Shown: piece by piece, positions 1 through 44,113 of the stretch | Layout of the letters: each line of letters opens with the position of its first letter | Position numbering within the stretch: position 1 is the first letter of the stretch | Source of the DNA: a virus | Virus record (IMG/VR): IMGVR_UViG_3300028422_000241 | Strand: one strand, 5' to 3' | DNA: 44,113 bases | Position numbers and translations under genes: made by a program | Notes under the pieces: model-generated | Databases searched by the model: none | Seen by the model: the letters and a program-made list of their open reading frames with translations, nothing else | Told to the model about the DNA's origin: nothing

Positions 1-144
1 GCATCTGCCATGGTTTTTGCGTTGGTCGCATCGTCCAGCTTTTCAAAATACTGCAGCACGCCCCATTTGCTTATATTGGATCCGTCCTGTGCAATGAACA
101 CCTGGCGGGTTCCGGCATCACTGTCCTCATATGTGAGTTTAATT
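1..144. repeat. Terminal overlap, identical to 43970-44113 (circular closure of the contig, or a short terminal redundancy)
   Basis: The first 144 nt (gcatctgccatggtttttgc...gtgagtttaatt) recur verbatim as the last 144 nt. An ORF reads in frame across the junction. Confidence 0.97.
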
Positions 145-749
145 CTGTTGTATGTCTTATCGGCAATACTGGTTTTATAATCGTAATCGCCGGCGGTTTC
201 CTCGTTGATCACGATCCCCAATTTCATATTGGCGATGTTGGTAAGCATTAACTTACCCGCTTTGTCATAGAGCACATACATCTCTGTTTTTGCTTTCAGT
301 GTTTCGTCCAAAGCGTTTTGAATAATATCAAACAGGCTGGTGTTTTCCTCGGTCCTGGTGGCTATTTTATAGCCGGTATTTTCAAGGGTGCCAAGGTTCA
401 GCCCAAAGTCCTCTGCGATCATTTTTACAACCTCTGTGGCCGTCTTGTTGCTGTACACATAGGTGTCTTTGTTTCGCAGGTAATACAGTTGGTCATAGAC
501 AGTAACCTTAATAACATTAGGGTTGCTGCCCGATCTCGATTTATCGAAAACAAAGCCGTAAAAAAGAGGTGTGCCGTCCACTGAAAAGCGGCAGGCATCG
601 CCCTCCTCAAAGCTGAGGCCATCGGTTTTAACAACCTCAAAGGTAAGTTTACCGGGCTGCCCTTGCCGCTCCCATTCCACCGTTACACCGTCAACGATGG
701 GAGGGAGCATAAGAGTTTTACCGTGTTGGATAAAAAGCTCATATGTCAT
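1..749 (-). CDS. XkdQ-like tail/baseplate protein (late control D-like), N-terminal part. The gene continues at 43753-43969 across the circular junction, giving 321 aa in total.
   Basis: ATG at 749 overlaps the upstream stop (ATGA). The frame is open to the window edge and in frame with ORF 43753-44070 once 1 is equated with 43970. It sits between the LysM (XkdP-like) and XkdR-like genes. Confidence 0.75.
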   Translation of the reverse strand, partial: MTYELFIQHGKTLMLPPIVDGVTVEWERQGQPGKLTFEVVKTDGLSFEEGDACRFSVDGTPLFYGFVFDKSRSGSNPNVIKVTVYDQLYYLRNKDTYVYSNKTATEVVKMIAEDFGLNLGTLENTGYKIATRTEENTSLFDIIQNALDETLKAKTEMYVLYDKAGKLMLTNIANMKLGIVINEETAGDYDYKTSIADKTYNRIKLTYEDSDAGTRQVFIAQDGSNISKWGVLQYFEKLDDATNAKTMAD

Positions 750-1405
750 TGTGGTATCGCAAATACTTGCCCAACATATATGAGGTTAGGGTTTTTAATG
801 ATCCCCTTATTGGCCTCAAAAATTTTGGAGTATTTTGCTCCATTTCCATAATACTTTTTAGCAATTCCCCAGAGCGTGTCACCACTTTTAACGGTGTAGG
901 TGTTGACTTTTGGGGCGGTTGTGGCCGGCCGCTCGGCTGTCACCGTGGCTGTTTTGGTAACGGCTGCGGTGTTTCGCGTTGCCTCGGTTTCAACCTTAAC
1001 GGTTTTCGTGCTGTAATCTCGGTATTGCTTGAGCTCAACGTCAACACTAAGATCAAGGCCGTTTGTGGCGTTCTCATTAACTGTGTAATCTTCCACGCTC
1101 ACCTTAATGTTTGTGTCAAACAGCAGCTGGCCGCTGGGGGATGTTCTCGTCATAATAAACTGCGTTGTTGCCTTGCTGGTTTTGAGCTTTTCAAGTATGC
1201 CGAGGTAGTATTCCGGGGAACGCGCCCCGGACAACATGGGAAAGGTAAGAGGGAGGGTGATCTCGGTGAGCCCGGGTGTGCGCAAAAAGTTAATTTCACC
1301 CTCATTAAGCAGCGTGAGTGTTGCGTTTCGGCCTTTGACCTTAACCGTTAGCTTTGCCGGTGTTTCCGGCATAAGCACGCCGCCTAAATAACACTTATAG
1401 CTCAT
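746..1405 (-). CDS. LysM-domain tail protein (XkdP-like)
   Basis: C-terminal LysM motif YTVKSGDTLWGIAKKYYGNGAKYSKIFEANKGIIKNPNLIYVGQVFAIP. ATG at 1405 lies 9 nt after AGGGGG. Positioned directly after the tape measure gene. Confidence 0.85.
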   Translation of the reverse strand: MSYKCYLGGVLMPETPAKLTVKVKGRNATLTLLNEGEINFLRTPGLTEITLPLTFPMLSGARSPEYYLGILEKLKTSKATTQFIMTRTSPSGQLLFDTNIKVSVEDYTVNENATNGLDLSVDVELKQYRDYSTKTVKVETEATRNTAAVTKTATVTAERPATTAPKVNTYTVKSGDTLWGIAKKYYGNGAKYSKIFEANKGIIKNPNLIYVGQVFAIPQ

Positions 1406-3560
1406 CGTCATGCACCCCCTCTGCTGCGGTACTGAGGGCATCAACAAACTCCTCTGTGAGTTTATTAACCACGCCGTCAATATCCATGTCGCTGTCAATG
1501 CGGTTTGTCATGCCCGTCATATCAATTTTAACCTCTGCGGTTGTAAAGCGGTTTATGGCCTCTTTTTCTGCAATGTCACGCAGGTATGCAAGCTCCTCCG
1601 TTGTTTTCTTGCTGTTGTCGGAAAGGCTTGAGGTATCGCCGGCTATATCGTCCAGGGTGCCACCGGTACCAAGCGCACCGGTTAAGGTGTCGGCTGTGTC
1701 GGTAATGTCACTCATATTGAACATATTGCCGATTGAGGCATCAATGTTTTCACCTGCGCTGTACCCGGCGCTCCATGCATCCGAGTAAGCAATACGCTTG
1801 AGCCCCAGGCCCTCAACCGAAAGATCCAAGTTGCTTACAACGTCCTGGTAGTTTTCATTAGGCGCGTACTCTGCGACAAGCGCATCCGCTTTGCCTTTTA
1901 ACCCGTCACGCCAGCCCTGTACGGTGTCGGCCATGTTGGATCCGAAAACAAAATCAAGGGCAGAGGCGATTTTTTGAAGTATGGCAAGCACATTGTCTGC
2001 CATGCCCTGGAATAAGTAAATAATCGAGCTTACGGGGTTTGTAAACACATTCCCAATAAAGTTTGCAAGCTCAATAAATGGGTTTATCAAATAATTTATA
2101 ATGCCAAGGATCAGCTCAAGTATGCCGAGGAAAAGATCCCACACGAAAGCGCCGGCAGCTGCAAGCGCTCCCAAAATTACACCGGTTGCTGAAATGCTGG
2201 AGCCGGTGAGCTTATTAATGGCACCAATTACAGCGTAAATAATCACTATAATTGCAATGATAAGCAGTATGATCCATGTAAGCGGGCAGGCGTACAAAGC
2301 AGCGTTAAAAGCCACTTGCGCGGCCGTCATGCCGGTTGTAGCGGCCGCCTCTGCAACAGTCGCGGTACCATGTGCCACGGCGGCAATAGCCGCTATTGTC
2401 TTTAGGGCGGTGCTTATACCTTGAATGGTGTTTGATATAAGCATGGCGGTGTTGTAAGCGATCACAGCAGCCACAATGCCCCAAACAATAGGACCGAGCC
2501 AGCCCCAATTTTGTGCCATAAAATTATAGATATTGCAAACCAACCCGAACACACCGGCAAGCACTCCCGCAAGGGTGCCAACGGTACTGATGAGGCTGTC
2601 AATGGTGCTCTGTACTTTCGGATTGTTCGCAAGCTGATTGATCTTTATAAGCACCCCGTCCAACGCCTTTGTGGCCTTGTTTTGCATACTGTTCCACACC
2701 TGGCCCCACGTCATGGGCATGGCGTTAAACCTTGCCTCAACCTCATCGGCAGAATTAAACACGGCGGCCTTGATAACATTTGCTGTCAAAAGGCCATCCG
2801 CTGCCCACTCTTTCATTGTGCCTTTAACGCCCTGTACATTCCGCATATAGTCCTCAATGCTCTTGGCAAGGAGCGGGGCATTTTCAATAATAGAGCGGTA
2901 TTCATCGCCTTGTAGCCGGCCGGAGCCCATGGCTTGCGTGAGCTGATACATCGCGCTTGACATTTCCGTTGCGGATGCACCGCCAACAACAAAGTTTTTA
3001 TTTACCAATTCAGTAAAGGCAATAAGCTGATCATTATTTTTGAAAGCATCCGGCGCAACCAGCCCAAGTTTGGAAACGGTTTGCATCGTGTCAACATAGT
3101 TGGCTCTGGAGCGCTGGGCTGATCGGTATATTTTTTCCTCTAACGCATCAACGCTGCCGCCATCGTCTACAATGAGCTCCAGGCGGGCGCTGCCGCTTGT
3201 TAGCGTGTCCGAAAGGCCAACCAAGCCTTTTACTGCGTTCATACCTAAGTACGCAGCGGCTATGCCTTTTATTTTACTTAAAAGCCCGCTTGCTTTTGAG
3301 CCCCCGGTGCTTATTCGCTTATTTAGTTGATCCTGCTGCTCATTGCAACGGCGGTAATTTTCCTCCATTTCATCGAGGGCTGCATTGGCCCGGCCGATCT
3401 CTTGCCTCGCAGCAGATATGTTGCGGTTGTCGATAGCATGACCGGATGCCCTTTGCACGGCCTCAAAATTGTTGAGTACCAGGCCCATTGCACGGTTGAT
3501 CCGCTTTAATGCAGCAGACATACCATCGTTGATGATAAGTTGCGATCTTACGGCGCCCAT
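1395..3560 (-). CDS. Tail tape measure protein
   Basis: 721 aa with an N-terminal coiled-coil region and a central Gly/Ala/Ile-rich hydrophobic region. Positioned after the chaperone pair. GGAGG lies 5 nt before ATG 3560. Confidence 0.9.
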   Translation of the reverse strand: MGAVRSQLIINDGMSAALKRINRAMGLVLNNFEAVQRASGHAIDNRNISAARQEIGRANAALDEMEENYRRCNEQQDQLNKRISTGGSKASGLLSKIKGIAAAYLGMNAVKGLVGLSDTLTSGSARLELIVDDGGSVDALEEKIYRSAQRSRANYVDTMQTVSKLGLVAPDAFKNNDQLIAFTELVNKNFVVGGASATEMSSAMYQLTQAMGSGRLQGDEYRSIIENAPLLAKSIEDYMRNVQGVKGTMKEWAADGLLTANVIKAAVFNSADEVEARFNAMPMTWGQVWNSMQNKATKALDGVLIKINQLANNPKVQSTIDSLISTVGTLAGVLAGVFGLVCNIYNFMAQNWGWLGPIVWGIVAAVIAYNTAMLISNTIQGISTALKTIAAIAAVAHGTATVAEAAATTGMTAAQVAFNAALYACPLTWIILLIIAIIVIIYAVIGAINKLTGSSISATGVILGALAAAGAFVWDLFLGILELILGIINYLINPFIELANFIGNVFTNPVSSIIYLFQGMADNVLAILQKIASALDFVFGSNMADTVQGWRDGLKGKADALVAEYAPNENYQDVVSNLDLSVEGLGLKRIAYSDAWSAGYSAGENIDASIGNMFNMSDITDTADTLTGALGTGGTLDDIAGDTSSLSDNSKKTTEELAYLRDIAEKEAINRFTTAEVKIDMTGMTNRIDSDMDIDGVVNKLTEEFVDALSTAAEGVHDDEL

Positions 3561-3605
3561 AAGCACCTCCTCTCTGGAAAGGTAAAGCGGAGCAGGAGCC
3601 CCGCC

Positions 3606-4222
3606 TTATTTCCGTCTGTTTGCTTTTCTTTTTGCGGTTGCCGCCTCTTGTTTTTCCTTTTCAATTCGTACGTCAATGGCAGCCACAACAAACGCCATTT
3701 CATACGGATCAAGAGCTAAAAACTCGCGCGGTTTCCACCGGAATTTGTGGAGGGCGTAATAGGCGTAATTGGCCTCTGCATCGCCCTCCAGTATTAGTTT
3801 TTTGCCTCGTCCACCAATTCCTGTGTATCGGCAAAGCCGTTAATGTCAAGAATAGCGGAAACGTACTCATCAAACTCGCCAAAGGTGAGCATGGTGGTAA
3901 TAAGCTGCTCCGCACCCATAACGCCGTAGCTTTCCTGCAATTCAGCATCATCAAGGTTGGGGAAAACGGTGCACGCCACAGCAATTTTTGCTTGGTATGT
4001 CTGCCCGTCAAATTCCTGTGTAAACTGCCCGCGTTTTCCCTGTACGGGAATGTTGCGGGTGCAGGCCTTGCGGAGCTTTTGGTTTTCGCTTGCTGAAATG
4101 GATCTGATCTCCCACTCCATGGGTTTGCCGTCCGCACCAACAAAGCGCTGGGATGCAACGATCTTTCGGTTTTCAACCTGTTTTGCGTTCTGCGCCATAA
4201 AGGCGCTTAATGAATTTGCCAT
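3606..4222 (-). CDS. Tail assembly chaperone, predicted -1 frameshift fusion product (G/GT-like)
   Basis: Slippery heptamer A_AAA_AAC at 3797-3803 lies immediately before the zero-frame stop. The -1 frame stays open for 63 more codons (LILEGDAEANYAYYALHKFRWKPREF...KRKANRRK) to TAA at 3606. This stretch otherwise has no start-codon-initiated ORF. Confidence 0.6.
3794..4222 (-). CDS. Tail assembly chaperone (XkdN-like)
   Basis: 142 aa (MANSLSAFMAQNAKQVENRKIVASQRF...) between the tube and tape measure genes. Resembles the XkdN family. Confidence 0.85.
   Translation of the reverse strand: MANSLSAFMAQNAKQVENRKIVASQRFVGADGKPMEWEIRSISASENQKLRKACTRNIPVQGKRGQFTQEFDGQTYQAKIAVACTVFPNLDDAELQESYGVMGAEQLITTMLTFGEFDEYVSAILDINGFADTQELVDEAKN
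3797..3803 (-). promoter_or_regulatory. Programmed -1 ribosomal frameshift slippery site A_AAA_AAC
   Basis: Plus strand reads gtttttt, which is AAAAAAC on the minus strand, in the X_XXY_YYZ phase relative to the XkdN-like frame. Confidence 0.6.
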
Positions 4223-4250
4223 TGTGGTATTACCTCCTTAATTTTGTGGC

Positions 4251-4727
4251 TTACATATAAGCCGGGTTTCTGTACTTTTCGGGGCGTGTGATGCCGCCGG
4301 CAAACCCGCTGATCTCTTGTTCAATGAAATCATCCTCGGAGCCTGCCATTGAAAGCAGCACATCGCCGTCAAGCACACAGTTGTTATAAACTTTGGTGCT
4401 GCGGCCCATAGAGGTTGCGGGATCATCGTTTGATGTCTGGATGTCCAGCGTGGGCATTACGCCTGTTTTCATAAACTCGTCAAGCACATCGTCAAAGATC
4501 TCGGTGCACTTGTAAATAGTCATAGAAAACGAAAGCTCAACACTTGTGGGCTTTTTGCCCATAATAATTGAGCCCATGCGGGGCACGTCCTGGGTGGAAA
4601 TGTTGGCCTTGCCCTCAAAGTTTTTGCACATAAGCATTGCATATCGGTTGCCTTTTAGGGTTACAAAAACCTCTGCATATTTCGCAACCGGTGCATCGTT
4701 AGTGGCCATTACTTTTGTTGCGCTCAT
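4251..4727 (-). CDS. Tail tube protein (XkdM-like)
   Basis: 158 aa, follows the sheath gene, with GGAGG 8 nt before the ATG. Resembles the XkdM core tail family. Confidence 0.9.
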   Translation of the reverse strand: MSATKVMATNDAPVAKYAEVFVTLKGNRYAMLMCKNFEGKANISTQDVPRMGSIIMGKKPTSVELSFSMTIYKCTEIFDDVLDEFMKTGVMPTLDIQTSNDDPATSMGRSTKVYNNCVLDGDVLLSMAGSEDDFIEQEISGFAGGITRPEKYRNPAYM

Positions 4728-4740
4728 TTACGCTACCTCC

Positions 4741-6063
4741 TTACTGAATAATTACGCTCATATAGAGCTGTGACATTGCATTGATAATGTTGAGGCCGTT
4801 AATGTTAAGCAGCACAGCTCTCTTGTTGTCACCAACCTCAACGCTTACGGTGTCTGTGTCGAAGTCCTCAACCGCACGGATGCGCTCAAGCTCCTGCACG
4901 AGTTTTACAACGTCATTCCAAAGCGTTGCACGCCCGGAGGCATCGTTAGGCACAGAGCCCACATAACGTGTATTGAAAAGCACGGCCACATCATTTGCGA
5001 TCTGGTCGCATACTCTTACAGTTTGGTTGCTCTGGAACACCTCGCCCTTTTCATCGCTAAGGGTTACAAGGCTGTTAATGTCCTCCAACACACGGACTGT
5101 GCCATTGACATTGTGCAGCATAAACTTGCCGGCTTTGATAGCCGCCTCAAGCTCAACCTGCGTATAATCAACATCCACGATCAGCTCACCGTCATAAACG
5201 GTATTTGTGAGGGACTTATTAACCGCCACACCGGCCTGTGCACCGGCTGCCCAATAAACAAGGCCGTGGGATCCAGCGGATGAAATGCTGGGGTGTGTTG
5301 CCTCATTCCATACGCCGATAACGCCCTCATAGTCTGCAGCAGCCTGCCAAGCAACAAGCTGGAATTTTGCTCCCAGATCGTCACGCACACGCTGTGCAAA
5401 ACTGGTGTACAGCGCTACCACGGAGCCATCGGATGCCGGGCAGCAAAGCGCGTTATAGGAATAGCTCTCGATCTTATCGAGGAAAGCCTGGTGATCCTCA
5501 CCGGTAATGCTTGCAGCGTTGGCGCCTGTTGTGAAAGTTGCGCCAGCTGTTACTGCAAGCACAGCATCCTTTTTGAACACCACAAAAGCGTTGTCAACAA
5601 GGTTTGATGCACCCGCAACTGTCTGCTTTTCAAGGAAAGCGCCGCCAACATAGGTGCTGACGTCAAACAGATCCTCATTGTCAATGTTTTCGGAAACAAC
5701 GATGGTAATGTCATTGCCGCGAGTGCCGGGGTGTCTTGCTGTACCATATGTGCCAGTAGCTTTTACAGCGCCGCTGCCTAAACGGTAACAAAGCACCTTT
5801 GTTGCGTGCTTGAAGATCTCACGCAGGGCAAGCAGCTCCGGGGCATCGTAGCCATAGCCGAAAATGGTTTTGCTGTTTTTCTGGAAATCGCCGAAAGTTA
5901 CCTCAAAAACGGTATCCTCCGGCCCCCAATTCAGCTCAAAGGGCGCGGCTGCAATTCCTCTGTCGGAAAGCGCTGCGCTTGCTTTGGCTAAGCTGGTAAA
6001 ATTGATATAAGTACCGGGCATTACTTTGTTTTGAGTAAGCCAAGTGCCGCCACCATGTGCCAT
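4741..6063 (-). CDS. Contractile tail sheath protein (XkdK-like)
   Basis: 440 aa. N-terminus GGGTWLTQNKVMPGTYINF is typical of the phage sheath family. Followed by the tube gene. Confidence 0.92.
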   Translation of the reverse strand: MAHGGGTWLTQNKVMPGTYINFTSLAKASAALSDRGIAAAPFELNWGPEDTVFEVTFGDFQKNSKTIFGYGYDAPELLALREIFKHATKVLCYRLGSGAVKATGTYGTARHPGTRGNDITIVVSENIDNEDLFDVSTYVGGAFLEKQTVAGASNLVDNAFVVFKKDAVLAVTAGATFTTGANAASITGEDHQAFLDKIESYSYNALCCPASDGSVVALYTSFAQRVRDDLGAKFQLVAWQAAADYEGVIGVWNEATHPSISSAGSHGLVYWAAGAQAGVAVNKSLTNTVYDGELIVDVDYTQVELEAAIKAGKFMLHNVNGTVRVLEDINSLVTLSDEKGEVFQSNQTVRVCDQIANDVAVLFNTRYVGSVPNDASGRATLWNDVVKLVQELERIRAVEDFDTDTVSVEVGDNKRAVLLNINGLNIINAMSQLYMSVIIQ

Positions 6064-6064
6064 A

Positions 6065-6247
6065 TTATCTCACCGATCCTTTCATAAACTTTTCGATCAA
6101 CGCATCCACCTGTGCGGTGGTGTAGGTTTTTCCGGCCACAAGCAGTGCGTTGATGATGTCCCGCCTGTTAGCGTATTTCTGTGAGGCAAGCAGCTGCTCC
6201 TTTGTAAAGGTTGGAGCCGGTGCCTCTGTGGCTTTCTTTTCTGCCAT
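6065..6247 (-). CDS. Hypothetical small protein
   Basis: 60 aa, AGGAGG RBS, tightly packed between the tail-completion and sheath genes. Confidence 0.5.
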   Translation of the reverse strand: MAEKKATEAPAPTFTKEQLLASQKYANRRDIINALLVAGKTYTTAQVDALIEKFMKGSVR

Positions 6248-6258
6248 ATATAAGCCTC

Positions 6259-6684
6259 CTATCTGGTTATTAGCGTTTCCATAAGGTCCCCAACCTCAAC
6301 CTCATACTGTACAAAATGGGGGTAGCTTACAATACAGTGCAGCACATCGTCCTCTATTGTGTACTCAAAGCCGGTGCAATGCACCTTATCGCCGTTAGGG
6401 GTTGTTATGGTGGTAAGCACCTCCGGCAATGCGTTTGCCTTATCCAGGCACTCTGCACGCCCGCCCTCGTCCGTTGGGTAGTAAATCACATCAAAGGTGA
6501 TATTCCGCTTTGATCTGGGGCCGAGCTGTGCCGTGTGGTTTGTGGAAATCGGCAGAACGTTGAAATCACCGGGGCGCAGGTTTTGCTTGACGGTCCGGCC
6601 GTGTATCTGCACCGGTGCGGGGTACGCACGATGCAGCGCCAGGCTTACGCCGTCAAATATATTGTTGAATGTTATCTCAGCCAT
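6259..6684 (-). CDS. Putative tail completion/terminator protein
   Basis: ATG 6684 lies after GGGAGG and overlaps the upstream gene by 8 nt. Function assigned by position between the gp10-like and sheath genes only. Confidence 0.5.
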   Translation of the reverse strand: MAEITFNNIFDGVSLALHRAYPAPVQIHGRTVKQNLRPGDFNVLPISTNHTAQLGPRSKRNITFDVIYYPTDEGGRAECLDKANALPEVLTTITTPNGDKVHCTGFEYTIEDDVLHCIVSYPHFVQYEVEVGDLMETLITR

Positions 6685-7309
6685 CGTTGAAAACCTCCCG
6701 TAAAAGTTTGTCGAGCTTTGCCTCAAGCACAGCGGGCGCGATCCGTTCCAGATCCTCCTCGGATAAGGTCAAGAAGTATTGCCCATCAACCCAGCCCTCT
6801 TTTAGGCTTTTGCCGAGTGCCGGAACATACCGCCCCGGTGTCTGTCTGTGCCCAAATTCCACATAGCTTGCGTATTTAACGGGGTTTACAACCTGTATGG
6901 TGTATCGGTTGCCGGACTTTTGCACCGGCAGGCTTTGGGCATACTCAGCGGCTTGCGCTGCGGTGGGCCTGCCCTTACCGCTCTGCGCCTCTGCCTCTGT
7001 TTTCGCTGTCCAGCCTCGCCGTAGGGTGCCGCCCATGTACCCGCCCCAATACTGCTCAATCCTTGCGGCCTCAGCGGTCAAAAATGATCTGCTTTTACCG
7101 TTGGAGCCTGTTGCTTTTTCAGTTTTGGCGCCTTGTAACTTGGGCCTTTTCCCAACAGGTGTGCGGGGTATGACTAAGGCGAGCAGCCGGGCGGCAAGCT
7201 CTTTTGAGGCCTCCATGCAAAATTTATCAATGTCAATTTTTTGCAGGTTCTCAAGTTTCCTTTGTAGCTCTTGCAGCTGCTTAAAATCTGCATCGCCCCA
7301 CCGTGCCAT
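6677..7309 (-). CDS. HK97 gp10-family head-tail joining/tail component
   Basis: Motifs GTLRRGW and YASYVEFGH. TAATG start/stop overlap with the upstream gene. Confidence 0.75.
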   Translation of the reverse strand: MARWGDADFKQLQELQRKLENLQKIDIDKFCMEASKELAARLLALVIPRTPVGKRPKLQGAKTEKATGSNGKSRSFLTAEAARIEQYWGGYMGGTLRRGWTAKTEAEAQSGKGRPTAAQAAEYAQSLPVQKSGNRYTIQVVNPVKYASYVEFGHRQTPGRYVPALGKSLKEGWVDGQYFLTLSEEDLERIAPAVLEAKLDKLLREVFNDG

Positions 7310-7677
7310 TACGCCCACCCCTTAAAGAGCTCAAGCGGTATTTCCTGGTGGTTTGAATATACAGCCGGCACGCCGCTCTGTTCATACGCCGCCGTTATGC
7401 CGTTCTGTGTCACGGTGATTTTAGATCCGGGGGGAATGTCCACCGCCGGATCAATTATCAGCGTAATGCGTTGGGCTTTCTGGGTGGCATTGTCGGCTTG
7501 TTCTACCGGCTGCACGGTGTCAAAGGAAATACGGCAGGGCTCGTTACTGCAAGTGTCAACCTCACTTTGCGTTGTGCGGCCTGTGTTCTCGTCTGTATCG
7601 TTTTGCCGCACTGTAACGGTGCATCTGCCCTGCCACAGGCTTTTTATCGCCTGGCCATATAAGTTGTTACCTACCAT
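7309..7677 (-). CDS. Head closure / head-tail adaptor protein
   Basis: 122 aa, GGAGG RBS. Size and position are typical of the head-closure family. Confidence 0.6.
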   Translation of the reverse strand: MVGNNLYGQAIKSLWQGRCTVTVRQNDTDENTGRTTQSEVDTCSNEPCRISFDTVQPVEQADNATQKAQRITLIIDPAVDIPPGSKITVTQNGITAAYEQSGVPAVYSNHQEIPLELFKGWA

Positions 7678-8054
7678 TTAAGCCTCCGGAATGAGGCTAA
7701 AAGGGCTTGAGGCGGGGTTGTCAAGGCGGCAACCATCTTGTCAAACCTCGCCTCTGGGGTGCTGCTGTCCGCAAACTCCACGGAAACATCACCCTCACTG
7801 ATTTTTTTAGCGGGCGCCGAGAAGTCAAAGCCCTCGCCAAGTTGGCCGGCGGCTTTTTTGTCCTTTAGGAATAAGCCCGCTGCCATATCAATGTGGGTGT
7901 AGTACAGCCCCTCTGGTATTTCCGTGCGGTTGATATTCGCCTTTATGTATTCGGCGGCACGGTTTATGGAATAGGTAACGGCAGCGCTCTGGCTGTCCGT
8001 TACTGTGTAGCCCAAAGCCGCGAGGCGGGCCACAACATCATCATACTGAGCCAT
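7671..8054 (-). CDS. gp6-like head-tail connector protein
   Basis: ATG 8054 lies 8 nt after GGAGG. Positioned directly after the major capsid gene. Confidence 0.6.
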   Translation of the reverse strand: MAQYDDVVARLAALGYTVTDSQSAAVTYSINRAAEYIKANINRTEIPEGLYYTHIDMAAGLFLKDKKAAGQLGEGFDFSAPAKKISEGDVSVEFADSSTPEARFDKMVAALTTPPQALLASFRRLKW

Positions 8055-8075
8055 TGGCTGCACCTCCTAACTGGC

Positions 8076-9458
8076 TTAACCCCTGGACAAAATGCGCACA
8101 ATGGGGATGGCCTTGTGGTTAATATATGTGCGGTCGGCTGCCTCGCTTTCACCAGTATGCACAACGGTCCAGTTTGCACCGTTTTCAAGCTCTGCATCTG
8201 TCGGTGATGTGCTGGCTTGGCTTGCCTTTTCATAGGAAATACCGAACGGAGCAAAGCACTTGCGCTGTCTGATATAAAGCGTGTCCTCGCCGCCATTGGT
8301 TGCCGCATTTCTGGACATTTCATAAGGCACTTTAACACCAACATCCTCATAAGAAATGGCACCCTTGCCAAGAGCGTATGTGGTGTATTCAGTACCGGTT
8401 GCAGCAGGAGTTGTGGTCGCAAGAGTAACAACCATAGTGTCACCCTCAGTAACAGCCGCTGTGGGTTCGTCCGGGATGCCCGCATCCGTTTTCATGGTCA
8501 TTGTGATAGTGGCAGAGTTAATGGTGTAAGTATATTTTGCCTCCACACCGGTTTTGCTTTCGAGCATTGTTTTAATATTCGCAGCCTGCTGAGCTGCGGT
8601 GCCTGCAGCGCCCACTTTGATCTCATTAACTCCTGGGGTTGCATCATTAGCAACAAAAGTATATTTTGTGCCAAAGATGGTGATCTCGTCTGTTGCCACA
8701 GCAGCGGTATCAACTTTGAGCGTGTACACACCGGGTGTGGTGACAATGCCCCTTGTCGGCATTTCATCATCAACCACAATGAGCTTACCGTTCCAGGTGC
8801 CGAGTTCAAGGTTACGCTTGATACCGTCCGCATCTGTGTACTGTAAACGCTCAACAAGATTGAGGTTTTCAAGGCCGGTGGCAACATCGCTGTGCATGAA
8901 CACAAGAGCAAAGCTCTTTTTGTTTGCGCCGCAGGCTTTGTTGGTAGCGGTGTTGAGGGTTGTTGCGGTCATGGCGCCGCTTACCGTTGTGGTGTGCTTG
9001 TCAACAAACTCAAGGTTTTTCGTGCCGGTCATTGAGAAAATACCTTTGAGGACCGCGAGGATCGTTTTCTGGTCGAGGCCGTCCTTATATTCAGCAATCT
9101 GCTTTGCGATGCTGTCCATAAAATCAACCTTGCCGGTAATGTCATAGCTGAAATCTCTCTCAACCCAGCCCTTAGCGCGGCCGATAACAACAACGCCCTG
9201 CTCAAAGGTCTTTGTGCTGGTTGCTGTGATGTCGGTCTGGCCGTCATAGTTTACTGCATCGCCGTCTGCCAAGCCGCGCATAGCAATGCGGGCATAGCCG
9301 GTGCCGTTTTGGTTTGAGAAAACGTCCTTAATGTCCGGGTTGCCTGCGAGGGCAGCGGACTTTTTCAGCTCGTTCAGTTTCAAGTTGGGAACGAGGCCAA
9401 CCTTGTACTTGAAAGCCTCTGCATTGAAAGACTTTGCATCAAATTTTGTATTAGGCAT
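8076..9458 (-). CDS. Major capsid protein (HK97-fold class) with a probable inserted domain
   Basis: 460 aa, directly after the scaffold gene. Assigned by position and size. The middle third (aa ~240-357) looks like an insertion. Confidence 0.85.
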   Translation of the reverse strand: MPNTKFDAKSFNAEAFKYKVGLVPNLKLNELKKSAALAGNPDIKDVFSNQNGTGYARIAMRGLADGDAVNYDGQTDITATSTKTFEQGVVVIGRAKGWVERDFSYDITGKVDFMDSIAKQIAEYKDGLDQKTILAVLKGIFSMTGTKNLEFVDKHTTTVSGAMTATTLNTATNKACGANKKSFALVFMHSDVATGLENLNLVERLQYTDADGIKRNLELGTWNGKLIVVDDEMPTRGIVTTPGVYTLKVDTAAVATDEITIFGTKYTFVANDATPGVNEIKVGAAGTAAQQAANIKTMLESKTGVEAKYTYTINSATITMTMKTDAGIPDEPTAAVTEGDTMVVTLATTTPAATGTEYTTYALGKGAISYEDVGVKVPYEMSRNAATNGGEDTLYIRQRKCFAPFGISYEKASQASTSPTDAELENGANWTVVHTGESEAADRTYINHKAIPIVRILSRG

Positions 9459-9493
9459 AAAATCTCACCTTTTACCTTTCTGTTAATAGTTTT

Positions 9494-10108
9494 TTATTCG
9501 AGTTTTGCATCGGGGTTTTGTTCAAGGTAGGCACAAAGCTCATCATAGCTCATGTCTTTAACTTCCTTGCCCGCAGGAGGTGGTGTCTTGCCACCAGCGG
9601 ATCCGGGAGCCATGCCCTTAAACTGCTGCCCCTTGGTATCGGTTGCGAAAAGAAACGATGTTGCCTCCGCTTTCACCATCTCGGCAAGCTCATTTGCAAG
9701 GCCTTTGACGGTACCATCATCAGCGAGCTTGGCCTCTTTGAGGAAATCAGCTAAAAGCGCCTTTACAGCGGTGTTGTTTTTAGCACCGGCGGCTGTGAGT
9801 GCTGCATCAACTGCATTGTCAAGCCTTACCTGCGCAAGCTGCGCCTCATAATTTTGTTTGTCGGTGGCGTTCTGCTGTTGGAGGGTAGTGATCTGGGTTT
9901 TAAGCGCCTCAACATCACCGGTGGAGTTTTTAAGCGCCTCCAGCTGCTGATCGCGTGCCTTGAGATCGTCCTCCGCTTTCTTTTTCGCGGTGTTCACCTG
10001 GTTAAAGTCGGTTTTTGAAACAAAGCTCTTGCCGATCTCTGCAGCAACCTTTGTGTCAATGTCCTCCGTGTAACTTTCACCAAGTATGGTTTTTAACCAT
10101 TCCAGCAT
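9494..10108 (-). CDS. Scaffolding protein (GP20-like)
   Basis: 204 aa, highly charged coiled-coil (KKKAEDDLKARDQQLEALK...), strong AAGGAGG RBS, positioned upstream of the capsid gene. Confidence 0.8.
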   Translation of the reverse strand: MLEWLKTILGESYTEDIDTKVAAEIGKSFVSKTDFNQVNTAKKKAEDDLKARDQQLEALKNSTGDVEALKTQITTLQQQNATDKQNYEAQLAQVRLDNAVDAALTAAGAKNNTAVKALLADFLKEAKLADDGTVKGLANELAEMVKAEATSFLFATDTKGQQFKGMAPGSAGGKTPPPAGKEVKDMSYDELCAYLEQNPDAKLE

Positions 10109-10217
10109 TTTTGTTTACCTCCTTAAAGTAATGTTGCTTTCCTTTTTGTCCGGCCAGTCCCGGTATTGCAACGCCCGCTCTTGTATTCCGCTGGGGCCGC
10201 GCGGTATTTTTTGTATG

Positions 10218-10248
10218 AAAAAAGCACCGTGCTTAATTGCACGATGCT
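10218..10248 (-). terminator. Rho-independent terminator after the MuF/immunity gene pair
   Basis: Minus-strand RNA forms AGCAUCGUGC-AAUUAA-GCACGGUGCU, a 10-bp stem with one G-U pair, followed by a U-run. Confidence 0.6.
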
Positions 10249-10268
10249 TTTAACAACCATGGTGGGTA

Positions 10269-10520
10269 TTAAAGCGGTATTTTTATACCGGCTTTGAGCT
10301 TATTAAGGTTTTCAAACGGCGGTATTGTGAGAAAGCCGACCGCGCCGGTTTGCTTGTTTACCGTAATGTACGGCACCCCGGCATCATCGTCCGTGCCAAA
10401 ATAAAAGGCCCAGACATCGCCAAGATCGTACTTTTCTTTTATGGGGTAGTCACCAAAGCGCTTTTTTGCCTCTTGCTGCGCTTTTTGGTATGCCTGTTCA
10501 ATATTCACTGTTTTACTCAC
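10269..10520 (-). CDS. Putative immunity protein for the MuF C-terminal toxin-like domain
   Basis: 83 aa. The GTG start overlaps the MuF stop (GTGA), indicating translational coupling. No structural role is evident. A terminator follows. Confidence 0.45.
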   Translation of the reverse strand: MSKTVNIEQAYQKAQQEAKKRFGDYPIKEKYDLGDVWAFYFGTDDDAGVPYITVNKQTGAVGFLTIPPFENLNKLKAGIKIPL

Positions 10521-12112
10521 CTACTTTTACAAGTTTCTATTATGCCCTCAGTGGGGGTTAGGTTATCAATACGCCCGTACTCCACACTTGATGGCTTTGC
10601 ATGGTCAAAATAGTACCGCACATCGCGGCTCCCGCTCTGGGGATCTATGAAAAGCACCTTGCCGTTTTCAACCTCAGCGGCAAAAACGTGGCCCATGCTG
10701 CCGGTGTCCCAGGCAACCCGGATCTCAGCCCGTGCGCCGTTACCCCAGCCAAGCATTATGCTCTCAATTTCAGAGGCCTGGTCCTTTTTGAATTTGCTTA
10801 CTGTGCGTTTCCACTCGGAGCCCTTAAATAGTTTACGCCAAGCTCCGTGCATATATGCATCGCCGTCATACGCGGGTGTTGCCTCAACATCGTAGCCCCG
10901 GCGGCGCATTTCATAGCTCGGCACACAATGCGTGCAATTTACCCGGTAAGGCCGCCCACCGTCACGGTAGTTGGGGTTTACGTTTGTTAGATCGTCCGGT
11001 ATATCATGGCTGCCCTTAATGCGTTTCCATGTGTCCAACGGGTTAATTATATCACTTTTCGGCTCCGGTGTCGAGGGCTTTATAAATTGCTTTGCCCATT
11101 CCTTGTAAGTCATATCACGAGGCACCGTGTAAACGGTTTTGCCCGTTTCCGGATCCCGTGAGGCTCTTATGCCTATGCCGTCCATGTCCTCAAAATAGGG
11201 GGCTGTGCAGCAACGGCACCAAGGGTGAAAAGGTGGGGCGGTTGCGCCCTCCTGGTATTCGGACATCTTAAATATTCGCCCGTCCATATCGGTGCAAATA
11301 GGGCAGGTGGTTGGATCCAGGGTACTTACAACACGGTACTGCTCAACACCAAGGTTGCTAAAGCAATCTTTTTGAGCAGCAGAGGAAAAATAAGCGCTCT
11401 CGGTCATAACCACGCGGCCGGCGTTATATTTTGTGGTGTTAAACTGCTTAGCAATAGCTGCAATGGCTTTGTGTGGAGCCTCGCCTGTGGCAAGCATCCG
11501 GGTAAGCTCCTGGTTGACGGTTTGCACCAGCTTGGTTTTGTCTGTCCAGCACCTTGCTGTAAATGTGCGGTTGTCAACGGTCCACGGCCGGGAAAGCACC
11601 TTTTTTACAACTTCGGTGTTTAACGCCTGCATAGTCCAGCCCACGCCGAGGCCTCGCTGGACCTCAAAAGCGGTGTGGTAATAGCTTTGTGTATAGGCGA
11701 GCTCCGAGGCGCTGCTGGTGGCTTTAATTCTTGCCTCTGTCAGCGCCTCGGCTTGCTGCCTTATTTGATATTTTAGGGTGTCCAGGCGGGAAATGTGCAC
11801 CCGTGCGGATGCGTTCTCAAGCTCCTTGATCCAGGCACCGTTTAGGGCATTTTCCTTGCCCTTTTTGATATATTCCTGCACGGTCCACTTAAACTCTTTA
11901 AGCTCGGCAGTTGTAAGCATTTTTTGCGCCTCTGCGTAGGTAATGCCGTTGTTGGTGGCAAAACGCTGATACCAGGCGCGCATTTGCGTGTCAATTTCCT
12001 TTATGGCTGCATCAAACTGCTGCTCAAGGTTTTTTACATATTCGTATGATTGATCCTTGAGGGCATCCTCCATGATTTTTAAGCGGCGTGCCCAATAATC
12101 GGCATTATTCAC
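10517..12112 (-). CDS. Head morphogenesis protein (SPP1 gp7 / Mu F family) fused to a C-terminal papain-like (Cys-His-Asp) toxin-like domain
   Basis: MuF signature VVMTESAYF...DPTTCPICTDMDG...PPFHPWCRCC spans aa ~230-305. About 160 extra aa follow, carrying NCTHC (C392), GSMGHVF (H475) and FIDPQSG (D490). Confidence 0.85.
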   Translation of the reverse strand: MNNADYWARRLKIMEDALKDQSYEYVKNLEQQFDAAIKEIDTQMRAWYQRFATNNGITYAEAQKMLTTAELKEFKWTVQEYIKKGKENALNGAWIKELENASARVHISRLDTLKYQIRQQAEALTEARIKATSSASELAYTQSYYHTAFEVQRGLGVGWTMQALNTEVVKKVLSRPWTVDNRTFTARCWTDKTKLVQTVNQELTRMLATGEAPHKAIAAIAKQFNTTKYNAGRVVMTESAYFSSAAQKDCFSNLGVEQYRVVSTLDPTTCPICTDMDGRIFKMSEYQEGATAPPFHPWCRCCTAPYFEDMDGIGIRASRDPETGKTVYTVPRDMTYKEWAKQFIKPSTPEPKSDIINPLDTWKRIKGSHDIPDDLTNVNPNYRDGGRPYRVNCTHCVPSYEMRRRGYDVEATPAYDGDAYMHGAWRKLFKGSEWKRTVSKFKKDQASEIESIMLGWGNGARAEIRVAWDTGSMGHVFAAEVENGKVLFIDPQSGSRDVRYYFDHAKPSSVEYGRIDNLTPTEGIIETCKSR

Positions 12113-13592
12113 TTACAGCACCGCCTCCCGAGCCGGCTGTGCTTTCAAACGCCGCACGGTAGGCATCGACATCCTCAACGGCCTTTTGCTTTTCCTCCTC
12201 CAGGCGTTTAAGCTCCTCCTCCGGATCGTCAACCCATGGATGCTGCCGCACAATGGTTTCATTGCTTATAATGCCTTGCGATTTTCCGCAGTTGTCTATG
12301 GCCTCGGTTTCATTAACCAGTATATCACGGTTAAATATAACCGTTACATCCTCGCCGTCAAAGTTACCCACGCCGGTGTTGGCCAGGTGAACATTGACAA
12401 ACCACAGCAGATCCTCAAAAGCGGCTTGAAATTCTGTTTCCATGCCGTTTGCATCAAGGTCAATGTCAGAATACATTGAGCGTATATTCATTTGGTTTGG
12501 TGTGCCGGTCATGCGCTCGTCTTTGGCATCGTAGCCCCGGGCGTTCTCGATTATGGCCTTTTTCAGCAGGTCAATAATGGTTTTGTAGTTTTCGGCATTT
12601 ACCTCAACGGTTAGGGTATCAACGCTGCCATCCGCGCCCTCGTAGCTGCGCACCTTAACGGCGCCGTATGTGGTGAGGTTGCGCCTAAACTCGCCCAGGT
12701 TCTCACCGTCATAGTTGTGCAGCACCAAAATGGTGTTGTGCACGTCCTCCTCCATAGCGTTTATGTAGTTGGATAGCAGCAGGTTAAGCGCATCCTGCAA
12801 GCATTTTACGCGGCAGAGCAGCGGGGTTTCACGGTGGTTGTACTTAAAGCAAATAAGAGGCAGGCGCTCCCAATTAAGCGGTATGGGCTTGCCTGTCTTT
12901 TTATCAACCACGGTAATATAGGAGCCGGAGGTTGCATCATTGTCAACAACCAGGCTGCCGTCCTCCCACACAAAGCGATCAACGCCGCCGGCATGGAAAA
13001 CCTCAACCTTGTAAACAATTTCTTCCTCGCCATCGCCCTTGTATTCGTATATGGGGAAAAAGTGCACGGCGCAGTCAAGCTCTGTGTGCGCGGTGTCTGC
13101 CCAGAACGGCAGCACCTCATACGCCGGAAACATGGCGAAAGACAGCTCACCGGCATTGTTGTAATAAGGGAAAAGCCACACCTTGCCACCGGTCAAAGCC
13201 TTTTCAGCCAATATGCGCAGGGTGCGGTGGATCTTTTTGCTGAAAACCTTTGAAAGTGCCTCGCCATATTTGGAGTTGTTCGTATCGAAAGTGACGGGCT
13301 GCCCCAGCAGGTAATTGGCCTTTTGGTCAATCATTTTTGCATACTGATTATCAACAATGCGGTTGTTTGGCAGGTTGTCAACCTCCTTGAGGCTGCCGTC
13401 CTCGCCTATGGCTTTACGCTTACGGCGCTTTATATCCTGCTCACCGTCATAATAGGCATCACCGTCAAGCTGCTGCCTGCGCTCTTTGGACGTGAGCCAG
13501 CGCTTGATCTCTTTTTCTAAAAATTCCCGGTCAGTCATACCGGGGTTTACACCTGCAGCCACTTTACCGGGGTATAAATTTAATTTTTTCAC
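12105..13592 (-). CDS. Portal protein (SPP1 gp6-like)
   Basis: GTG 13592 lies 7 nt after AAAGGAGG and immediately after the terminase stop. About 495 aa, positioned between the terminase and MuF genes. Confidence 0.9.
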   Translation of the reverse strand: MKKLNLYPGKVAAGVNPGMTDREFLEKEIKRWLTSKERRQQLDGDAYYDGEQDIKRRKRKAIGEDGSLKEVDNLPNNRIVDNQYAKMIDQKANYLLGQPVTFDTNNSKYGEALSKVFSKKIHRTLRILAEKALTGGKVWLFPYYNNAGELSFAMFPAYEVLPFWADTAHTELDCAVHFFPIYEYKGDGEEEIVYKVEVFHAGGVDRFVWEDGSLVVDNDATSGSYITVVDKKTGKPIPLNWERLPLICFKYNHRETPLLCRVKCLQDALNLLLSNYINAMEEDVHNTILVLHNYDGENLGEFRRNLTTYGAVKVRSYEGADGSVDTLTVEVNAENYKTIIDLLKKAIIENARGYDAKDERMTGTPNQMNIRSMYSDIDLDANGMETEFQAAFEDLLWFVNVHLANTGVGNFDGEDVTVIFNRDILVNETEAIDNCGKSQGIISNETIVRQHPWVDDPEEELKRLEEEKQKAVEDVDAYRAAFESTAGSGGGAVSE

Positions 13593-13605
13593 GGCTGCAC
13601 CTCCT

Positions 13606-14874
13606 TTACTCAAAACTGTAATGCGGACCGGCTGAAATTTCCTCAAGGGCGTACCGCATAGCATCCATGAGGTGGTTAAAATCATCAATGGGGCGGTTTA
13701 ACTTCCGGCCCGTTTTTGTGTCTGTGTCCCAAGTGTAATTGCTTATCTCAGTAATGAAATTAACGCACTTGGGGTGAATAAATATTTTATAGTCCTGTAT
13801 GTAGTCAATGCCGTTGTTTATGCTGTCTTTGCCTTTACGGGCTTTGCGTATGTGGGAAAGCCCCAGGGTGTAAAGCCGGTCAATGCTCTTAGGCTCGGCA
13901 CAGTCTGCCCGGATGCGCTCTTTTCCATACCCAGCATCTATAACGGCCTTGGCTATGTCCTCATTGCTCATGCCCCGTTTATAAATCTCATCAAACACCC
14001 ACATGGTTTTGTTTGCGGTGTCTACCAAGCTACAAAACAGTGCGGTGGGATCGTTGGTATATCCGAAGTCAAGCCCAAAGGCAGAACGTATGCCGGGCAT
14101 CTTGCGCACCTCGTCAATGCTGAAAAGGCGCTCCTCAAAGTTTTCATATACCAGGCCATCAACAATGCCCCACTCACCGAGCCCAGCCACGCGGTAGCGG
14201 CGTGGGTTGTTGCGCTGCATTGTGTCAAATACCTTTTTATCAGCTGCATCCAGCCACTCATTGCACATATAATTTGTGGTCATGGCCAGTATGTCCGGAT
14301 CCGGTGGGGCATCAAAAAAGCGCTTTTTAAGCCAGTGGTGCTCATTCCACGGGTTAAAGGTGAGGGTTAATTGCTTAAAAAGCCCGGCGGGCACCTCACC
14401 ACGGATGCTCTCGTCCAGGGTGTCAAAATCGGCCTCGGATGTTATCTCGTAGGCCTCCTCAATCCACAGCCAGCAAAGCACACCGACATCAACCGTGATG
14501 GAGGTTACTTTCAGCGGATCGTCAAGGCCTCTAAAATAAATCTTTTGGCCGGTTTCTATATTCTCAATCTCAAGGGGGCTTTCCTTTGCAACCCATACAC
14601 GCTGTAAACCAAGGCGGTTTATAGCCCACTTGAGCTCTGTAAAACAGCTGTCTTTTAGTGTGCGGAATGTTTTACGGATAACAAGCAAATTGGCTTTGCT
14701 GTATTTTGCTTTGCTCAAATTGCTCATGTACCACAGCGCAGCGGTTTTGCTTTTCTTAGATGCACGGCTGCCTTTGCAAACACGGTACCTGCCTTTGAAT
14801 TGCCAAAAGTCATTGTAACCGCTGCCCACAAAGTCAGACATTTTGAGCTGCAGGTTGTTAGCTGTCGAGATCAT
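13606..14874 (-). CDS. terL: Terminase large subunit (PBSX XtmB / Terminase_3-like)
   Basis: Walker A-like segment YRVCKGSRASKKSKTAA, about 420 aa, follows the small subunit gene. The start is uncertain (14874 or 14841). Confidence 0.92.
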   Translation of the reverse strand: MISTANNLQLKMSDFVGSGYNDFWQFKGRYRVCKGSRASKKSKTAALWYMSNLSKAKYSKANLLVIRKTFRTLKDSCFTELKWAINRLGLQRVWVAKESPLEIENIETGQKIYFRGLDDPLKVTSITVDVGVLCWLWIEEAYEITSEADFDTLDESIRGEVPAGLFKQLTLTFNPWNEHHWLKKRFFDAPPDPDILAMTTNYMCNEWLDAADKKVFDTMQRNNPRRYRVAGLGEWGIVDGLVYENFEERLFSIDEVRKMPGIRSAFGLDFGYTNDPTALFCSLVDTANKTMWVFDEIYKRGMSNEDIAKAVIDAGYGKERIRADCAEPKSIDRLYTLGLSHIRKARKGKDSINNGIDYIQDYKIFIHPKCVNFITEISNYTWDTDTKTGRKLNRPIDDFNHLMDAMRYALEEISAGPHYSFE

Positions 14875-15295
14875 CAATGATCACAACCTTTGTGGTACCC
14901 TCCAGGCTCACCTTATCAGTAAACAGGCCAAAGCGCTTGCCTAAAAGCTCGGCAGCCTTGAGGCGTTCCTTTTCATCGGGGGCTTTTTTCATTCGTTTAG
15001 CCTCGGAGCAGCCATCGCCGTAACCCTCAATAACAACGATCTCGGCCTCAGACTGTCCGCGCATAACCGAGGTAAGATACTCCATAACCTCCTGCGCCTC
15101 CGCAGTCTTTTGACTGCTGATCTCGGCCAGCCGTTCATCAATATAGGCCCGGACGTTAGCATTTGTTAGCAGCCTGCTGCCGTTAGCCCTTGCGGCACTT
15201 TCCTTTTTTATGTTCGGGTAGGCCGCCATATATGCCCTGGTGGCATTACAGTCAATGATGTACTCGTCTGCAAATTTCTGCTGTTTATCGGTCAT
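14858..15295 (-). CDS. terS: Terminase small subunit (Terminase_2-like)
   Basis: MTDKQQKFADEYIIDCNATRAYMAAYPNIKKESAARANGSRLLTNANV is a typical N-terminal HTH of this family. ATG 15295 follows GAGGTG. Confidence 0.85.
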   Translation of the reverse strand: MTDKQQKFADEYIIDCNATRAYMAAYPNIKKESAARANGSRLLTNANVRAYIDERLAEISSQKTAEAQEVMEYLTSVMRGQSEAEIVVIEGYGDGCSEAKRMKKAPDEKERLKAAELLGKRFGLFTDKVSLEGTTKVVIIDDLDS

Positions 15296-15319
15296 GGTTA
15301 TCACCTCGCTTTCAATCAA

Positions 15320-15361
15320 AATAAAAAGCAGACGGGAGGGGTACAAAACCCCTGCCGCTGC
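15320..15361 (-). terminator. Terminator-like hairpin in the terS leader
   Basis: Minus-strand RNA forms GCAGCGGCAGGGG-UUUUGUA-CCCCUCCCGUCUGC followed by UUUUUAUUUU. It ends about 10 nt before the terS RBS. Confidence 0.4.
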
Positions 15362-15452
15362 TTTAACAAGGAGGCACTGCCTTTATCGGTCAATACCACG
15401 ATACCATTTTATACTATGTAAACCGGACATGGTGGGACATCCTCAAAATTTT

Positions 15453-15857
15453 TTATTTATTTTCAGTTTTGAGGTATCGGTAAACCCTTTTGCGTGCACT
15501 TTCATCACTGTAACCGTTGCCAACGCTCATAGCAATTTGTACCCAATTCAAGCCGTTAATAAACCGCAGTGTGAAGATCTGCCGGGTTAAGCTGTCTGGT
15601 ATGTCCGCTATGTATCGCTCAAGCCGGTTGCGCTCATGTATGCACTGTGTCAGCTTGGCGGCTATAATCGCCTCAAGGTCAATGATCTCTGCACACATAC
15701 GCTCAAGCCGGTTGTCAAAGCTGCCGCCGCTCGGCATACCGGACAAGTTAGGCCCGGACGGGCTGGAGGCTCTGGCCCTTAAAGCCTCAAGCCTTTCCTG
15801 GTCCCTCTCAATTTCACGGTTAAGGTAGTATAACTGTGAAAGCTCTTTTGTTGTCAT
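15453..15857 (-). CDS. Late transcriptional regulator (DUF1492 / sigma-70 region 4-like, RinA-ArpU class)
   Basis: Motifs GMPSGG and RQIFTLRFINGLNWVQIAMSVGYS..RKRVYRYL. Positioned immediately upstream of the terminase genes. Confidence 0.7.
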   Translation of the reverse strand: MTTKELSQLYYLNREIERDQERLEALRARASSPSGPNLSGMPSGGSFDNRLERMCAEIIDLEAIIAAKLTQCIHERNRLERYIADIPDSLTRQIFTLRFINGLNWVQIAMSVGNGYSDESARKRVYRYLKTENK

Positions 15858-17236
15858 ACGGCCGCCTCCTTTGCCTTTTTAATTCTCGCTTTAAGCACAT
15901 TCATAACCGTTTCATGGGTGCCGGCACGGTCCTTGATCGCTGCCATGACATCCTCATCAACGCAGCCCTGCACCACAAGGAAATGATTATAAACCTTGTC
16001 ATAAGGTGAGCCCTGGCGCCACAGTCGGCATTTGCCCTGGTCATTAAGCTCAAAGCTCCAGTTAGGTGTAAACCAGATAATGTGTCGGCCGCCGGCTTGC
16101 AGATTAAGCCCATAGGCGCAGCTGGACGGGTGCACAAGCAGCACATCAATGTTGCCGGCGTTCCATTCGTCCTCATCCTTTGTGTCCTTGTACACACGCA
16201 CCCGCAGCTTTGTTTTAGAAAGCGCCTCAAGGATCCGGTCACGGTCATGCTGAAAACCATAAAAGGTAATGCACGGCTCGCCCTCAATGCGCTCCAGCAA
16301 CTCCATATATGCATCAAGTTTGCAGTCATGGAGGTGTACAACCTTTTTATCGTTGTCATACATAGCGCCGGCACAGAATTGTAGCAGCTTGCCGGTAAGC
16401 ACGCCCGCCGTGGCAGCGGTGACAACACCCTCATCAAGCTCAAGCAGCAGGTCCCGCTCAAATTGGTTATAGGCCTTGAGGGTTTTTTCATCAAGCATAA
16501 CCGGGATCTCATGGTCAATGCAATCCGGCAGCTCCAGGTAGTCCTCTGCTTTCATTGTAAGGCAAATATCGCTTATGGAATTAAGCACGGCCTCCTCAGC
16601 ATCCTGTTTGGGCTTGTAGCTCCATATCTGTGTGGCGTTCCTCTTGTCCGGATCAAAATACATTTGCCGGTACTGTGTAAGTGTCTTGCCCAGCCGTTGC
16701 CCCTCATCAAGTAAATACACCTGCGCCCATAAATTCTCTAAGCCCTGGGAGGATGGAGTGCCGGTAAGCAGCACAACCTTTTTGCAGAAACGCCTCACCA
16801 GTTTCATTGCCTTAAAGCGTTTACTCCGTCCATTCTTAAAGCTGGTGCTCTCGTCAAGCACCACCATATCAAACGGCCACGCCTGTTTGTAATAGTCAAC
16901 CAGCCAGGGTATGTTTTCGCGGTTAATTACATACACATCCGCTGGGGTGTTCAGCGCCCTTATGCGTTGTGTCTGGGAGCCAAGGACCGTAACAACACGG
17001 AGGTGCTTTAGGTGATCCCACTTTGAGGCCTCTTTGCTCCAGGTGCCCTCTGCAACCTTTTTGGGTGCCACAACCAAAGCCTTGCACACACTCCAACGAT
17101 AATACCGCAGTATGTTTATGGCCGAAAGCGTGATCGAGGTTTTACCAAGGCCGGGCCGTAGAAACAACCCAACCGCCGGATCCTCAACGATCCGCTGTAT
17201 GCAATAGGCCTGGTAATTATGCGGTCTATATTCCAT
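15854..17236 (-). CDS. SNF2-family helicase
   Basis: Motif I GLGKT, motif II VLDEST, and a helicase C-terminal region. ATG 17236 follows GAGGAGG. Confidence 0.9.
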   Translation of the reverse strand: MEYRPHNYQAYCIQRIVEDPAVGLFLRPGLGKTSITLSAINILRYYRWSVCKALVVAPKKVAEGTWSKEASKWDHLKHLRVVTVLGSQTQRIRALNTPADVYVINRENIPWLVDYYKQAWPFDMVVLDESTSFKNGRSKRFKAMKLVRRFCKKVVLLTGTPSSQGLENLWAQVYLLDEGQRLGKTLTQYRQMYFDPDKRNATQIWSYKPKQDAEEAVLNSISDICLTMKAEDYLELPDCIDHEIPVMLDEKTLKAYNQFERDLLLELDEGVVTAATAGVLTGKLLQFCAGAMYDNDKKVVHLHDCKLDAYMELLERIEGEPCITFYGFQHDRDRILEALSKTKLRVRVYKDTKDEDEWNAGNIDVLLVHPSSCAYGLNLQAGGRHIIWFTPNWSFELNDQGKCRLWRQGSPYDKVYNHFLVVQGCVDEDVMAAIKDRAGTHETVMNVLKARIKKAKEAAV

Positions 17237-17513
17237 CCGGCAACACCTCCTCAATTAAGGCCTTTGCGGCAGGCCACCCTTTAACAACCCTAACATCGGC
17301 CCCTCGTTTCTGCAATTCACCTCGTTGCCAAGTCTGTATTTTGGATAACCTGCCAATCTCGGTTTTTAATTCAACAAATATAACCCTGCCGGCAGGTGTA
17401 ATTATTATCCTATCCGGTACACCGGGGTTTGAGGGGCTTACAAATTTATAACATAAGCCGCCTCGCTGTTTTACCATTTGCACCATGCGGCGCTCTATAT
17501 CTTTTTCAAGCAC
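17226..17513 (-). CDS. VRR-NUC domain nuclease
   Basis: 95 aa with GVPDRIIITPAGRVIFVELKT...LSKIQ (a D..E.K core). GTG start lies 8 nt after AGGAGG. Confidence 0.85.
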   Translation of the reverse strand: MLEKDIERRMVQMVKQRGGLCYKFVSPSNPGVPDRIIITPAGRVIFVELKTEIGRLSKIQTWQRGELQKRGADVRVVKGWPAAKALIEEVLPDGI

Positions 17514-17524
17514 TATTTAAGCCT

Positions 17525-17795
17525 CCTAACATTTTCACGCGCGCGTGCGTATATGTACGCCATACAGGCGGTTAGGCAGTAATATTACTCTCTAATTGTC
17601 TAATTCTATATAATCAATAGTAATAAATGTTAGAATGTTAGAAAAGTAATAAAAGCCTTATTTTATGCGGGTTTTCGGTCTAACAATTCCTCTAACATTC
17701 TAACAATTCGGTGTTTTTCGTGTAAAAATGTTAGATTTCAGTTTCTAACATTTATACATGAAAACCGAAATGTTAGAAACGAAATGTTAGAAAAC
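17525..17795. repeat. Iteron-rich non-coding region, copy A (paralog of 33573-33822)
   Basis: Exact ATGTTAGA at 17627, 17635, 17728, 17770 and 17784. The reverse-orientation form TCTAACA(A)T occurs at 17679, 17691, 17699 and 17744, and CCTAACAT at 17525. Collinear with copy B, with long identical blocks. Confidence 0.85.
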
Positions 17796-20192
17796 TTTTC
17801 GGGTAAAACCGCGCTGTGTGCCGTGTGGGCCAAAGTACAGCGTGCTGGCTGATTTTTCCCAGCCCGGTGTTGCTGTTATAATGGCATTAAGCTCTCTGGT
17901 GTCTGTGTTTTTCATTTCTTTCACCTGTCCACCAAAAGCCTCACACCACACCTCAAGTGCACATATACGATCTCTCACAACCAGCCTAATGTCACCCTGC
18001 ACGCCGCCTGCCCAGAATATGCGGCGCTTATCAAGCGGCCACTTGCTCCAGTCCTCGGGCACCTTGCGATCCATAAACTCACGCACAACGCCCTCACGGC
18101 TGGATGCCTCGCGGTGTTCCTCCTGCTTAGCCTTGGCATCTTCCTCAATGGCCCCGGTAAGGTAAAGAGGCTCGCCGCACTGCCAGCGCATAACCGCCTC
18201 GGCCCACAGCTGATCAATTTCATTGTCAAGATCCCGCCACACGTTTTTTGCGTTCCTCTGTTCGCCGGTATCAATCGGCCAAAAGCGGCGGTTTCCGGTG
18301 GTGTCCTGCAGAAAGTCTGAGGTGTTGGTTGTTCCGAAGAATACGCAGGAGCGGGGCAGCTCTTTTACATTACGGCCGTATGCTGCGCGGAAACGATCAG
18401 CCCGGAGGCTTAAAAACTGTTTAATGCGGGCAACGTCTGTGCGCCGGAAAGCATCCAGCTCAGACACTTCAACCATCCACACGCCCTGCAGCAGCTCAGA
18501 GGCCTCTTTGCCCTCAAAGGTGCGTATGCTGTCATTAAACCAGCCACGGCTCATTTTATCTAAAAGGGTGCTTTTGCCTATGCCCTGGGGGCCGGCCAAA
18601 ATAACCATATTGTCATATTTGCAGCCCGGTGTCATTGCACGGGCAACGGCGGCTGTAAAGGCCTTACGGGTAATGGCTCTGTTATAGGCGGTGTCTTTGG
18701 CGCCGAGGTAGTCAATAAAAAGGGTGTCAAGGCGCGGCGTTCCGTCCCACTTTCCCCGCAGCCCCTTGAGGTAGTCCTGCACCTCATTGAATGAGTGGGC
18801 GTTTGAATGGAGGGAAAGGGCGGCATCAACTTTGCCGTTGCCGCTTATGCGGTAAACCTTTTCAAGGTACCAATAGAGGCCGTTATTATCGTTATCATCC
18901 CACAGCCGGCGTTTGTCCCGGCTGTCCCACGGCAAGGTGCCCAGCACCTCACCACGGCCCGCAAACTCGTTAAGGGCAAACTTGCCTTTAAGCAGGGGAT
19001 CGTGTTCCAGAATAATGCGCACGTTGTCAATGGTGCCTTTTATGGCGCCTGTCTGTTCGTTCTTTGCAAGCAAGCACATCCAATTTGCCGGATCATCCAG
19101 GTTGTCCGTGCCTATGCCGTCAAAGTCCTTTAGCGCCTCAGCATAGCGCTCCTGGCTCATAAGGGCAGACACATCCGGCAGCGCAACGGCAAGCTCGCAC
19201 ATGGCGGTGTAGGAGGGGAGGCGGTTGGTTGGCGTGCCCTGCTGTGCATCATCGTCCTTGTCACCAAACCGGTGCAGGCGCACGAGGTCAAAAGCGTTTA
19301 CGAGGCGGCCGCTGCATGGATCCGTTGAGTGGTGGCTGTATAAAAATTTGCCGTTATCATAAAGCACGGCGCCGCCGGTGGTGGATCCTCCGAGGTATGT
19401 ATATCTGCCGGGCATTGTGTCAACCGGCTCATATATACCAGGCAGGAGCTCGTCCATTGCACGGTGTATGTCATATGTGCGGCAGAAAGCGCCCACAACG
19501 CCGTTTTTGCCCTCCGGATCGCCTTGCTTTACTGCCAGCTTGGTAAATGTCTGCTGGCCGGGAATAGCGGGCCACTGCGTAACATCGTGCCAGTCTGAAT
19601 ATGTACCGAGCAGGCCATCAGCGGAAACAAAAGGCTTATCTGCAACCATGTACACATATTGACTGTCACGGCAGCAGCTGGGCCAGTACATTAAGCGGCT
19701 CACCTCAAAGGTTGTCGGATCCGCAAGCTCAAGCCCTATGTATTCGGCCATCCTGCGTATGCAGGGCTCGTATTCGTCCGCATTGACCGTGCGATCAAGC
19801 GGAAATAGCACGCGCAAACGAGGGGCAGCACTTTGATGCTTACGGGTGCTGTACACACAATACCCACAACCCAAAGCCTCTACACGCCGGAGCACATCGT
19901 CTGTGCCGCCTGCTGGGATGTTGTCAAGGTCGAGGGTGATAATGTCACGCCCGGTAACATTATTGGCCTTACGGCGTGGGCTGTTCAGAGTACCACCAAC
20001 AAAGCCGCCAATGTCCTTGAGCTCATCCTGCTGCGCCTTTTTCATATTTAGGTAATCTGCGAGGGTTTCCGTACCCCTCGCCGGTACTTTTAATTTATCC
20101 CATAACTCCGACACAAGCAGCGTTTGCGCGGTCCACAATGTGGCGCGGCGGCTGGCACCGGCAGAGATGGTTATCTTTCTATCATATTGCAT
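17787..20192 (-). CDS. Primase-helicase (VirE / P4-family, D5-like NTPase)
   Basis: 801 aa. Walker A LAGPQGIGKST lies in the C-terminal half and a primase-like region in the N-terminal half. AAGGAG RBS. Confidence 0.88.
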   Translation of the reverse strand: MQYDRKITISAGASRRATLWTAQTLLVSELWDKLKVPARGTETLADYLNMKKAQQDELKDIGGFVGGTLNSPRRKANNVTGRDIITLDLDNIPAGGTDDVLRRVEALGCGYCVYSTRKHQSAAPRLRVLFPLDRTVNADEYEPCIRRMAEYIGLELADPTTFEVSRLMYWPSCCRDSQYVYMVADKPFVSADGLLGTYSDWHDVTQWPAIPGQQTFTKLAVKQGDPEGKNGVVGAFCRTYDIHRAMDELLPGIYEPVDTMPGRYTYLGGSTTGGAVLYDNGKFLYSHHSTDPCSGRLVNAFDLVRLHRFGDKDDDAQQGTPTNRLPSYTAMCELAVALPDVSALMSQERYAEALKDFDGIGTDNLDDPANWMCLLAKNEQTGAIKGTIDNVRIILEHDPLLKGKFALNEFAGRGEVLGTLPWDSRDKRRLWDDNDNNGLYWYLEKVYRISGNGKVDAALSLHSNAHSFNEVQDYLKGLRGKWDGTPRLDTLFIDYLGAKDTAYNRAITRKAFTAAVARAMTPGCKYDNMVILAGPQGIGKSTLLDKMSRGWFNDSIRTFEGKEASELLQGVWMVEVSELDAFRRTDVARIKQFLSLRADRFRAAYGRNVKELPRSCVFFGTTNTSDFLQDTTGNRRFWPIDTGEQRNAKNVWRDLDNEIDQLWAEAVMRWQCGEPLYLTGAIEEDAKAKQEEHREASSREGVVREFMDRKVPEDWSKWPLDKRRIFWAGGVQGDIRLVVRDRICALEVWCEAFGGQVKEMKNTDTRELNAIITATPGWEKSASTLYFGPHGTQRGFTRKVF

Positions 20193-20236
20193 AGCGGTTA
20201 CTCCTTACCGCCCGCACCCACAGGGGGGGGCTTAGT

Positions 20237-20647
20237 CTATTTGAAAAGCCTGCCGGTTTTTCTGTCCCGCAGCTCAACGCGGTTGACAATTTCAAACCCG
20301 GCCTCGTTGGCAACAAACTTTATAACCTTAATTAAAAAGTTGAGTTTACCCTCGAGGGCGGCATCCGCTTGCACGATGGGCTTGAGCGCCTCGTAGGCTG
20401 TGGGATCTGAATAGCCCTCGCTGTTGCAATGGGGGTTGTTTTTATTTCCCATAGTTTTTGCCTCACTTTCGCATTTTGGGCATACTTGCCTGCCCTCTGG
20501 TATTTCACTGCCACAGCAAACGCATCCGCTCAGATTGATCATTTTTTCAGTGGCTACCTTACCGCAGTAAATGCAGGGCTCGCTTTCCGCATCCGTCCGG
20601 GTAGTGAATTGATCTCGCCCGCAGGCGCGGCATCTATATCTTGTCAT
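20237..20647 (-). CDS. Zinc-ribbon protein, function unknown
   Basis: Several CxxC pairs (CRACG, CIYCG, CVCCG, CPKC). GGAGG RBS. Confidence 0.5.
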   Translation of the reverse strand: MTRYRCRACGRDQFTTRTDAESEPCIYCGKVATEKMINLSGCVCCGSEIPEGRQVCPKCESEAKTMGNKNNPHCNSEGYSDPTAYEALKPIVQADAALEGKLNFLIKVIKFVANEAGFEIVNRVELRDRKTGRLFK

Positions 20648-20877
20648 TGTGAGCCTCCGATCCCTGCAAAGTCCTGGGCGGCGCTGGGCCTCTTTGGCTT
20701 ATAATGTGCCGCGCACTCGGGGCAGTAGTTGTACCATTCGCCATCATCACCTTTGACCGTTACCCAGCCATTACGCCGTACTGAGGCAACAGCCTCCTCA
20801 AAGGTATCTTGCTCAACAAGCTCATCGCCGCAGCCGTCACAGGTCGGCGTATAATAACCGTCATAATTCTCAATCAT
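20644..20877 (-). CDS. Small Cys-rich protein, function unknown
   Basis: 77 aa with CDGCG...CPEC. ATGA overlap with the next gene. Confidence 0.5.
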   Translation of the reverse strand: MIENYDGYYTPTCDGCGDELVEQDTFEEAVASVRRNGWVTVKGDDGEWYNYCPECAAHYKPKRPSAAQDFAGIGGSQ

Positions 20878-21188
20878 ACTGCGCTGCCCTCCTCTAAACT
20901 TTCACCGTCTGGCATTATGGTGTTTTTATCAACATAAAAACAGTAAGCGGCCTCAAGTCTTGCGCCAGGGCTCCGGCTAAAGCCGGGCAGGAAAGCAACA
21001 ACATCCGCTGTGTCAATCATTGCAAAGCACATACGCATATAGTCAGCCGGTTGTAAACCTTGCGGCATCCAGCAGGGGTTTAATACGGTGTAGCCCTGTT
21101 TTTCAAACTCTCTCTGTGCCTCGGCAAATTTTGCTTTATAGTCCGGATCGCCGGTGATCTTTCCGGCTATGTATAACTTAATGCTCAT
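20874..21188 (-). CDS. DUF4406-like (nucleoside 2-deoxyribosyltransferase-like fold) protein
   Basis: MSIKLYIAGKITGDPDYKAKF...ADVVAFLPGFSRSPGARLE pattern. AAGGAGG RBS before ATG 21188. Confidence 0.6.
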   Translation of the reverse strand: MSIKLYIAGKITGDPDYKAKFAEAQREFEKQGYTVLNPCWMPQGLQPADYMRMCFAMIDTADVVAFLPGFSRSPGARLEAAYCFYVDKNTIMPDGESLEEGSAV

Positions 21189-21438
21189 CGGGCTTGTCCT
21201 CCTTAACAGGCTCAATGTCTGAGGTGGTGGACAAGTACAGAGGCGGTACCGTGGTGCCGATCATGTACAAATAGATCCTGCCGGTTTTGTTGAGCTCCTC
21301 CAGTTCCTCCGGTGAAAGCTCAAAGCAGGTTTCAATGCCGGGCGTGCCGTCTGCATATGTAAAACGGGTGCCGGGCAGATCGTGGCAGCCCTCTTTTGTA
21401 AAAACGGTGTTTGTGGTTTCGGTTTCAATTACTTTCAT
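21178..21438 (-). CDS. Hypothetical protein
   Basis: 86 aa. ATG 21438 lies 8 nt after GAGAGG. Confidence 0.5.
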   Translation of the reverse strand: MKVIETETTNTVFTKEGCHDLPGTRFTYADGTPGIETCFELSPEELEELNKTGRIYLYMIGTTVPPLYLSTTSDIEPVKEDKPDEH

Positions 21439-21634
21439 TTTCAATACCTCTCTTTTCTGGTATGCCCAGCTGGTCCATTAAGTTTGCTATAACGCAAGCT
21501 GCCTCACGGAGGAGCCCCTCAACATTTCTGTTGGCCTCGTCACCTGCTGCCTCTTGCAGAATATCAATAAAGCCGAGCGGATCATTTCTAACGGCTGTAC
21601 ATACAAGCCGGTCATATTCTTTAATGCTTTTCAT
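21425..21634 (-). CDS. Hypothetical protein
   Basis: 69 aa ORF packed between flanking genes. Weak RBS. Confidence 0.45.
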   Translation of the reverse strand: MKSIKEYDRLVCTAVRNDPLGFIDILQEAAGDEANRNVEGLLREAACVIANLMDQLGIPEKRGIENESN

Positions 21635-22172
21635 ACTTATTTATCTCGTTTCCCCAGGCAGTCCAACCCGGTGCTGTATTTCTTGCAAAAAGCTCTATGA
21701 AAGAGTGATCCCCCCCCATGAGCTCAACGATCTTGTCACGGGTAATGTCCGGCTTTTGGGAGTGCGCCCTCAATGGCGCAAATATTAACTGACTAACGCT
21801 GGCACTCTGTCGGTGCGGTTTTCCTTTAACGGCTATGAGGCAGGGCTCTGTGTTTCCTCTGGTCCAGCGGCCGAGGCCGAAAAAATAACCCTTGCCGCTG
21901 CGGTTTTGCTTTATCCACTGAAAGCCAATGCTCTTATACTTAAAGCCCCAGGCCTCAATTACTTTCAATGCCTCTTTGAGCATTGGATATGTAGCCCACA
22001 TAAAGAGCACACAATCATCGGCCGCCAGGTCCTGCACCGGTAAGCTGCATATGTCAGCCACGCTCATTGTGGGGTAGTGGCCGGCAGCGTTGCCGTTGCA
22101 TCCTTTATCTTGATACCGCCAAGGCGGATCCGCATATATTACGCTGTATTTTCCATCGGGAAAAGGTATCAT
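21621..22172 (-). CDS. MT-A70 family N6-adenine DNA methyltransferase
   Basis: DPPW motif (VIYADPPWRY), 183 aa. Confidence 0.85.
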   Translation of the reverse strand: MIPFPDGKYSVIYADPPWRYQDKGCNGNAAGHYPTMSVADICSLPVQDLAADDCVLFMWATYPMLKEALKVIEAWGFKYKSIGFQWIKQNRSGKGYFFGLGRWTRGNTEPCLIAVKGKPHRQSASVSQLIFAPLRAHSQKPDITRDKIVELMGGDHSFIELFARNTAPGWTAWGNEINKYEKH

Positions 22173-22660
22173 AATTGCTTTGCCTCCTTTGCTGGCGGCA
22201 TATCCTCTGGCAACATTTGAAATGCCAATAAACCGCCTTTTGTTTTTCCAACCGGCTTAAAGCCGGCAAGCTCATAAGTGCGCCCCCAGGTTGGTTTACC
22301 GTGCACCATAGTGGGCTTTACTTTTTTAGTGTCAATAAAGGTAATCATCCCCAATGGTGGGGGCTCCCCATAAAAGGATTTTGTGGCAGCAACCGCATCC
22401 TTTATCATATCGGATGCAAGTCCGGCGCCCTCATTACGAAAAGCGGAGCAAACCCATGCGCCCGGCCAAGCGTGTTTTACATACTCGGCAAAGGGCCATG
22501 AAGTAACCCAAAGGGCTTTGCCGGTTTCTGTGCTGGCATATAATACGAGGCAGCGCCCAGGAGGTACAAACTGCGGCGTGCCCGGTTTTTGCCGGTTATA
22601 ATGCCGATCTGCAATTTCACGCGCCTTTGTATCCGCACGGTTTGAAAATTGCCATATCAC
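22169..22660 (-). CDS. Hypothetical protein sandwiched between the two methyltransferases
   Basis: GTG 22660 lies 8 nt after GGAGG. About 163 aa. No family recognised by eye. Confidence 0.55.
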   Translation of the reverse strand: MIWQFSNRADTKAREIADRHYNRQKPGTPQFVPPGRCLVLYASTETGKALWVTSWPFAEYVKHAWPGAWVCSAFRNEGAGLASDMIKDAVAATKSFYGEPPPLGMITFIDTKKVKPTMVHGKPTWGRTYELAGFKPVGKTKGGLLAFQMLPEDMPPAKEAKQL

Positions 22661-23432
22661 TTGCAGCGCCTCCAATCGGTGAAATGTATGTAAACAGCTT
22701 TTCTGTAACTGTAAACTGGTTGCCCTTATTTACATCCAAGGTGCGGGTAAAGGGCTTTTCCCACACGCATACAAAGTCTGGCGGTGCGGTTTGCTCACTT
22801 ATAAAAACCGTGTGGCCTGTGTCAGCAAGCAGCCGCATTGCCCGCCAAAACTCTGTGCTGTCAAATTTCTCGTTATTATAGCCGGTGGTGTTGTCATAAG
22901 GTGGGTCCGCATATACAACGGCGCCCGGCGGTATTTTTACTCTGCGATAATCACCGCACACAAACTCAGCGCTGCCGAGGTTGCTTAGGTCCTTTAATAA
23001 CGATCTTTTGCTTTGGGCGGCGTAGTTGGTGCCGCCCTTGTTTCTGGCATAACCGCCAAACCATTTGCCGCCAAAGCTGCACCCAAAGCCCACAAAACCT
23101 GCGAGCACCGGATCTGCATCCTTATTGGCTTTTATGTATTGGTACTGATCCTCGGTTATCGTTTCCGGTAATTCATAGCCGCTCTGAACGCCTTTAAGCA
23201 TTTGGATCAAATACTCGTGCTTGTCATTCAGTATGATGCGGTTATATCCGGTTACTTTGCTCTCAACGGAGCAGCTCCCGCAGAAAAGGCTAACAAAGCA
23301 ATCCCCCCCCCCCCCGCGGAGTTGAGGATCTGTGCCAAGGGTGTTGCTATTCTTGACTTTCCACCTTGGTACCTCATTGATTATGTTAGCAATGCAGCGG
23401 GCAATACGGCTTTTGCCGCCCATGTACTGCAT
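22617..23432 (-). CDS. Dam-like (D12 class) N6-adenine DNA methyltransferase
   Basis: N-terminal YMGGK, motif I-like LFCGSCS, catalytic DPPY (VVYADPPYD). AAAGGAGG precedes ATG 23432. Confidence 0.85.
   Translation of the reverse strand: MQYMGGKSRIARCIANIINEVPRWKVKNSNTLGTDPQLRGGGGDCFVSLFCGSCSVESKVTGYNRIILNDKHEYLIQMLKGVQSGYELPETITEDQYQYIKANKDADPVLAGFVGFGCSFGGKWFGGYARNKGGTNYAAQSKRSLLKDLSNLGSAEFVCGDYRRVKIPPGAVVYADPPYDNTTGYNNEKFDSTEFWRAMRLLADTGHTVFISEQTAPPDFVCVWEKPFTRTLDVNKGNQFTVTEKLFTYISPIGGAASDMAIFKPCGYKGA
23303..23315 (-). repeat. Homopolymer G13 (C13 on the plus strand) inside the Dam-like methyltransferase, encoding GGGG
   Basis: Plus strand reads at-ccccccccccccc-gcgg. The coding strand reads CGC GGG GGG GGG GGG GAT. 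Confidence 0.95.
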
Positions 23433-23451
23433 AGCCTGTCCTCCTTTGCGT

Positions 23452-25431
23452 TTAATCCTTCTTAAAGAATTGCCCGACCCAGCCATCCGCGCCGAGGGGT
23501 AGATCCGGCGCCCAGGGTATGGGTTGCGCCATGAGCTTTACAACGTCCTCAAGCGTGTAAGCGCCTTGCTGGCAGTCAATTACAACCTCATCATGGACGT
23601 GGAACACAACGGGGAGCCCGGCGGCCTCCAGGCGTTCAATGGCCTGCGCTAAGCAATCGCGGGCAATAGCTTGTACACAATTCTCAACGAGCTTGCCGCC
23701 GTATGTTTCAATGAGGCCCCACTTGTTTTTGTCATTCACGCCCATATAGGTAATTGAGGGGTTGCCCCAACGGTTTACGCCCAGCTTTGGATCTATGTAA
23801 TAGAGCTTACGGCAGGAGGGCAATGTAATGGTCATGCAGTTTGTGCCTTGGTTCATGTCATACTCACGAGAAAGCACAAGGCCGTTAAGCCCAATGCTGC
23901 CACCCTGTGAGATAACCTGCACGGCAGCGGCATCCATCTTGTACCACAGATCCCGGATCCGTTTGTTGGTTTCCCGCCACCTGCTTACAATGTCCGGCAG
24001 CTCGTCCTCACTGAGGCCCATATCAAGAGCGCCCATTGCAATAAGTGCGCCGGTGCTGCCCTGGTAGCCGAGCGCGAGCTCCGCAACCTTGCCCTTTGAT
24101 CGCAGCGCATACTCTGGGTTGCCCTTTTTTATGCGCTCAAGCGGTACGCCAAACATTTGCGAGGCAGAGGCCTCATATATTTTGCCATGAGTGCGGAACA
24201 CTTCAAGGCGCCACTCCTCGCCGGCCAGCCACGATATGACACGGGCCTCAATGGCTGAAAAGTCAGCATCAATAAGTGTGTGCCCCTCCGGTGCCACAAA
24301 AGCGGTGCGTATTAGCTGGCTAAGGGTATCAGACACGCCGCCATACACCAGCCTAAGTGCGTTAAGGTTTCGGCACTTTACAAGCTCACGGGCAAGCTCC
24401 AGCGGTTCTGTGTAGGTGCGGGGTAGGTTTTGCACCTGCACCAGCCGGCCGGCCCATCTGCCGGTACGGTTGGCCCCGTAAAACTGTAAGAGCCCACGCA
24501 CACGGCCATCCGAGCAAACAGCAGCCTCAATGGCATCATATTTTTTGGTGCTTGTCTTACCAAGCGCCTGCCGGATCTCAAGCATACGCTGTACCTCCGG
24601 GCTGTTATCGTCCCGCTCCAGCATCTTTGCCACTGCATCCTTGCGGAGCCCGTTTACTTCCTCGCCGGTTTCCTCCTCCAGCCATGATGAAAGCTGTGCA
24701 ACGCTGTTGGGGTTGTTCAAGCCGGATATTTGCATTGCCTCCTGCATGAGGCTTTCACGGACCGTGGCACCCAAGCTGAGCGCGCCCTCCACGAGGGTCA
24801 TATCAACCGCCACGCCTCTTGCGTTAATAATGAGATCCGTTTCCCATTCCTTTTGTACAAAGTCTGGCACTGGTATAGCTGAAAGCCGCCGCTCAATTTC
24901 CATTTCGGTTGTGACGTCCTGGCAGCAATACTCTTTGAAAAGAGCCCACCGGTCCGGTGCATGGTGTGGCAGGTTTCGTGTTCTGCCGCCGTTTGCCTTT
25001 GAGGGCGCACACGGCACGCAGAAATAGCGTATAAGAGCCTTGCCGGTGTTCAGCTTGCGTTTATCCTCCGGGAGGCCTAAAGCTCGCCCTGTGGCATCCA
25101 GGCCCGCCGTATAACCACAATATAAGCCGTGGAACATTGTGCAGCGCCATTGCTCCGGCGGGAGCTGCCTGCCCATATACTTTGACAGGCAGCCCCATTC
25201 AAAGGGAGCATTATAAGCGTGCTTTATACAGTCTGGTGAGGCGAGCGCCTCAGCCACCCAAGCGGGCAGCATTTCACCCTGCGCGAAGTCCACGCAAACA
25301 ACCGGGCTACCGTCAAAGGAATAGGCAAAGAGGAGGATCTCAAAGGCGGGGCTTGATATGTAGCGCTGTGCTCCTACCTTTCGGATGTCAACATCGCTGT
25401 ATGTTTCAAGGTCTATGTTTAAGTGGTGCAT
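23452..25431 (-). CDS. Family A DNA polymerase with 3'-5' exonuclease domain
   Basis: 659 aa. N-terminal exo motif NIDLETYS and C-terminal HVHDEVV (motif C-like). AAGGAGG RBS. Confidence 0.92.
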   Translation of the reverse strand: MHHLNIDLETYSDVDIRKVGAQRYISSPAFEILLFAYSFDGSPVVCVDFAQGEMLPAWVAEALASPDCIKHAYNAPFEWGCLSKYMGRQLPPEQWRCTMFHGLYCGYTAGLDATGRALGLPEDKRKLNTGKALIRYFCVPCAPSKANGGRTRNLPHHAPDRWALFKEYCCQDVTTEMEIERRLSAIPVPDFVQKEWETDLIINARGVAVDMTLVEGALSLGATVRESLMQEAMQISGLNNPNSVAQLSSWLEEETGEEVNGLRKDAVAKMLERDDNSPEVQRMLEIRQALGKTSTKKYDAIEAAVCSDGRVRGLLQFYGANRTGRWAGRLVQVQNLPRTYTEPLELARELVKCRNLNALRLVYGGVSDTLSQLIRTAFVAPEGHTLIDADFSAIEARVISWLAGEEWRLEVFRTHGKIYEASASQMFGVPLERIKKGNPEYALRSKGKVAELALGYQGSTGALIAMGALDMGLSEDELPDIVSRWRETNKRIRDLWYKMDAAAVQVISQGGSIGLNGLVLSREYDMNQGTNCMTITLPSCRKLYYIDPKLGVNRWGNPSITYMGVNDKNKWGLIETYGGKLVENCVQAIARDCLAQAIERLEAAGLPVVFHVHDEVVIDCQQGAYTLEDVVKLMAQPIPWAPDLPLGADGWVGQFFKKD

Positions 25432-25455
25432 CGCTCTTTGCCTCCTTGTTTTTGG

Positions 25456-26175
25456 TTACATAGGTTGTCCGGTGATCGGGTTAATTCTCACACCCTGTGC
25501 GGGCTGCTGCGGATAGGTGGGAGCAGCAGGCTGTTGGGGATAAGCCGGCGCTGCAGGTTGCTGCGGGTAGCCATAGGCCGGAGCGGGCTGCTGCGGGTAG
25601 CCGTAGGCCGGAGCGGGTGCAACAGCGGTGCCCACGCCGTCAAAGTCTGTGGCAGCTGATGCGCCGCCGGAAAGAGGCTCACCGTCCCTGGTTTTCATTA
25701 CGTTGCCCAGGCCACAGCCAACGCCCTTGCTGCCGGCTGTGTCGAAAGCAAAAAAGTTAATGGTTACGCGGGCATACATACCGCTGTAAATGTCAGCCGG
25801 CAAAAGCTCACAGTTTACATTTTCAATGCTTACCACCTGCGGCTTGTTCTTTGTGGAGGCAGTCAGCACCCAGCACCCTTTGCACTCGTCACCAAACGGC
25901 AAACCGCTGGGGCGCAGTCCGTCACCGTCATGCACAATAACCTTGGGCTGGGGGTGTGCGCCGCCCCACTTTTTGCTTACGCCCTCCTCATAGGCGGCCT
26001 TAATCGAGTTGTCAATGTTGGCCTTGGTTGCCACATCGGTTTTGGGAATAAGCAGCGTAACGCTGTATTTTGGCTCGCTGCCCTGCTGTGCGGCTCTGGG
26101 GGTTGTGAGGTTGACATACGAAAGGCGAACCTCGCCGGTTAATACCTTAGTTGCAATATTCTGATACATAATCAC
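25456..26175 (-). CDS. DUF2815 SSB-like protein with a repetitive PQQPA C-terminal tail
   Basis: N-terminus LTGEVRLSYVNLTTPRA is typical of DUF2815. Positioned between the DUF2800 and PolA genes. The start is uncertain (GTG 26175 or ATG 26169). Confidence 0.75.
   Translation of the reverse strand: MIMYQNIATKVLTGEVRLSYVNLTTPRAAQQGSEPKYSVTLLIPKTDVATKANIDNSIKAAYEEGVSKKWGGAHPQPKVIVHDGDGLRPSGLPFGDECKGCWVLTASTKNKPQVVSIENVNCELLPADIYSGMYARVTINFFAFDTAGSKGVGCGLGNVMKTRDGEPLSGGASAATDFDGVGTAVAPAPAYGYPQQPAPAYGYPQQPAAPAYPQQPAAPTYPQQPAQGVRINPITGQPM
25497..25620 (-). repeat. In-frame tandem repeat encoding (A)PAYGYPQQPA units
   Basis: Two near-identical 30-nt units (25556-25585 and 25586-25615) plus degenerate upstream copies. 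Confidence 0.7.
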
Positions 26176-26561
26176 TTAATCTCCTTTATTTCATTTAATA
26201 TTTTTACTATTTTAACCCAACGCTCATATTGGGTTTTGCAGCGCTTTACCTCATTGAGCAGGCGCTTGTTTTGCGCTTTTATGAGGCTCTTTTGCTTGTC
26301 CGTTAAGTCATAGCGGTAAGTGGTATCAATGTACCCGTTTTGGTATGCCGCGCTTGCCTGGTGCCAAAGCTCTTTGGCTTTGTCTGCTTTTTGGGGCAGG
26401 TAATCAGCCAAGGCGGTTATGGTGTCCTCGTTCCTCCATGGCTCTTGAAATACATAACCAAAGAGCTTTTTTGCCTTTGCAATGGTACAGCTTGAAAAGA
26501 ACGGATCAAGGTTGATCTGCATAACGCAGCGATCCACCAAAACGGTTATTGTGTCAACCAT
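26172..26561 (-). CDS. Hypothetical protein
   Basis: 129 aa. ATG 26561 overlaps the DUF2800 gene end by 8 nt. Confidence 0.5.
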   Translation of the reverse strand: MVDTITVLVDRCVMQINLDPFFSSCTIAKAKKLFGYVFQEPWRNEDTITALADYLPQKADKAKELWHQASAAYQNGYIDTTYRYDLTDKQKSLIKAQNKRLLNEVKRCKTQYERWVKIVKILNEIKEIK

Positions 26562-27756
26562 TGCCGGCCACCTCTGCAAAATCGGAGGCCGCGGGGTTGT
26601 ATGGCTCGCGCTTATCGGTAAGCGGTGCAAGTGTAGGCTTGCCGAGGGGCTTTATAACAAAGCTGCTGAGCTTGTCCGTAAATTCGGCCTTGCCCATAAG
26701 TTTCTCAAGCTCTGTGAGGGTTTTAGGCTTACGCTCGTAAACGAGTGCCTCATCATATCCGGCAGCGAGTACCGCAGCAATGGCGGCATCCTGGTCCGTA
26801 AAGGTGCGGTTACTCCGTCCGGCAACAGCTTTCCAGCCGGGGATCTGCCCACCATTAAGCAGGGCATTGAGGGCATATTCTTCAAGATCCTTGTACCACT
26901 GCACAAGCTCTTTGCCCCTTATAAGTAGATCACCGATCTCATCGTCAGTAAGTACACCCTGGCCAAAAAGGGGCGGCTTTTCACCGTTCTGCGGCACACA
27001 GTCCTTAAATTCCTCAAGGGCGGTGTTTACATCTGCACGGGCGCGGCATTTTGCTTTGCCTCTGCAAAAGCGGCAGTGCTCGCCGGGTTTAAATTCGCCA
27101 AAGCCCATGTAAGCCTTTTGGGCGATCGGTTTGATACTGGCACCCCATGCAATAAGCTCCGCGGCCGTCAATGTTTCGGTGCTGGGCTCATCCTGTATAC
27201 GGGGCTGGCATATCGTCATGCGCACGCGCTTTATGGTGTCACCGTAAATTGGGCGGTAGCGTTTCAAAGCGCCCAGGGCATACAACCTCATTTGCGCGTT
27301 GTCCTCGGCTGATACCGGTACCCCTTTGCCGTGCTTATAGTCGGTAATGTCGAGGGTATCGCCGCCGATCATAATACAGTCGCAGGTACCAAAGCCCTCC
27401 GGAACGTATTCCGAAAAGTCAACCATTACCTCCGCAGACACAGAGGGCTGTTTGTCATAGGTCATGGCCTTTTCGGTTAGGTGCTCAATGTATATGTCAG
27501 AGGTCTTGTCCATCTCGTCCGTATACAAAGGCTCCTTTTTCAGCTTGTTATAGCGGGTGCTAAAGGTCCGGTTATTCATAACCGTAAATTTTTTTAAGAG
27601 TTTCAGCTCGCATATGCTGTGTGCAAGTCTGCCCTCCTCGGCGTATTCCGAGCTTGTTTCGGGGAATTGCTCCTCAAAACGAGGTGCCGCTGTGCATTTA
27701 AGCCAACGGGAGGCAGAGGACGCGGACAGCAGAGCGTGTTTTTCTGGTGCCGGCAT
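26554..27756 (-). CDS. DUF2800-type PD-(D/E)XK (Cas4-like) nuclease
   Basis: N-terminal LSASSASRWLKC and a C-terminal Cys cluster CRFCRGKAKC. Typical partner of DUF2815 and PolA. Confidence 0.8.
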   Translation of the reverse strand: MPAPEKHALLSASSASRWLKCTAAPRFEEQFPETSSEYAEEGRLAHSICELKLLKKFTVMNNRTFSTRYNKLKKEPLYTDEMDKTSDIYIEHLTEKAMTYDKQPSVSAEVMVDFSEYVPEGFGTCDCIMIGGDTLDITDYKHGKGVPVSAEDNAQMRLYALGALKRYRPIYGDTIKRVRMTICQPRIQDEPSTETLTAAELIAWGASIKPIAQKAYMGFGEFKPGEHCRFCRGKAKCRARADVNTALEEFKDCVPQNGEKPPLFGQGVLTDDEIGDLLIRGKELVQWYKDLEEYALNALLNGGQIPGWKAVAGRSNRTFTDQDAAIAAVLAAGYDEALVYERKPKTLTELEKLMGKAEFTDKLSSFVIKPLGKPTLAPLTDKREPYNPAASDFAEVAGNG

Positions 27757-27770
27757 ATTCTGATCCCCCC

Positions 27771-28232
27771 TTATATCTGTGCGCCGAGAGATCTGAGCTC
27801 CGTTGCAAAAACTCCGTACTGTGCGGGATCAAGTTTTGTTATGCTGTCAATGCCGTACTTGGTGAGCAGGTTGCAAAGCAGATCCATCTTGCCTGCATCT
27901 ACCAAAGCGGTGCCTGCGGTGGCGATCATTTCAAGGGTGTATGTAGGTGCCGCTGTCGGTACTGCTGCAGGTGCAGCGGTCGGAGCAGGTGTCGCACTCA
28001 AAGGTACACCAGGTGCCGCCGGTTGCTGCGGGTAGCCAACAGGTGCCGTTTGGATCGGGGCGGGAGCCGGTGCATTATTCACAGGCGGGGCGGCGGGTGG
28101 CGCGATATTCGCCGGTGTAGGGTTTGCGGGCTTGTCCGCTGGGGTTTGTCTGTTAGCGGCAAGAGCTGCCGCAAGGTTGTTGATCGCTGCTGCCAGATCG
28201 GCCGCTGTGATCGTGATGTTCATTTCTAACAT
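27771..28232 (-). CDS. Hypothetical protein with a Pro/Ala-rich linker
   Basis: ATG 28232 lies 9 nt after AAGGAGG. The linker contains VGYPQQPAAPG, also found in the DUF2815 tail. Confidence 0.55.
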   Translation of the reverse strand: MLEMNITITAADLAAAINNLAAALAANRQTPADKPANPTPANIAPPAAPPVNNAPAPAPIQTAPVGYPQQPAAPGVPLSATPAPTAAPAAVPTAAPTYTLEMIATAGTALVDAGKMDLLCNLLTKYGIDSITKLDPAQYGVFATELRSLGAQI

Positions 28233-28332
28233 TTTGGTTTGCCTCCTTGTTAAAATAATTTTTACAGTCGCATTTTTCGCCGGGATCGAGGTTTGCGCCA
28301 CAATCGGGGCAGGTGTGGTAATAAGTTTTCAT
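28153..28332 (-). CDS. Small zinc-ribbon protein (tentative)
   Basis: MKTYYHTCPDCGANLDPGEKCDC. ATGA overlap with the SLT stop. The 3' part overlaps the next gene by about 80 nt. Confidence 0.35.
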   Translation of the reverse strand: MKTYYHTCPDCGANLDPGEKCDCKNYFNKEANQNVRNEHHDHSGRSGSSDQQPCGSSCR

Positions 28333-28997
28333 TGTGGATCCTCCAGGATCGATAACCATTTCTGATACCGTTCCATGACGGCGCGGGAGTATTTGGTGCT
28401 GTATGTACCGGCATCCCACAGCCGTTTTGCTCCGGTATCGCCGCAGTTGTACGCCATGAGTGCAAGCTCATAATCACCGTAACGCTCCAGCTTTTGTGAA
28501 AGCATCAGTATGCCTGCGTGGATATTGCCCTTATGGGTAAGTGGGTCAATACCTAACTCCTTGAGCTGCTTGTGGTTGATCTTGTTGATCTGCATGAGCC
28601 CGTAATCGTTTGTGCCGCTTTTTGCATCCGGGTTGAAATTACTTTCCCTCTCTGCAACCGCCAGAGCGAGTGCATAAGGCACGTTGTACTCTGTGCAATA
28701 CTCCTGCATAACGGTTTGCAGTTCATAACTAAGCAGCCGGCCATCGCTCACAATGGCATCGCTCAATATGTAGGTTTCAACCGGCTCGGGCATTGATACC
28801 TCAAGCAGCGGCAACGGGGAGCTTGTCCGCGTAACCTCTGTGACAACGGGGTGCTTGTCCACCTCAGTTACAGCGTGTGCGGTACCTAAGTGCCAACCAA
28901 AGAGAGTGCCGAGGCTGAAAATGGTGAGCACAATTCCGATGAGTACCAGCCATGCAATGCGGTTTTCACGCTTGCGCCGTTTGCGGCGTTCGTCCAT
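28329..28997 (-). CDS. Membrane-anchored lytic transglycosylase (SLT domain)
   Basis: N-terminal basic stretch plus TM segment (IAWLVLIGIVLTIFSLGTLFGW). SLT motifs AVAERESNFNP, YGLMQI and AYNCG. Confidence 0.85.
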   Translation of the reverse strand: MDERRKRRKRENRIAWLVLIGIVLTIFSLGTLFGWHLGTAHAVTEVDKHPVVTEVTRTSSPLPLLEVSMPEPVETYILSDAIVSDGRLLSYELQTVMQEYCTEYNVPYALALAVAERESNFNPDAKSGTNDYGLMQINKINHKQLKELGIDPLTHKGNIHAGILMLSQKLERYGDYELALMAYNCGDTGAKRLWDAGTYSTKYSRAVMERYQKWLSILEDPQ

Positions 28998-29160
28998 CTT
29001 GGCACCTCCTCTTTTGCCATTCCTCAAAACGGCGTTTGTTTTCCGGATCCTCGTAAAAGGCTTGTACAGCATCAAGAAAAGTGCTAAAAAGCAGCCTCTT
29101 ACTTATTTGGTTCATTTGGTCAGTATGTACTTTCGCTGGCATTGGGCGTGGCCTCCTCAT
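28966..29160 (-). CDS. Hypothetical small protein
   Basis: ATG 29160 overlaps the stop of the HTH gene (ATGA). 64 aa. Confidence 0.4.
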   Translation of the reverse strand: MRRPRPMPAKVHTDQMNQISKRLLFSTFLDAVQAFYEDPENKRRFEEWQKRRCQDGRTPQTAQA

Positions 29161-29330
29161 TCTGTGGTTTTGTTCTCTTGTTCAAAAGCCTCAAGATCGC
29201 TGGCTTTGACACGGTAGCGGGTGCCGATTTTTACAGCTGGGAGCTTTTTCTCTCTTATCCACGCCCAGACTGTTTCAACCTTTACCCCGTAGCGGTCAGC
29301 CACTTGCTCACAGCTATAAAACATTTCCAA
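29157..29330 (-). CDS. Excisionase/MerR-like HTH protein, first gene of the leftward early operon (Cro/Xis-like role inferred)
   Basis: CEQVADRYGVKVETVWAWIREKKLPAVKIGTRYRV is an HTH_17-type motif. TTG 29330 lies 8 nt after GGAGG. An alternative start is ATG 29324. Confidence 0.7.
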   Translation of the reverse strand: MEMFYSCEQVADRYGVKVETVWAWIREKKLPAVKIGTRYRVKASDLEAFEQENKTTE

Positions 29331-29349
29331 ACAAAATACCTCCTTTTTA

Positions 29350-29378
29350 TTGACTTTTGTTTGGTTTAGTGCTATAAT
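29350..29378 (+). promoter_or_regulatory. Sigma-70-type promoter reading rightward toward the repressor gene
   Basis: TTGACT, 17 nt spacer, TATAAT, with a TGC extended -10 element. Confidence 0.6.
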
Positions 29379-29417
29379 GTTTGGTGTCAACTAAACTTTA
29401 TACAGCGCTAAACCACT

Positions 29418-29430
29418 GTGAAAAATTCAC
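29418..29430. promoter_or_regulatory. Candidate operator palindrome GTGAA-AAA-TTCAC
   Basis: Perfect 5-3-5 inverted repeat between the two opposing promoters. Confidence 0.35.
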
Positions 29431-29476
29431 GATACGCAGGGGCTTGTTTTTTATACCCTTTTGTTTCGTTGAGTTT

Positions 29477-29505
29477 ATTATACTTGATTATTGTTTCCTT
29501 GTCAA
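29477..29505 (-). promoter_or_regulatory. Sigma-70-type early (lytic) promoter reading leftward
   Basis: On the minus strand: TTGACA, 17 nt spacer, TATAAT. Both hexamers match consensus perfectly. Confidence 0.6.
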
Positions 29506-29560
29506 GTGGTTTCGCTAAAAAAGTTTGAAAAAGTTTCTTTTTGAATTGGAGGGCGCCACT

Positions 29561-29959
29561 ATGACACTTTATGAAAAAATACAACTGCTGTGTAAGCGTG
29601 AGGGATTTGAGATCTCAAACCTCGGTGAAAAAATACCCGGGTTAAGCATTACAAAGGGATCCATAAGCAAGTGGAAAAGCGGGGCCATGCCTCGCGCAAA
29701 CACCATTAAGGCCATTGCTGAATATTTTGGGGTTACATCGGAATACCTTTCCGGGAGCGATTTTTCAGTGGACACAAACACCGTTAAGGACAACCACGGC
29801 ATCATTGGGCACGTTCATGCCCCGGTCAAAATAATAAATGGATCGGAGCGTAGGCTGTCCGATCAAGAAATAGAGCTCCTCAACCTGTACTCAGATCTCG
29901 GCGTTGTGGAAAAAGCAAAGTTATTGGTATTTGCAAGCGAGCTGAAAAATAATAAATAA
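29561..29959 (+). CDS. cI-like XRE-family repressor
   Basis: N-terminal HTH (MTLYEKIQLLCKREGFEISNLGEKIPGLSITKGSISKWKSG). ATG 29561 lies 8 nt after GGAGGG. Opposes the early operon. Confidence 0.8.
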   Translation: MTLYEKIQLLCKREGFEISNLGEKIPGLSITKGSISKWKSGAMPRANTIKAIAEYFGVTSEYLSGSDFSVDTNTVKDNHGIIGHVHAPVKIINGSERRLSDQEIELLNLYSDLGVVEKAKLLVFASELKNNK

Positions 29960-29998
29960 AAAAGCCCGGCGCATAGGCCGGACTAAAAGGAGGATATT

Positions 29999-30661
29999 AT
30001 GGCGGTTAAAGTTTGCCCTGTGTGTGGAGCACAAACAAAGTGTAAAATCAAGGCTGCAAACGGGTATATTTGCGCCTCGTGTACCTGGCTAAGCCCTAAT
30101 TACTCGGCCGAAACAATAGAAGTGTTGGCGGGCTACCAACGGGAACAGAGCCAACGCAGAGCTTTGTTTTCAAAAACAAGGGTAATAAAAAGCCTTTTGA
30201 GTGATACTATATGTGTTGACGATAACAACAAACTTTTCTATGTCGGAAAAGAAAAAGAGGAGCGCCCCATCATTTACCGGTTTAATGAGGTGCAGGGCTG
30301 CGAGATGGAAAGCCAAACAAAAACGGTTACAAAGAAAAAGGGCGGGCTCGGCCGGGCTGTTGTAGGTGGCGCTCTTTTCGGTGGCGTGGGTGCCGTTGTC
30401 GGTGCATCCACGGCCAAGGAGGTTACTACCCAGCAAAATGGTCCGAGCCACTTAAACGTGCAGCTCAAAACTTATGCCGGAAATAAGATCCTCACACTTT
30501 ACTCCCCGCCCATGGGTGCGGATCAGTTTTTCAATATCTGCTCAAACGAAACGGCCCCGGATGGCGTTGATGAAATACTGAAATACAAAAAGCTGCTTGA
30601 TGAGGGCATAATTACACCGGAGCAGTTTGAGGCTAAAAAACGGGATCTGCTAAACCTATGA
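29999..30661 (+). CDS. DUF4428 zinc-ribbon / glycine-zipper / SHOCT-domain protein
   Basis: N-terminal CPVCG...CASC, central GGLGRAVVGGALFGGVGAVVGAS, and a C-terminal SHOCT-like segment LKYKKLLDEGIITPEQFEAKKRDLL. Confidence 0.65.
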   Translation: MAVKVCPVCGAQTKCKIKAANGYICASCTWLSPNYSAETIEVLAGYQREQSQRRALFSKTRVIKSLLSDTICVDDNNKLFYVGKEKEERPIIYRFNEVQGCEMESQTKTVTKKKGGLGRAVVGGALFGGVGAVVGASTAKEVTTQQNGPSHLNVQLKTYAGNKILTLYSPPMGADQFFNICSNETAPDGVDEILKYKKLLDEGIITPEQFEAKKRDLLNL

Positions 30662-32253
30662 GCAAGAGCAAATTAGCCGTTGTGTATGCCCGGTACTCAA
30701 GCCACCGGCAGGGCGAGCAGAGCATTGAGGGGCAGCTCGCTGAGGCTTATAAGTACGCCGAGGCACACGGCATGAAAATAATACACGAGTATGTTGACCG
30801 GGCCATGACTGGCCGGAATGATAACCGGGATCAATTCCAGGAAATGCTCAAGGACACGGCCAAGAAACAATTTGATGCCGTCATACTGTGGAAAATAGAT
30901 CGTTTTGGCCGTAACCGTGAGGAGATCGCTTTCAACAAATACCGCTGCAAAAAGAACGGTGTCAAGGTTGTATATGTTGCCGAGAGCATCCCGGACAGCC
31001 CGGAGGGCGTTATCCTGGAAAGCGTGCTTGAGGGCATGGCCGAGTATTACAGCCTGCAGCTGTCCCAGAACATACGCCGAGGCAACCGGGCAAGTGCAGA
31101 GAAGTGCCAGAGCACCGGAGGCAACCGGCCGCTGGGATATAAAACGGATCCGGAAACAAAGCGCTTTGTTATTGATCCGGACACGGCGCCCACGGTCCGC
31201 ATGATCTTTGAGTGGTACGCCCAGGGCAAAACTATTGCTGAGATTATTACCGAGCTTAACAACATGGGGCTCCGTACCCTGCGCGGCGGTAAATTCACAA
31301 AGAACAGCCTGCACTCATTACTGAAAAATGAGAAGTATATCGGCATTTATGCTTACAAGGATGAAATACGGATTGAGGGAGGAGTCCCTGCCATAATTGA
31401 TGCTGAAACATTCGCAAAGGTGCAAAGTATGCTGAAAGTAAATAAAAGGGCCCCAGCGCATACCTGGAGCCGTGCAGACTATTTACTCACTGATAAACTT
31501 TTCTGTGGCCACTGCGGCTCAAGAATGGTGGGCGAAAGCGGAACGAGTAAAACCGGCGCAAAGCATAATTATTATATCTGCACCAAGCGCAAGCGTGAGC
31601 GCACCTGCGATAAAAAGGCGATCCGGCAGGAAGTTATTGAGCAAAGTGTGCTGGAAAAGGTAACGGGGATATTGCACGATGATGATCTGCTTAACTTCAT
31701 TGCCGATGGGGTATATGCCTATTACCAGGAGCAGAACGCCGAAAACGATTTTGAGGCGAGCCTTAAAAAGCAGCTTGCTGAGATTGACAAGGCCACGGCC
31801 AATATTGTAAAAGCAATCGAGGCCGGCATATTCAACGATGCCACAAAAAAGCGCATGGATGAGCTGGATGCGCAGCGTGAAGAAATTAACGCCGAGCTTT
31901 CACATTACGAGCTTGTACGGTCCTGGCAGCTCACCCGGGATCACATTCTGTTTTTCTTGTATCAATTCCGCGACATGGATATTACCAACCAGGACTGCCA
32001 AAAGCGGCTTGTTGATACTTTTGTTAATGCCGTATTTGTGTATGACGATGGTCGACCCCCGCTGCTCACGTTAAACTATTCCGGCGATAGTCGCACGGTA
32101 TCATTGGACGATATAACCGGGTTAAATGCCGAGGGGGCAGAGTTCGTATACCGTGCGGAATGTTCCACCATAACGCACACATACGAACCCCTAAAAATAG
32201 TGGTTTATCGTAATGTGTTTGCAATTCAACTTGAAAAAACCGAGAGGGTGTAA
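30658..32253 (+). CDS. int: Large serine recombinase (integrase)
   Basis: N-terminal resolvase domain AVVYARYSSHRQ containing the catalytic Ser. Recombinase and zinc-ribbon (CGHCG...YYIC) regions follow. 531 aa. Confidence 0.93.
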   Translation: MSKSKLAVVYARYSSHRQGEQSIEGQLAEAYKYAEAHGMKIIHEYVDRAMTGRNDNRDQFQEMLKDTAKKQFDAVILWKIDRFGRNREEIAFNKYRCKKNGVKVVYVAESIPDSPEGVILESVLEGMAEYYSLQLSQNIRRGNRASAEKCQSTGGNRPLGYKTDPETKRFVIDPDTAPTVRMIFEWYAQGKTIAEIITELNNMGLRTLRGGKFTKNSLHSLLKNEKYIGIYAYKDEIRIEGGVPAIIDAETFAKVQSMLKVNKRAPAHTWSRADYLLTDKLFCGHCGSRMVGESGTSKTGAKHNYYICTKRKRERTCDKKAIRQEVIEQSVLEKVTGILHDDDLLNFIADGVYAYYQEQNAENDFEASLKKQLAEIDKATANIVKAIEAGIFNDATKKRMDELDAQREEINAELSHYELVRSWQLTRDHILFFLYQFRDMDITNQDCQKRLVDTFVNAVFVYDDGRPPLLTLNYSGDSRTVSLDDITGLNAEGAEFVYRAECSTITHTYEPLKIVVYRNVFAIQLEKTERV

Positions 32254-32270
32254 AGCCCTCCCGGTTTTTT
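32240..32270 (+). terminator. Rho-independent terminator after the integrase gene
   Basis: CCGAGAGGG-loop-CCCTCCCGG stem with one mismatch, followed by TTTTTT. The stop codon lies in the loop. Confidence 0.6.
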
Positions 32271-32273
32271 CTC

Positions 32274-32447
32274 TTAGTCAACAAAGGTGTTTTTGTGTAG
32301 GTCATAGATCCCGATGTATTCGCCTGCCACTGTAACCCGCCAACGGTCCTGGTGGTTGTCGGTGGCCTGGATCACCGGCTCACCCTTTACACCCAGGGAT
32401 GCAAGCGCCTTGCGGATCCGCTCCAGGGCCTCCTTGTATTTTTCCAT
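32274..32447 (-). CDS. Hypothetical small protein (third gene of the accessory operon)
   Basis: 57 aa. ATG 32447 follows AAGGAGG. Confidence 0.5.
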   Translation of the reverse strand: MEKYKEALERIRKALASLGVKGEPVIQATDNHQDRWRVTVAGEYIGIYDLHKNTFVD

Positions 32448-32457
32448 GTGTGCCTCC

Positions 32458-32655
32458 TTACATTTCACGGCTTATGAGTTTATTGTTTTCATAGAGAGGG
32501 CCGGATCCTGTCCAGCGGTACTCACCATGTACGCCTAAAAGGGCGCTTGTAATTTTGTGGGTGGCTGCATCGGTGTTCTCAGCCCATATGCGGAGGTTGA
32601 TCTTTTCACCCGTGCGTTTATCCTGGAGGCCCACCTCATAAAGATGCTCTTTCAT
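32458..32655 (-). CDS. Hypothetical small protein (second gene of the accessory operon)
   Basis: 65 aa. ATG 32655 lies 8 nt after AAAGGA. Confidence 0.5.
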   Translation of the reverse strand: MKEHLYEVGLQDKRTGEKINLRIWAENTDAATHKITSALLGVHGEYRWTGSGPLYENNKLISREM

Positions 32656-32703
32656 GTTTCCCATCCTTTCTGCCGGGTTTAGCCGCCCGGCTCGGCCTGG
32701 TTG

Positions 32704-33159
32704 TTATAGTTCGAGTGCTGCCTTAAGGTCTATTAGCTCTCTGCCTACACGTTCGGCATCTTCTTCGGTACCGTCTACCTCCGGAACACTTTCCTCCAGC
32801 AGCTTTGCGGTGTAATAGAATGTTGTCTTTTGTAAGAATTGTTTTCCACAAAAACGAATGTCTTTCAAATACGCCTCTGCGCCGCCTCCAAAACCGCAGA
32901 ACCCCTCATCATACACGTTGGTCATGGCCTCCTTATATATGGTGTCAAATAGCTCTTTGGGGTTCATCATTAGCTGTCTTGCTCCCTCGCTGCGCTCATC
33001 ATACCAGCTGTTTACAAATTGCCACTGGTCATTTGCGCACCACTTAATGTTTTTGACCGCCTTTTTCTGTTTCAAGTTAAGATCAGTCTTTGTGCTCTTT
33101 ATTCCGAGTGCTGCGGTAAGGCTTGGAAATCCTACAAGTTCTCTGTAATTTGTTTTCAT
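32704..33159 (-). CDS. Hypothetical protein (first gene of the accessory operon)
   Basis: 151 aa. AAGGAG RBS and a consensus promoter upstream. No family recognised by eye. Confidence 0.55.
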   Translation of the reverse strand: MKTNYRELVGFPSLTAALGIKSTKTDLNLKQKKAVKNIKWCANDQWQFVNSWYDERSEGARQLMMNPKELFDTIYKEAMTNVYDEGFCGFGGGAEAYLKDIRFCGKQFLQKTTFYYTAKLLEESVPEVDGTEEDAERVGRELIDLKAALEL

Positions 33160-33187
33160 GGTTTTTAGCTCCTTTTCTTTATATTGT

Positions 33188-33202
33188 TGTAGATATTCTA
33201 CA
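33188..33202. promoter_or_regulatory. Operator-like palindrome TGTAGA-TAT-TCTACA
   Basis: Perfect 6-3-6 inverted repeat overlapping the -10 element of the leftward promoter. An extra TGTAGA half-site lies at 33263-33268. Confidence 0.45.
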
Positions 33203-33223
33203 CCATAATAAAGAATATGTCAA
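33195..33223 (-). promoter_or_regulatory. Sigma-70-type promoter of the three-gene accessory operon
   Basis: On the minus strand: TTGACA, 17 nt spacer, TAGAAT. Confidence 0.55.
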
Positions 33224-33275
33224 TACCTTTTTTCAAAAAATAATAGAAAATCTTTATTATAATGTAGATTTACTA

Positions 33276-33304
33276 TTGCAAAGCAAAGAATGTTGTGCTA
33301 TTAT
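33276..33304 (+). promoter_or_regulatory. Promoter of the small XRE regulator gene
   Basis: TTGCAA, 17 nt spacer, TATTAT, with a TGC extended -10 element. Confidence 0.5.
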
Positions 33305-33327
33305 ATTAAACAAGGAGGTGCGTGTAT

Positions 33328-33537
33328 TTGCCGTATTCATATAACAAGCTCTGGAAATTACTTATTGACCAGGGAATGACTAAAGAGGAATTTAGGAAAC
33401 AAATTGAGGCCTCGCCAACCACCATTGCAGCCATGGGCAAGGGCGAGGGCATTTCACCAAAGGTGCTCAGCCGTATTTGTGAAACAATGCGCTGCCAGCC
33501 CGGGGACATCATGGAGTACATCCCAAACCAAGAATAA
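33328..33537 (+). CDS. Small XRE-family HTH regulator (DUF739-like)
   Basis: YNKLWKLLIDQGMTKEEFRKQIEASPTTIAAMGKGEGISPKVLSRICETMRCQPGDIMEY. TTG 33328 lies 9 nt after GGAGG. An alternative start is GTG 33322. Confidence 0.75.
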   Translation: MPYSYNKLWKLLIDQGMTKEEFRKQIEASPTTIAAMGKGEGISPKVLSRICETMRCQPGDIMEYIPNQE

Positions 33538-33575
33538 AAAAACGCCCAAGAGCCATATAAGCTCCTGGGCGTTTT
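33536..33575. terminator. Bidirectional rho-independent terminator
   Basis: A-run, then ACGCCCAAGAGC-loop-GCTCCTGGGCGT (one mismatch), then T-run. Confidence 0.6.
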
Positions 33576-33822
33576 AACATTCTCTCGCGCGCGTGCGTAT
33601 ACACGCCGTATATAGGCGGTTAGGCGGTATTCTACCCCTCTATACTGTCTATTTAACACTCTATAAGAAAAAATGTTAGAATGTTAGAAAAGTACAAAAA
33701 ACCTTGTAGCGGCTTGGGTTTGCCGCCTAACAATTCACCTAACAATTAAAGCGCGAAATGTTAGAATGTTTTTAACATTTATACATGAAAAACAAAATGT
33801 TAGATGCTAATTGTTAGAAAAA
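33573..33822. repeat. Iteron-rich non-coding region, copy B (paralog of 17525-17795)
   Basis: Exact ATGTTAGA at 33673, 33681, 33758 and 33797. ATTGTTAGA at 33810. CCTAACAATT at 33726 and 33738. Shares blocks with copy A, including cgcgcgcgtgcgtata, aggcggttaggc, aaatgttagaatgttagaaaagta and aacatttatacatgaaaa. Confidence 0.85.
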
Positions 33823-34175
33823 CCGATGGGGTTAGTTACCCCCCCCACCGGTTTATTAAAGGCATCGTTAAACTCTGCAAGGGCCGCCTCAATCAACATA
33901 CGCATCTCAAGATCTGTAATGGTGATGCCCTTTTCTGCCAACATTTCAGAGGCAGATGCAAGAGCCATGTTGAGCTTTTCCTCACCGTGCAGATCGGTGT
34001 ATATCTGCTCAACCGCCTTAACAACGATCCTGGCCACCGCCTGCTTTGTCTTGTCATTTATGTACTTGGTGTACAGCTGCTTTGCTACAACACCGAGGTA
34101 CCCGGCAAGCGCGGTGAGTACGGCATACAAAATTGTTGGGCCGTATTCGGAAATAAAAACATTCAGAAATGCCAT
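33807..34175 (-). CDS. Holin (LL-H family-like)
   Basis: 122 aa. N-terminal TM segment (GPTILYAVLTALAGYLGVV) followed by an amphipathic helical region. Adjacent to the endolysin gene. Confidence 0.75.
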   Translation of the reverse strand: MAFLNVFISEYGPTILYAVLTALAGYLGVVAKQLYTKYINDKTKQAVARIVVKAVEQIYTDLHGEEKLNMALASASEMLAEKGITITDLEMRMLIEAALAEFNDAFNKPVGGVTNPIGFSNN

Positions 34176-34188
34176 TTTGTGATCCTCC

Positions 34189-35295
34189 TTAGATCTTAGT
34201 TAAATATTTTTTATCAACTGCGCCGGTGACAGCGCCAGTTTTCAACGTGGAAATTACCACCCTTGAGCCGTTGATCTCACGCACATACAGTGTTGAGCTG
34301 TACACCCATGAGGCAAAGGTCGAGGTTTTGCCGTACACCGGAGCGCCGGCCTGCATACGCACCTTGTCACCAACAGCCAGGGTGCTGCTTACGGGTGCCG
34401 GAGTGGCTGCCACTGCTTGGCCTCCCTGGCCCGTGATAAATGTATCAAAGCCGGCGGCTTTAATCTTGCTCAGCATAGCCTCGGCGTTAGCTTTGTTGCT
34501 GTACGCGCCAACCTGTACCTTATGGAGCCCTCCGCTCGTCACAAGGTAGGTGTCAAAGCCTTTTGCCTTGAGCTTTGCGGCCAGGGCATCCGCATTGGCT
34601 TTTAAACCAAAAGCACCCGTTTGCACACGGTACAGGGTACCGGCAGCCGCAGGTGTTTCAACCTTTGCATTACCTGCATCAAGCAGCTTTTGCACCTCTG
34701 CTCTGAACCAGTCCATTGTTTTGCCAAAGGGCTTGAGCCAGTTGTGCGGGTCCCCATGGTTGCCGCCGTACCCGGCGAGGTAGCTTTCCTGGTGGCTGCT
34801 GATCTTGTCCACACCAAAGCTGTACAGCTTGCAGAGGTAAGCGCAAAACTCCTGCGCCTCTTTCATAACGGCGCTGAAATAGGCCTCATCGTTCAGCCCG
34901 TCCTCGCACATTTCAAACTGCACCCGGGCTGTGGGGTTGTAGTTGTAGGATCCTTTTGATCCGGATCCAACGCCCCAGCAACAAATATCAAAGGGGAGTG
35001 TTTGGTATGTTTCAACCTTGCCGGCTGCATTTACGCCAATAAAGGCGTGAACGCACACAGAACGCCCCAGCTGTGCCGCCGGCATATTCCAGTGGTTGTT
35101 ATAGAGGTTAGTGCCAATATCGGCTATAATGGCCGCATAATCGGCATCGGTTTTGAGCGGCTGCACATACCGCTTGAGGGTTTTGTTGTTGGCCCCCGTG
35201 GAGTGCACCACAATGCCGGTGGGTTTTCCACCGGTCATTTTTGTGCCCTTTTTGTAACAGTCATTTGCAGTTAGGATGCATTTTTTAAGTGTCAT
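34189..35295 (-). CDS. Endolysin: N-acetylmuramoyl-L-alanine amidase (Amidase_2/PGRP-like) with SPOR and SH3-like wall-binding domains
   Basis: GIVVHSTG...SSHQE...GNHGDPHNW amidase motifs. SPOR-like segment YRVQTGAFGLKANADALAAKLKAKGFDTYL...VQVGAY. Confidence 0.88.
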   Translation of the reverse strand: MTLKKCILTANDCYKKGTKMTGGKPTGIVVHSTGANNKTLKRYVQPLKTDADYAAIIADIGTNLYNNHWNMPAAQLGRSVCVHAFIGVNAAGKVETYQTLPFDICCWGVGSGSKGSYNYNPTARVQFEMCEDGLNDEAYFSAVMKEAQEFCAYLCKLYSFGVDKISSHQESYLAGYGGNHGDPHNWLKPFGKTMDWFRAEVQKLLDAGNAKVETPAAAGTLYRVQTGAFGLKANADALAAKLKAKGFDTYLVTSGGLHKVQVGAYSNKANAEAMLSKIKAAGFDTFITGQGGQAVAATPAPVSSTLAVGDKVRMQAGAPVYGKTSTFASWVYSSTLYVREINGSRVVISTLKTGAVTGAVDKKYLTKI

Positions 35296-35339
35296 AATTG
35301 ATCCTCCTTAAAATTAAAGCAGCTCCGCAGAGCTGCTAT

Positions 35340-35645
35340 TTAACTAAGCCCTATACGAGTGAGTATATAAGCCACCAAACCGGCAACCACAGCGAGTATG
35401 ATTTTATCAACAACGCCCTCCCACCGTTTAGCGGATTTACCTGCCAAGGTTTTTACATCGGTTTTTATTTCTTTAATATCAGTGTCTATGGTGTCCTGCC
35501 GCTGGGCAATGAGTGCAATGCTCGTGAGCATTTTGTCACTGTCCGCTTGTTTCTTTTCAACCTCATCCAAACGGTGTGAGTTTGATTTAGAGCGGGCATC
35601 CACCTCCGTGATCTTAACTAAAAGATCCTGTGTATTGTCGGCCAT
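35340..35645 (-). CDS. XhlA-like lysis-associated membrane protein
   Basis: 101 aa with an N-terminal coiled-coil and a C-terminal TM segment (ILAVVAGLVAYILTRI). Positioned upstream of the endolysin gene. Confidence 0.6.
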   Translation of the reverse strand: MADNTQDLLVKITEVDARSKSNSHRLDEVEKKQADSDKMLTSIALIAQRQDTIDTDIKEIKTDVKTLAGKSAKRWEGVVDKIILAVVAGLVAYILTRIGLS

Positions 35646-35659
35646 AGTGGCGCCCTCCC

Positions 35660-35812
35660 TTATTCTTTAATTACCTGCCCATTTTCTGTGACGGTGTAAC
35701 CATCAGCGGCGAGAATTTCATCGATGCCCTCTTTGTACTGCGGGTACCTTGCAACAACGGTGTTGTAGTCTAAGGCGCCCATCTCAATACGCATTGCAAA
35801 ATATTTGGCCAT
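35660..35812 (-). CDS. Small protein (XkdX-position), hypothetical
   Basis: 50 aa (MAKYFAMRIEMGALDYNTVVARYPQYKEGIDEIL...), below the ORF-track cutoff. It fills an otherwise empty gap. Confidence 0.4.
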   Translation of the reverse strand: MAKYFAMRIEMGALDYNTVVARYPQYKEGIDEILAADGYTVTENGQVIKE

Positions 35813-35815
35813 AGC

Positions 35816-36184
35816 TTATACCCCCTCATCAATGCCAAAGAGGATAAAGTCCACAGCCTCCATGGTGCTGCCTAAAGCCTCTTTGAGCCTTTCGTTTTCT
35901 GCCTCCAGCGCAGCAATGCGCTCACCCTCTGTGGGTGGTTTCTGCGGTGTCGGAGCCTGCCACGATGCTGCGGTGTCATACCACGCATTAAAATCTGCAG
36001 CAATTTCCTGCTCTGTGGCTGAGGTAAGCATATAAACCTCATCGGCCTCATAGCTCACCGCGCCCGTTTCGCTGTCAACAGTTTCGGTTATGTTTTTGCG
36101 CATCCAGAGATCGGCATCCCCGGAGGGCAGGCTCATATACTTAATACTGTCCGGGCGTTGTGTGTAAAACGCTTTTGTGATCAT
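35816..36184 (-). CDS. Hypothetical acidic protein (XkdW-position)
   Basis: 122 aa. AAGGAG lies 9 nt before ATG 36184. The start overlaps the RT 3' end by 44 nt. Confidence 0.5.
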   Translation of the reverse strand: MITKAFYTQRPDSIKYMSLPSGDADLWMRKNITETVDSETGAVSYEADEVYMLTSATEQEIAADFNAWYDTAASWQAPTPQKPPTEGERIAALEAENERLKEALGSTMEAVDFILFGIDEGV

Positions 36185-37289
36185 TGTTTGCCACTCCTTT
36201 TTTAGCCTCTCGGCTTATTGTTTTTCTTGCAGCCTTAAACACCTCTTTAAGGTGTAAAGCAATAGCAACCCTGTGAGAATTGGTGTACTTAAAATAGCCC
36301 CTGTATGAAACGATCCGGCGGGCATTTTGCAGGAATATGCAAAGCCCTGCCTGCATACGCCTCCAGGCTCTTATTAGCGCCCTGCGAGCGCGTATAAAGG
36401 TGCGTGCCCGTATTGTTGTGCACTCTTTGCCCACAACAAAGCCCATCATATCCGGCGGCTCCTTGGCCGTCTGTTTGATATGGTGGGCCGGTTTAATGGT
36501 AAGGCCTAACTGCTTGAAAAGGTACTCCTCAAACAGCTTAGAGGCCATTTTAAGATCGCGCTTTGATGGTCCGGTTATATACACATCATCCATAAACATA
36601 AGTATGTGGGCTATAAGGTTTTGCCGCTTGCCCCGGCGCTCCTTGTACAGCTGCTCTGAGGCATAATGGTAAGCGTATGACATTACATAGTTGCAAAGCC
36701 ACTGGCTTAAAAAGCTGCCTATTGAGAGGCCGTGTTCATAGGATCCGACAAGAGCAAGCACAAACCATATAAGCACCGGGTTTTTGTGTATATCACGCTC
36801 CAGCAGTTTGCGGATCGTGCGGCTGCTTATGCTTTCAAAGCAATGCCGCACGTCCATTTTGTCATAATACTTGGTGCCCCTGGGATCCGTCCGGATCCAC
36901 TTCTCAAGGGCTTTTTTACCGTAAATTTGGCCGCGCCCCGGTACGCTTGCGCACTGAAACACGCCAACCTTTGCCTTTAACATTGGCATGAGCGCATACA
37001 CCGCAACATAATTCATACACTGCTGCATAGCACTTTCAATGCCGAGCCTGCGGAGTTTTCCGCTGCTTTTGTCTATCCGGTCACGATAGTGTATAGGCGG
37101 CAGATCAAGATCACGGGCTTTTATACGCTCCGTGATCTCAGCCGCTATGCCGTGGGCTCCTCCGTACCTCGCGGAAAGCCTTTGAAAGCCAGGCCTGCGC
37201 CGCTTTTTAGGATCTGAAATACAGAGGTTTACCCACGGCTCTATTGTGTCGGGATCTGTTATATCAACATTCTTACAGTATGTTTTCAC
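36141..37289 (-). CDS. DGR reverse transcriptase
   Basis: Motifs SVPGRGQIYG, KMDVRHCFESIS, GLSIGSFLSQ (the DGR-type IGxxxSQ) and MFMDDVYI. GTG 37289 lies 6 nt after AGGAGG. Directly follows the TR. Confidence 0.92.
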   Translation of the reverse strand: MKTYCKNVDITDPDTIEPWVNLCISDPKKRRRPGFQRLSARYGGAHGIAAEITERIKARDLDLPPIHYRDRIDKSSGKLRRLGIESAMQQCMNYVAVYALMPMLKAKVGVFQCASVPGRGQIYGKKALEKWIRTDPRGTKYYDKMDVRHCFESISSRTIRKLLERDIHKNPVLIWFVLALVGSYEHGLSIGSFLSQWLCNYVMSYAYHYASEQLYKERRGKRQNLIAHILMFMDDVYITGPSKRDLKMASKLFEEYLFKQLGLTIKPAHHIKQTAKEPPDMMGFVVGKECTTIRARTFIRARRALIRAWRRMQAGLCIFLQNARRIVSYRGYFKYTNSHRVAIALHLKEVFKAARKTISREAKKGVANNDHKSVLHTTPGQY

Positions 37290-37460
37290 AAAACCCCTCC
37301 TAAATATCGTCTGGTTGAGCACAAGGGCTTTCGGTTTGCTCTACTAACCCCAGGAGCAGCCTTGTTATGCTGCCCCTCCTTGCGGTGCCGGTTCAAGCTC
37401 AATTTTTGGGTTATTAGCCCAAGGAATGTACTGCGTAATAAATTAAATATCTTACCAGAT

Positions 37461-37565
37461 GCGCGGGCGCCGATGTTCCAGTTAGCATTGGCGAGGCCAT
37501 TGTTCAAATTAGCACAAGCCAGGCCGCTGTTGCCGGCATTGTTCAGATTACCGAAAGCCTGCCAC
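37461..37565 (-). repeat. DGR template repeat (TR)
   Basis: 105 bp, non-coding. In the VR frame it reads WQAFGNLNNAGNSGLACANLNNGLANANWNIGARA, with 10 AAY codons. Confidence 0.92.
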
Positions 37566-37608
37566 AGCATGGACAAAGGGCACGAGGGTCCACAGCACAT
37601 CCCTGTAT

Positions 37609-37652
37609 GAGGGGCTACCGCCCCTCTATACGGCGGCCTACGCCGCCGTATA
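37609..37652 (-). promoter_or_regulatory. Two abutting GC-rich hairpins with 4-nt loops just 3' of the VR
   Basis: 37627-37652: TATACGGCGGC-GUAG-GCCGCCGTATA (11-bp stem, with the target stop codon TAG in the loop). 37609-37626: GAGGGGC-GGUA-GCCCCTC (7-bp stem). No U-run follows either hairpin. Confidence 0.7.
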
Positions 37653-39410
37653 TTCACCCCGATTGCCACCGGAGCCACACGCGCGGGCGCCGATGCCCCA
37701 GTAAGCACTGGCGAGGCCACCGCCCAAATCAGCACAAGCCAGGCCGCTGAGGCCGGCATCGGCCAGAGAACCGAAAGCCAGCCACTCACGCCAGCCAATG
37801 GTATTTTGCGCATCGCGGTATGTAGCGCACCGGTAGCCGGTTGTTGAGCTGCCGGCAAGCAGGGTGGGTATCATGTATTTTTCTTGACTGTTAGCACTCC
37901 AGCTAAGCTCCGCATTATATGCCCAGGCGGCTGTTTCCTCTTTGGGGATAGTGCCGAGGGTAACGGGGCTGGTGCCGGCATTAGCGCTTGCAATGTGGGC
38001 GGCTCTGCGGTTAGCATAAACCGTATAGCCGTTTACGGCATCCTCATAAAGTGTGGTGTCTGCCGGTATCTCGTACATACCAAGCATAACCTCAATGCCC
38101 TGCAGCTTAAACGGCTCTTTGCCGCTGGTGTTGTTTGTCGGGCTGCCATCGTTGCCCTGTACCTCGTCTGTGGCGCCTGTAAGCCACGGCTGAGGGTTAA
38201 TAGCGGTAACACCAACAACCGTGTTAAAAGTGCCCTCTATGGCTAAATTAACGGCCTTATAGGCGGTGCTTTCAATGGTGACATCCTCAATGCTTGCAAT
38301 GGTTGCAATGTCGCATACATCGTAACAGGTGGCTTTGGATCTGTCTGTTTCGGTTCCGAGTGATACCCGGCTGCCGACAACAAAGAAAGCAGCCTGCGGA
38401 GCAGTTAAGAGTATACGTTTTACACCGGTTTCCGACACGGCAGCCGTGTAAGAGGTGTAATAAGAACGGCAGCCGCTCATTTTGGTTGCGTTTCCGAGGT
38501 CCGCATATTTGATCTCAAGCATAAGCTGTAAAAATGCAATGTCACAGAGGGAGGATCCACAATACTGATTGCCCCACTCACGCCACTTTGCAATTTGCCC
38601 ATCATGGCTGATCGAGGTTGATCCTACCGATCCGGTTCTCAAGGTTGCGGGCTGTACACCGGAAATGCTGGACAGCTTGCCGGCTGTGTTATAACCGGCG
38701 GCATACTTTGCATGAATGACAAAGCCGCGCACGGAATTGTCAGCAGCTCTCACGGCCTCCGGTAAGGGCTCAAAACCCTCTGTTTCCTGCGCCCTGTATT
38801 CAACCTTTTTGGTTGTTTCGGTTGTGGTGCGGCGTACCCATCCGGTCATTTGCATAACACCCACAAGGCTGCTTGCAGGCGTTGCAGAAAACGTGCCATA
38901 AACGCCTTTTATCGCCGTAATAACAGGCTCGAGGGTATCAGCATCAATGGTATAGTTGACGTCATGCACCATGAACAGCGTGAGGCTTGCGTAATCGTCT
39001 GTACCGGGTGCGGCAATGGTGCCGGGGGTGCAGGTGAGTGTCGCATTATCATCCTGTTTTGTACCAAGAGGGCTGTTGCTGGTTGCATACTTGTAAAACT
39101 CTGTTGTATAGGTTTCATTGATTGTTTTAGCGGCCGCCTTGTAAAAGCGGTCGGCAATGTCTGCGAGGCTGCTGTCCTTGCTTGCCGCATTTGCCTGCAC
39201 AAACATCTTAAACGCCTCTTTAGCCCCGTATTTTTCAATCAATATGGGGACTATAAAAAGATCGTTTGTGTCATTCGCACGCACGCTGCCCAGGGGTAAA
39301 CGGTAGAGCGCCATCAGCCCGTTTGTATCGGGCTGCACGCCCAGCACATACGCCTGCTCACTCACTTCATCGGGGATCGGCTTTTCAATTACAGAAACAG
39401 TGTTTGCCAT
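37638..39410 (-). CDS. DGR target protein: tail-module (putative receptor-binding) protein with a C-terminal variable region
   Basis: 590 aa, AAGGAGG RBS. The VR lies 13 codons before the C-terminus, ending ...WLAFGSLADAGLSGLACADLGGGLASAYWGIGARACGSGGNRGEYTAA. Located downstream of the tail fibre gene. Confidence 0.85.
   Translation of the reverse strand: MANTVSVIEKPIPDEVSEQAYVLGVQPDTNGLMALYRLPLGSVRANDTNDLFIVPILIEKYGAKEAFKMFVQANAASKDSSLADIADRFYKAAAKTINETYTTEFYKYATSNSPLGTKQDDNATLTCTPGTIAAPGTDDYASLTLFMVHDVNYTIDADTLEPVITAIKGVYGTFSATPASSLVGVMQMTGWVRRTTTETTKKVEYRAQETEGFEPLPEAVRAADNSVRGFVIHAKYAAGYNTAGKLSSISGVQPATLRTGSVGSTSISHDGQIAKWREWGNQYCGSSLCDIAFLQLMLEIKYADLGNATKMSGCRSYYTSYTAAVSETGVKRILLTAPQAAFFVVGSRVSLGTETDRSKATCYDVCDIATIASIEDVTIESTAYKAVNLAIEGTFNTVVGVTAINPQPWLTGATDEVQGNDGSPTNNTSGKEPFKLQGIEVMLGMYEIPADTTLYEDAVNGYTVYANRRAAHIASANAGTSPVTLGTIPKEETAAWAYNAELSWSANSQEKYMIPTLLAGSSTTGYRCATYRDAQNTIGWREWLAFGSLADAGLSGLACADLGGGLASAYWGIGARACGSGGNRGEYTAA
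37681..37785 (-). repeat. DGR variable repeat (VR)
   Basis: 105 bp. It differs from the TR at 17 positions, all of them TR adenines on the coding strand. Confidence 0.92.
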
Positions 39411-39415
39411 TTGAT

Positions 39416-39586
39416 TTATTCCTCCTTAATATCCAAAAGATAAGCCCCTCGCTCATCACGGAGGAGCTTGTTGTTTTCATCGACAATAAACGTAAAACCG
39501 GCAGGAGGTTCTAAAACAACGCTGCCGTGCCGCAGGAGTAAAAGCGTGATCGGGTTGTTGTCGATCGGGCGGGTTATAATGTTCAT
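39416..39586 (-). CDS. Hypothetical small protein
   Basis: 56 aa (MNIITRPIDNNPITLLLLRHGSVVLEPPAGF...), below the ORF-track cutoff. It fills the gap before the target gene. Confidence 0.4.
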   Translation of the reverse strand: MNIITRPIDNNPITLLLLRHGSVVLEPPAGFTFIVDENNKLLRDERGAYLLDIKEE

Positions 39587-39591
39587 ACGCC

Positions 39592-39816
39592 TCACCCGTC
39601 AATCAGCACAACCCACTCGCGCTCATTCGACAGCACATAAACCATACCGGCCTCCGCTATAACTGCGGTGCTGCCGGGGCGTGGCCTGTCAACGTCCTGT
39701 GAATTTTTGCCGGTGGGCAGGTTGTCAACATCTGCGATGGTGTCGCACACATACTCTGTGTAAATACCTGCGTTGTCAACAAGATAGGTGCCGCCTTGTC
39801 TTAATGTTGAAATCAT
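39592..39816 (-). CDS. Hypothetical small protein
   Basis: 74 aa, follows the tail fibre gene. Confidence 0.5.
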   Translation of the reverse strand: MISTLRQGGTYLVDNAGIYTEYVCDTIADVDNLPTGKNSQDVDRPRPGSTAVIAEAGMVYVLSNEREWVVLIDG

Positions 39817-39829
39817 GTTTTTACCCTCC

Positions 39830-41113
39830 TTATCTTAATGCAATATAGTAATAGTAATGGCCGCTTTCATTCGAGCGTATTTCATTACTTATATATTGGT
39901 TCACCCTAAAGCCGTTGCCCACAATGCCGAGCACACAATAATAGTTGCTCCATGAGGTTATGTAAGCGTTATCGGCGTTACGGCTAATTACGTTATAGCC
40001 GCGGAGTGCCAAACCACCGTGCAGATCGTCCACGTCATCGTGGGTGTTCCCCTCGGCATCAAAGAGCAAAACCGCTTTTGGATAAAAGCCGAGATCGATA
40101 ACACGGGCCTGGGTGTTGTCACCCTGGTACACACCCGTTACAAAAAGGTTATCAGCCACCAAGGACAAGAGGGCGCTTTGCGTTGTAACACCCGTGCCAC
40201 CCATTGAAATTGGCAGCGTTCCAAATATCGGGTTGCCGTTAGAGGGTGAGTATAAAGCACCGGTGCCCCTCACCGTCAGCATTGCATCGCCGCCATTGCT
40301 TTTAAGCAGGCCGCCGGAGGTCGGGTTAGTAAGACCGGTACCGCCACGCAAAGGGGAAAGCACACCGGCGTTGATGTCAACAGTGCTGTGGGTGTGTGAC
40401 TGTGCGGCAGCTCCGGCCTGTGCAGCGGTAACGCCATGGGGGTTGCTCCGGTTGTTTATGTGGTTGATCAAGTTTGTAATTGCCAGCTTGATTTTTCCAA
40501 AGGCAGTGGAGATCTTTTCACCCGATGTAAGGGTTGCAAAGGTGCTTGCCTGGTCATATGTGGGTGTCTGGTCATTGGTTGCCACATTCGGCACGTTACC
40601 GAGCCCCACCTGCGTTTTTGTAACGCTGTGGGGGTTTGAAGTGTTCCCGGTGTGGGCGTTGAAGTCTGCGGCAGAGGCATAAACAAGGGAACTGTTAATG
40701 GCCGCCGCCACGTTCTCTGCATCGCCTACAAAGATAAGGGCATCAAACTGCATTTCAAGTATGCGGTTTGTGTTACTCGGCACATAGTCTGCCGTGCTTT
40801 CGTCCTCGTTGCCGATAGCATAAAGGATCTCGGCGCTTTCGTTGTCCGGATCTTCTGCAAAAAACCCCGCCTCTGTGATGTGAAAGCCGTCTGTAATAGC
40901 GCTGTTGGTAAATGAGCCGGTAAGCGTTACATATTCATCGCCTACCTCCATATTTGAAATGGGCAGCGTAATAACCGGGTTTGAAAGCCCGGTTGCAGCT
41001 TTGGCCTCCTGGGGTGCGCCGTTGCCAAGCTGTATTTTGGTAAAGTTAATGGTTTCACCGGTTAAAGCTCTGAGCAATAGGTTTTTGCCGGCCGCCGTTA
41101 AGTTAGGTGTCAT
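39830..41113 (-). CDS. Tail fibre protein
   Basis: N-terminus LTAAGKNLLLRALTGETINFTKIQLGNG is tail-collar/fibre-like. Repeated SNPH(S/G)VT motif. ATGA overlap with the XkdU-like gene. Confidence 0.8.
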   Translation of the reverse strand: MTPNLTAAGKNLLLRALTGETINFTKIQLGNGAPQEAKAATGLSNPVITLPISNMEVGDEYVTLTGSFTNSAITDGFHITEAGFFAEDPDNESAEILYAIGNEDESTADYVPSNTNRILEMQFDALIFVGDAENVAAAINSSLVYASAADFNAHTGNTSNPHSVTKTQVGLGNVPNVATNDQTPTYDQASTFATLTSGEKISTAFGKIKLAITNLINHINNRSNPHGVTAAQAGAAAQSHTHSTVDINAGVLSPLRGGTGLTNPTSGGLLKSNGGDAMLTVRGTGALYSPSNGNPIFGTLPISMGGTGVTTQSALLSLVADNLFVTGVYQGDNTQARVIDLGFYPKAVLLFDAEGNTHDDVDDLHGGLALRGYNVISRNADNAYITSWSNYYCVLGIVGNGFRVNQYISNEIRSNESGHYYYYIALR

Positions 41114-41727
41114 ACATATACCTCCTCATATAAAATTTTGCTTTCTGCCTGCTCCATAAGGACGGCGCCCTCCTCATCGGTAAGCAAAACAATATTGCTC
41201 ATATCCCAGGGCTGCGTTGTCATTTCCTGCCTTATGGAGTGCCGGAAAGTTGCTCCCACAAAGTGCGGCGTATTTATCTTTGTAAGCAGTATAATAGGAT
41301 CAATGAGCACGTTTGCGGAAACATACCGCCGCATATCGTCTAAGAGGTGTATGTAATCAACCGACACAGGCAAAGCCGTGTGCAGCACATACCCCTCAAT
41401 GGCAGGTGGCGGGTTATCATTTCCGCAGGAGGCTTTTAACCAATTCACCAGCCAGTTATATGTGTACACAACGCCATAAGTCCAGGCGGTTTTTATACGC
41501 TGCTTGCGTTCCTCAAGCGTTTCTGTGCTTACTGAGGTGATATTGAGCTCCTTTTCCCAAACTGCAACGCCCTCCTCGGTTGCCGTGTCTATAAATTGAT
41601 TTTCCATAACAAGGTTTAACGCATCCCAAGCCCTCTCAATTTCGGGCTGCTGCGCATCCGTTATGGCCATAAATTCCATAACGGAGCGCAAAACGGGTGG
41701 GAGGTAGTCAATGAGTTTTCTATTCAT
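41110..41727 (-). CDS. Baseplate-associated protein (XkdU / YmfQ, DUF2313-like)
   Basis: LIDYLPPVLRSVMEF...QFIDTATEEGVAVWEKELNI pattern. Follows the baseplate J gene. Confidence 0.75.
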   Translation of the reverse strand: MNRKLIDYLPPVLRSVMEFMAITDAQQPEIERAWDALNLVMENQFIDTATEEGVAVWEKELNITSVSTETLEERKQRIKTAWTYGVVYTYNWLVNWLKASCGNDNPPPAIEGYVLHTALPVSVDYIHLLDDMRRYVSANVLIDPIILLTKINTPHFVGATFRHSIRQEMTTQPWDMSNIVLLTDEEGAVLMEQAESKILYEEVYV

Positions 41728-42952
41728 TCACCACACCCCCAGCCGGTAACACGGGGATATAGTCCTCACCAAGTGTAATGTTAGCGGCAACGCCGTTGAG
41801 CTCTGTTCCGCTTATGTCGGTTACATAGGCCGAGCACTCGGAAAGGATCCGGCTTTCAATCTGAGAAATACGCACAACAAGGTTTTTGCTGCTTTCCCAG
41901 GCCTCGGCCAATTCATTAAAATACTTGTTTACTGCGGCATTTACGCTCGCCTTGGCGTTTTCCCATGTATAGCCGGATGCAAGCGTTATGTTGGTGCTTA
42001 CTTCCACCTCGGTAAGGCCTATGCCGTCAACCTGGACGATGTGCCCAATAGGAGCAAGCCCCACGCCCTCACCAGCGTTTTGTGTGGGATCAATTATGTT
42101 TTGCACGGTGTCAATTAGCTCCTCGGATGGGGTGGAGTTGTTAGCCGCCATTATAACCAGCCGGACCGTACCGCCTACCGCTAATTTTCTGTTGAGTGCG
42201 GCGTTATACACTGCTGTGATCCAGGCTTGTACGTCTGTATCAGATACGCCGATCATGCCTCCGTCAAACCACTCTTGCACCGCCTCCGGGGGGATAAGCT
42301 CCGAGGGTGGTGTGTCGGCGTTCCAGACAGGGTGCACTTTAACAGCGGTAATACCCTCAATTTCAAGCACCTTTTGCTTATAGTCGGCTTGGTTTCCACC
42401 AAAAGCCTGTGATTGGAGGGCATCCAGGATCCGCTGCCTAAATATTTCTGTGTCCTCCTCATCGTCACCGGGCACGAGCAGCTCAACCAGGTTGGCCGAG
42501 GTCAAGCCATCAATGTACTCAATGAGGATAAGGGCGCCGGTGTAGTCATTTGCAACCGTTCCCACCGTTTCACACACAACCCTGTGGCTCAGCCCGGTGC
42601 CGGTGTCCTCGGTCATTCGTTCTGTTACACGAAAGTTTAGATCCTCGCAGGAAAAGCGGGATCCAACCGGTACCTCAATGTTAAACTCCGCGCGGAAAAC
42701 TGCAGCACTCGCGGGCTTTGGTGAAAGCCCACGGTCCTTTGCGCGTTCTATGAGGTACTCTCGGGGTGCTGTTGCAATATAGGTGGCCGTAAATACAAAA
42801 TCAAGGCCGATGTACAGCTGTGCGAGCTCTGCCATGGCGGGCGCGTTACCGTTGTACACCATTGAGCCCTCCCGCTTGTCAAGCGTTGGGCTGATCCTTG
42901 AAAGAGCACTTGCAAGCAAACTTTCATATGTTCGATCCGCAAACAGGCTCAT
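41720..42952 (-). CDS. Baseplate J-like protein (XkdT-like)
   Basis: 410 aa. N-terminus YESLLASALSRISPTLDKREGSMVYN is typical of baseplate J. Confidence 0.88.
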   Translation of the reverse strand: MSLFADRTYESLLASALSRISPTLDKREGSMVYNGNAPAMAELAQLYIGLDFVFTATYIATAPREYLIERAKDRGLSPKPASAAVFRAEFNIEVPVGSRFSCEDLNFRVTERMTEDTGTGLSHRVVCETVGTVANDYTGALILIEYIDGLTSANLVELLVPGDDEEDTEIFRQRILDALQSQAFGGNQADYKQKVLEIEGITAVKVHPVWNADTPPSELIPPEAVQEWFDGGMIGVSDTDVQAWITAVYNAALNRKLAVGGTVRLVIMAANNSTPSEELIDTVQNIIDPTQNAGEGVGLAPIGHIVQVDGIGLTEVEVSTNITLASGYTWENAKASVNAAVNKYFNELAEAWESSKNLVVRISQIESRILSECSAYVTDISGTELNGVAANITLGEDYIPVLPAGGVVNE

Positions 42953-43368
42953 ATATCCACCTCCTTTGTTGTTTCAACATTTCCATAGATTGTATGGACA
43001 GTAAAAGTGACGATCACAGACTTTTTTGTTGTTTCAAATTTCCACTCGTCCACGCTCTCTATGCGATCATCCTGTGTCAGAGCCTCGGTAATACGGCGCT
43101 TTACCTCGCTCATAATGTAGTCTTTGGGCTGGCCGATAAGATCGGCAAGCTCCACGCCGTAATTGTAGGAGTATATCGGGTATGCGTACCGCTCCACGCT
43201 TAGCATTAAATACACCGCCTGCAGCATTGCATCGGCATCATTGGTCATGCCTTTAATACGCCCTTTGTCAATATCCAGCTTGTAGGTGTAGCTGGGCTGT
43301 TGCTCAAGGCCAAACTCCATAAGATCTATATCATCGCCGGTGTCCGGCAAAAAAGATAACACAGCCAT
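42949..43368 (-). CDS. Baseplate wedge protein (XkdS / gp25-like, DUF2634-like)
   Basis: AMLQAVYLMLSVERYAYPIYSYNYGVEL motif, 139 aa. Confidence 0.75.
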   Translation of the reverse strand: MAVLSFLPDTGDDIDLMEFGLEQQPSYTYKLDIDKGRIKGMTNDADAMLQAVYLMLSVERYAYPIYSYNYGVELADLIGQPKDYIMSEVKRRITEALTQDDRIESVDEWKFETTKKSVIVTFTVHTIYGNVETTKEVDI

Positions 43369-43772
43369 TACTCGGGCACCTCCACTCTGTCTAAGACTAT
43401 AAATTTTTGCCCGCCATCGCAGCGGAGCAGGAGCACCTTTTCACCCACTTTAAGGCCAAGGTGCACCGTAAACTTTTTACGCCCGGCATAGGCGTGTCTG
43501 TGGGAGGCAAAGGCACCATCGCCGGAGCCGCCGCTTGTATATTCGGTGTTGTGGCTAACTGTCATATCAACGGCAAAATCACGCACCGCATTTGTAAGCA
43601 TGAGCTGCGCGGTGGTGAGTGTCATTTTCTGGTCAATGCTGATTTTAAGCGGGTTTATTGAAATAACCTCGCCCAGGCAGTGAGCCATTGGCTTTTGCGC
43701 TTGAACAGCATCCAGAGCAGCCTTTTTCACAGCTTTAATTAGTGTGTTTGCACTAAGTGACAAATTTACCAC
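43368..43772 (-). CDS. XkdR-like (DUF2577-like) baseplate protein
   Basis: 134 aa between the XkdQ-like and XkdS-like genes. The start is uncertain (GTG 43772 or TTG 43763). Confidence 0.7.
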   Translation of the reverse strand: MVNLSLSANTLIKAVKKAALDAVQAQKPMAHCLGEVISINPLKISIDQKMTLTTAQLMLTNAVRDFAVDMTVSHNTEYTSGGSGDGAFASHRHAYAGRKKFTVHLGLKVGEKVLLLRCDGGQKFIVLDRVEVPE

Positions 43773-44113
43773 CCCTCAATTTTAACTCCATGAGGTGCTG
43801 CCCATCCTTAAAACTGTGCTTAACCTGTTCCACCATTAAGAAGTTTGAAAGGTTAATATCACCCAGCCCGAGTATGACAACCAGCATTGTGCCGGCACGC
43901 ACTCTCGTATCACCAAGGGCGTTTTTAATGCTCAAAGTGCGTGTTTTTGCATTGTACAATTTAAGCAAAGCATCTGCCATGGTTTTTGCGTTGGTCGCAT
44001 CGTCCAGCTTTTCAAAATACTGCAGCACGCCCCATTTGCTTATATTGGATCCGTCCTGTGCAATGAACACCTGGCGGGTTCCGGCATCACTGTCCTCATA
44101 TGTGAGTTTAATT
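43753..44113 (-). CDS. XkdQ-like tail/baseplate protein, C-terminal part (same gene as 1-749; 43970-44113 duplicates 1-144)
   Basis: The frame is open from the window end to the stop at 43753 and in frame with 1-749 across the junction. Confidence 0.75.
   Translation of the reverse strand, partial: IKLTYEDSDAGTRQVFIAQDGSNISKWGVLQYFEKLDDATNAKTMADALLKLYNAKTRTLSIKNALGDTRVRAGTMLVVILGLGDINLSNFLMVEQVKHSFKDGQHLMELKLRGGKFVT
43970..44113. repeat. Terminal overlap, identical to 1-144
   Basis: Verbatim 144-nt match with the start of the window. Confidence 0.97.

Follow-up and report, generated by a model that had tools for sequence, protein, structure and literature searches.

A MuF-class protein with a C-terminal Tox-PL1 domain and a candidate immunity gene in the head module of a probably temperate phage

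Results

Genes and features of the locus

The window analysed here, the whole 44,113-nt stretch of viral DNA from IMG/VR record IMGVR_UViG_3300028422_000241, belongs to a phage with a contractile tail, about 44 kb in size. The phage is probably temperate, since it encodes a large serine recombinase (30658–32253). On the minus strand, genes are arranged in the order terminase, SPP1 portal, MuF, small ORF, scaffold and major capsid. The SPP1-type portal gene (12105–13688) directly precedes the MuF gene, whose GTG start overlaps the portal gene end by 8 nt. Coordinates of the features considered below are given in Table 1.

Table 1. Features of the MuF locus and the basis for each
Feature	Position	Strand	Basis or remark
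MuF polymorphic toxin gene	10517–12112	−	ORF list; 531 aa plus stop, GTG start
Conserved MuF carrier region, aa 1–345	11078–12112	−	Identity to relatives with other toxins
Sigma70/sigmaA-like promoter site at the carrier/toxin junction	11046–11074	−	Promoter scan
Tox-PL1/Gln_amidase papain-fold toxin domain, aa 363–531	10520–11026	−	PF15644, AlphaFold2, Foldseek
Asn392-Cys393 (NC motif), predicted nucleophile	10934–10939	−	Residue check, conservation, alignment to OspI Cys62
His475, predicted general base	10688–10690	−	Invariant; aligns to OspI His145
Asp490-Pro-Gln492 (DxQ motif)	10637–10645	−	Asp and Gln invariant; Asp aligns to OspI Asp160
Predicted cognate immunity gene, 83 aa	10269–10520	−	Overlaps the MuF stop by 4 nt
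Intrinsic terminator after the immunity gene	10216–10251	−	Folding energy, stem conservation

The MuF protein matches Phage_Mu_F (PF04233) at aa 197–303 (11204–11524), scoring 53 bits against a Pfam cutoff of 29.6. It also matches TIGR01641 (phageSPP1_gp7; 75 bits, cutoff 39.65) and the minor head protein family PHROG 115 (E = 5e-122). An initial annotation, made from the sequence, had placed an SPP1 gp7/Mu F core in this ORF and its end at the motif PPFHPWCRCC, and both readings hold. Against relatives that bear other toxin domains, the N-terminal region retains 73–100% identity per 30-aa block, and identity to the same relatives collapses past about aa 340–360, which marks a breakpoint. The conserved part presumably targets the protein to the capsid and portal.

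A Tox-PL1 domain at the C-terminus of the MuF protein

Downstream of the breakpoint, PF15644 matches aa 392–494 with 48.8 bits (gathering cutoff 24.1; E = 1.8e-12) and covers model positions 2–113 of 114, a match far beyond chance. The initial annotation had described an extra papain-fold, toxin-like domain here and had named Tox-PL1, the family now found, as one candidate. Its proposed catalytic triad stands in two of three positions: His475 (10688–10690) and Asp490 (10643–10645) were correctly assigned, but a residue check shows that codon 10937–10939 encodes Asn392, and the cysteine is residue 393 (10934–10936). The NC, H and DxQ residues, which make up the signature defined for Tox-PL1 (PMC3482391), are invariant both in 38 homologues and in an alignment of 23 sequences.

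A profile of the domain matches the Shigella effector OspI (PDB 3B21, E = 0.002), with the triad aligned to C62/H145/D160. A profile was needed to reach OspI, as a single-sequence phmmer search of the domain against the PDB returned only a chance IraD/gp25-like match (E = 0.09). The AlphaFold2 model, computed from an input alignment built from database proteins, has a papain-like fold (pLDDT 94.9). When this model was searched with Foldseek, OspI (4IP3) was recovered at a probability of 0.99 and a TM score of 0.47, together with AvrPphB, Josephin-like proteins and other papain-fold effectors and toxins; these matches to solved structures are modest, with TM scores of about 0.45–0.49. The same domain occurs in a protein of a T7SS-like locus, in DUF7211 proteins and in other MuF subfamilies, and the module is fused to Phage_Mu_F, Phage_min_cap2, VG15 and portal-MuF proteins.

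Exchange of C-terminal domains and small ORFs among MuF relatives

In place of Tox-PL1, MuF N-domains that are 74–84% identical to the one in the window are followed by Ntox50 (115 bits) or by a deaminase, BURPS668_1122 (62 bits). More distant relatives (about 44–63% identical) end in an ADP-ribosyltransferase (47.5 bits) or in HExxH-type C-termini. Every alternative C-terminus is paired with its own, different small ORF, so that domain and downstream ORF swap together on close carriers, and this is the behaviour of a polymorphic toxin. The reading that had been proposed for the locus, a MuF polymorphic toxin plus immunity, is supported. The locus shows the genomic traits of that class (Zhang et al. 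2012; Jamet et al. 2017): the carrier, the adjacency to the portal gene, the shared domain, the swapping, the small ORF (under 150 aa) and a probably temperate phage. We found no compositional anomaly of the cassette, and there is no second copy of the toxin or immunity gene within the window.

The small ORF downstream of the toxin domain

As had been noted, the 83-aa ORF starts with a GTG inside the TGA stop of the MuF gene (GTGA). The source's gene call begins four codons later, at GTG 10508 (79 aa), and a Shine–Dalgarno-like AGGTGA (10518–10523) precedes this alternative start. We favour the 83-aa reading because a start with a 4-nt overlap is usual among members of the small-ORF family.

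This family is almost confined to positions directly downstream of Tox-PL1, whether the carrier is MuF, T7SS-like or DUF7211, and comprises 805 representative clusters. A jackhmmer search of 4,295 small ORFs gave 93 matches, 89 of them directly after a Tox-PL1 gene. Conversely, all three members found via the immunity profile follow a Tox-PL1 gene. With leave-out profiles, the 83-aa ORF was the sole match among the 384 ORFs of the window (E = 2e-18 and 1.6e-14), the second of these profiles having been built solely from partners of non-MuF toxins. Identities of toxin and partner co-vary, with a Mantel r of 0.80 that was reached by 0 of 2000 permutations. The earlier suggestion that this ORF is an immunity candidate gains from these data, in that the family tracks Tox-PL1 in both search directions and varies with it. 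The 83-aa ORF and an 87-aa ORF of the T7SS-like locus are linked as homologues by profiles only, because BLASTP between the two was not significant.

Curated families gave no assignment. Nothing scored above threshold for the 83-aa ORF in Pfam, NCBIfam, PHROGs or PADLOC, and none of 30 members matched any Pfam Imm family, including Imm35 and Imm-SUKH, at E ≤ 0.1. PepSY (PF03413) appeared below threshold in 2 of the 30 members (15.4 bits versus a cutoff of 24). The AlphaFold2 model of the small protein is confident (pLDDT 90.5), but nothing in the PDB resembled it significantly in a Foldseek search; the best-ranked entries had monellin/cystatin-like, NTF2-like and PepSY folds, each with E > 0.8. 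Comparison with the YpeB PepSY structure (5BOI) gave a TM score of 0.48 with a non-significant E of 2.2, and we claim neither a cystatin nor a PepSY relationship from these models. In BFVD, one uncharacterised phage protein is a borderline match (TM 0.77, E = 1e-3). The candidate immunity family appears to be new to description.

A promoter-like site at the junction and a terminator after the small ORF

The promoter-like site at the carrier/toxin junction consists of TCGACA, a 17-nt spacer and TG-n-TATAAT, that is, 11 of 12 matches to consensus with an extended −10 element. Relatives with about 79% DNA identity keep both hexamers unchanged but differ in the spacer. Such junction sites recur across lineages and are enriched well above synonymous-codon shuffles in two sets of loci. 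We infer from the sequence that the site may function as a promoter. At the start of transcription predicted for the window there is an in-frame TTG codon (Leu359). A promoter-like site at this position appears not to have been described before.

Beyond the small ORF, where a clean intrinsic terminator had been reported, a 13-bp hairpin (10220–10251) is followed by a U-run. Its folding energy (ΔG = −24.6 kcal/mol, z = −6.3) was matched by none of 200 shuffles. In three related contigs the loop varies and the stem does not. Of 56 distinct related loci, 27 have a terminator-like hairpin after the small ORF, compared to 0 of 168 control windows inside genes. The recurrence of junction sites and the frequent presence of a terminator suggest a moron-like unit, which could express the immunity gene from the prophage.

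Discussion

Relation to known systems

The architecture reported here is already known, and the present case adds one member. Zhang, de Souza, Anantharaman, Iyer and Aravind described MuF–Tox-PL1 proteins in 2012 (PMC3482391), and architectures of this type were noted again in 2024 (PMC11699363). As in the fusions of 2012, a MuF domain is joined to a C-terminal Tox-PL1 domain with NC–H–DxQ residues, in a prophage packaging module beside terminase, portal and capsid genes. The toxin table of that study lists no immunity family for Tox-PL1, and Imm35 and SUKH were linked to the domain elsewhere; the consistent partner in our data is a different, uncatalogued family of small proteins. Tox-PL1 is not listed in the text or the available supplements of Jamet et al. 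(2017).

Similar in layout are the Bacteroidales MuF ‘glutamine deaminase’ toxins (PMC11699363), which likewise combine a MuF carrier, a domain predicted to be of the glutamine-deamidase type and an adjacent small ORF that, according to AlphaFold 3, covers the active site. Those cases were found in Bacteroidales prophages by homology to Bxa, and at three Bacteroidales-derived loci retrieved in our searches the downstream ORF is absent or falls outside the small-ORF family described here. The MuF toxins Apk2 and Bxa have proved toxic in experiments and are neutralised by adjacent immunity genes (PMC11699363). They share with our locus the carrier, the position in the head module and the adjacent immunity genes. 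Their chemistry differs: Apk2 is a (p)ppApp synthetase, accompanied by Aph1 plus an immunity protein, and Bxa, which comes with BAH and Bsi, is an ADP-ribosyltransferase. Each has two immunity functions, one enzymatic and one acting by binding, whereas we find a single small, non-enzymatic ORF.

Among enzymes, the glutamine deamidase OspI (PDB 3B21, 4IP3) belongs to PF15644, has a similar fold and matches the triad residue for residue. This effector, delivered by type III secretion, has human UBC13 as its target and lacks an immunity partner; its identity to our domain is about 16%, and the motif YEMRRRGYDV, strongly conserved in the present subfamily, reads differently in OspI. In the literature searched, OspI is the only characterised PF15644 member named, and because its target is eukaryotic, any bacterial substrate is conjecture. 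No experiment on a MuF–Tox-PL1 protein was found in that literature. In Cpe1–Cpi1 (PMC12136450; PDB 9L5U), too, a papain-fold toxin that acts on bacteria is paired with a small cognate immunity protein, and this structure is a weak fold match. However, Cpe1 falls into a C39/ComA-like clade and not PF15644, is deployed through T6SS or CDI in Gram-negatives, and cleaves GyrB and ParE.

The junction site recalls Salmonella rhs, where internal promoters allow the toxin C-terminus and the immunity gene to be transcribed independently of the full-length gene (Starsta et al. 2020, PMC7043789). The predicted site shares its place with the rhs promoters, within the toxin gene and shortly before the part that encodes the variable C-terminal domain. 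The rhs promoters were established by transcriptomics and reporter fusions, whereas the site in the phage-borne MuF carrier is predicted from sequence and comparative enrichment.

Interpretation and alternatives

We interpret the locus, with a probability of about 0.8, as a MuF-class toxin–immunity cassette made up of a carrier, a papain-fold enzyme to be injected and an 83-aa protein that would neutralise it. By analogy with SPP1 gp7, the N-terminal ~345 residues would bring the protein, in a few copies, to the portal within the capsid. The enzyme (aa 363–531), with Cys393 as predicted nucleophile, His475 as base and Asp490 as orienting residue, would act on a protein of the cytoplasm, either by deamidation or by cleavage. 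In the producing cell, the small alpha/beta protein would be made along with the toxin, through coupled translation and late expression, and would bind and neutralise the enzyme. Most likely, the toxin part would then be released into the next cell with the DNA. With the junction site and the terminator, the prophage may be able to transcribe the immunity gene separately. Toxicity, neutralisation and capsid delivery are proposed by analogy with Apk2 and Bxa (PMC11699363) and with SPP1 gp7 (PMC5576092), and neutralisation by binding, packaging, the substrate and the choice between deamidation and proteolysis are likewise inferred. The paper on phage 80-alpha gp44 (PMC7290940) holds no usable statement on MuF delivery.

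Three other explanations were weighed. Zhang et al. (PMC3482391) favoured a processing role for MuF–Tox-PL1 fusions, and the domain might accordingly be a morphogenetic or self-releasing peptidase, one that processes head proteins or frees itself or its cargo in assembly or ejection, with the small ORF as a temporary inhibitor or chaperone. PHROG 595, labelled ‘head maturation protease’, does match aa 5–440, and the stretch from the portal gene to the major capsid gene contains no separate gene for a prohead protease; but SPP1-type heads with a scaffold protein are not known to need a protease. Moreover, carriers that are 74–84% identical replace the domain with Ntox50 (RNase-type), a deaminase or others, so the capsid does not need it, and we reject a prohead maturation protease on this ground. 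Since the domain and the small-ORF family are also found on non-phage carriers and, in phages, as free-standing genes outside the head module, we regard a peptidase of either kind as quite improbable, and it is because of cassette swapping that we argue for a toxin where processing was favoured before. It is more improbable still that the 83-aa ORF is an unrelated small head-module protein in a fortuitous position. The lack of any curated Imm match, with the sub-threshold PepSY signal as the only family hint, would fit such a protein, yet it would not be expected to show a two-way linkage to Tox-PL1 that holds for unrelated carriers and contexts, to co-vary with the toxin, or to be replaced whenever the toxin domain is replaced.

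The remaining alternative, unlikely but less so than these two, is that a few injected molecules aid the phage and do not kill. Their substrate would be a host protein, such as a factor in defence or growth control, and its modification would bias lysis–lysogeny or blunt host defence, and the small protein would silence the enzyme in the producing cell. Jamet et al. (2017) proposed an effector role for MuF domains of low toxicity such as peptidases, OspI itself modifies one target specifically and without lethal effect, and only 1–2 copies of gp7 have been reported in the SPP1 capsid. Against this, the module also resides on T7SS-like and other polymorphic-toxin carriers used between bacteria, the domain is interchangeable with bona fide toxin domains, and there was no match to an anti-defence or defence family. 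Such an effector differs from a toxin–immunity cassette in its ecological role; the molecular mechanism is the same.

Implications

Prophages of gut Firmicutes are rich in MuF toxins, yet experiments have covered only the chemistries of Apk2 and Bxa. A Tox-PL1 member with a clean, single-gene candidate for immunity is a tractable case in which to look for the bacterial target of an OspI-like deamidase or protease, to see whether MuF cargo is injected with DNA, and to ask how lysogens are protected while late genes are off. On the last point, the pattern of junction sites and terminators provides a possible answer that is concrete and testable.

More tentatively, and at somewhat less than even odds, MuF toxin genes may in general carry, within their coding sequence, a conserved junction sigmaA promoter and often a terminator after the immunity gene, making the cassette an autonomous, moron-like unit within a late structural operon. 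If so, a repressed prophage would make the immunity protein and shield its lysogen from the toxin of sibling phages, and the principle of internal promoters known from Rhs would extend to phage-borne polymorphic toxins. Should a free toxin C-terminus also be made from a non-AUG start, perhaps the TTG, as has been demonstrated for Rhs elements, the pair would resemble a toxin–antitoxin addiction module. The partner, in turn, would represent a new family of small proteins that inhibit deamidases or proteases of papain fold.

Domain composition of the MuF protein

In the 531-aa MuF ORF, a MuF/gp7 core is recognised by PF04233 (aa 197-303) and by TIGR01641, and at the C-terminus there is a match to PF15644 (aa 392-494; 48.8 bits versus a gathering score of 24.1), which Pfam names 'Gln_amidase, papain fold toxin 1', i.e. 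Tox-PL1. The published signature of this family, NC-H-DxQ (PMC3482391), is present as N392-C393, H475 and D490-P-Q492. AlphaFold2 models aa 360-531 with confidence (pLDDT 94.9), and the solved structures closest to the model, at modest TM values of ~0.42-0.49, are papain-fold effectors and toxins, including OspI, AvrPphB, a Josephin-like clippase and the Cpe1-Cpi1 pair. A profile of Tox-PL1 homologues matched Shigella OspI (PDB 3B21) with E = 0.002; in the profile alignment, C393, H475 and D490 fall on C62, H145 and D160 of OspI once the tag offset is allowed for. Sanada et al. in 2012 reportedly assigned the OspI triad to these same residues, C62-H145-D160. Within PF15644, OspI is the member characterised as a glutamine deamidase (PMC10318531).

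The initial annotation had proposed both the MuF/gp7 core and a papain-fold, toxin-like C-terminal domain, and the family matches, model and structural neighbours agree with it. Its Cys-His-Asp triad is real and His475 and Asp490 were correctly placed, but codon 10937-10939 encodes Asn392 and the cysteine is Cys393 (10934-10936). Conservation of the triad among homologues, which that annotation had made a condition of its reading, holds: N392-C393, H475, D490 and Q492 do not vary across alignments of 23 and of 38 homologues.

A small ORF family linked to Tox-PL1

Direct database search with the 83-aa ORF behind the MuF gene returned few homologues: two relatives (72-78% identity), each immediately behind a Tox-PL1-type ORF, with a scaffold gene next in one case. 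We therefore collected 140 loci of the window's Tox-PL1 subfamily, recognised by the motif YEMRRRGY (the best 80 of 313 confirmed viral contigs, and 60 genomes). Behind nearly every toxin gene in these loci lies an ORF of 67-100 aa, frequently with a 4-nt overlap. Jackhmmer from the window's ORF gave 93 matches among 4,295 small six-frame ORFs (loci L001-L145); in 89 cases the match is precisely the ORF that follows the toxin gene, and a further two are near-identical relatives of it. When the window and its closest relative were omitted from the immunity profile, the window's small ORF was the sole match among 384 window ORFs (60.6 bits, E = 2e-18), and a profile built solely from partners of short, non-MuF Tox-PL1 proteins also found it (48.4 bits, E = 1.6e-14). 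In the reverse search, 3/3 family members found via the immunity profile lie directly after a Tox-PL1 gene. Pairwise identities of toxin domain and partner ORF co-vary (Mantel r = 0.80, inflated by shared ancestry; 0/2000 permutations reach this value), with the partner ORF diverging faster.

At E <= 1e-3 the family numbers 805 representative clusters. Searches of Pfam, NCBIfam, PHROG and PADLOC gave no family match, the sole hint being a sub-threshold match to PepSY. The 83-aa ORF is modelled (pLDDT 90.5) as a helix packed on a four-stranded sheet, then a helix and a strand, with no significant match among solved structures. On sequence criteria, this putative immunity family is uncatalogued and a modest addition to what was known. 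Some proteins hold tandem copies (two matched stretches each in P0092, P0094, P0095 and P0133, three in P0200), and in one case (P0107) the family member is joined to a ParB_N domain.

Exchange of the putative toxin cassette

We retrieved 55 viral loci with relatives of the window's MuF N-domain. Three of these (L146, L148, L149; N-domain 81-82% identical) retain Tox-PL1 and the 83-aa homologue. Other N-domains at 74-84% identity are followed by Ntox50 (115 bits), a BURPS668_1122-type deaminase (62 bits), a weak DUF4258-like match or no recognised domain, and more distant relatives by an ADP-ribosyltransferase (47.5 bits), a weak RelA/SpoT-like match or HExxH motifs. Identity to the window is 60-100% to ~aa 330 and 10-30% thereafter, and each relative with another C-terminus has a different small ORF behind it. 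Domain swapping with a co-varying downstream ORF, as had been anticipated, is thus seen among homologous phages, and the C-terminal domain, far from being conserved across MuF proteins, is replaced in relatives as close as 74-84%.

The window's Tox-PL1 module is also fused to Phage_Mu_F, Phage_min_cap2, VG15 and portal-MuF proteins, and is present on DUF7211-type proteins and on a 276-aa protein. The locus of the last has an EssC-like FtsK/SpoIIIE ATPase and several WXG100-size small ORFs, from which we infer a T7SS. Because C-terminal domain and small ORF are exchanged together and the same module occurs on varied carriers, the pair behaves in the way that defines a polymorphic toxin cassette. 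Zhang et al. (2012), who described MuF-Tox-PL1 fusions in prophage packaging modules and suggested a capsid-based delivery route, leaned to a processing role for the peptidase (PMC3482391). Swapping among MuF relatives and the presence of the module on non-MuF carriers argue against a role of the Tox-PL1 domain in head maturation.

In other phages (L201, L202, L205; ~3300-4240), a stand-alone Tox-PL1 protein of 138-216 aa precedes an immunity-family ORF, beside a ParB_N-DUF4417 gene and just upstream of terminase. The MuF gene of L205 bears a different toxin domain, CdiA_C, so a single phage can hold two toxin cassettes in separate places. Elsewhere (P0029, P0037, P0039; L203, L204, 1-5400), Tox-PL1 is fused to an N-terminal DUF7211 region with the motif H-[HY]-G-[IV]-K-G-[MQ]-x-W-G, possibly a domain for export or trafficking that has gone unrecognised; in L203 and L204 these genes adjoin several DUF7211 (PF23847) genes. 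Five MuF genes with different toxin domains (L150, L151, L152, L154, L158) share a ~60-aa linker between MuF core and variable toxin (aa 331-395; consensus about ...YGSGTVDKxRKxGYNxSxDxxQFExYK...), which resembles a pre-toxin domain and holds a perfect promoter consensus.

Genomic setting

Features of the window
Feature	Position	Strand	Remark
Major capsid	8076-9458	-	head module, after scaffold
Scaffold	9494-10108	-	head module, after terminator
Hairpin terminator	10216-10251	-	after 83-aa ORF
83-aa ORF	10269-10520	-	head module, after MuF ORF
MuF ORF (531 aa)	10517-12112	-	head module, after portal
Promoter-like site	11074-11046	-	carrier/toxin junction, codons 347-356
SPP1-type portal	12105-13688	-	head module
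Terminase large subunit	13606-14877	-	head module
Large serine recombinase	30658-32253
Diversity-generating retroelement (DGR)	36141-39410	-
DGR reverse transcriptase (RVT_1)	36141-37322	-	part of DGR
DGR template repeat	37455-37565	-	part of DGR
DGR variable repeat	37675-37785	-	inside C-terminal end of 590-aa ORF 37638-39410

The window, an entire contig of 44,113 bp, encodes a contractile-tailed phage (sheath, tape measure, baseplate J) with DNA polymerase A, VapE, SNF2 and DUF2800 replication genes and an amidase-SPOR endolysin. The tail module is divided between the contig ends: tape measure and sheath lie close to the start (1-3566), baseplate J close to the end (41720-44113). The genome is probably complete and circular or circularly permuted. 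The 111-nt DGR repeats are 83% identical, with mismatches, judged by eye, nearly all at template adenines and mostly in AAC codons; the 590-aa ORF probably encodes a tail fibre or receptor-binding protein.

With delta-G -24.6 kcal/mol and z = -6.3, the hairpin behind the small ORF makes a strong terminator, whose stem is invariant and whose loop varies in related contigs. Terminator-like hairpins follow the small ORF in 27/56 distinct loci versus 0/168 control windows, the controls being coding sequence inside genes. The proposed clean intrinsic terminator is borne out. The putative immunity gene, suggested to be translationally coupled, stands as regards gene overlap, genomic linkage and co-variation with Tox-PL1, and the large serine recombinase makes the phage probably temperate, in keeping with the setting proposed for this layout.

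Proposed mode of action

Domain identities, conserved catalytic residues, linkage of the small ORF to the toxin and their co-variation, swapping, gene overlap and terminator are direct observations, and the interpretation of the locus as MuF toxin plus immunity is supported. The MuF part would recruit a few molecules of the protein to the portal within the capsid; for SPP1 gp7, which is complexed with the portal, the figure is 1-2 copies per capsid (PMC5576092). The protein would exit along with the DNA, the Cys393 enzyme would deamidate or cleave a cytoplasmic target, and the 83-aa protein would bind the enzyme and block it.

The definition of MuF toxins as a family comes from Jamet et al. 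(2017), who proposed delivery with DNA; Tox-PL1 is absent from the toxins they list (PMC5576092). For the MuF toxin Bxa, toxicity and immunity were demonstrated in 2024, in a study that also drew attention to Bacteroidales MuF toxins of the 'glutamine deaminase' type and to their predicted immunity ORFs (PMC11699363). Given the 2012 and 2024 descriptions, the window's architecture is not new; in the literature searched, we found no experiment on any MuF-Tox-PL1 protein.

A promoter-like site at the carrier/toxin junction

A promoter scan placed TCGACA, a 17-nt spacer and TG-n-TATAAT (an 11/12 match with an extended -10) exactly where the MuF carrier meets the toxin domain. Both hexamers are the same in relatives ~79% identical in DNA, while the spacer varies. 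In 35 distinct genes of MuF relatives, 19/22 strong matches (>=10/12) fall in the 180-nt junction window versus 2.3 expected under uniform spread, and genes with other toxin domains have a perfect TTGACA-17-TATAAT there. Non-redundant lineage sets were compared with 500 shuffles each permuting synonymous codons, using windows picked after the data were seen and lineages that are not fully independent: the junction site is present in 7 of 35 lineages of Tox-PL1 carriers (shuffle mean 1.08 ± 0.85) and in 10 of 21 lineages of MuF relatives with other toxins (3.13 ± 1.15), with 0/500 shuffles reaching the observed count in either set. Strong sites elsewhere in the genes numbered 3 (3.13 expected) and 2 (3.16 expected), respectively. 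Besides the window, junction sites occur in L010, L013, L035, L037, L048, L113, L147, L150-L163, L185 and L192. The encoded peptides vary by lineage (e.g. STPEPKSDII, VDKSRKIGYN, LPTGSAGGTI, VANAENDGII). Such sites also cluster, less strongly, directly ahead of the immunity gene (4 lineages versus 1.52 expected; 21/500 shuffles reach this).

[quoted passage not shown] The Rhs promoters were shown experimentally (PMC7043789); those in MuF genes are predicted from their match to the consensus. In the literature searched, no paper was found that connects MuF toxins with internal promoters.

Between the predicted transcription start (~11039) and Cys393, the window has no in-frame ATG or GTG. The one in-frame candidate, TTG (Leu359), coincides with the start site, so an internal transcript would give mainly immunity protein. 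The source's gene call begins the small ORF at GTG 10508 (79 aa; 10508-10523, minus strand), 8 nt after a Shine-Dalgarno-like AGGTGA that spans the MuF stop codon; most family members use the start with the 4-nt overlap. Both starts may be used, with coupled translation on the late transcript and independent initiation on the internal one. The conserved promoter-like site and downstream terminator, as predicted from sequence, would be a modest addition to what was known. If the junction site is functional, a prophage could transcribe its immunity gene with the late genes silent.

Follow-up and report, generated by a model that had tools for sequence, protein, structure and literature searches.

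In phage P4, the alpha protein unites a primase, an SF3 helicase and a C-terminal winged-helix origin-binding domain in one polypeptide, and octamer iterons occupy two separated loci, ori and crr, the latter being required for P4 replication; the primase domain of P4 differs in type from the one described here. PER (phage-encoded resistance) makes use of origins cloned from phages of lactococci and Streptococcus thermophilus: supplied in trans, the additional origin interferes with replication of the phage, and the Sfi21-type origin lies just downstream of a putative primase gene. The primary reference on PER is among those cited in PMC3445015. P4 alpha, ori and crr were described by Flensburg and Calendar 1987, Ziegelin et al. 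1993, 1995 and Yeo et al. 2002. The SaPI Reps bind iterons immediately downstream of rep via their C-terminal winged-helix domain, and the AT-rich centre of a SaPI origin is bordered on either side by two or more iterons in opposite orientation (PMC9371898). The 44-kb genome of SPP1 has two origins of similar organisation separated by about 13 kb (PMC6316719), of which oriR has been proposed as a fork-stalling site (PMC3485210).

The window analysed here is a stretch of 44,113 nt from a temperate phage of gut Clostridia, the hosts at MAG level being Oscillospiraceae/Ruminococcaceae. Since its positions 1-144 are identical to 43970-44113, the genome is circular and about 44 kb long. A tRNA search of the genome found none, and the GC skew follows the one-strand gene orientation and is uninformative on the origin.

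The genome contains two copies, A and B, of what is probably an iteron-type origin element recognised by the phage's own primase-helicase, as judged from comparative analysis. Copy A, which follows the primase-helicase gene, is very probably the ordinary replication origin of the phage, and copy B is an unusual extra copy that follows the lysis genes.

Two collinear iteron arrays

The 8-mer ATGTTAGA occurs 12 times in the genome, and 11 of these occurrences fall within two intergenic regions 16 kb apart. In 100 dinucleotide-preserving shuffles, 0.92 +/- 0.93 copies were expected, with a maximum of 4, and none of the 100 reached 12; the frequency of the motif is thus clearly above that in shuffled sequence. 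All of the motif positions listed in an earlier note on this DNA are correct, as is its statement that only one copy, at 28225, strays outside both regions. The iterons and their variants are as follows.

17627, 17635, 17728, 17770, 17784, 33673, 33681, 33758 and 33797, + strand: exact ATGTTAGA
17691, 17744 and the stray 28225, - strand: exact ATGTTAGA
17679 and 17699: variant TCTAACAAT
17525: variant CCTAACAT
33726 and 33738: variant CCTAACAAT
33810: variant ATTGTTAGA

The looser core CTAACAW has 17 of its 27 genome matches inside copies A and B, which make up 1.2% of the genome; ten such sites lie within 17526-17790, the first overlapping the stop codon, a number inside the range of 6-12 expected downstream of a SaPI-type rep gene. 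As the earlier note had it, the two regions are the longest intergenic gaps of the genome (273 and 269 nt) and AT-rich (68% A+T in copy A, 61% in copy B); they rank among the most AT-rich long gaps, a 162-nt gap at 33160-33321 being richer in A+T (75%). Alignment also bears out the view that they are collinear, directly oriented copies about 16 kb apart: three blocks, offset by 16027-16048, have identities of 76-87%, and MAFFT aligned A and B with a mean column identity of 81% over 342 columns (72% in the trimmed core). A profile of the relatives, run against the genome, matched copy A at 17794-17468 (E 2e-47) and copy B at 33819-33584 (E 5e-30). Copy A and its surroundings, read on the minus strand, which is the direction of transcription, are composed of the following parts.

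17787..20192, - strand: primase-helicase gene (801 aa), with AEP-like N-terminal, VapE/SF3 helicase and C-terminal winged-helix domains
17790..18179, - strand: region coding for the C-terminal domain, residues 672-801
17514..17795, - strand: copy A, a complete origin-type element with the stop of the primase-helicase gene at one end and the start of VRR-NUC at the other
17770..17791, - strand: two direct iterons (TCTAACAT on this strand), the first overlapping the primase-helicase stop
17679..17751, no strand assigned: five iterons of mixed orientation that make up the middle cluster (17744-17751, 17728-17735, 17699-17707, 17691-17698 and 17679-17687)
17627..17642, - strand: tandem iteron pair beside the AT-rich region, the best-conserved part of the element
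17580..17626, no strand assigned: AT-rich stretch containing a short palindrome and short repeats of the TTAGAG type
17536..17577, no strand assigned: block holding a perfectly alternating purine-pyrimidine tract of 24 nt, CACGCGCGCGTGCGTATATGTACG (17536-17559), and the AGGCGGTTAGGC block (17566-17577)
17525..17532, + strand: single far-side iteron CCTAACAT, pointing back to the AT-rich region and adjoining the VRR-NUC ribosome-binding site
17226..17513, - strand: VRR-NUC endonuclease gene, directly downstream of copy A

The outermost iteron, the last of copy A by coordinate, overlaps the primase-helicase stop codon (17787-17789), and the other end of the copy runs into the VRR-NUC gene at its AGGAGG ribosome-binding site and GTG start; the earlier note had described both junctions. 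A 22-mer containing the tandem pair was found again in 12 viral and 8 genome contigs, and the most A+T-rich 60-nt window of copy A (83%) surrounds this pair. The adjacent AT-rich stretch is a candidate DNA-unwinding element. The AT-rich block is conserved in all of the iteron types and, as read from the sequences, the alternating tract and the AGGCGGTTAGGC block are retained whatever the iteron type. Most relatives have two far-side iterons, while copies A and B have one recognisable each, with two on the opposite side.

Copy B carries the whole architecture of the origin-type element.

33807..34175, - strand: holin gene, its stop abutting copy B
33573..33822, - strand: copy B, an origin-type element paralogous to copy A, with the holin stop on one side and the late terminator on the other
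33726..33818, no strand assigned: remaining iterons, several variant or degenerate (33810-33818, 33797-33804, 33758-33765, 33738-33746 and 33726-33734)
33673..33688, - strand: tandem iteron pair
33586..33672, no strand assigned: block with the alternating purine-pyrimidine tract (33586-33605), AGGCGGTTAGGC (33614-33625) and the AT-rich stretch (33629-33672)
33539..33575, no strand assigned: strong bidirectional intrinsic terminator with a 16-bp stem, directly after copy B

The last iteron of copy B lies 1 nt from the holin stop (33807-33809), the abutment that the earlier note had pointed out, and several upstream iterons have been lost in the B copies. The terminator, which was the only solid signal in the promoter and terminator scans, puts copy B within the untranslated 3' end of the late (lysis) transcript, and it also follows B in the aligned B copies of relatives.

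The stray copy belongs to an isolated iteron on the minus strand (28219..28240) that shares 20 of 22 nt with 17762-17783 and overlaps the start codon of the gene at 27771-28232; its membership of the iteron system is uncertain. A conserved "third site" in other lineages was rejected, the extra 7-mer matches being ordinary coding-sequence occurrences.

The primase-helicase and the iteron type

The primase-helicase matches the Pfam VapE-like domain (E 1e-79) and PHROG 256, "DNA helicase". In a phmmer search against the PDB, its residues 369-727 matched Rep1 of SaPI1 (PDB 7PDS) with E 9.6e-74, and no P4 alpha chain appeared at E <= 1; an NCBIfam search with the protein gave no match. A low-confidence structure model of the N-terminal part shows weak similarity to AEP primases. 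The AlphaFold model of the C-terminal fragment (pLDDT about 90 over fragment residues 30-130, and 82 for the domain model) folds into a helix-helix-helix arrangement with a β-hairpin wing. The recognition helix comprises residues 762-774, the wing motif is G-P-H-G-T-Q-R-G-F, and co-variation points to T792 as the specificity position. Foldseek returned the six 7PDS chains as the only significant matches of this model (E 3e-6 to 1.5e-4, TM 0.59-0.66), and the best 50 fold matches include no P4 entry. The annotated replication module consists of an exonuclease, a gp2.5-like protein, PolA, the VapE primase-helicase, VRR-NUC and SNF2; neither a DnaB-type helicase nor a loader turned up among the annotated genes.

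About 130 related phages have this modular array directly behind their VapE-type primase-helicase gene, in the order direct iterons, inverted iterons, tandem pair, AT-rich block, CCGCCT/CGCGCG block and inverted pair; in most of them the tandem pair is followed by about 100 nt of AT-rich sequence and the inverted pair. A megablast against GenBank phages gave almost no matches, and a search at the protein level was required. Comparable iteron clusters are present in the cultured relatives Staphylococcus phage tp310-2 and Clostridium phage phiCT453A, in a gap of 340-360 nt after the primase-helicase gene, that of tp310-2 containing TGATGCAACA eight times. The iteron sequence is lineage-specific (CTAACAT, GGAACAT, GTAACAT, GTTACAT, GTAACAA, CCTACAA and others), and in all of 70 loci it goes with the wing motif that the C-terminal domain carries, as listed here.

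Wing K: GGAACAT (34 loci, 9 distinct C-terminal domains)
Wing A: GTAACAT/GCAACAT
Wing V: GTAACAT
Wing L: GTTACAT
Wing PHGT: CTAACAT
Wing PYG[IV]V: GTAACAA
Wing KS: CCTACAA

A further 22 loci fit the pairing broadly. Two loci, L411 and L408, have the identical wing motif AKYMGPYGTQRGF, yet their iterons are TCTAACA and TCTTACA, respectively; the wing-residue "code" is therefore not the whole account of specificity. Five sister pairs of differing type share 90-97% identity in the first 730 columns of the alignment, and the type switches are independent of phylogeny. The C-terminal region is the most divergent part of the primase-helicase between iteron types. The nucleotide sequences of the near-identical phages L017 and L028 are 95-100% identical upstream of -600 and 93-100% identical downstream of +350, the VRR-NUC and SNF2 genes being 100% identical; identity drops to 59-90% only over the coding region for the last ~200 residues and the iterons. 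Three more near-identical phage pairs display the same dip. Confinement of the dip to the cassette of C-terminal end and iterons implies that the specificity determinant lies inside it. Given the co-varying C-terminal domain, the cassette exchange and the homology to SaPI1 Rep1, there is strong in silico support for the idea of the earlier note that the iterons are bound by the primase-helicase.

Likeness to known origins

The anatomy and conservation of the element, the homology of its presumed initiator and the protein-iteron co-variation follow directly from the computation. The locus appears to belong to the SaPI-type Rep/ori family and not to that of P4. As in SaPI1 Rep1 (7PDS), a homologous helicase core is joined to the same C-terminal winged-helix fold; the iterons lie immediately downstream of the gene, are element-specific and are oppositely oriented around an AT-rich region, with two on each side in most relatives and two against one in copies A and B; and a primase is fused to the Rep, as in PriRep5 of SaPI5. 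The differences are that the present system belongs to a complete temperate phage and not to a satellite, that its iterons are 7-8 bp long versus 5-6 bp in SaPIs, that it has about ten sites with extra upstream clusters, and that a second, dispersed copy is present. The conserved CCGCCT and alternating CG/TA blocks are not described for SaPI origins in PMC9371898.

The earlier note had likened the arrangement to P4. The resemblance holds for the combination of primase, SF3 helicase and winged-helix domain in one protein and for iterons at two separated loci; as a statement of family it fails, in view of the P4-free PDB and fold searches described above. Moreover, copy B is a full origin copy, dispensable in most relatives, whereas crr consists of iterons only and is required. 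The term "bipartite", by which both copies would be needed like ori and crr of P4, is weakened by the single copy in cultured and most other relatives and by one non-cognate B.

With oriL and oriR of SPP1, which are bound by gp38, copies A and B share the 44-kb genome, two elements of repeats plus AT-rich sequence 13-16 kb apart, and the position of the second copy in a non-coding island of the late region beside moron genes. The exonuclease, the annealing/single-strand-binding protein and the junction-type nuclease also encoded here fit a model of fork stalling and restart. However, SPP1 relies on a separate origin-binding protein, a loader, a DnaB-type helicase and the host replisome, and its oriL lies inside gene 38, unlike copy A. 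The likeness is one of analogy, not homology: architecture and placement agree, and binding of both copies by a single protein would be the corresponding expectation. The PER origins are likewise short, non-coding and repeat-rich, but the extra copies are artificial and plasmid-borne, whereas copy B is natural; no natural second origin copies inside a phage genome were found in the PER literature.

Copy B and the proposed mechanism

The earlier note had suggested looking for the duplicated architecture in related phages. The A-type array is indeed present there (in the roughly 130 phages above), while the second copy occurs together with A in 8 further contigs and is lacking in most relatives. 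In three lineages, including that of the window, the A and B iterons match; in a fourth they do not. This non-matching case, IMGVR_UViG_3300018493_000159, has a Rep with the wing ...YMGPYGAQRGF, an A-type origin with xTTACA iterons and a B with CTAACAT, so that B appears non-cognate there. B is absent downstream of many related holins; no second iteron cluster was found within +/-10 kb in the other iteron lineages, or anywhere in tp310-2 or phiCT453A. In the lineage with the GGAACATT tandem, second copies may exist beyond the matches listed. Being patchy and missing in cultured relatives, B is no general requirement.

Most likely, copy B offers the primase-helicase a second locus to bind. It is unlikely that, with A as the origin, B is a functionless passenger, a duplicated fragment riding the late lysis/moron end by modular recombination and slowly decaying. 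This would explain its patchiness among holin relatives, the single copy in cultured relatives, the non-cognate B of one lineage, the several degenerate iterons and the faster divergence of the B copies, which are 68-73% identical versus 77-81% for the A copies. On the other hand, at least four lineages keep the full block order with holins only 63-83% identical, the slot always extends from the holin stop to the terminator, and the tandem pair with its flanks forms a 25-nt core that is invariant in 10 diverse B copies despite about 30% divergence elsewhere. Another reading, which we regard as distinctly improbable, makes B a decoy or hitch-hiking origin for the initiators of co-infecting CTAACAT-type phages, titrating them or being fired by a superinfecting Rep; it would resemble PER in dairy phages, or amplify the end of the resident prophage. 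The foreign CTAACAT iterons of the B in IMGVR_UViG_3300018493_000159, the moron/immunity-proximal position of B where the late operon ends, and GGAACAT origin-type elements within the tail modules (L131/L134 type) of phages that share no detectable protein with the present one agree with this reading; the contigs of the latter type, for which a K-type Rep match was sought, are not among the Rep loci listed. However, one chromosomal copy is a poor titrator, and since B matches the resident Rep in three of the four lineages, a decoy would compete with the phage's own origin. We also think it quite unlikely that B is more than a spare origin of the phage itself, namely a portable "origin cassette" at the late operon's end meeting initiators in trans (as a trap, decoy or hitch-hiker for competing CTAACAT-type Reps); the alternative within this reading, a programmed fork barrier that sets the switch to concatemers, recurs in the favoured reading below.

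The two alternatives that the earlier note had raised, operators for HTH regulators and pac-related sequences, are unsupported, and its replication reading is favoured by the evidence. That the repeats are operators or activator sites of a phage regulator, such as the 71-aa XRE HTH protein encoded beside B, or parts of promoters, is very improbable: TGTTAGAAT does resemble an extended -10 element, promoter-like matches occur in both regions and an HTH gene adjoins B, but these matches lie on different strands at non-homologous positions in A and B, the HTH gene is inconsistently linked to B and never to A, and in other lineages GGAACAT, CCTACAA and others, which are not promoter-like, fill the same architecture. 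The specificity swaps, moreover, touch only the Rep C-terminal domain and the iteron cassette. Structured RNAs or packaging (pac) signals are hardly credible, even though both regions are transcribed within operons and fold well as RNA (z = -6.9 and -6.2). The folding is due to the inverted iterons, the predicted structures differ between A and B, Rfam gave nothing meaningful at gathering or permissive thresholds, the small terminase gene (14858-15346) is far from both copies, and the lineage-specific repeat changes track the DNA-binding domain.

Returning to the favoured reading of an origin element recognised by the phage's own initiator, we infer from the sequences how iteron binding, melting, origin firing and any role of B might proceed. 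The primase-helicase would act as a SaPI-Rep-like self-loading initiator-helicase whose C-terminal winged-helix domain recognises (T)CTAACAT, an iteron of about 7-8 bp. It would occupy the iteron clusters of copy A, notably the tandem pair and the opposed site that flank the ~100-bp AT-rich stretch, melt this stretch and load itself as a hexameric helicase. Primers would be made by the N-terminal AEP-type domain, and the family-A DNA polymerase and the gp2.5-like single-strand-binding protein would take over afterwards. Copy B might serve as a secondary origin; alternatively, as proposed for SPP1 oriR, it might be a protein-bound roadblock that stalls the first fork, the stall triggering a switch from circle-to-circle to concatemer-producing replication.

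These results provide a concrete and testable assignment of origin and initiator for a family of gut Firmicutes phages, very large and mostly uncultured, and extend to cultured relatives such as Staphylococcus phage tp310-2 and Clostridium phage phiCT453A. For annotation, they suggest that AT-rich "intergenic repeats" of this kind are origins rather than regulatory RNAs or CRISPR-like arrays. The single wing-residue changes paired with single-base iteron changes in near-identical phages constitute a natural specificity series, a possible means of studying or re-engineering how winged-helix initiators recognise their sites. With its conserved second copy, the phage would represent a rare natural dual-origin case outside SPP1 and P4, and the mismatched B raises the possibility that origins may be traded or weaponised between phages. 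If the portable-cassette reading were true, the non-cognate B and the tail-module elements would be signs of inter-phage conflict or piracy via origins.

Iteron arrays and their gene setting

The window is a complete genome of ~43,969 bp, assembled as a closed circle, since positions 1-144 are exactly repeated at 43970-44113. The phage is temperate, with nearly all of its genes on the minus strand, and the exact 22-mer at its tandem iterons was found in MAGs labelled uncultured Clostridiales, Oscillospiraceae, Ruminococcaceae and Ruminococcus.

Iteron elements of the window and their borders
17514-17795, minus strand: copy A
17787-20192, minus strand: VapE-type primase-helicase (Rep) gene, 801 aa; its stop borders copy A
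VRR-NUC nuclease gene: ribosome-binding site at the other border of copy A; SNF2 helicase gene next
33573-33822, minus strand: copy B
33807: holin stop, bordering copy B
33539-33575: strong bidirectional terminator, at the other border of copy B

An exonuclease, a gp2.5-like single-strand-binding/annealing protein, a family-A DNA polymerase and methyltransferases are encoded upstream of the primase-helicase gene and copy A, and the small and large terminase genes lie downstream of the copy A, VRR-NUC and SNF2 module. Given its location between the holin stop and the terminator, copy B is the 3' untranslated end of the late operon. An XRE-type HTH gene of 71 aa, in convergent orientation, lies past the terminator, along with four small genes of unknown function and a gene for a serine integrase.

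The iteron ATGTTAGA occurs 12 times in the window, as compared to 0.92 ± 0.93 expected, and none of 100 shuffles reached this number. Eleven of the 12 reside within two intergenic regions, 17514-17786 and 33538-33806, which are the longest two non-coding gaps (273 and 269 nt; A+T 68% and 61%) and also hold 17 of the 27 genomic sites of the looser core CTAACAW. Copies A and B are collinear direct repeats, with three blocks at 76-87% identity and an overall column identity of 81%. The two iteron-packed, collinear copies described in the earlier note are confirmed, and every one of its coordinates was correct on re-check.

The lone iteron at 28219-28240 is, in inverted orientation, identical at 20 of 22 nt to the iteron and flanks at 17762-17783, and overlaps the RBS-proximal ATG of the gene at 27771-28232 (AAGGAGG, 8 nt, ATGTTAGAAATG). 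It might be a regulatory Rep site; a counterpart sought in other lineages was not found. Tandem repeats of ~30 nt (GCTGCGGGTAGCC...) occupy 25494-25612, toward the 3' end of the gp2.5-like gene and inside it, and 28018-28047 holds another, third copy related to them. A 111-nt direct repeat (37455-37565 and 37675-37785; 83% identical, spacing 220 nt) lies within overlapping late (tail-region) reading frames.

The element downstream of the primase-helicase gene

About 113 to 238 relatives of the primase-helicase are present in IMG/VR, and the ~330 nt 3' of their stops displayed one common order of parts throughout. A profile from 19 diverse examples detected 132 cases of the element 3' of this gene.

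Order of parts in the origin-type element
1: two or three direct iterons
2: three to six oppositely oriented iterons
3: GC-flanked short spacer
4: direct iterons as a tandem pair
5: ~100 nt AT-rich, with TTAGAG-type repeats
6: CCGCCT block, then an alternating CG/TA tract
7: one or two inverted iterons
8: VRR-NUC ribosome-binding site

The iteron is CTAACAT in the window phage, and GGAACAT, GTAACAT (with or without GCAACAT), GTTACAT, GTAACAA, CCTACAA, GTAACCG, TCTTACA, ATTACA or GTTACTT in other lineages. In cultured phages with 43-44% identical proteins, an iteron cluster occupies the 340-360-nt gap between the virE-type and VRR-NUC genes, with eight TGATGCAACA in Staphylococcus phage tp310-2 and TGGGTACAATGGGAAC in Clostridium phage phiCT453A. 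Since the iterons vary by lineage while the architecture is constant, they point to a phage-encoded sequence-specific binder, rather than host promoter elements.

At 17536-17559 and 33586-33605 of the window, and at homologous positions in relatives, purines and pyrimidines alternate perfectly over 20-24 nt (CGCGCG...TATA..., often palindromic). This tract adjoins a CCGCCT(A/G) repeat and is kept in all iteron lineages; tract and repeat may adopt a Z-DNA or cruciform structure, or may act as a priming site. At two related loci (L182, 5216-6698, and L150), the gap between the primase-helicase and VRR-NUC genes is widened to ~1.5 kb and holds duplicated origin-element pieces.

SaPI Reps are self-loading initiator-helicases, which bind and melt their origin without ATP and recognise, through a C-terminal winged helix, iterons directly downstream of rep; the SaPI origin has an AT-rich centre with at least two oppositely oriented iterons per side (PMC9371898). 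Copy A is very probably an origin of the SaPI Rep type, carried here by a complete phage, and we infer both its binding and its firing.

Other readings of the arrays were rejected. As for operators or promoters, the promoter-like matches in A and B are not homologous to each other, and the repeats of other lineages are not promoter-like. The earlier note had also considered sites for HTH regulators or pac-related sequences; the HTH gene is linked inconsistently to copy B and never to copy A, and the small terminase gene is >2 kb from copy A and ~18 kb from copy B. A structured RNA was dismissed, as an Rfam search returned no family at threshold, the good folding scores stem from the inverted iterons, and the structures of A and B differ.

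The primase-helicase as candidate iteron binder

Sequence comparison indicates that the iteron binder is most likely the primase-helicase itself. Residues 369-727 match PDB 7PDS (E 1e-73), a complex of SaPI1 Rep1 with DNA (PMC9371898). In the AlphaFold model of the last 130 residues (pLDDT ~90 from residue 30 on), a helix-turn-helix and a β-hairpin wing are predicted to form a winged helix, for which the only significant Foldseek matches were the six 7PDS chains (E 3e-6 to 1.5e-4, TM 0.59-0.66); several winged-helix or helix-turn-helix DNA-binding domains were among the insignificant ones. The N-terminal 370 residues gave a low-confidence model (pLDDT 63), whose best, weak matches, the AEP-type primases S-2L PrimPol (E 1e-3) and RepB', agree with the PHROG label 'DNA primase'.

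Protein divergence between iteron types peaks in the last ~70 residues, with an identity of 0.42-0.51 as compared to 0.81-0.87 within a type. The wing motif G-x-x-G-X-Q-R-G-F near the C-terminus matches the iteron type in 70 loci with zero exceptions, and T792, the co-varying position, opens the second strand of the wing in the model.

Wing class and iteron type
K: GGAACAT (34 loci, 9 distinct C-terminal sequences)
A: GTAACAT or GCAACAT
V: GTAACAT
L: GTTACAT
PHGT: CTAACAT
PYG[IV]V: GTAACAA
KS: CCTACAA

In near-identical phages, iterons differing by one base go with wings differing at one residue (K, A, V or L). The pairing fits broadly in 22 additional loci. The wing motif of L408 is identical to that of L411, yet their iterons are TCTTACA and TCTAACA, respectively, so other residues clearly contribute.

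Iteron-type switches do not follow phylogeny: they are scattered across the tree of the protein body, and the type differs within five pairs of loci that are 90-97% identical over the first 730 alignment columns (L017/L028, L024/L025, L013/L030, L074/L037 and L032/L042). L017 and L028 are 95-100% identical at the nucleotide level ahead of -600 and 93-100% identical past +350, with VRR-NUC and SNF2 at 100%; only over the gene 3' end and the iterons does the identity dip to 59-90%, and this dip recurs in three other pairs. The exchange unit is thus the coding end of the C-terminal domain together with the iterons, placing the specificity determinant inside this cassette. In L017/L028, L024/L025, L013/L030 and L032/L042, the replaced cassette lies within ~-600 to +350 around the primase-helicase stop. 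The leading idea of the earlier note, that the iterons serve the primase-helicase, is well supported by the comparative evidence of wing co-variation, cassette exchange and 7PDS homology.

Distribution and possible role of copy B

Copy B contains all blocks of copy A in unchanged order and orientation, and is not peculiar to the window genome, as both copies are present in eight further contigs, including prophages within 164-298 kb bacterial contigs.

Further contigs with both copies
IMGVR 3300001528_000065, IMGVR 3300010263_000153, IMGVR 3300010327_000143
Ga0134096_1000003, Ga0134105_1000422
ERZ773147.21, OMCE01000002.1, ERZ808267.80

With the window, these contigs make up three lineages. 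The identities (A versus B within a genome 68-78%, A versus A 77-81%, B versus B 68-73%) indicate that copy B changes more quickly than A, and that it is either old or has been homogenised repeatedly. In Ga0134096_1000003 (298 kb), a defective prophage lacks the entire stretch between mid-terminase and mid-endolysin and has an altered SNF2 gene end, with both origin copies kept only 5 kb apart (L282, 449-731 and 5533-5770; also L265).

The duplicated architecture in relatives, which the earlier note had asked about, is nevertheless not general: the whole genomes of tp310-2 and phiCT453A hold one cluster each, and in other lineages the 10 kb on either side of the primase-helicase gene contain no second cluster. 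In many phages with related holins, the terminator or next gene directly follows the holin gene, with no copy B. In IMGVR_UViG_3300018493_000159, the resident protein has the wing ...KYMGPYGAQRGF and the origin after its gene has xTTACA iterons (L401, 12388-12720), whereas the copy after the holin gene (L101, 7516-7715) has CTAACAT, mismatched to the resident initiator. A bipartite requirement is not supported as a general rule, and the patchy occurrence and mismatch indicate that copy B moves with the late/lysis module, not always matching the resident initiator. Separately, full GGAACAT origin-type elements reside in the tail module at L131 (4816-5140), L134 (7726-8050), L143, L241, L137 and L206, after a 264-aa gene, SAM-synthetase-like by eye, and before a small gene preceding the next tail genes; within ~10 kb, no protein common to these phages and the window was detected.

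Copy B could be a decoy or hitch-hiking origin aimed at the Reps of other phages, which we consider improbable. A functionless passenger also seems unlikely: among ten diverse B copies that were aligned, the tandem pair and its flanks (CTTTTCTAACATTCTAACATTTTTT) never vary, several of the iterons upstream are degraded, and a terminator follows each time, a pattern that indicates selection on Rep-type sites rather than neutral drift. We slightly favor a second origin or Rep-bound barrier.

For such a second origin or barrier, the closest functional precedent, by analogy, is SPP1. Its 44-kb genome has two origins of similar organisation, separated by ~13 kb, of which the second occupies a late-region non-coding island next to moron genes (PMC6316719, PMC3485210). 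This second origin is proposed to be a protein-bound barrier that stalls the first fork and leads to concatemer-producing replication, helped by an exonuclease, an annealing protein, a single-strand-binding protein and a junction resolvase (PMC6316719, PMC3485210). The window phage has genes for an exonuclease, a gp2.5-like annealing/SSB protein and a VRR-NUC nuclease. In P4, which the earlier note had invoked, the alpha primase-helicase binds both the origin and crr. P4 alpha gave no sequence match in the PDB search and was absent from the best 50 listed fold matches, and copy B is evidently dispensable in relatives, so P4 is only an analogy; the element groups with SaPI-type Rep origins instead.

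We read the system of the window as a SaPI-like origin in dual copy in a temperate gut phage. The analysis further yields predicted origins as an origin annotation for the whole phage family, and the wing-residue/iteron pairs in near-identical phages constitute a natural protein-DNA specificity series.

Follow-up and report, generated by a model that had tools for sequence, protein, structure and literature searches.

The window analysed here, a stretch of viral DNA of 44,113 nucleotides, very probably represents the complete 44-kb genome of a temperate myophage of gut Oscillospiraceae/Ruminococcaceae-type Clostridia, in which a diversity-generating retroelement (DGR) is, or was until recently, active; this element has a template region (TR) and a reverse transcriptase (RT) but no Avd. 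DGRs are a well-known kind of system, and the present element is of the simpler, Avd-less type with the accessory-free architecture A. Its parts lie on the minus strand, between a tail fibre gene (427 aa, 39830-41113) with two small ORFs upstream of the diversified target and, downstream of the RT, three small ORFs, an Amidase_2+SPOR endolysin (34189-35295) and a holin (33807-34175), which is the location given in a preliminary description of this DNA. A megablast search returned no close deposited phage genome.

Template, variable region and diversification

The non-coding TR (37461-37565, minus strand) and the variable region (VR; 37681-37785, minus strand), the latter spanning codons 543-577 of the 590-aa target, form a 105-nt repeat at exactly the coordinates first described. 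Base-by-base re-alignment also reproduced the mismatch pattern reported there: all 17 mismatches fall on TR adenines, so that 17 of the 23 adenines but none of the 82 C, G or T positions are changed (TR composition A23 C30 G30 T22). At these sites the VR carries G ten times, T four times and C three times, and the substitutions are confined to codon positions 1 and 2. An independent repeat search recovered the same pair and extended it to 111 nt (37455-37565/37675-37785). When the whole window was scanned with an A-degenerate TR pattern, only TR and VR themselves matched (two matches, with none expected by chance), meaning that there is no remote VR in the window and answering the question of further TR-like copies raised in the preliminary description.

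The coding frame begins at base 2 of the repeat interval. Read in this frame, the TR translates to WQAFGNLNNAGNSGLACANLNNGLANANWNIGAR(A) and includes the ten AAY codons noted previously, while the VR translates to WLAFGSLADAGLSGLACADLGGGLASAYWGIGARA, with 13 further codons (CGSGGNRGEYTAA) before ORF 37638-39410 reaches its stop codon, again as described. TR adenines also occur in a CAG, an AGC (S555) and an ATC (I573) codon, bringing the total to 13. The repertoire estimated earlier (about 2x10^12 peptides) correctly counted the ten AAY codons and CAG but omitted the other two; because AGC and ATC also contain a TR adenine, the theoretical figure rises to 15^10 x 4^3 = 3.7x10^13 peptides.

Both repeats end in the GC-only 11-mer GGCGCCCGCGC, after which the TR continues with ATCTGG and the VR with GTGTGG, two hexamers that differ by one A-to-G and one C-to-G change. 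By analogy with the IMH in the DGR that Bordetella phage BPP-1 carries (PMC5758913), the 11-mer and its imperfect tail (37675-37691 at the VR, minus strand) may serve as an IMH/IMH*-like boundary, in keeping with the original reading of this GC-rich end. An AAY-rich TR, a GC-rich IMH-like boundary and A-specific, TR-to-VR mutagenic retrohoming are all features in which the element resembles that of BPP-1.

In the closest sibling genome (L106; 97.9% identical), TR and the spacer between TR and RT show no differences to the present locus, whereas the VR differs at 14 positions, every one of them a TR-A site; divergence amounts to 2.9% in the rest of the target and 0.4% in the RT. Given an identical TR and 14 A-site differences at approximately 2% overall divergence, homing must have been very recent in this lineage. 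The TR is identical in three more relatives (L001-L003) as well. Relatives each have their own TR/VR pair, in which non-A changes of the TR are mirrored in the VR; one pair of relatives (L020 and L021) shares a common TR but has different VRs, and one TR was found with 11 distinct VRs. Among 970 mismatches in 65 distinct TR/VR pairs from RT relatives, 888 affect A, which amounts to 58% of A, and 82 affect C, G or T. Likewise, in target clusters built at 90% identity (1204, 60 and 52 members), columns with at least four residue types are found only at A-templated VR codons (AAY). The RT clade comprises at least 470 viral-contig relatives, and the VR-TR-RT cassette is present in 68 of 80 RT relatives with a VR-to-TR spacing of 191-283 nt. 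These between-genome comparisons indicate diversification, which is restricted to A sites against the closest sibling and within the 90%-identity clusters.

Reverse transcriptase and accessory genes

The RT (36141-37289, minus strand) is a basic protein of 382 aa (pI 10.0) that matches RVT_1 and phrog_1423 (8e-58); its GTG start codon is preceded by a GGAGG ribosome-binding site. It carries the IGSFLSQ motif (I190-Q196) and FMDD catalytic box (232-235) pointed out in the preliminary description. DGR RTs are distinguished by [I/V/L]GxxxSQ in place of QGxxxSP (PMC7826257) and also have a catalytic box of the YxDD type. The motif found here is IGxxxSQ, as in BPP-1, not QGxxxSP. In addition, R80 and I190 are the equivalents of R74 and I181 of the BPP-1 enzyme (bRT), which promote misincorporation opposite adenine. 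Across 41 relatives no variation occurs at R80, I190, G191, M233, D234 and D235, and almost none at S195 and Q196.

A profile comparison with other RT classes, as had been suggested, favoured the DGR assignment. The RT family profile searched against the PDB placed bRT first (8ub7, E 3.4e-23, 85 bits); LtrA, a group II intron RT, scored 7.7e-11 and a retron-type RT 7.7e-10. By these profile scores, the RT appears to group with DGR RTs rather than with group II intron, retron or Abi/DRT RTs. Among the deposited phages in which tblastn found related RT genes are Butyrivibrio phage Arawn, Lactobacillus LBR48, Faecalibacterium FP_Epona and Bacteroides phage p00, some of which presumably bear described DGRs; the best RT identity among deposited phage genomes is 36%.

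Avd or another accessory gene accompanies about 70% of DGRs and is thus not universal, with the accessory-free architecture A accounting for about 29%. Unlike the BPP-1 cassette (mtd-avd-TR-brt), the present one has no avd gene, nor was one found anywhere in the genome. No neighbouring gene was assigned to an Avd or four-helix-bundle family using Pfam, NCBIfam and PHROGs, Pfam revealed no Avd among the ten basic small ORFs of the 44-kb genome, and no other known accessory gene was found. The ORFs adjoining the cassette are acidic, and the VR-to-TR spacing of 220 nt leaves no room for avd. Since Avd is poorly conserved, a very divergent copy could escape profile searches. The description of this DGR as ‘complete’ therefore holds for an accessory-free architecture but, given the lack of an Avd gene, not otherwise. 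The target-TR-RT order without avd, HRDC, MSL or CH1 corresponds to ‘Architecture A’, which makes up 75 of 372 DGRs in a survey that also describes one whole RT lineage without avd (Wu et al. 2018, PMC5758913).

Target protein and alternative readings

The target (590 aa; 37638-39410, minus strand) matches phrog_17147 (1.9e-106) and phrog_5302, annotated as ‘tail protein’, and has no Pfam match; FGE-sulfatase and DUF1566 were not detected even at E <= 10. An AF2 model of residues 95-590 (pLDDT 97.3, pTM 0.95) follows an N-terminal variable anchor of ~95 aa and shows a beta-rich body and a fold of the C-type-lectin (CLec) kind like that of the Thermus aquaticus prophage protein TaqVP, with the VR as the C-terminal strand-loop. 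In a Foldseek search of the PDB, TaqVP (5vf4, E 1.2e-5, probability 1.0) was the best match, and its three chains were the only ones below 1e-3, which bears out the CLec/FGE-like fold anticipated for this protein. The sequence profile of the target aligns its VR to TaqVP 342-381, which is the VR of that protein, and its N-terminal part to 63-128. The two proteins share an FGE-subtype CLec fold, large inserts and a VR-to-VR alignment including a G-x-G-A-R ending (TM 0.47-0.49 on TaqVP length). They differ in that sequence identity is 14%, that the target adds a beta-rich N-terminal body of ~150 residues and a virion-anchor segment, that 13 instead of nine residues are variable and that the DGR of TaqVP has Avd. 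BPP-1 likewise has its VR at the C-terminal end of a tail protein with a CLec fold, but the present target is more like TaqVP than Mtd, which came only at rank 22 (E = 1). The target is thus predicted to be an FGE-subtype, CLec-fold DGR variable protein with its VR at the putative C-terminal ligand-binding surface.

The DGRs of gut Bacillota and Bacteroides phages (Faecalibacterium phages Lagaffe, Mushu, Roos and Epona; Hankyphage; viral DGR clades 1, 4 and 6 of Roux et al. 2021) share the setting of the present element, since they occur in temperate gut phages, lie beside tail genes and have a tail-fibre-like CLec target. They differ from it in that the target family here is neither DUF6273 nor Ig-like or Mtd-like and lacks a Pfam model.

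A role of the target in receptor binding and host range is suggested by its gene position, its fold and the domain fusions of its relatives. The gene directly follows those for baseplate J, a Gp48-like protein and the tail fibre; most of the 36 matches in a viral structure library are named ‘tail collar fiber’ or crAss-like phage tail fibre, and proteins annotated as TvpA-like and FGE-like also occur among them; five relatives have BppU_N baseplate-anchor domains at their N-termini; and the paradigm of such targets, Mtd, is a receptor-binding protein. All of this speaks against the idea that the target binds no host receptor and is either an adhesin on the virion surface, with ligands outside the host such as mucus, glycans or other cells, or has no structural role, which we regard as unlikely though deserving of attention. 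In favour of that idea, a separate tail-fibre gene is encoded just upstream, some relatives have head-fibre or collagen-like N-termini, and other gut-phage DGR targets have been suggested to act as adhesins (PMC10743442, PMC11792537).

Whichever ligand is bound, the element could be a DGR by descent that is now inactive in this genome, the VR differences being a fossil of past homing. Although the absence of an Avd gene and the finding that the VR is the same in each of the three contigs that match the RT exactly and cover the VR would fit this scenario, it is improbable: the RT ORF is intact with all catalytic and DGR-specific residues, the TR retains its ten AAY codons and equals that of the sibling with its 14 A-site differences in the VR, and the spacer RNA and hairpins are intact. 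Even less would be explained by an ordinary duplication or gene-conversion tract with an unrelated RT, from a group II intron, a retron or a defence system, that happens to be close by. Single-sequence RT searches do score group II intron maturase (6me0, 6.8e-6; TIGR04416, 5.7e-14) over bRT (0.027), and weak matches to retron and DRT models exist. However, PADLOC RT models reach 35 bits or less, and NCBIfam/PADLOC matches stay far under the family cut-offs (52 bits vs 300; 25 vs 235), whereas the family profile ranks bRT first by 12 orders of magnitude. Neither intron RNA, a maturase or endonuclease domain nor retron msr/msd was found. Together with the location of all mismatches here, and of the large majority of mismatches across relatives, at one base of one copy, and with the motif and the conserved cassette, the RT profile refutes this explanation.

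Flanking RNA and proposed mechanism

Two tandem GC-rich hairpins (37609-37652, minus strand; DNA fold -27.5 kcal/mol, z = -3.2) are located 3′ of the VR. The first, TATACGGCGGC-GTAG-GCCGCCGTATA, holds the target stop codon inside its loop, and the second is GAGGGGC-GGTA-GCCCCTC. Relatives show compensatory changes, e.g. ACGGCGGC/GCCGCCGT to ACGCCGGC/GCCGGCGT. No T-tract follows the hairpins and they were not called as terminators. The TR is followed by no equivalent; BPP-1 likewise has a GC-rich inverted repeat behind the VR but not behind the TR.

Further structure is predicted around the TR. A sequence 25 nt upstream of it, AGGGATGTGCTGTG (37591-37604, minus strand), can pair with positions +25 to +38 of the spacer (37422-37435, minus strand). 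RNAalifold independently predicted the same long-range, stop-like duplex, with three compensatory pairs. Of its cells, 98% are paired, and in other clades the corresponding place is taken by helices of 8-16 bp whose sequences are unrelated. The spacer itself (37290-37460, minus strand) contains small covarying hairpins and the motifs AAAATTGAG, AACCGGCACCG and GGTTAGTAGA..AACCGAAAGCC, which are kept down to 37% RT identity; it matches no Rfam family. Of the cells in the spacer RNA pairings, 96.4% are paired, a value that drops to 37-49% on sliding the 3′ partners; compensatory changes occur in six pairs. Covariation hence supports the view that the non-coding flanks form a conserved RNA, including a duplex of TR-upstream sequence with the spacer. 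A structured TR-RT spacer RNA with such a duplex is also present in BPP-1. The survey of bRT-Avd RNA took in only Avd-containing DGRs and did not deal with such spacer elements in Avd-less ones (bioRxiv 10.1101/2023.10.23.563531).

A candidate primer strand in the spacer, ACCAGA (37310-37315, minus strand), could pair with TCTGGT (37454-37459) directly 3′ of the TR. This helix is only 6-10 bp long, is individually non-significant against shuffles and competes with a local 4-bp hairpin. It would also cross the stop-like duplex to make a pseudoknot, in contrast to the nested order of BPP-1.

These observations can be combined into a tentative mechanism. No promoter or terminator was found between target and RT, so an RNA of ~37290-37610 (upstream segment, TR and spacer) would probably be made within the late tail-fibre transcript. 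In the predicted fold, the long-range duplex brackets the TR, and a spacer strand ending in a purine pairs with the bases just 3′ of the TR. Covariation backs this fold; its proposed function follows the analogy with the cis-priming and ‘cPRT stop’ duplexes of the Bordetella phage bRT-Avd RNP. The RT would then copy the TR into cDNA and misincorporate opposite adenines, a step whose A-specific outcome is evident in the repeats. As the cDNA replaces the VR, the IMH-like GC-rich end and the two hairpins would mark the VR, not the TR, as the recipient. The result would be recoding of 13 codons (10 AAY, CAG, AGC and ATC) on the CLec-fold tip of a virion fibre protein, most likely altering receptor or ligand specificity.

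To our knowledge, an Avd-independent DGR mechanism has never been reconstituted. It is conceivable, if somewhat doubtful at present, that this RT clade needs no Avd and forms a DGR core sufficient by itself; on this view its viral-contig relatives would all have the order VR-TR-spacer-RT with too little space for avd. Compared with the RT of BPP-1, the present one is 54 aa longer and has extra N- and C-terminal segments. Its basic N- and C-terminal extensions might, together with a conserved and differently wired spacer RNA, position the template:primer duplex in Avd's stead. The spacer RNA would do so by joining the stop-like duplex with the pseudoknotted helix of TR flank and spacer 3′ end, which terminates in a purine. 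If true, one 382-aa protein and one RNA of ~320 nt would make up a minimal natural DGR, and such an Avd-free, two-part system would be an attractive chassis for targeted-mutagenesis tools.

A diversity-generating retroelement of accessory-free architecture

The locus can be labelled with confidence as a diversity-generating retroelement (DGR) of the known accessory-free architecture. Its template region (TR, 37461-37565) and variable region (VR, 37681-37785), both on the minus strand, re-align without gaps over 105 nt, and all 17 mismatches fall at TR adenines, as the preliminary description had it: 17/23 adenines and 0/82 C, G or T positions differ, with G at ten of the mismatched VR sites, T at four and C at three. 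An independent repeat finder returned the same pair, grown to 111 nt. When every TR adenine is replaced by N, the resulting pattern matches only the TR and VR sites in the 44-kb window, where the chance expectation is zero, so that the proposed search for further TR-like copies yields no remote VR.

The VR reading frame starts one base inside the interval 37681-37785, and the VR covers codons 543-577 of the 590-codon target ORF (37638-39410, minus strand), with 13 invariant codons after it. Adenines occur in ten AAY codons of the TR as well as in CAG, AGC and ATC, and the TR-to-VR substitutions are confined to codon positions 1 and 2. Both the peptides previously read from the two repeats and the GC-only 11-mer common to them were correct. 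The repertoire of about 10^12 peptides estimated from these codons rightly counted the ten AAY codons and CAG but left out AGC and ATC; since these also carry TR adenines, the ceiling is 15^10 x 4^3 = 3.7x10^13 peptides.

The 382-aa reverse transcriptase (RT, 36141-37289, minus strand) matches Pfam RVT_1 and a phage RT PHROG (8e-58), and carries the motifs IGSFLSQ and FMDD that had been noted before. In a single-sequence search, a group II intron maturase ranked slightly ahead of the Bordetella phage DGR RT (bRT), yet this apparent kinship is misleading, as the order is reversed with a family profile built from 41 relatives (39-84% identity): bRT (8ub7) then scores E 3.4e-23 (85 bits), versus 7.7e-11 for the best group II intron RT and about 1e-9 for retron-type RTs, which settles the proposed profile check in favour of a DGR RT. 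Scores against NCBIfam and defence-system RT models (PADLOC) were far under the cut-offs. IGSFLSQ matches the DGR signature [I/V/L]GxxxSQ, which stands in place of the QGxxxSP of other RTs (PMC7826257), and R80 and I190, invariant in the RT family, are the aligned counterparts of R74 and I181 in bRT, for which promotion of adenine mutagenesis has been shown (PMC7826257).

The usual DGR helper, Avd, was looked for in several places. The VR-to-TR interval (220 nt in the window, 191-283 nt in 68 relatives) is too short for an avd gene. Searches of Pfam, NCBIfam and PHROGs with the flanking small ORFs, which are acidic, gave no match to Avd or a four-helix-bundle family, and a Pfam search with the ten small basic ORFs found in other parts of the complete genome was likewise negative (0/10). 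A candidate for another accessory factor is orf122 (35816-36184, minus strand; 122 aa, pI 4.1, phrog_37768), which overlaps the RT stop by 44 nt and has a homolog directly after the RT in 16/80 RT-relative loci, some with just 39-52% RT identity. It is, however, acidic, has no match to a known family and follows the RT in these 16 relatives only, and was therefore left out of the DGR element; its place is the XkdW-like slot in PBSX-type tail/lysis junctions, before XkdX-like orf50, XhlA-like orf101, the amidase and the holin, and is probably a tail/lysis-junction gene. Accessory-free cassettes are themselves a recognised architecture, and the missing Avd is thus a known variant rather than a defect: Wu et al. 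counted 75/372 DGRs without accessory genes, as well as one whole RT lineage without avd, and remarked that such DGRs imply an Avd-independent mechanism (PMC5758913).

The setting is an ordinary one, gut phages being a DGR hotspot, indeed the richest known source, and C-type-lectin (CLec)-fold tail proteins being a known kind of target and, for tail fibres, the rule (PMC8144416). The window has 144 identical bases at both ends (1-144 and 43970-44113) and hence represents the complete genome, circularly closed or with terminal redundancy, of a temperate myophage of about 44.0 kb and 50% GC. It encodes myophage tail genes (sheath, tape measure, baseplate J, Mu Gp48-like, PBSX-like YQBQ and DUF2577 proteins), head and portal proteins, a replication module and a serine integrase (30658-32253, plus strand; phrog_95). 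As previously described, the cassette lies between the tail-fibre and lysis genes, the latter comprising an endolysin with Amidase_2 and SPOR domains (34189-35295, minus strand) and a holin (33807-34175, minus strand; Phage_holin_6_1). Integrase, endolysin and holin are ordinary temperate-phage functions.

Against this background, the locus adds value in three respects: it assigns a fold to a large target family that lacked annotation, gives clean proof of activity by comparison and supplies covarying RNA elements.

Activity read from related genomes

Relatives of the cassette were collected through protein searches; the cassette had no megablast match among 50,697 deposited phage genomes, none of which is close to the window, and an exact-pattern scan of viral contigs with the A-degenerate TR core likewise gave none. 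The closest sibling genome (L106, SRR5947154) is colinear with the window, shows 97.9% identity across 3270 nt (target start to RT end) and has identical TR and spacer, the non-coding stretch between TR and RT (37290-37460, minus strand). Its VR, in contrast, differs from that of the window at 14 positions, 14/14 of which are templated by TR adenines; divergence is 13% for the VR, compared with 2.9% for the remainder of the target and 0.4% for the RT. Two MAG prophages (L020 and L021) likewise have one common TR and different VRs. More distant relatives each have their own TR/VR pair, in which non-A changes relative to the window's TR are mirrored in the VR.

An A-only TR/VR pair lies directly upstream of the RT in 68/80 viral-contig loci with an RT relative (36-84% identity), most of the remaining loci being cut off upstream. 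The Avd-less cassette is both compact and very well sampled in nature. Of the mismatches pooled from 65 distinct TR/VR pairs, 888 fall at TR adenines, affecting 58% of all A, and 82 at C, G or T, with up to 11 different VRs found with a single TR. At the protein level, all columns with at least four residue types in three target clusters at 90% identity (1204, 60 and 52 members) are A-templated VR codons. The expected restriction of polymorphism to A-templated sites is hence seen both between genomes and within protein clusters, and the DGR of the window is genuine and, judged by this comparison between genomes, recently active.

The clusters P0052, P0009 and P0051 (90% identity) contain many distinct sequences for few contigs, e.g. 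1204 members where the representative has three contigs. Such an excess marks DGR hypervariation at the database level and could serve for the bulk detection of DGR targets.

One relative departs from the common design: in L013 (IMGVR_UViG_3300029705_002220, 1752-1856), the 3' third of the TR lacks adenines and equals the VR of that relative, so that 16 A remain in place of 23. The codons there may have been frozen by a back-copy from VR to TR, or else repeat collapse yielded an assembly chimera.

A TaqVP-like target protein

As a single sequence, the target has no match in Pfam, NCBIfam, PADLOC or PDB sequence searches, and its PHROG (17147) is of unknown function. Residues 264-590 recruit 583 relatives among 50%-cluster representatives at E <= 1e-3. 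MAGs that carry relatives of the target belong to Oscillospiraceae, Ruminococcus, Acutalibacteraceae and other Clostridia. A first AF2 model from a shallow alignment of 62-96%-identical homologs (pLDDT 64, VR region <50) gave meaningless Foldseek matches and was discarded. The AlphaFold model of residues 95-590 from a 150-sequence alignment including the 50%-cluster representatives reached pLDDT 97.3 and pTM 0.95; its only significant Foldseek matches among solved structures are three chains of TaqVP (5VF4; E 1.2e-5, probability 1.0), with Mtd at rank 22.

TaqVP is a variable protein with a C-type-lectin fold of the FGE subtype from a Thermus aquaticus prophage DGR (PMC6328139), and the predicted structure thus agrees with the C-type-lectin/FGE-like fold anticipated in the preliminary description. 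In sequence profiles, the target VR aligns to the TaqVP VR (342-381) and an upstream segment to TaqVP core 63-128, a split that fits the layout of TaqVP, whose CLec core holds large inserts. A viral structure library yielded 36 matching proteins, mostly annotated as gut-phage 'tail collar fiber' or crAss-like phage tail-fibre proteins and some as TvpA-like or FGE-like, and in relatives of the target the module is fused to BppU_N baseplate anchors, collagen repeats or head-fibre domains. By analogy with these proteins, a virion-surface, ligand-binding role of the target is well supported. The target and its family, which comprises >580 clusters at 50% identity and has no Pfam model, can be labelled TaqVP-like C-type-lectin-fold DGR variable proteins of phage tail fibres.

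The motif WREW occurs twice in the target, as KWREWGNQY (38562-38588, minus strand; residues 275-283) and GWREWLAFG (37770-37796, minus strand; residues 539-547), both in or beside the stretches aligned with the CLec core and the VR of TaqVP. It recalls the WEW motif preceding VRs in FGE-type DGR targets.

RNA and DNA elements flanking the repeats

The TR flanks are conserved like coding sequence, with 0 differences between the window and its closest sibling. Across nine relatives, RNAalifold predicts an 11-bp duplex between 37591-37601, about 25 nt upstream of the TR, and 37425-37435 (spacer +25 to +35), with compensatory changes at three pairs; the full predicted strands extend over 37591-37604 and 37422-37435 (minus strand). 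More distant clades have 8-16-bp helices of unrelated sequence at the same relative positions, and helix length is individually significant in 9/17 representatives. The duplex resembles the upstream:spacer 'cPRT stop' duplex of the bRT-Avd RNP, as described in a survey that took in Avd-containing DGRs only (bioRxiv 10.1101/2023.10.23.563531).

A second, weaker predicted helix joins the hexamer immediately 3' of the TR (TCTGGT, 37454-37459) to ACCAGA at the spacer 3' end (37310-37315, minus strand). It covaries as TTTGGT/ACCAAA, TATGGT/ACCATA, TTCTTGA/TCAAGAA, CTGAAA/TTTCAG and others, and its 3' strand usually ends in A, recalling the priming adenosine of Bordetella phage BPP-1. The helix is short, and its length is mostly not significant in the representatives tested, so that its support is positional covariation; a local 4-bp hairpin at 37449-37460 rivals the helix, which would also cross the stop-like duplex in a pseudoknot. 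For these reasons it is treated as a candidate template:primer duplex. In the nine-sequence alignment, five helices taken together have 96.4% of their cells paired, versus 37-49% with partners slid, with double changes at six pairs, while alignment-free duplex-energy z-scores are weak (median -0.2 for the stop-like duplex and -0.8 for the candidate primer helix).

The spacer motifs AAAATTGAG, AACCGGCACCG, GGTTAGTAGA and AACCGAAAGCC (window 37290-37460 and spacers of loci L026-L105) are kept down to about 37% RT identity. Rfam has no family at E <= 1 for the TR/spacer region, and the spacer of this RT clade is a candidate new structured RNA family. Since the 2018 survey it has been asked how DGRs function in the absence of Avd; the conserved, covarying flanks provide concrete, testable elements that could be put to use in a single-protein reconstitution in vitro, opening Avd-independent function to experiment.

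A promoter and terminator scan between target and RT returned nothing informative. Two tandem GC-rich hairpins (37609-37652, minus strand; DNA fold z = -3.2) start 28 nt after the VR, show compensatory changes in relatives, lack a T-tract and have no counterpart after the TR. In this they match a homing-enhancing GC-rich inverted repeat of BPP-1 (PMC5758913). The first hairpin (37627-37652, minus strand) has an 11-bp perfect stem and a 4-nt loop holding the TAG stop of the target; its 5' arm codes for conserved C-terminal residues, and the 3' arm follows by compensatory changes in relatives.
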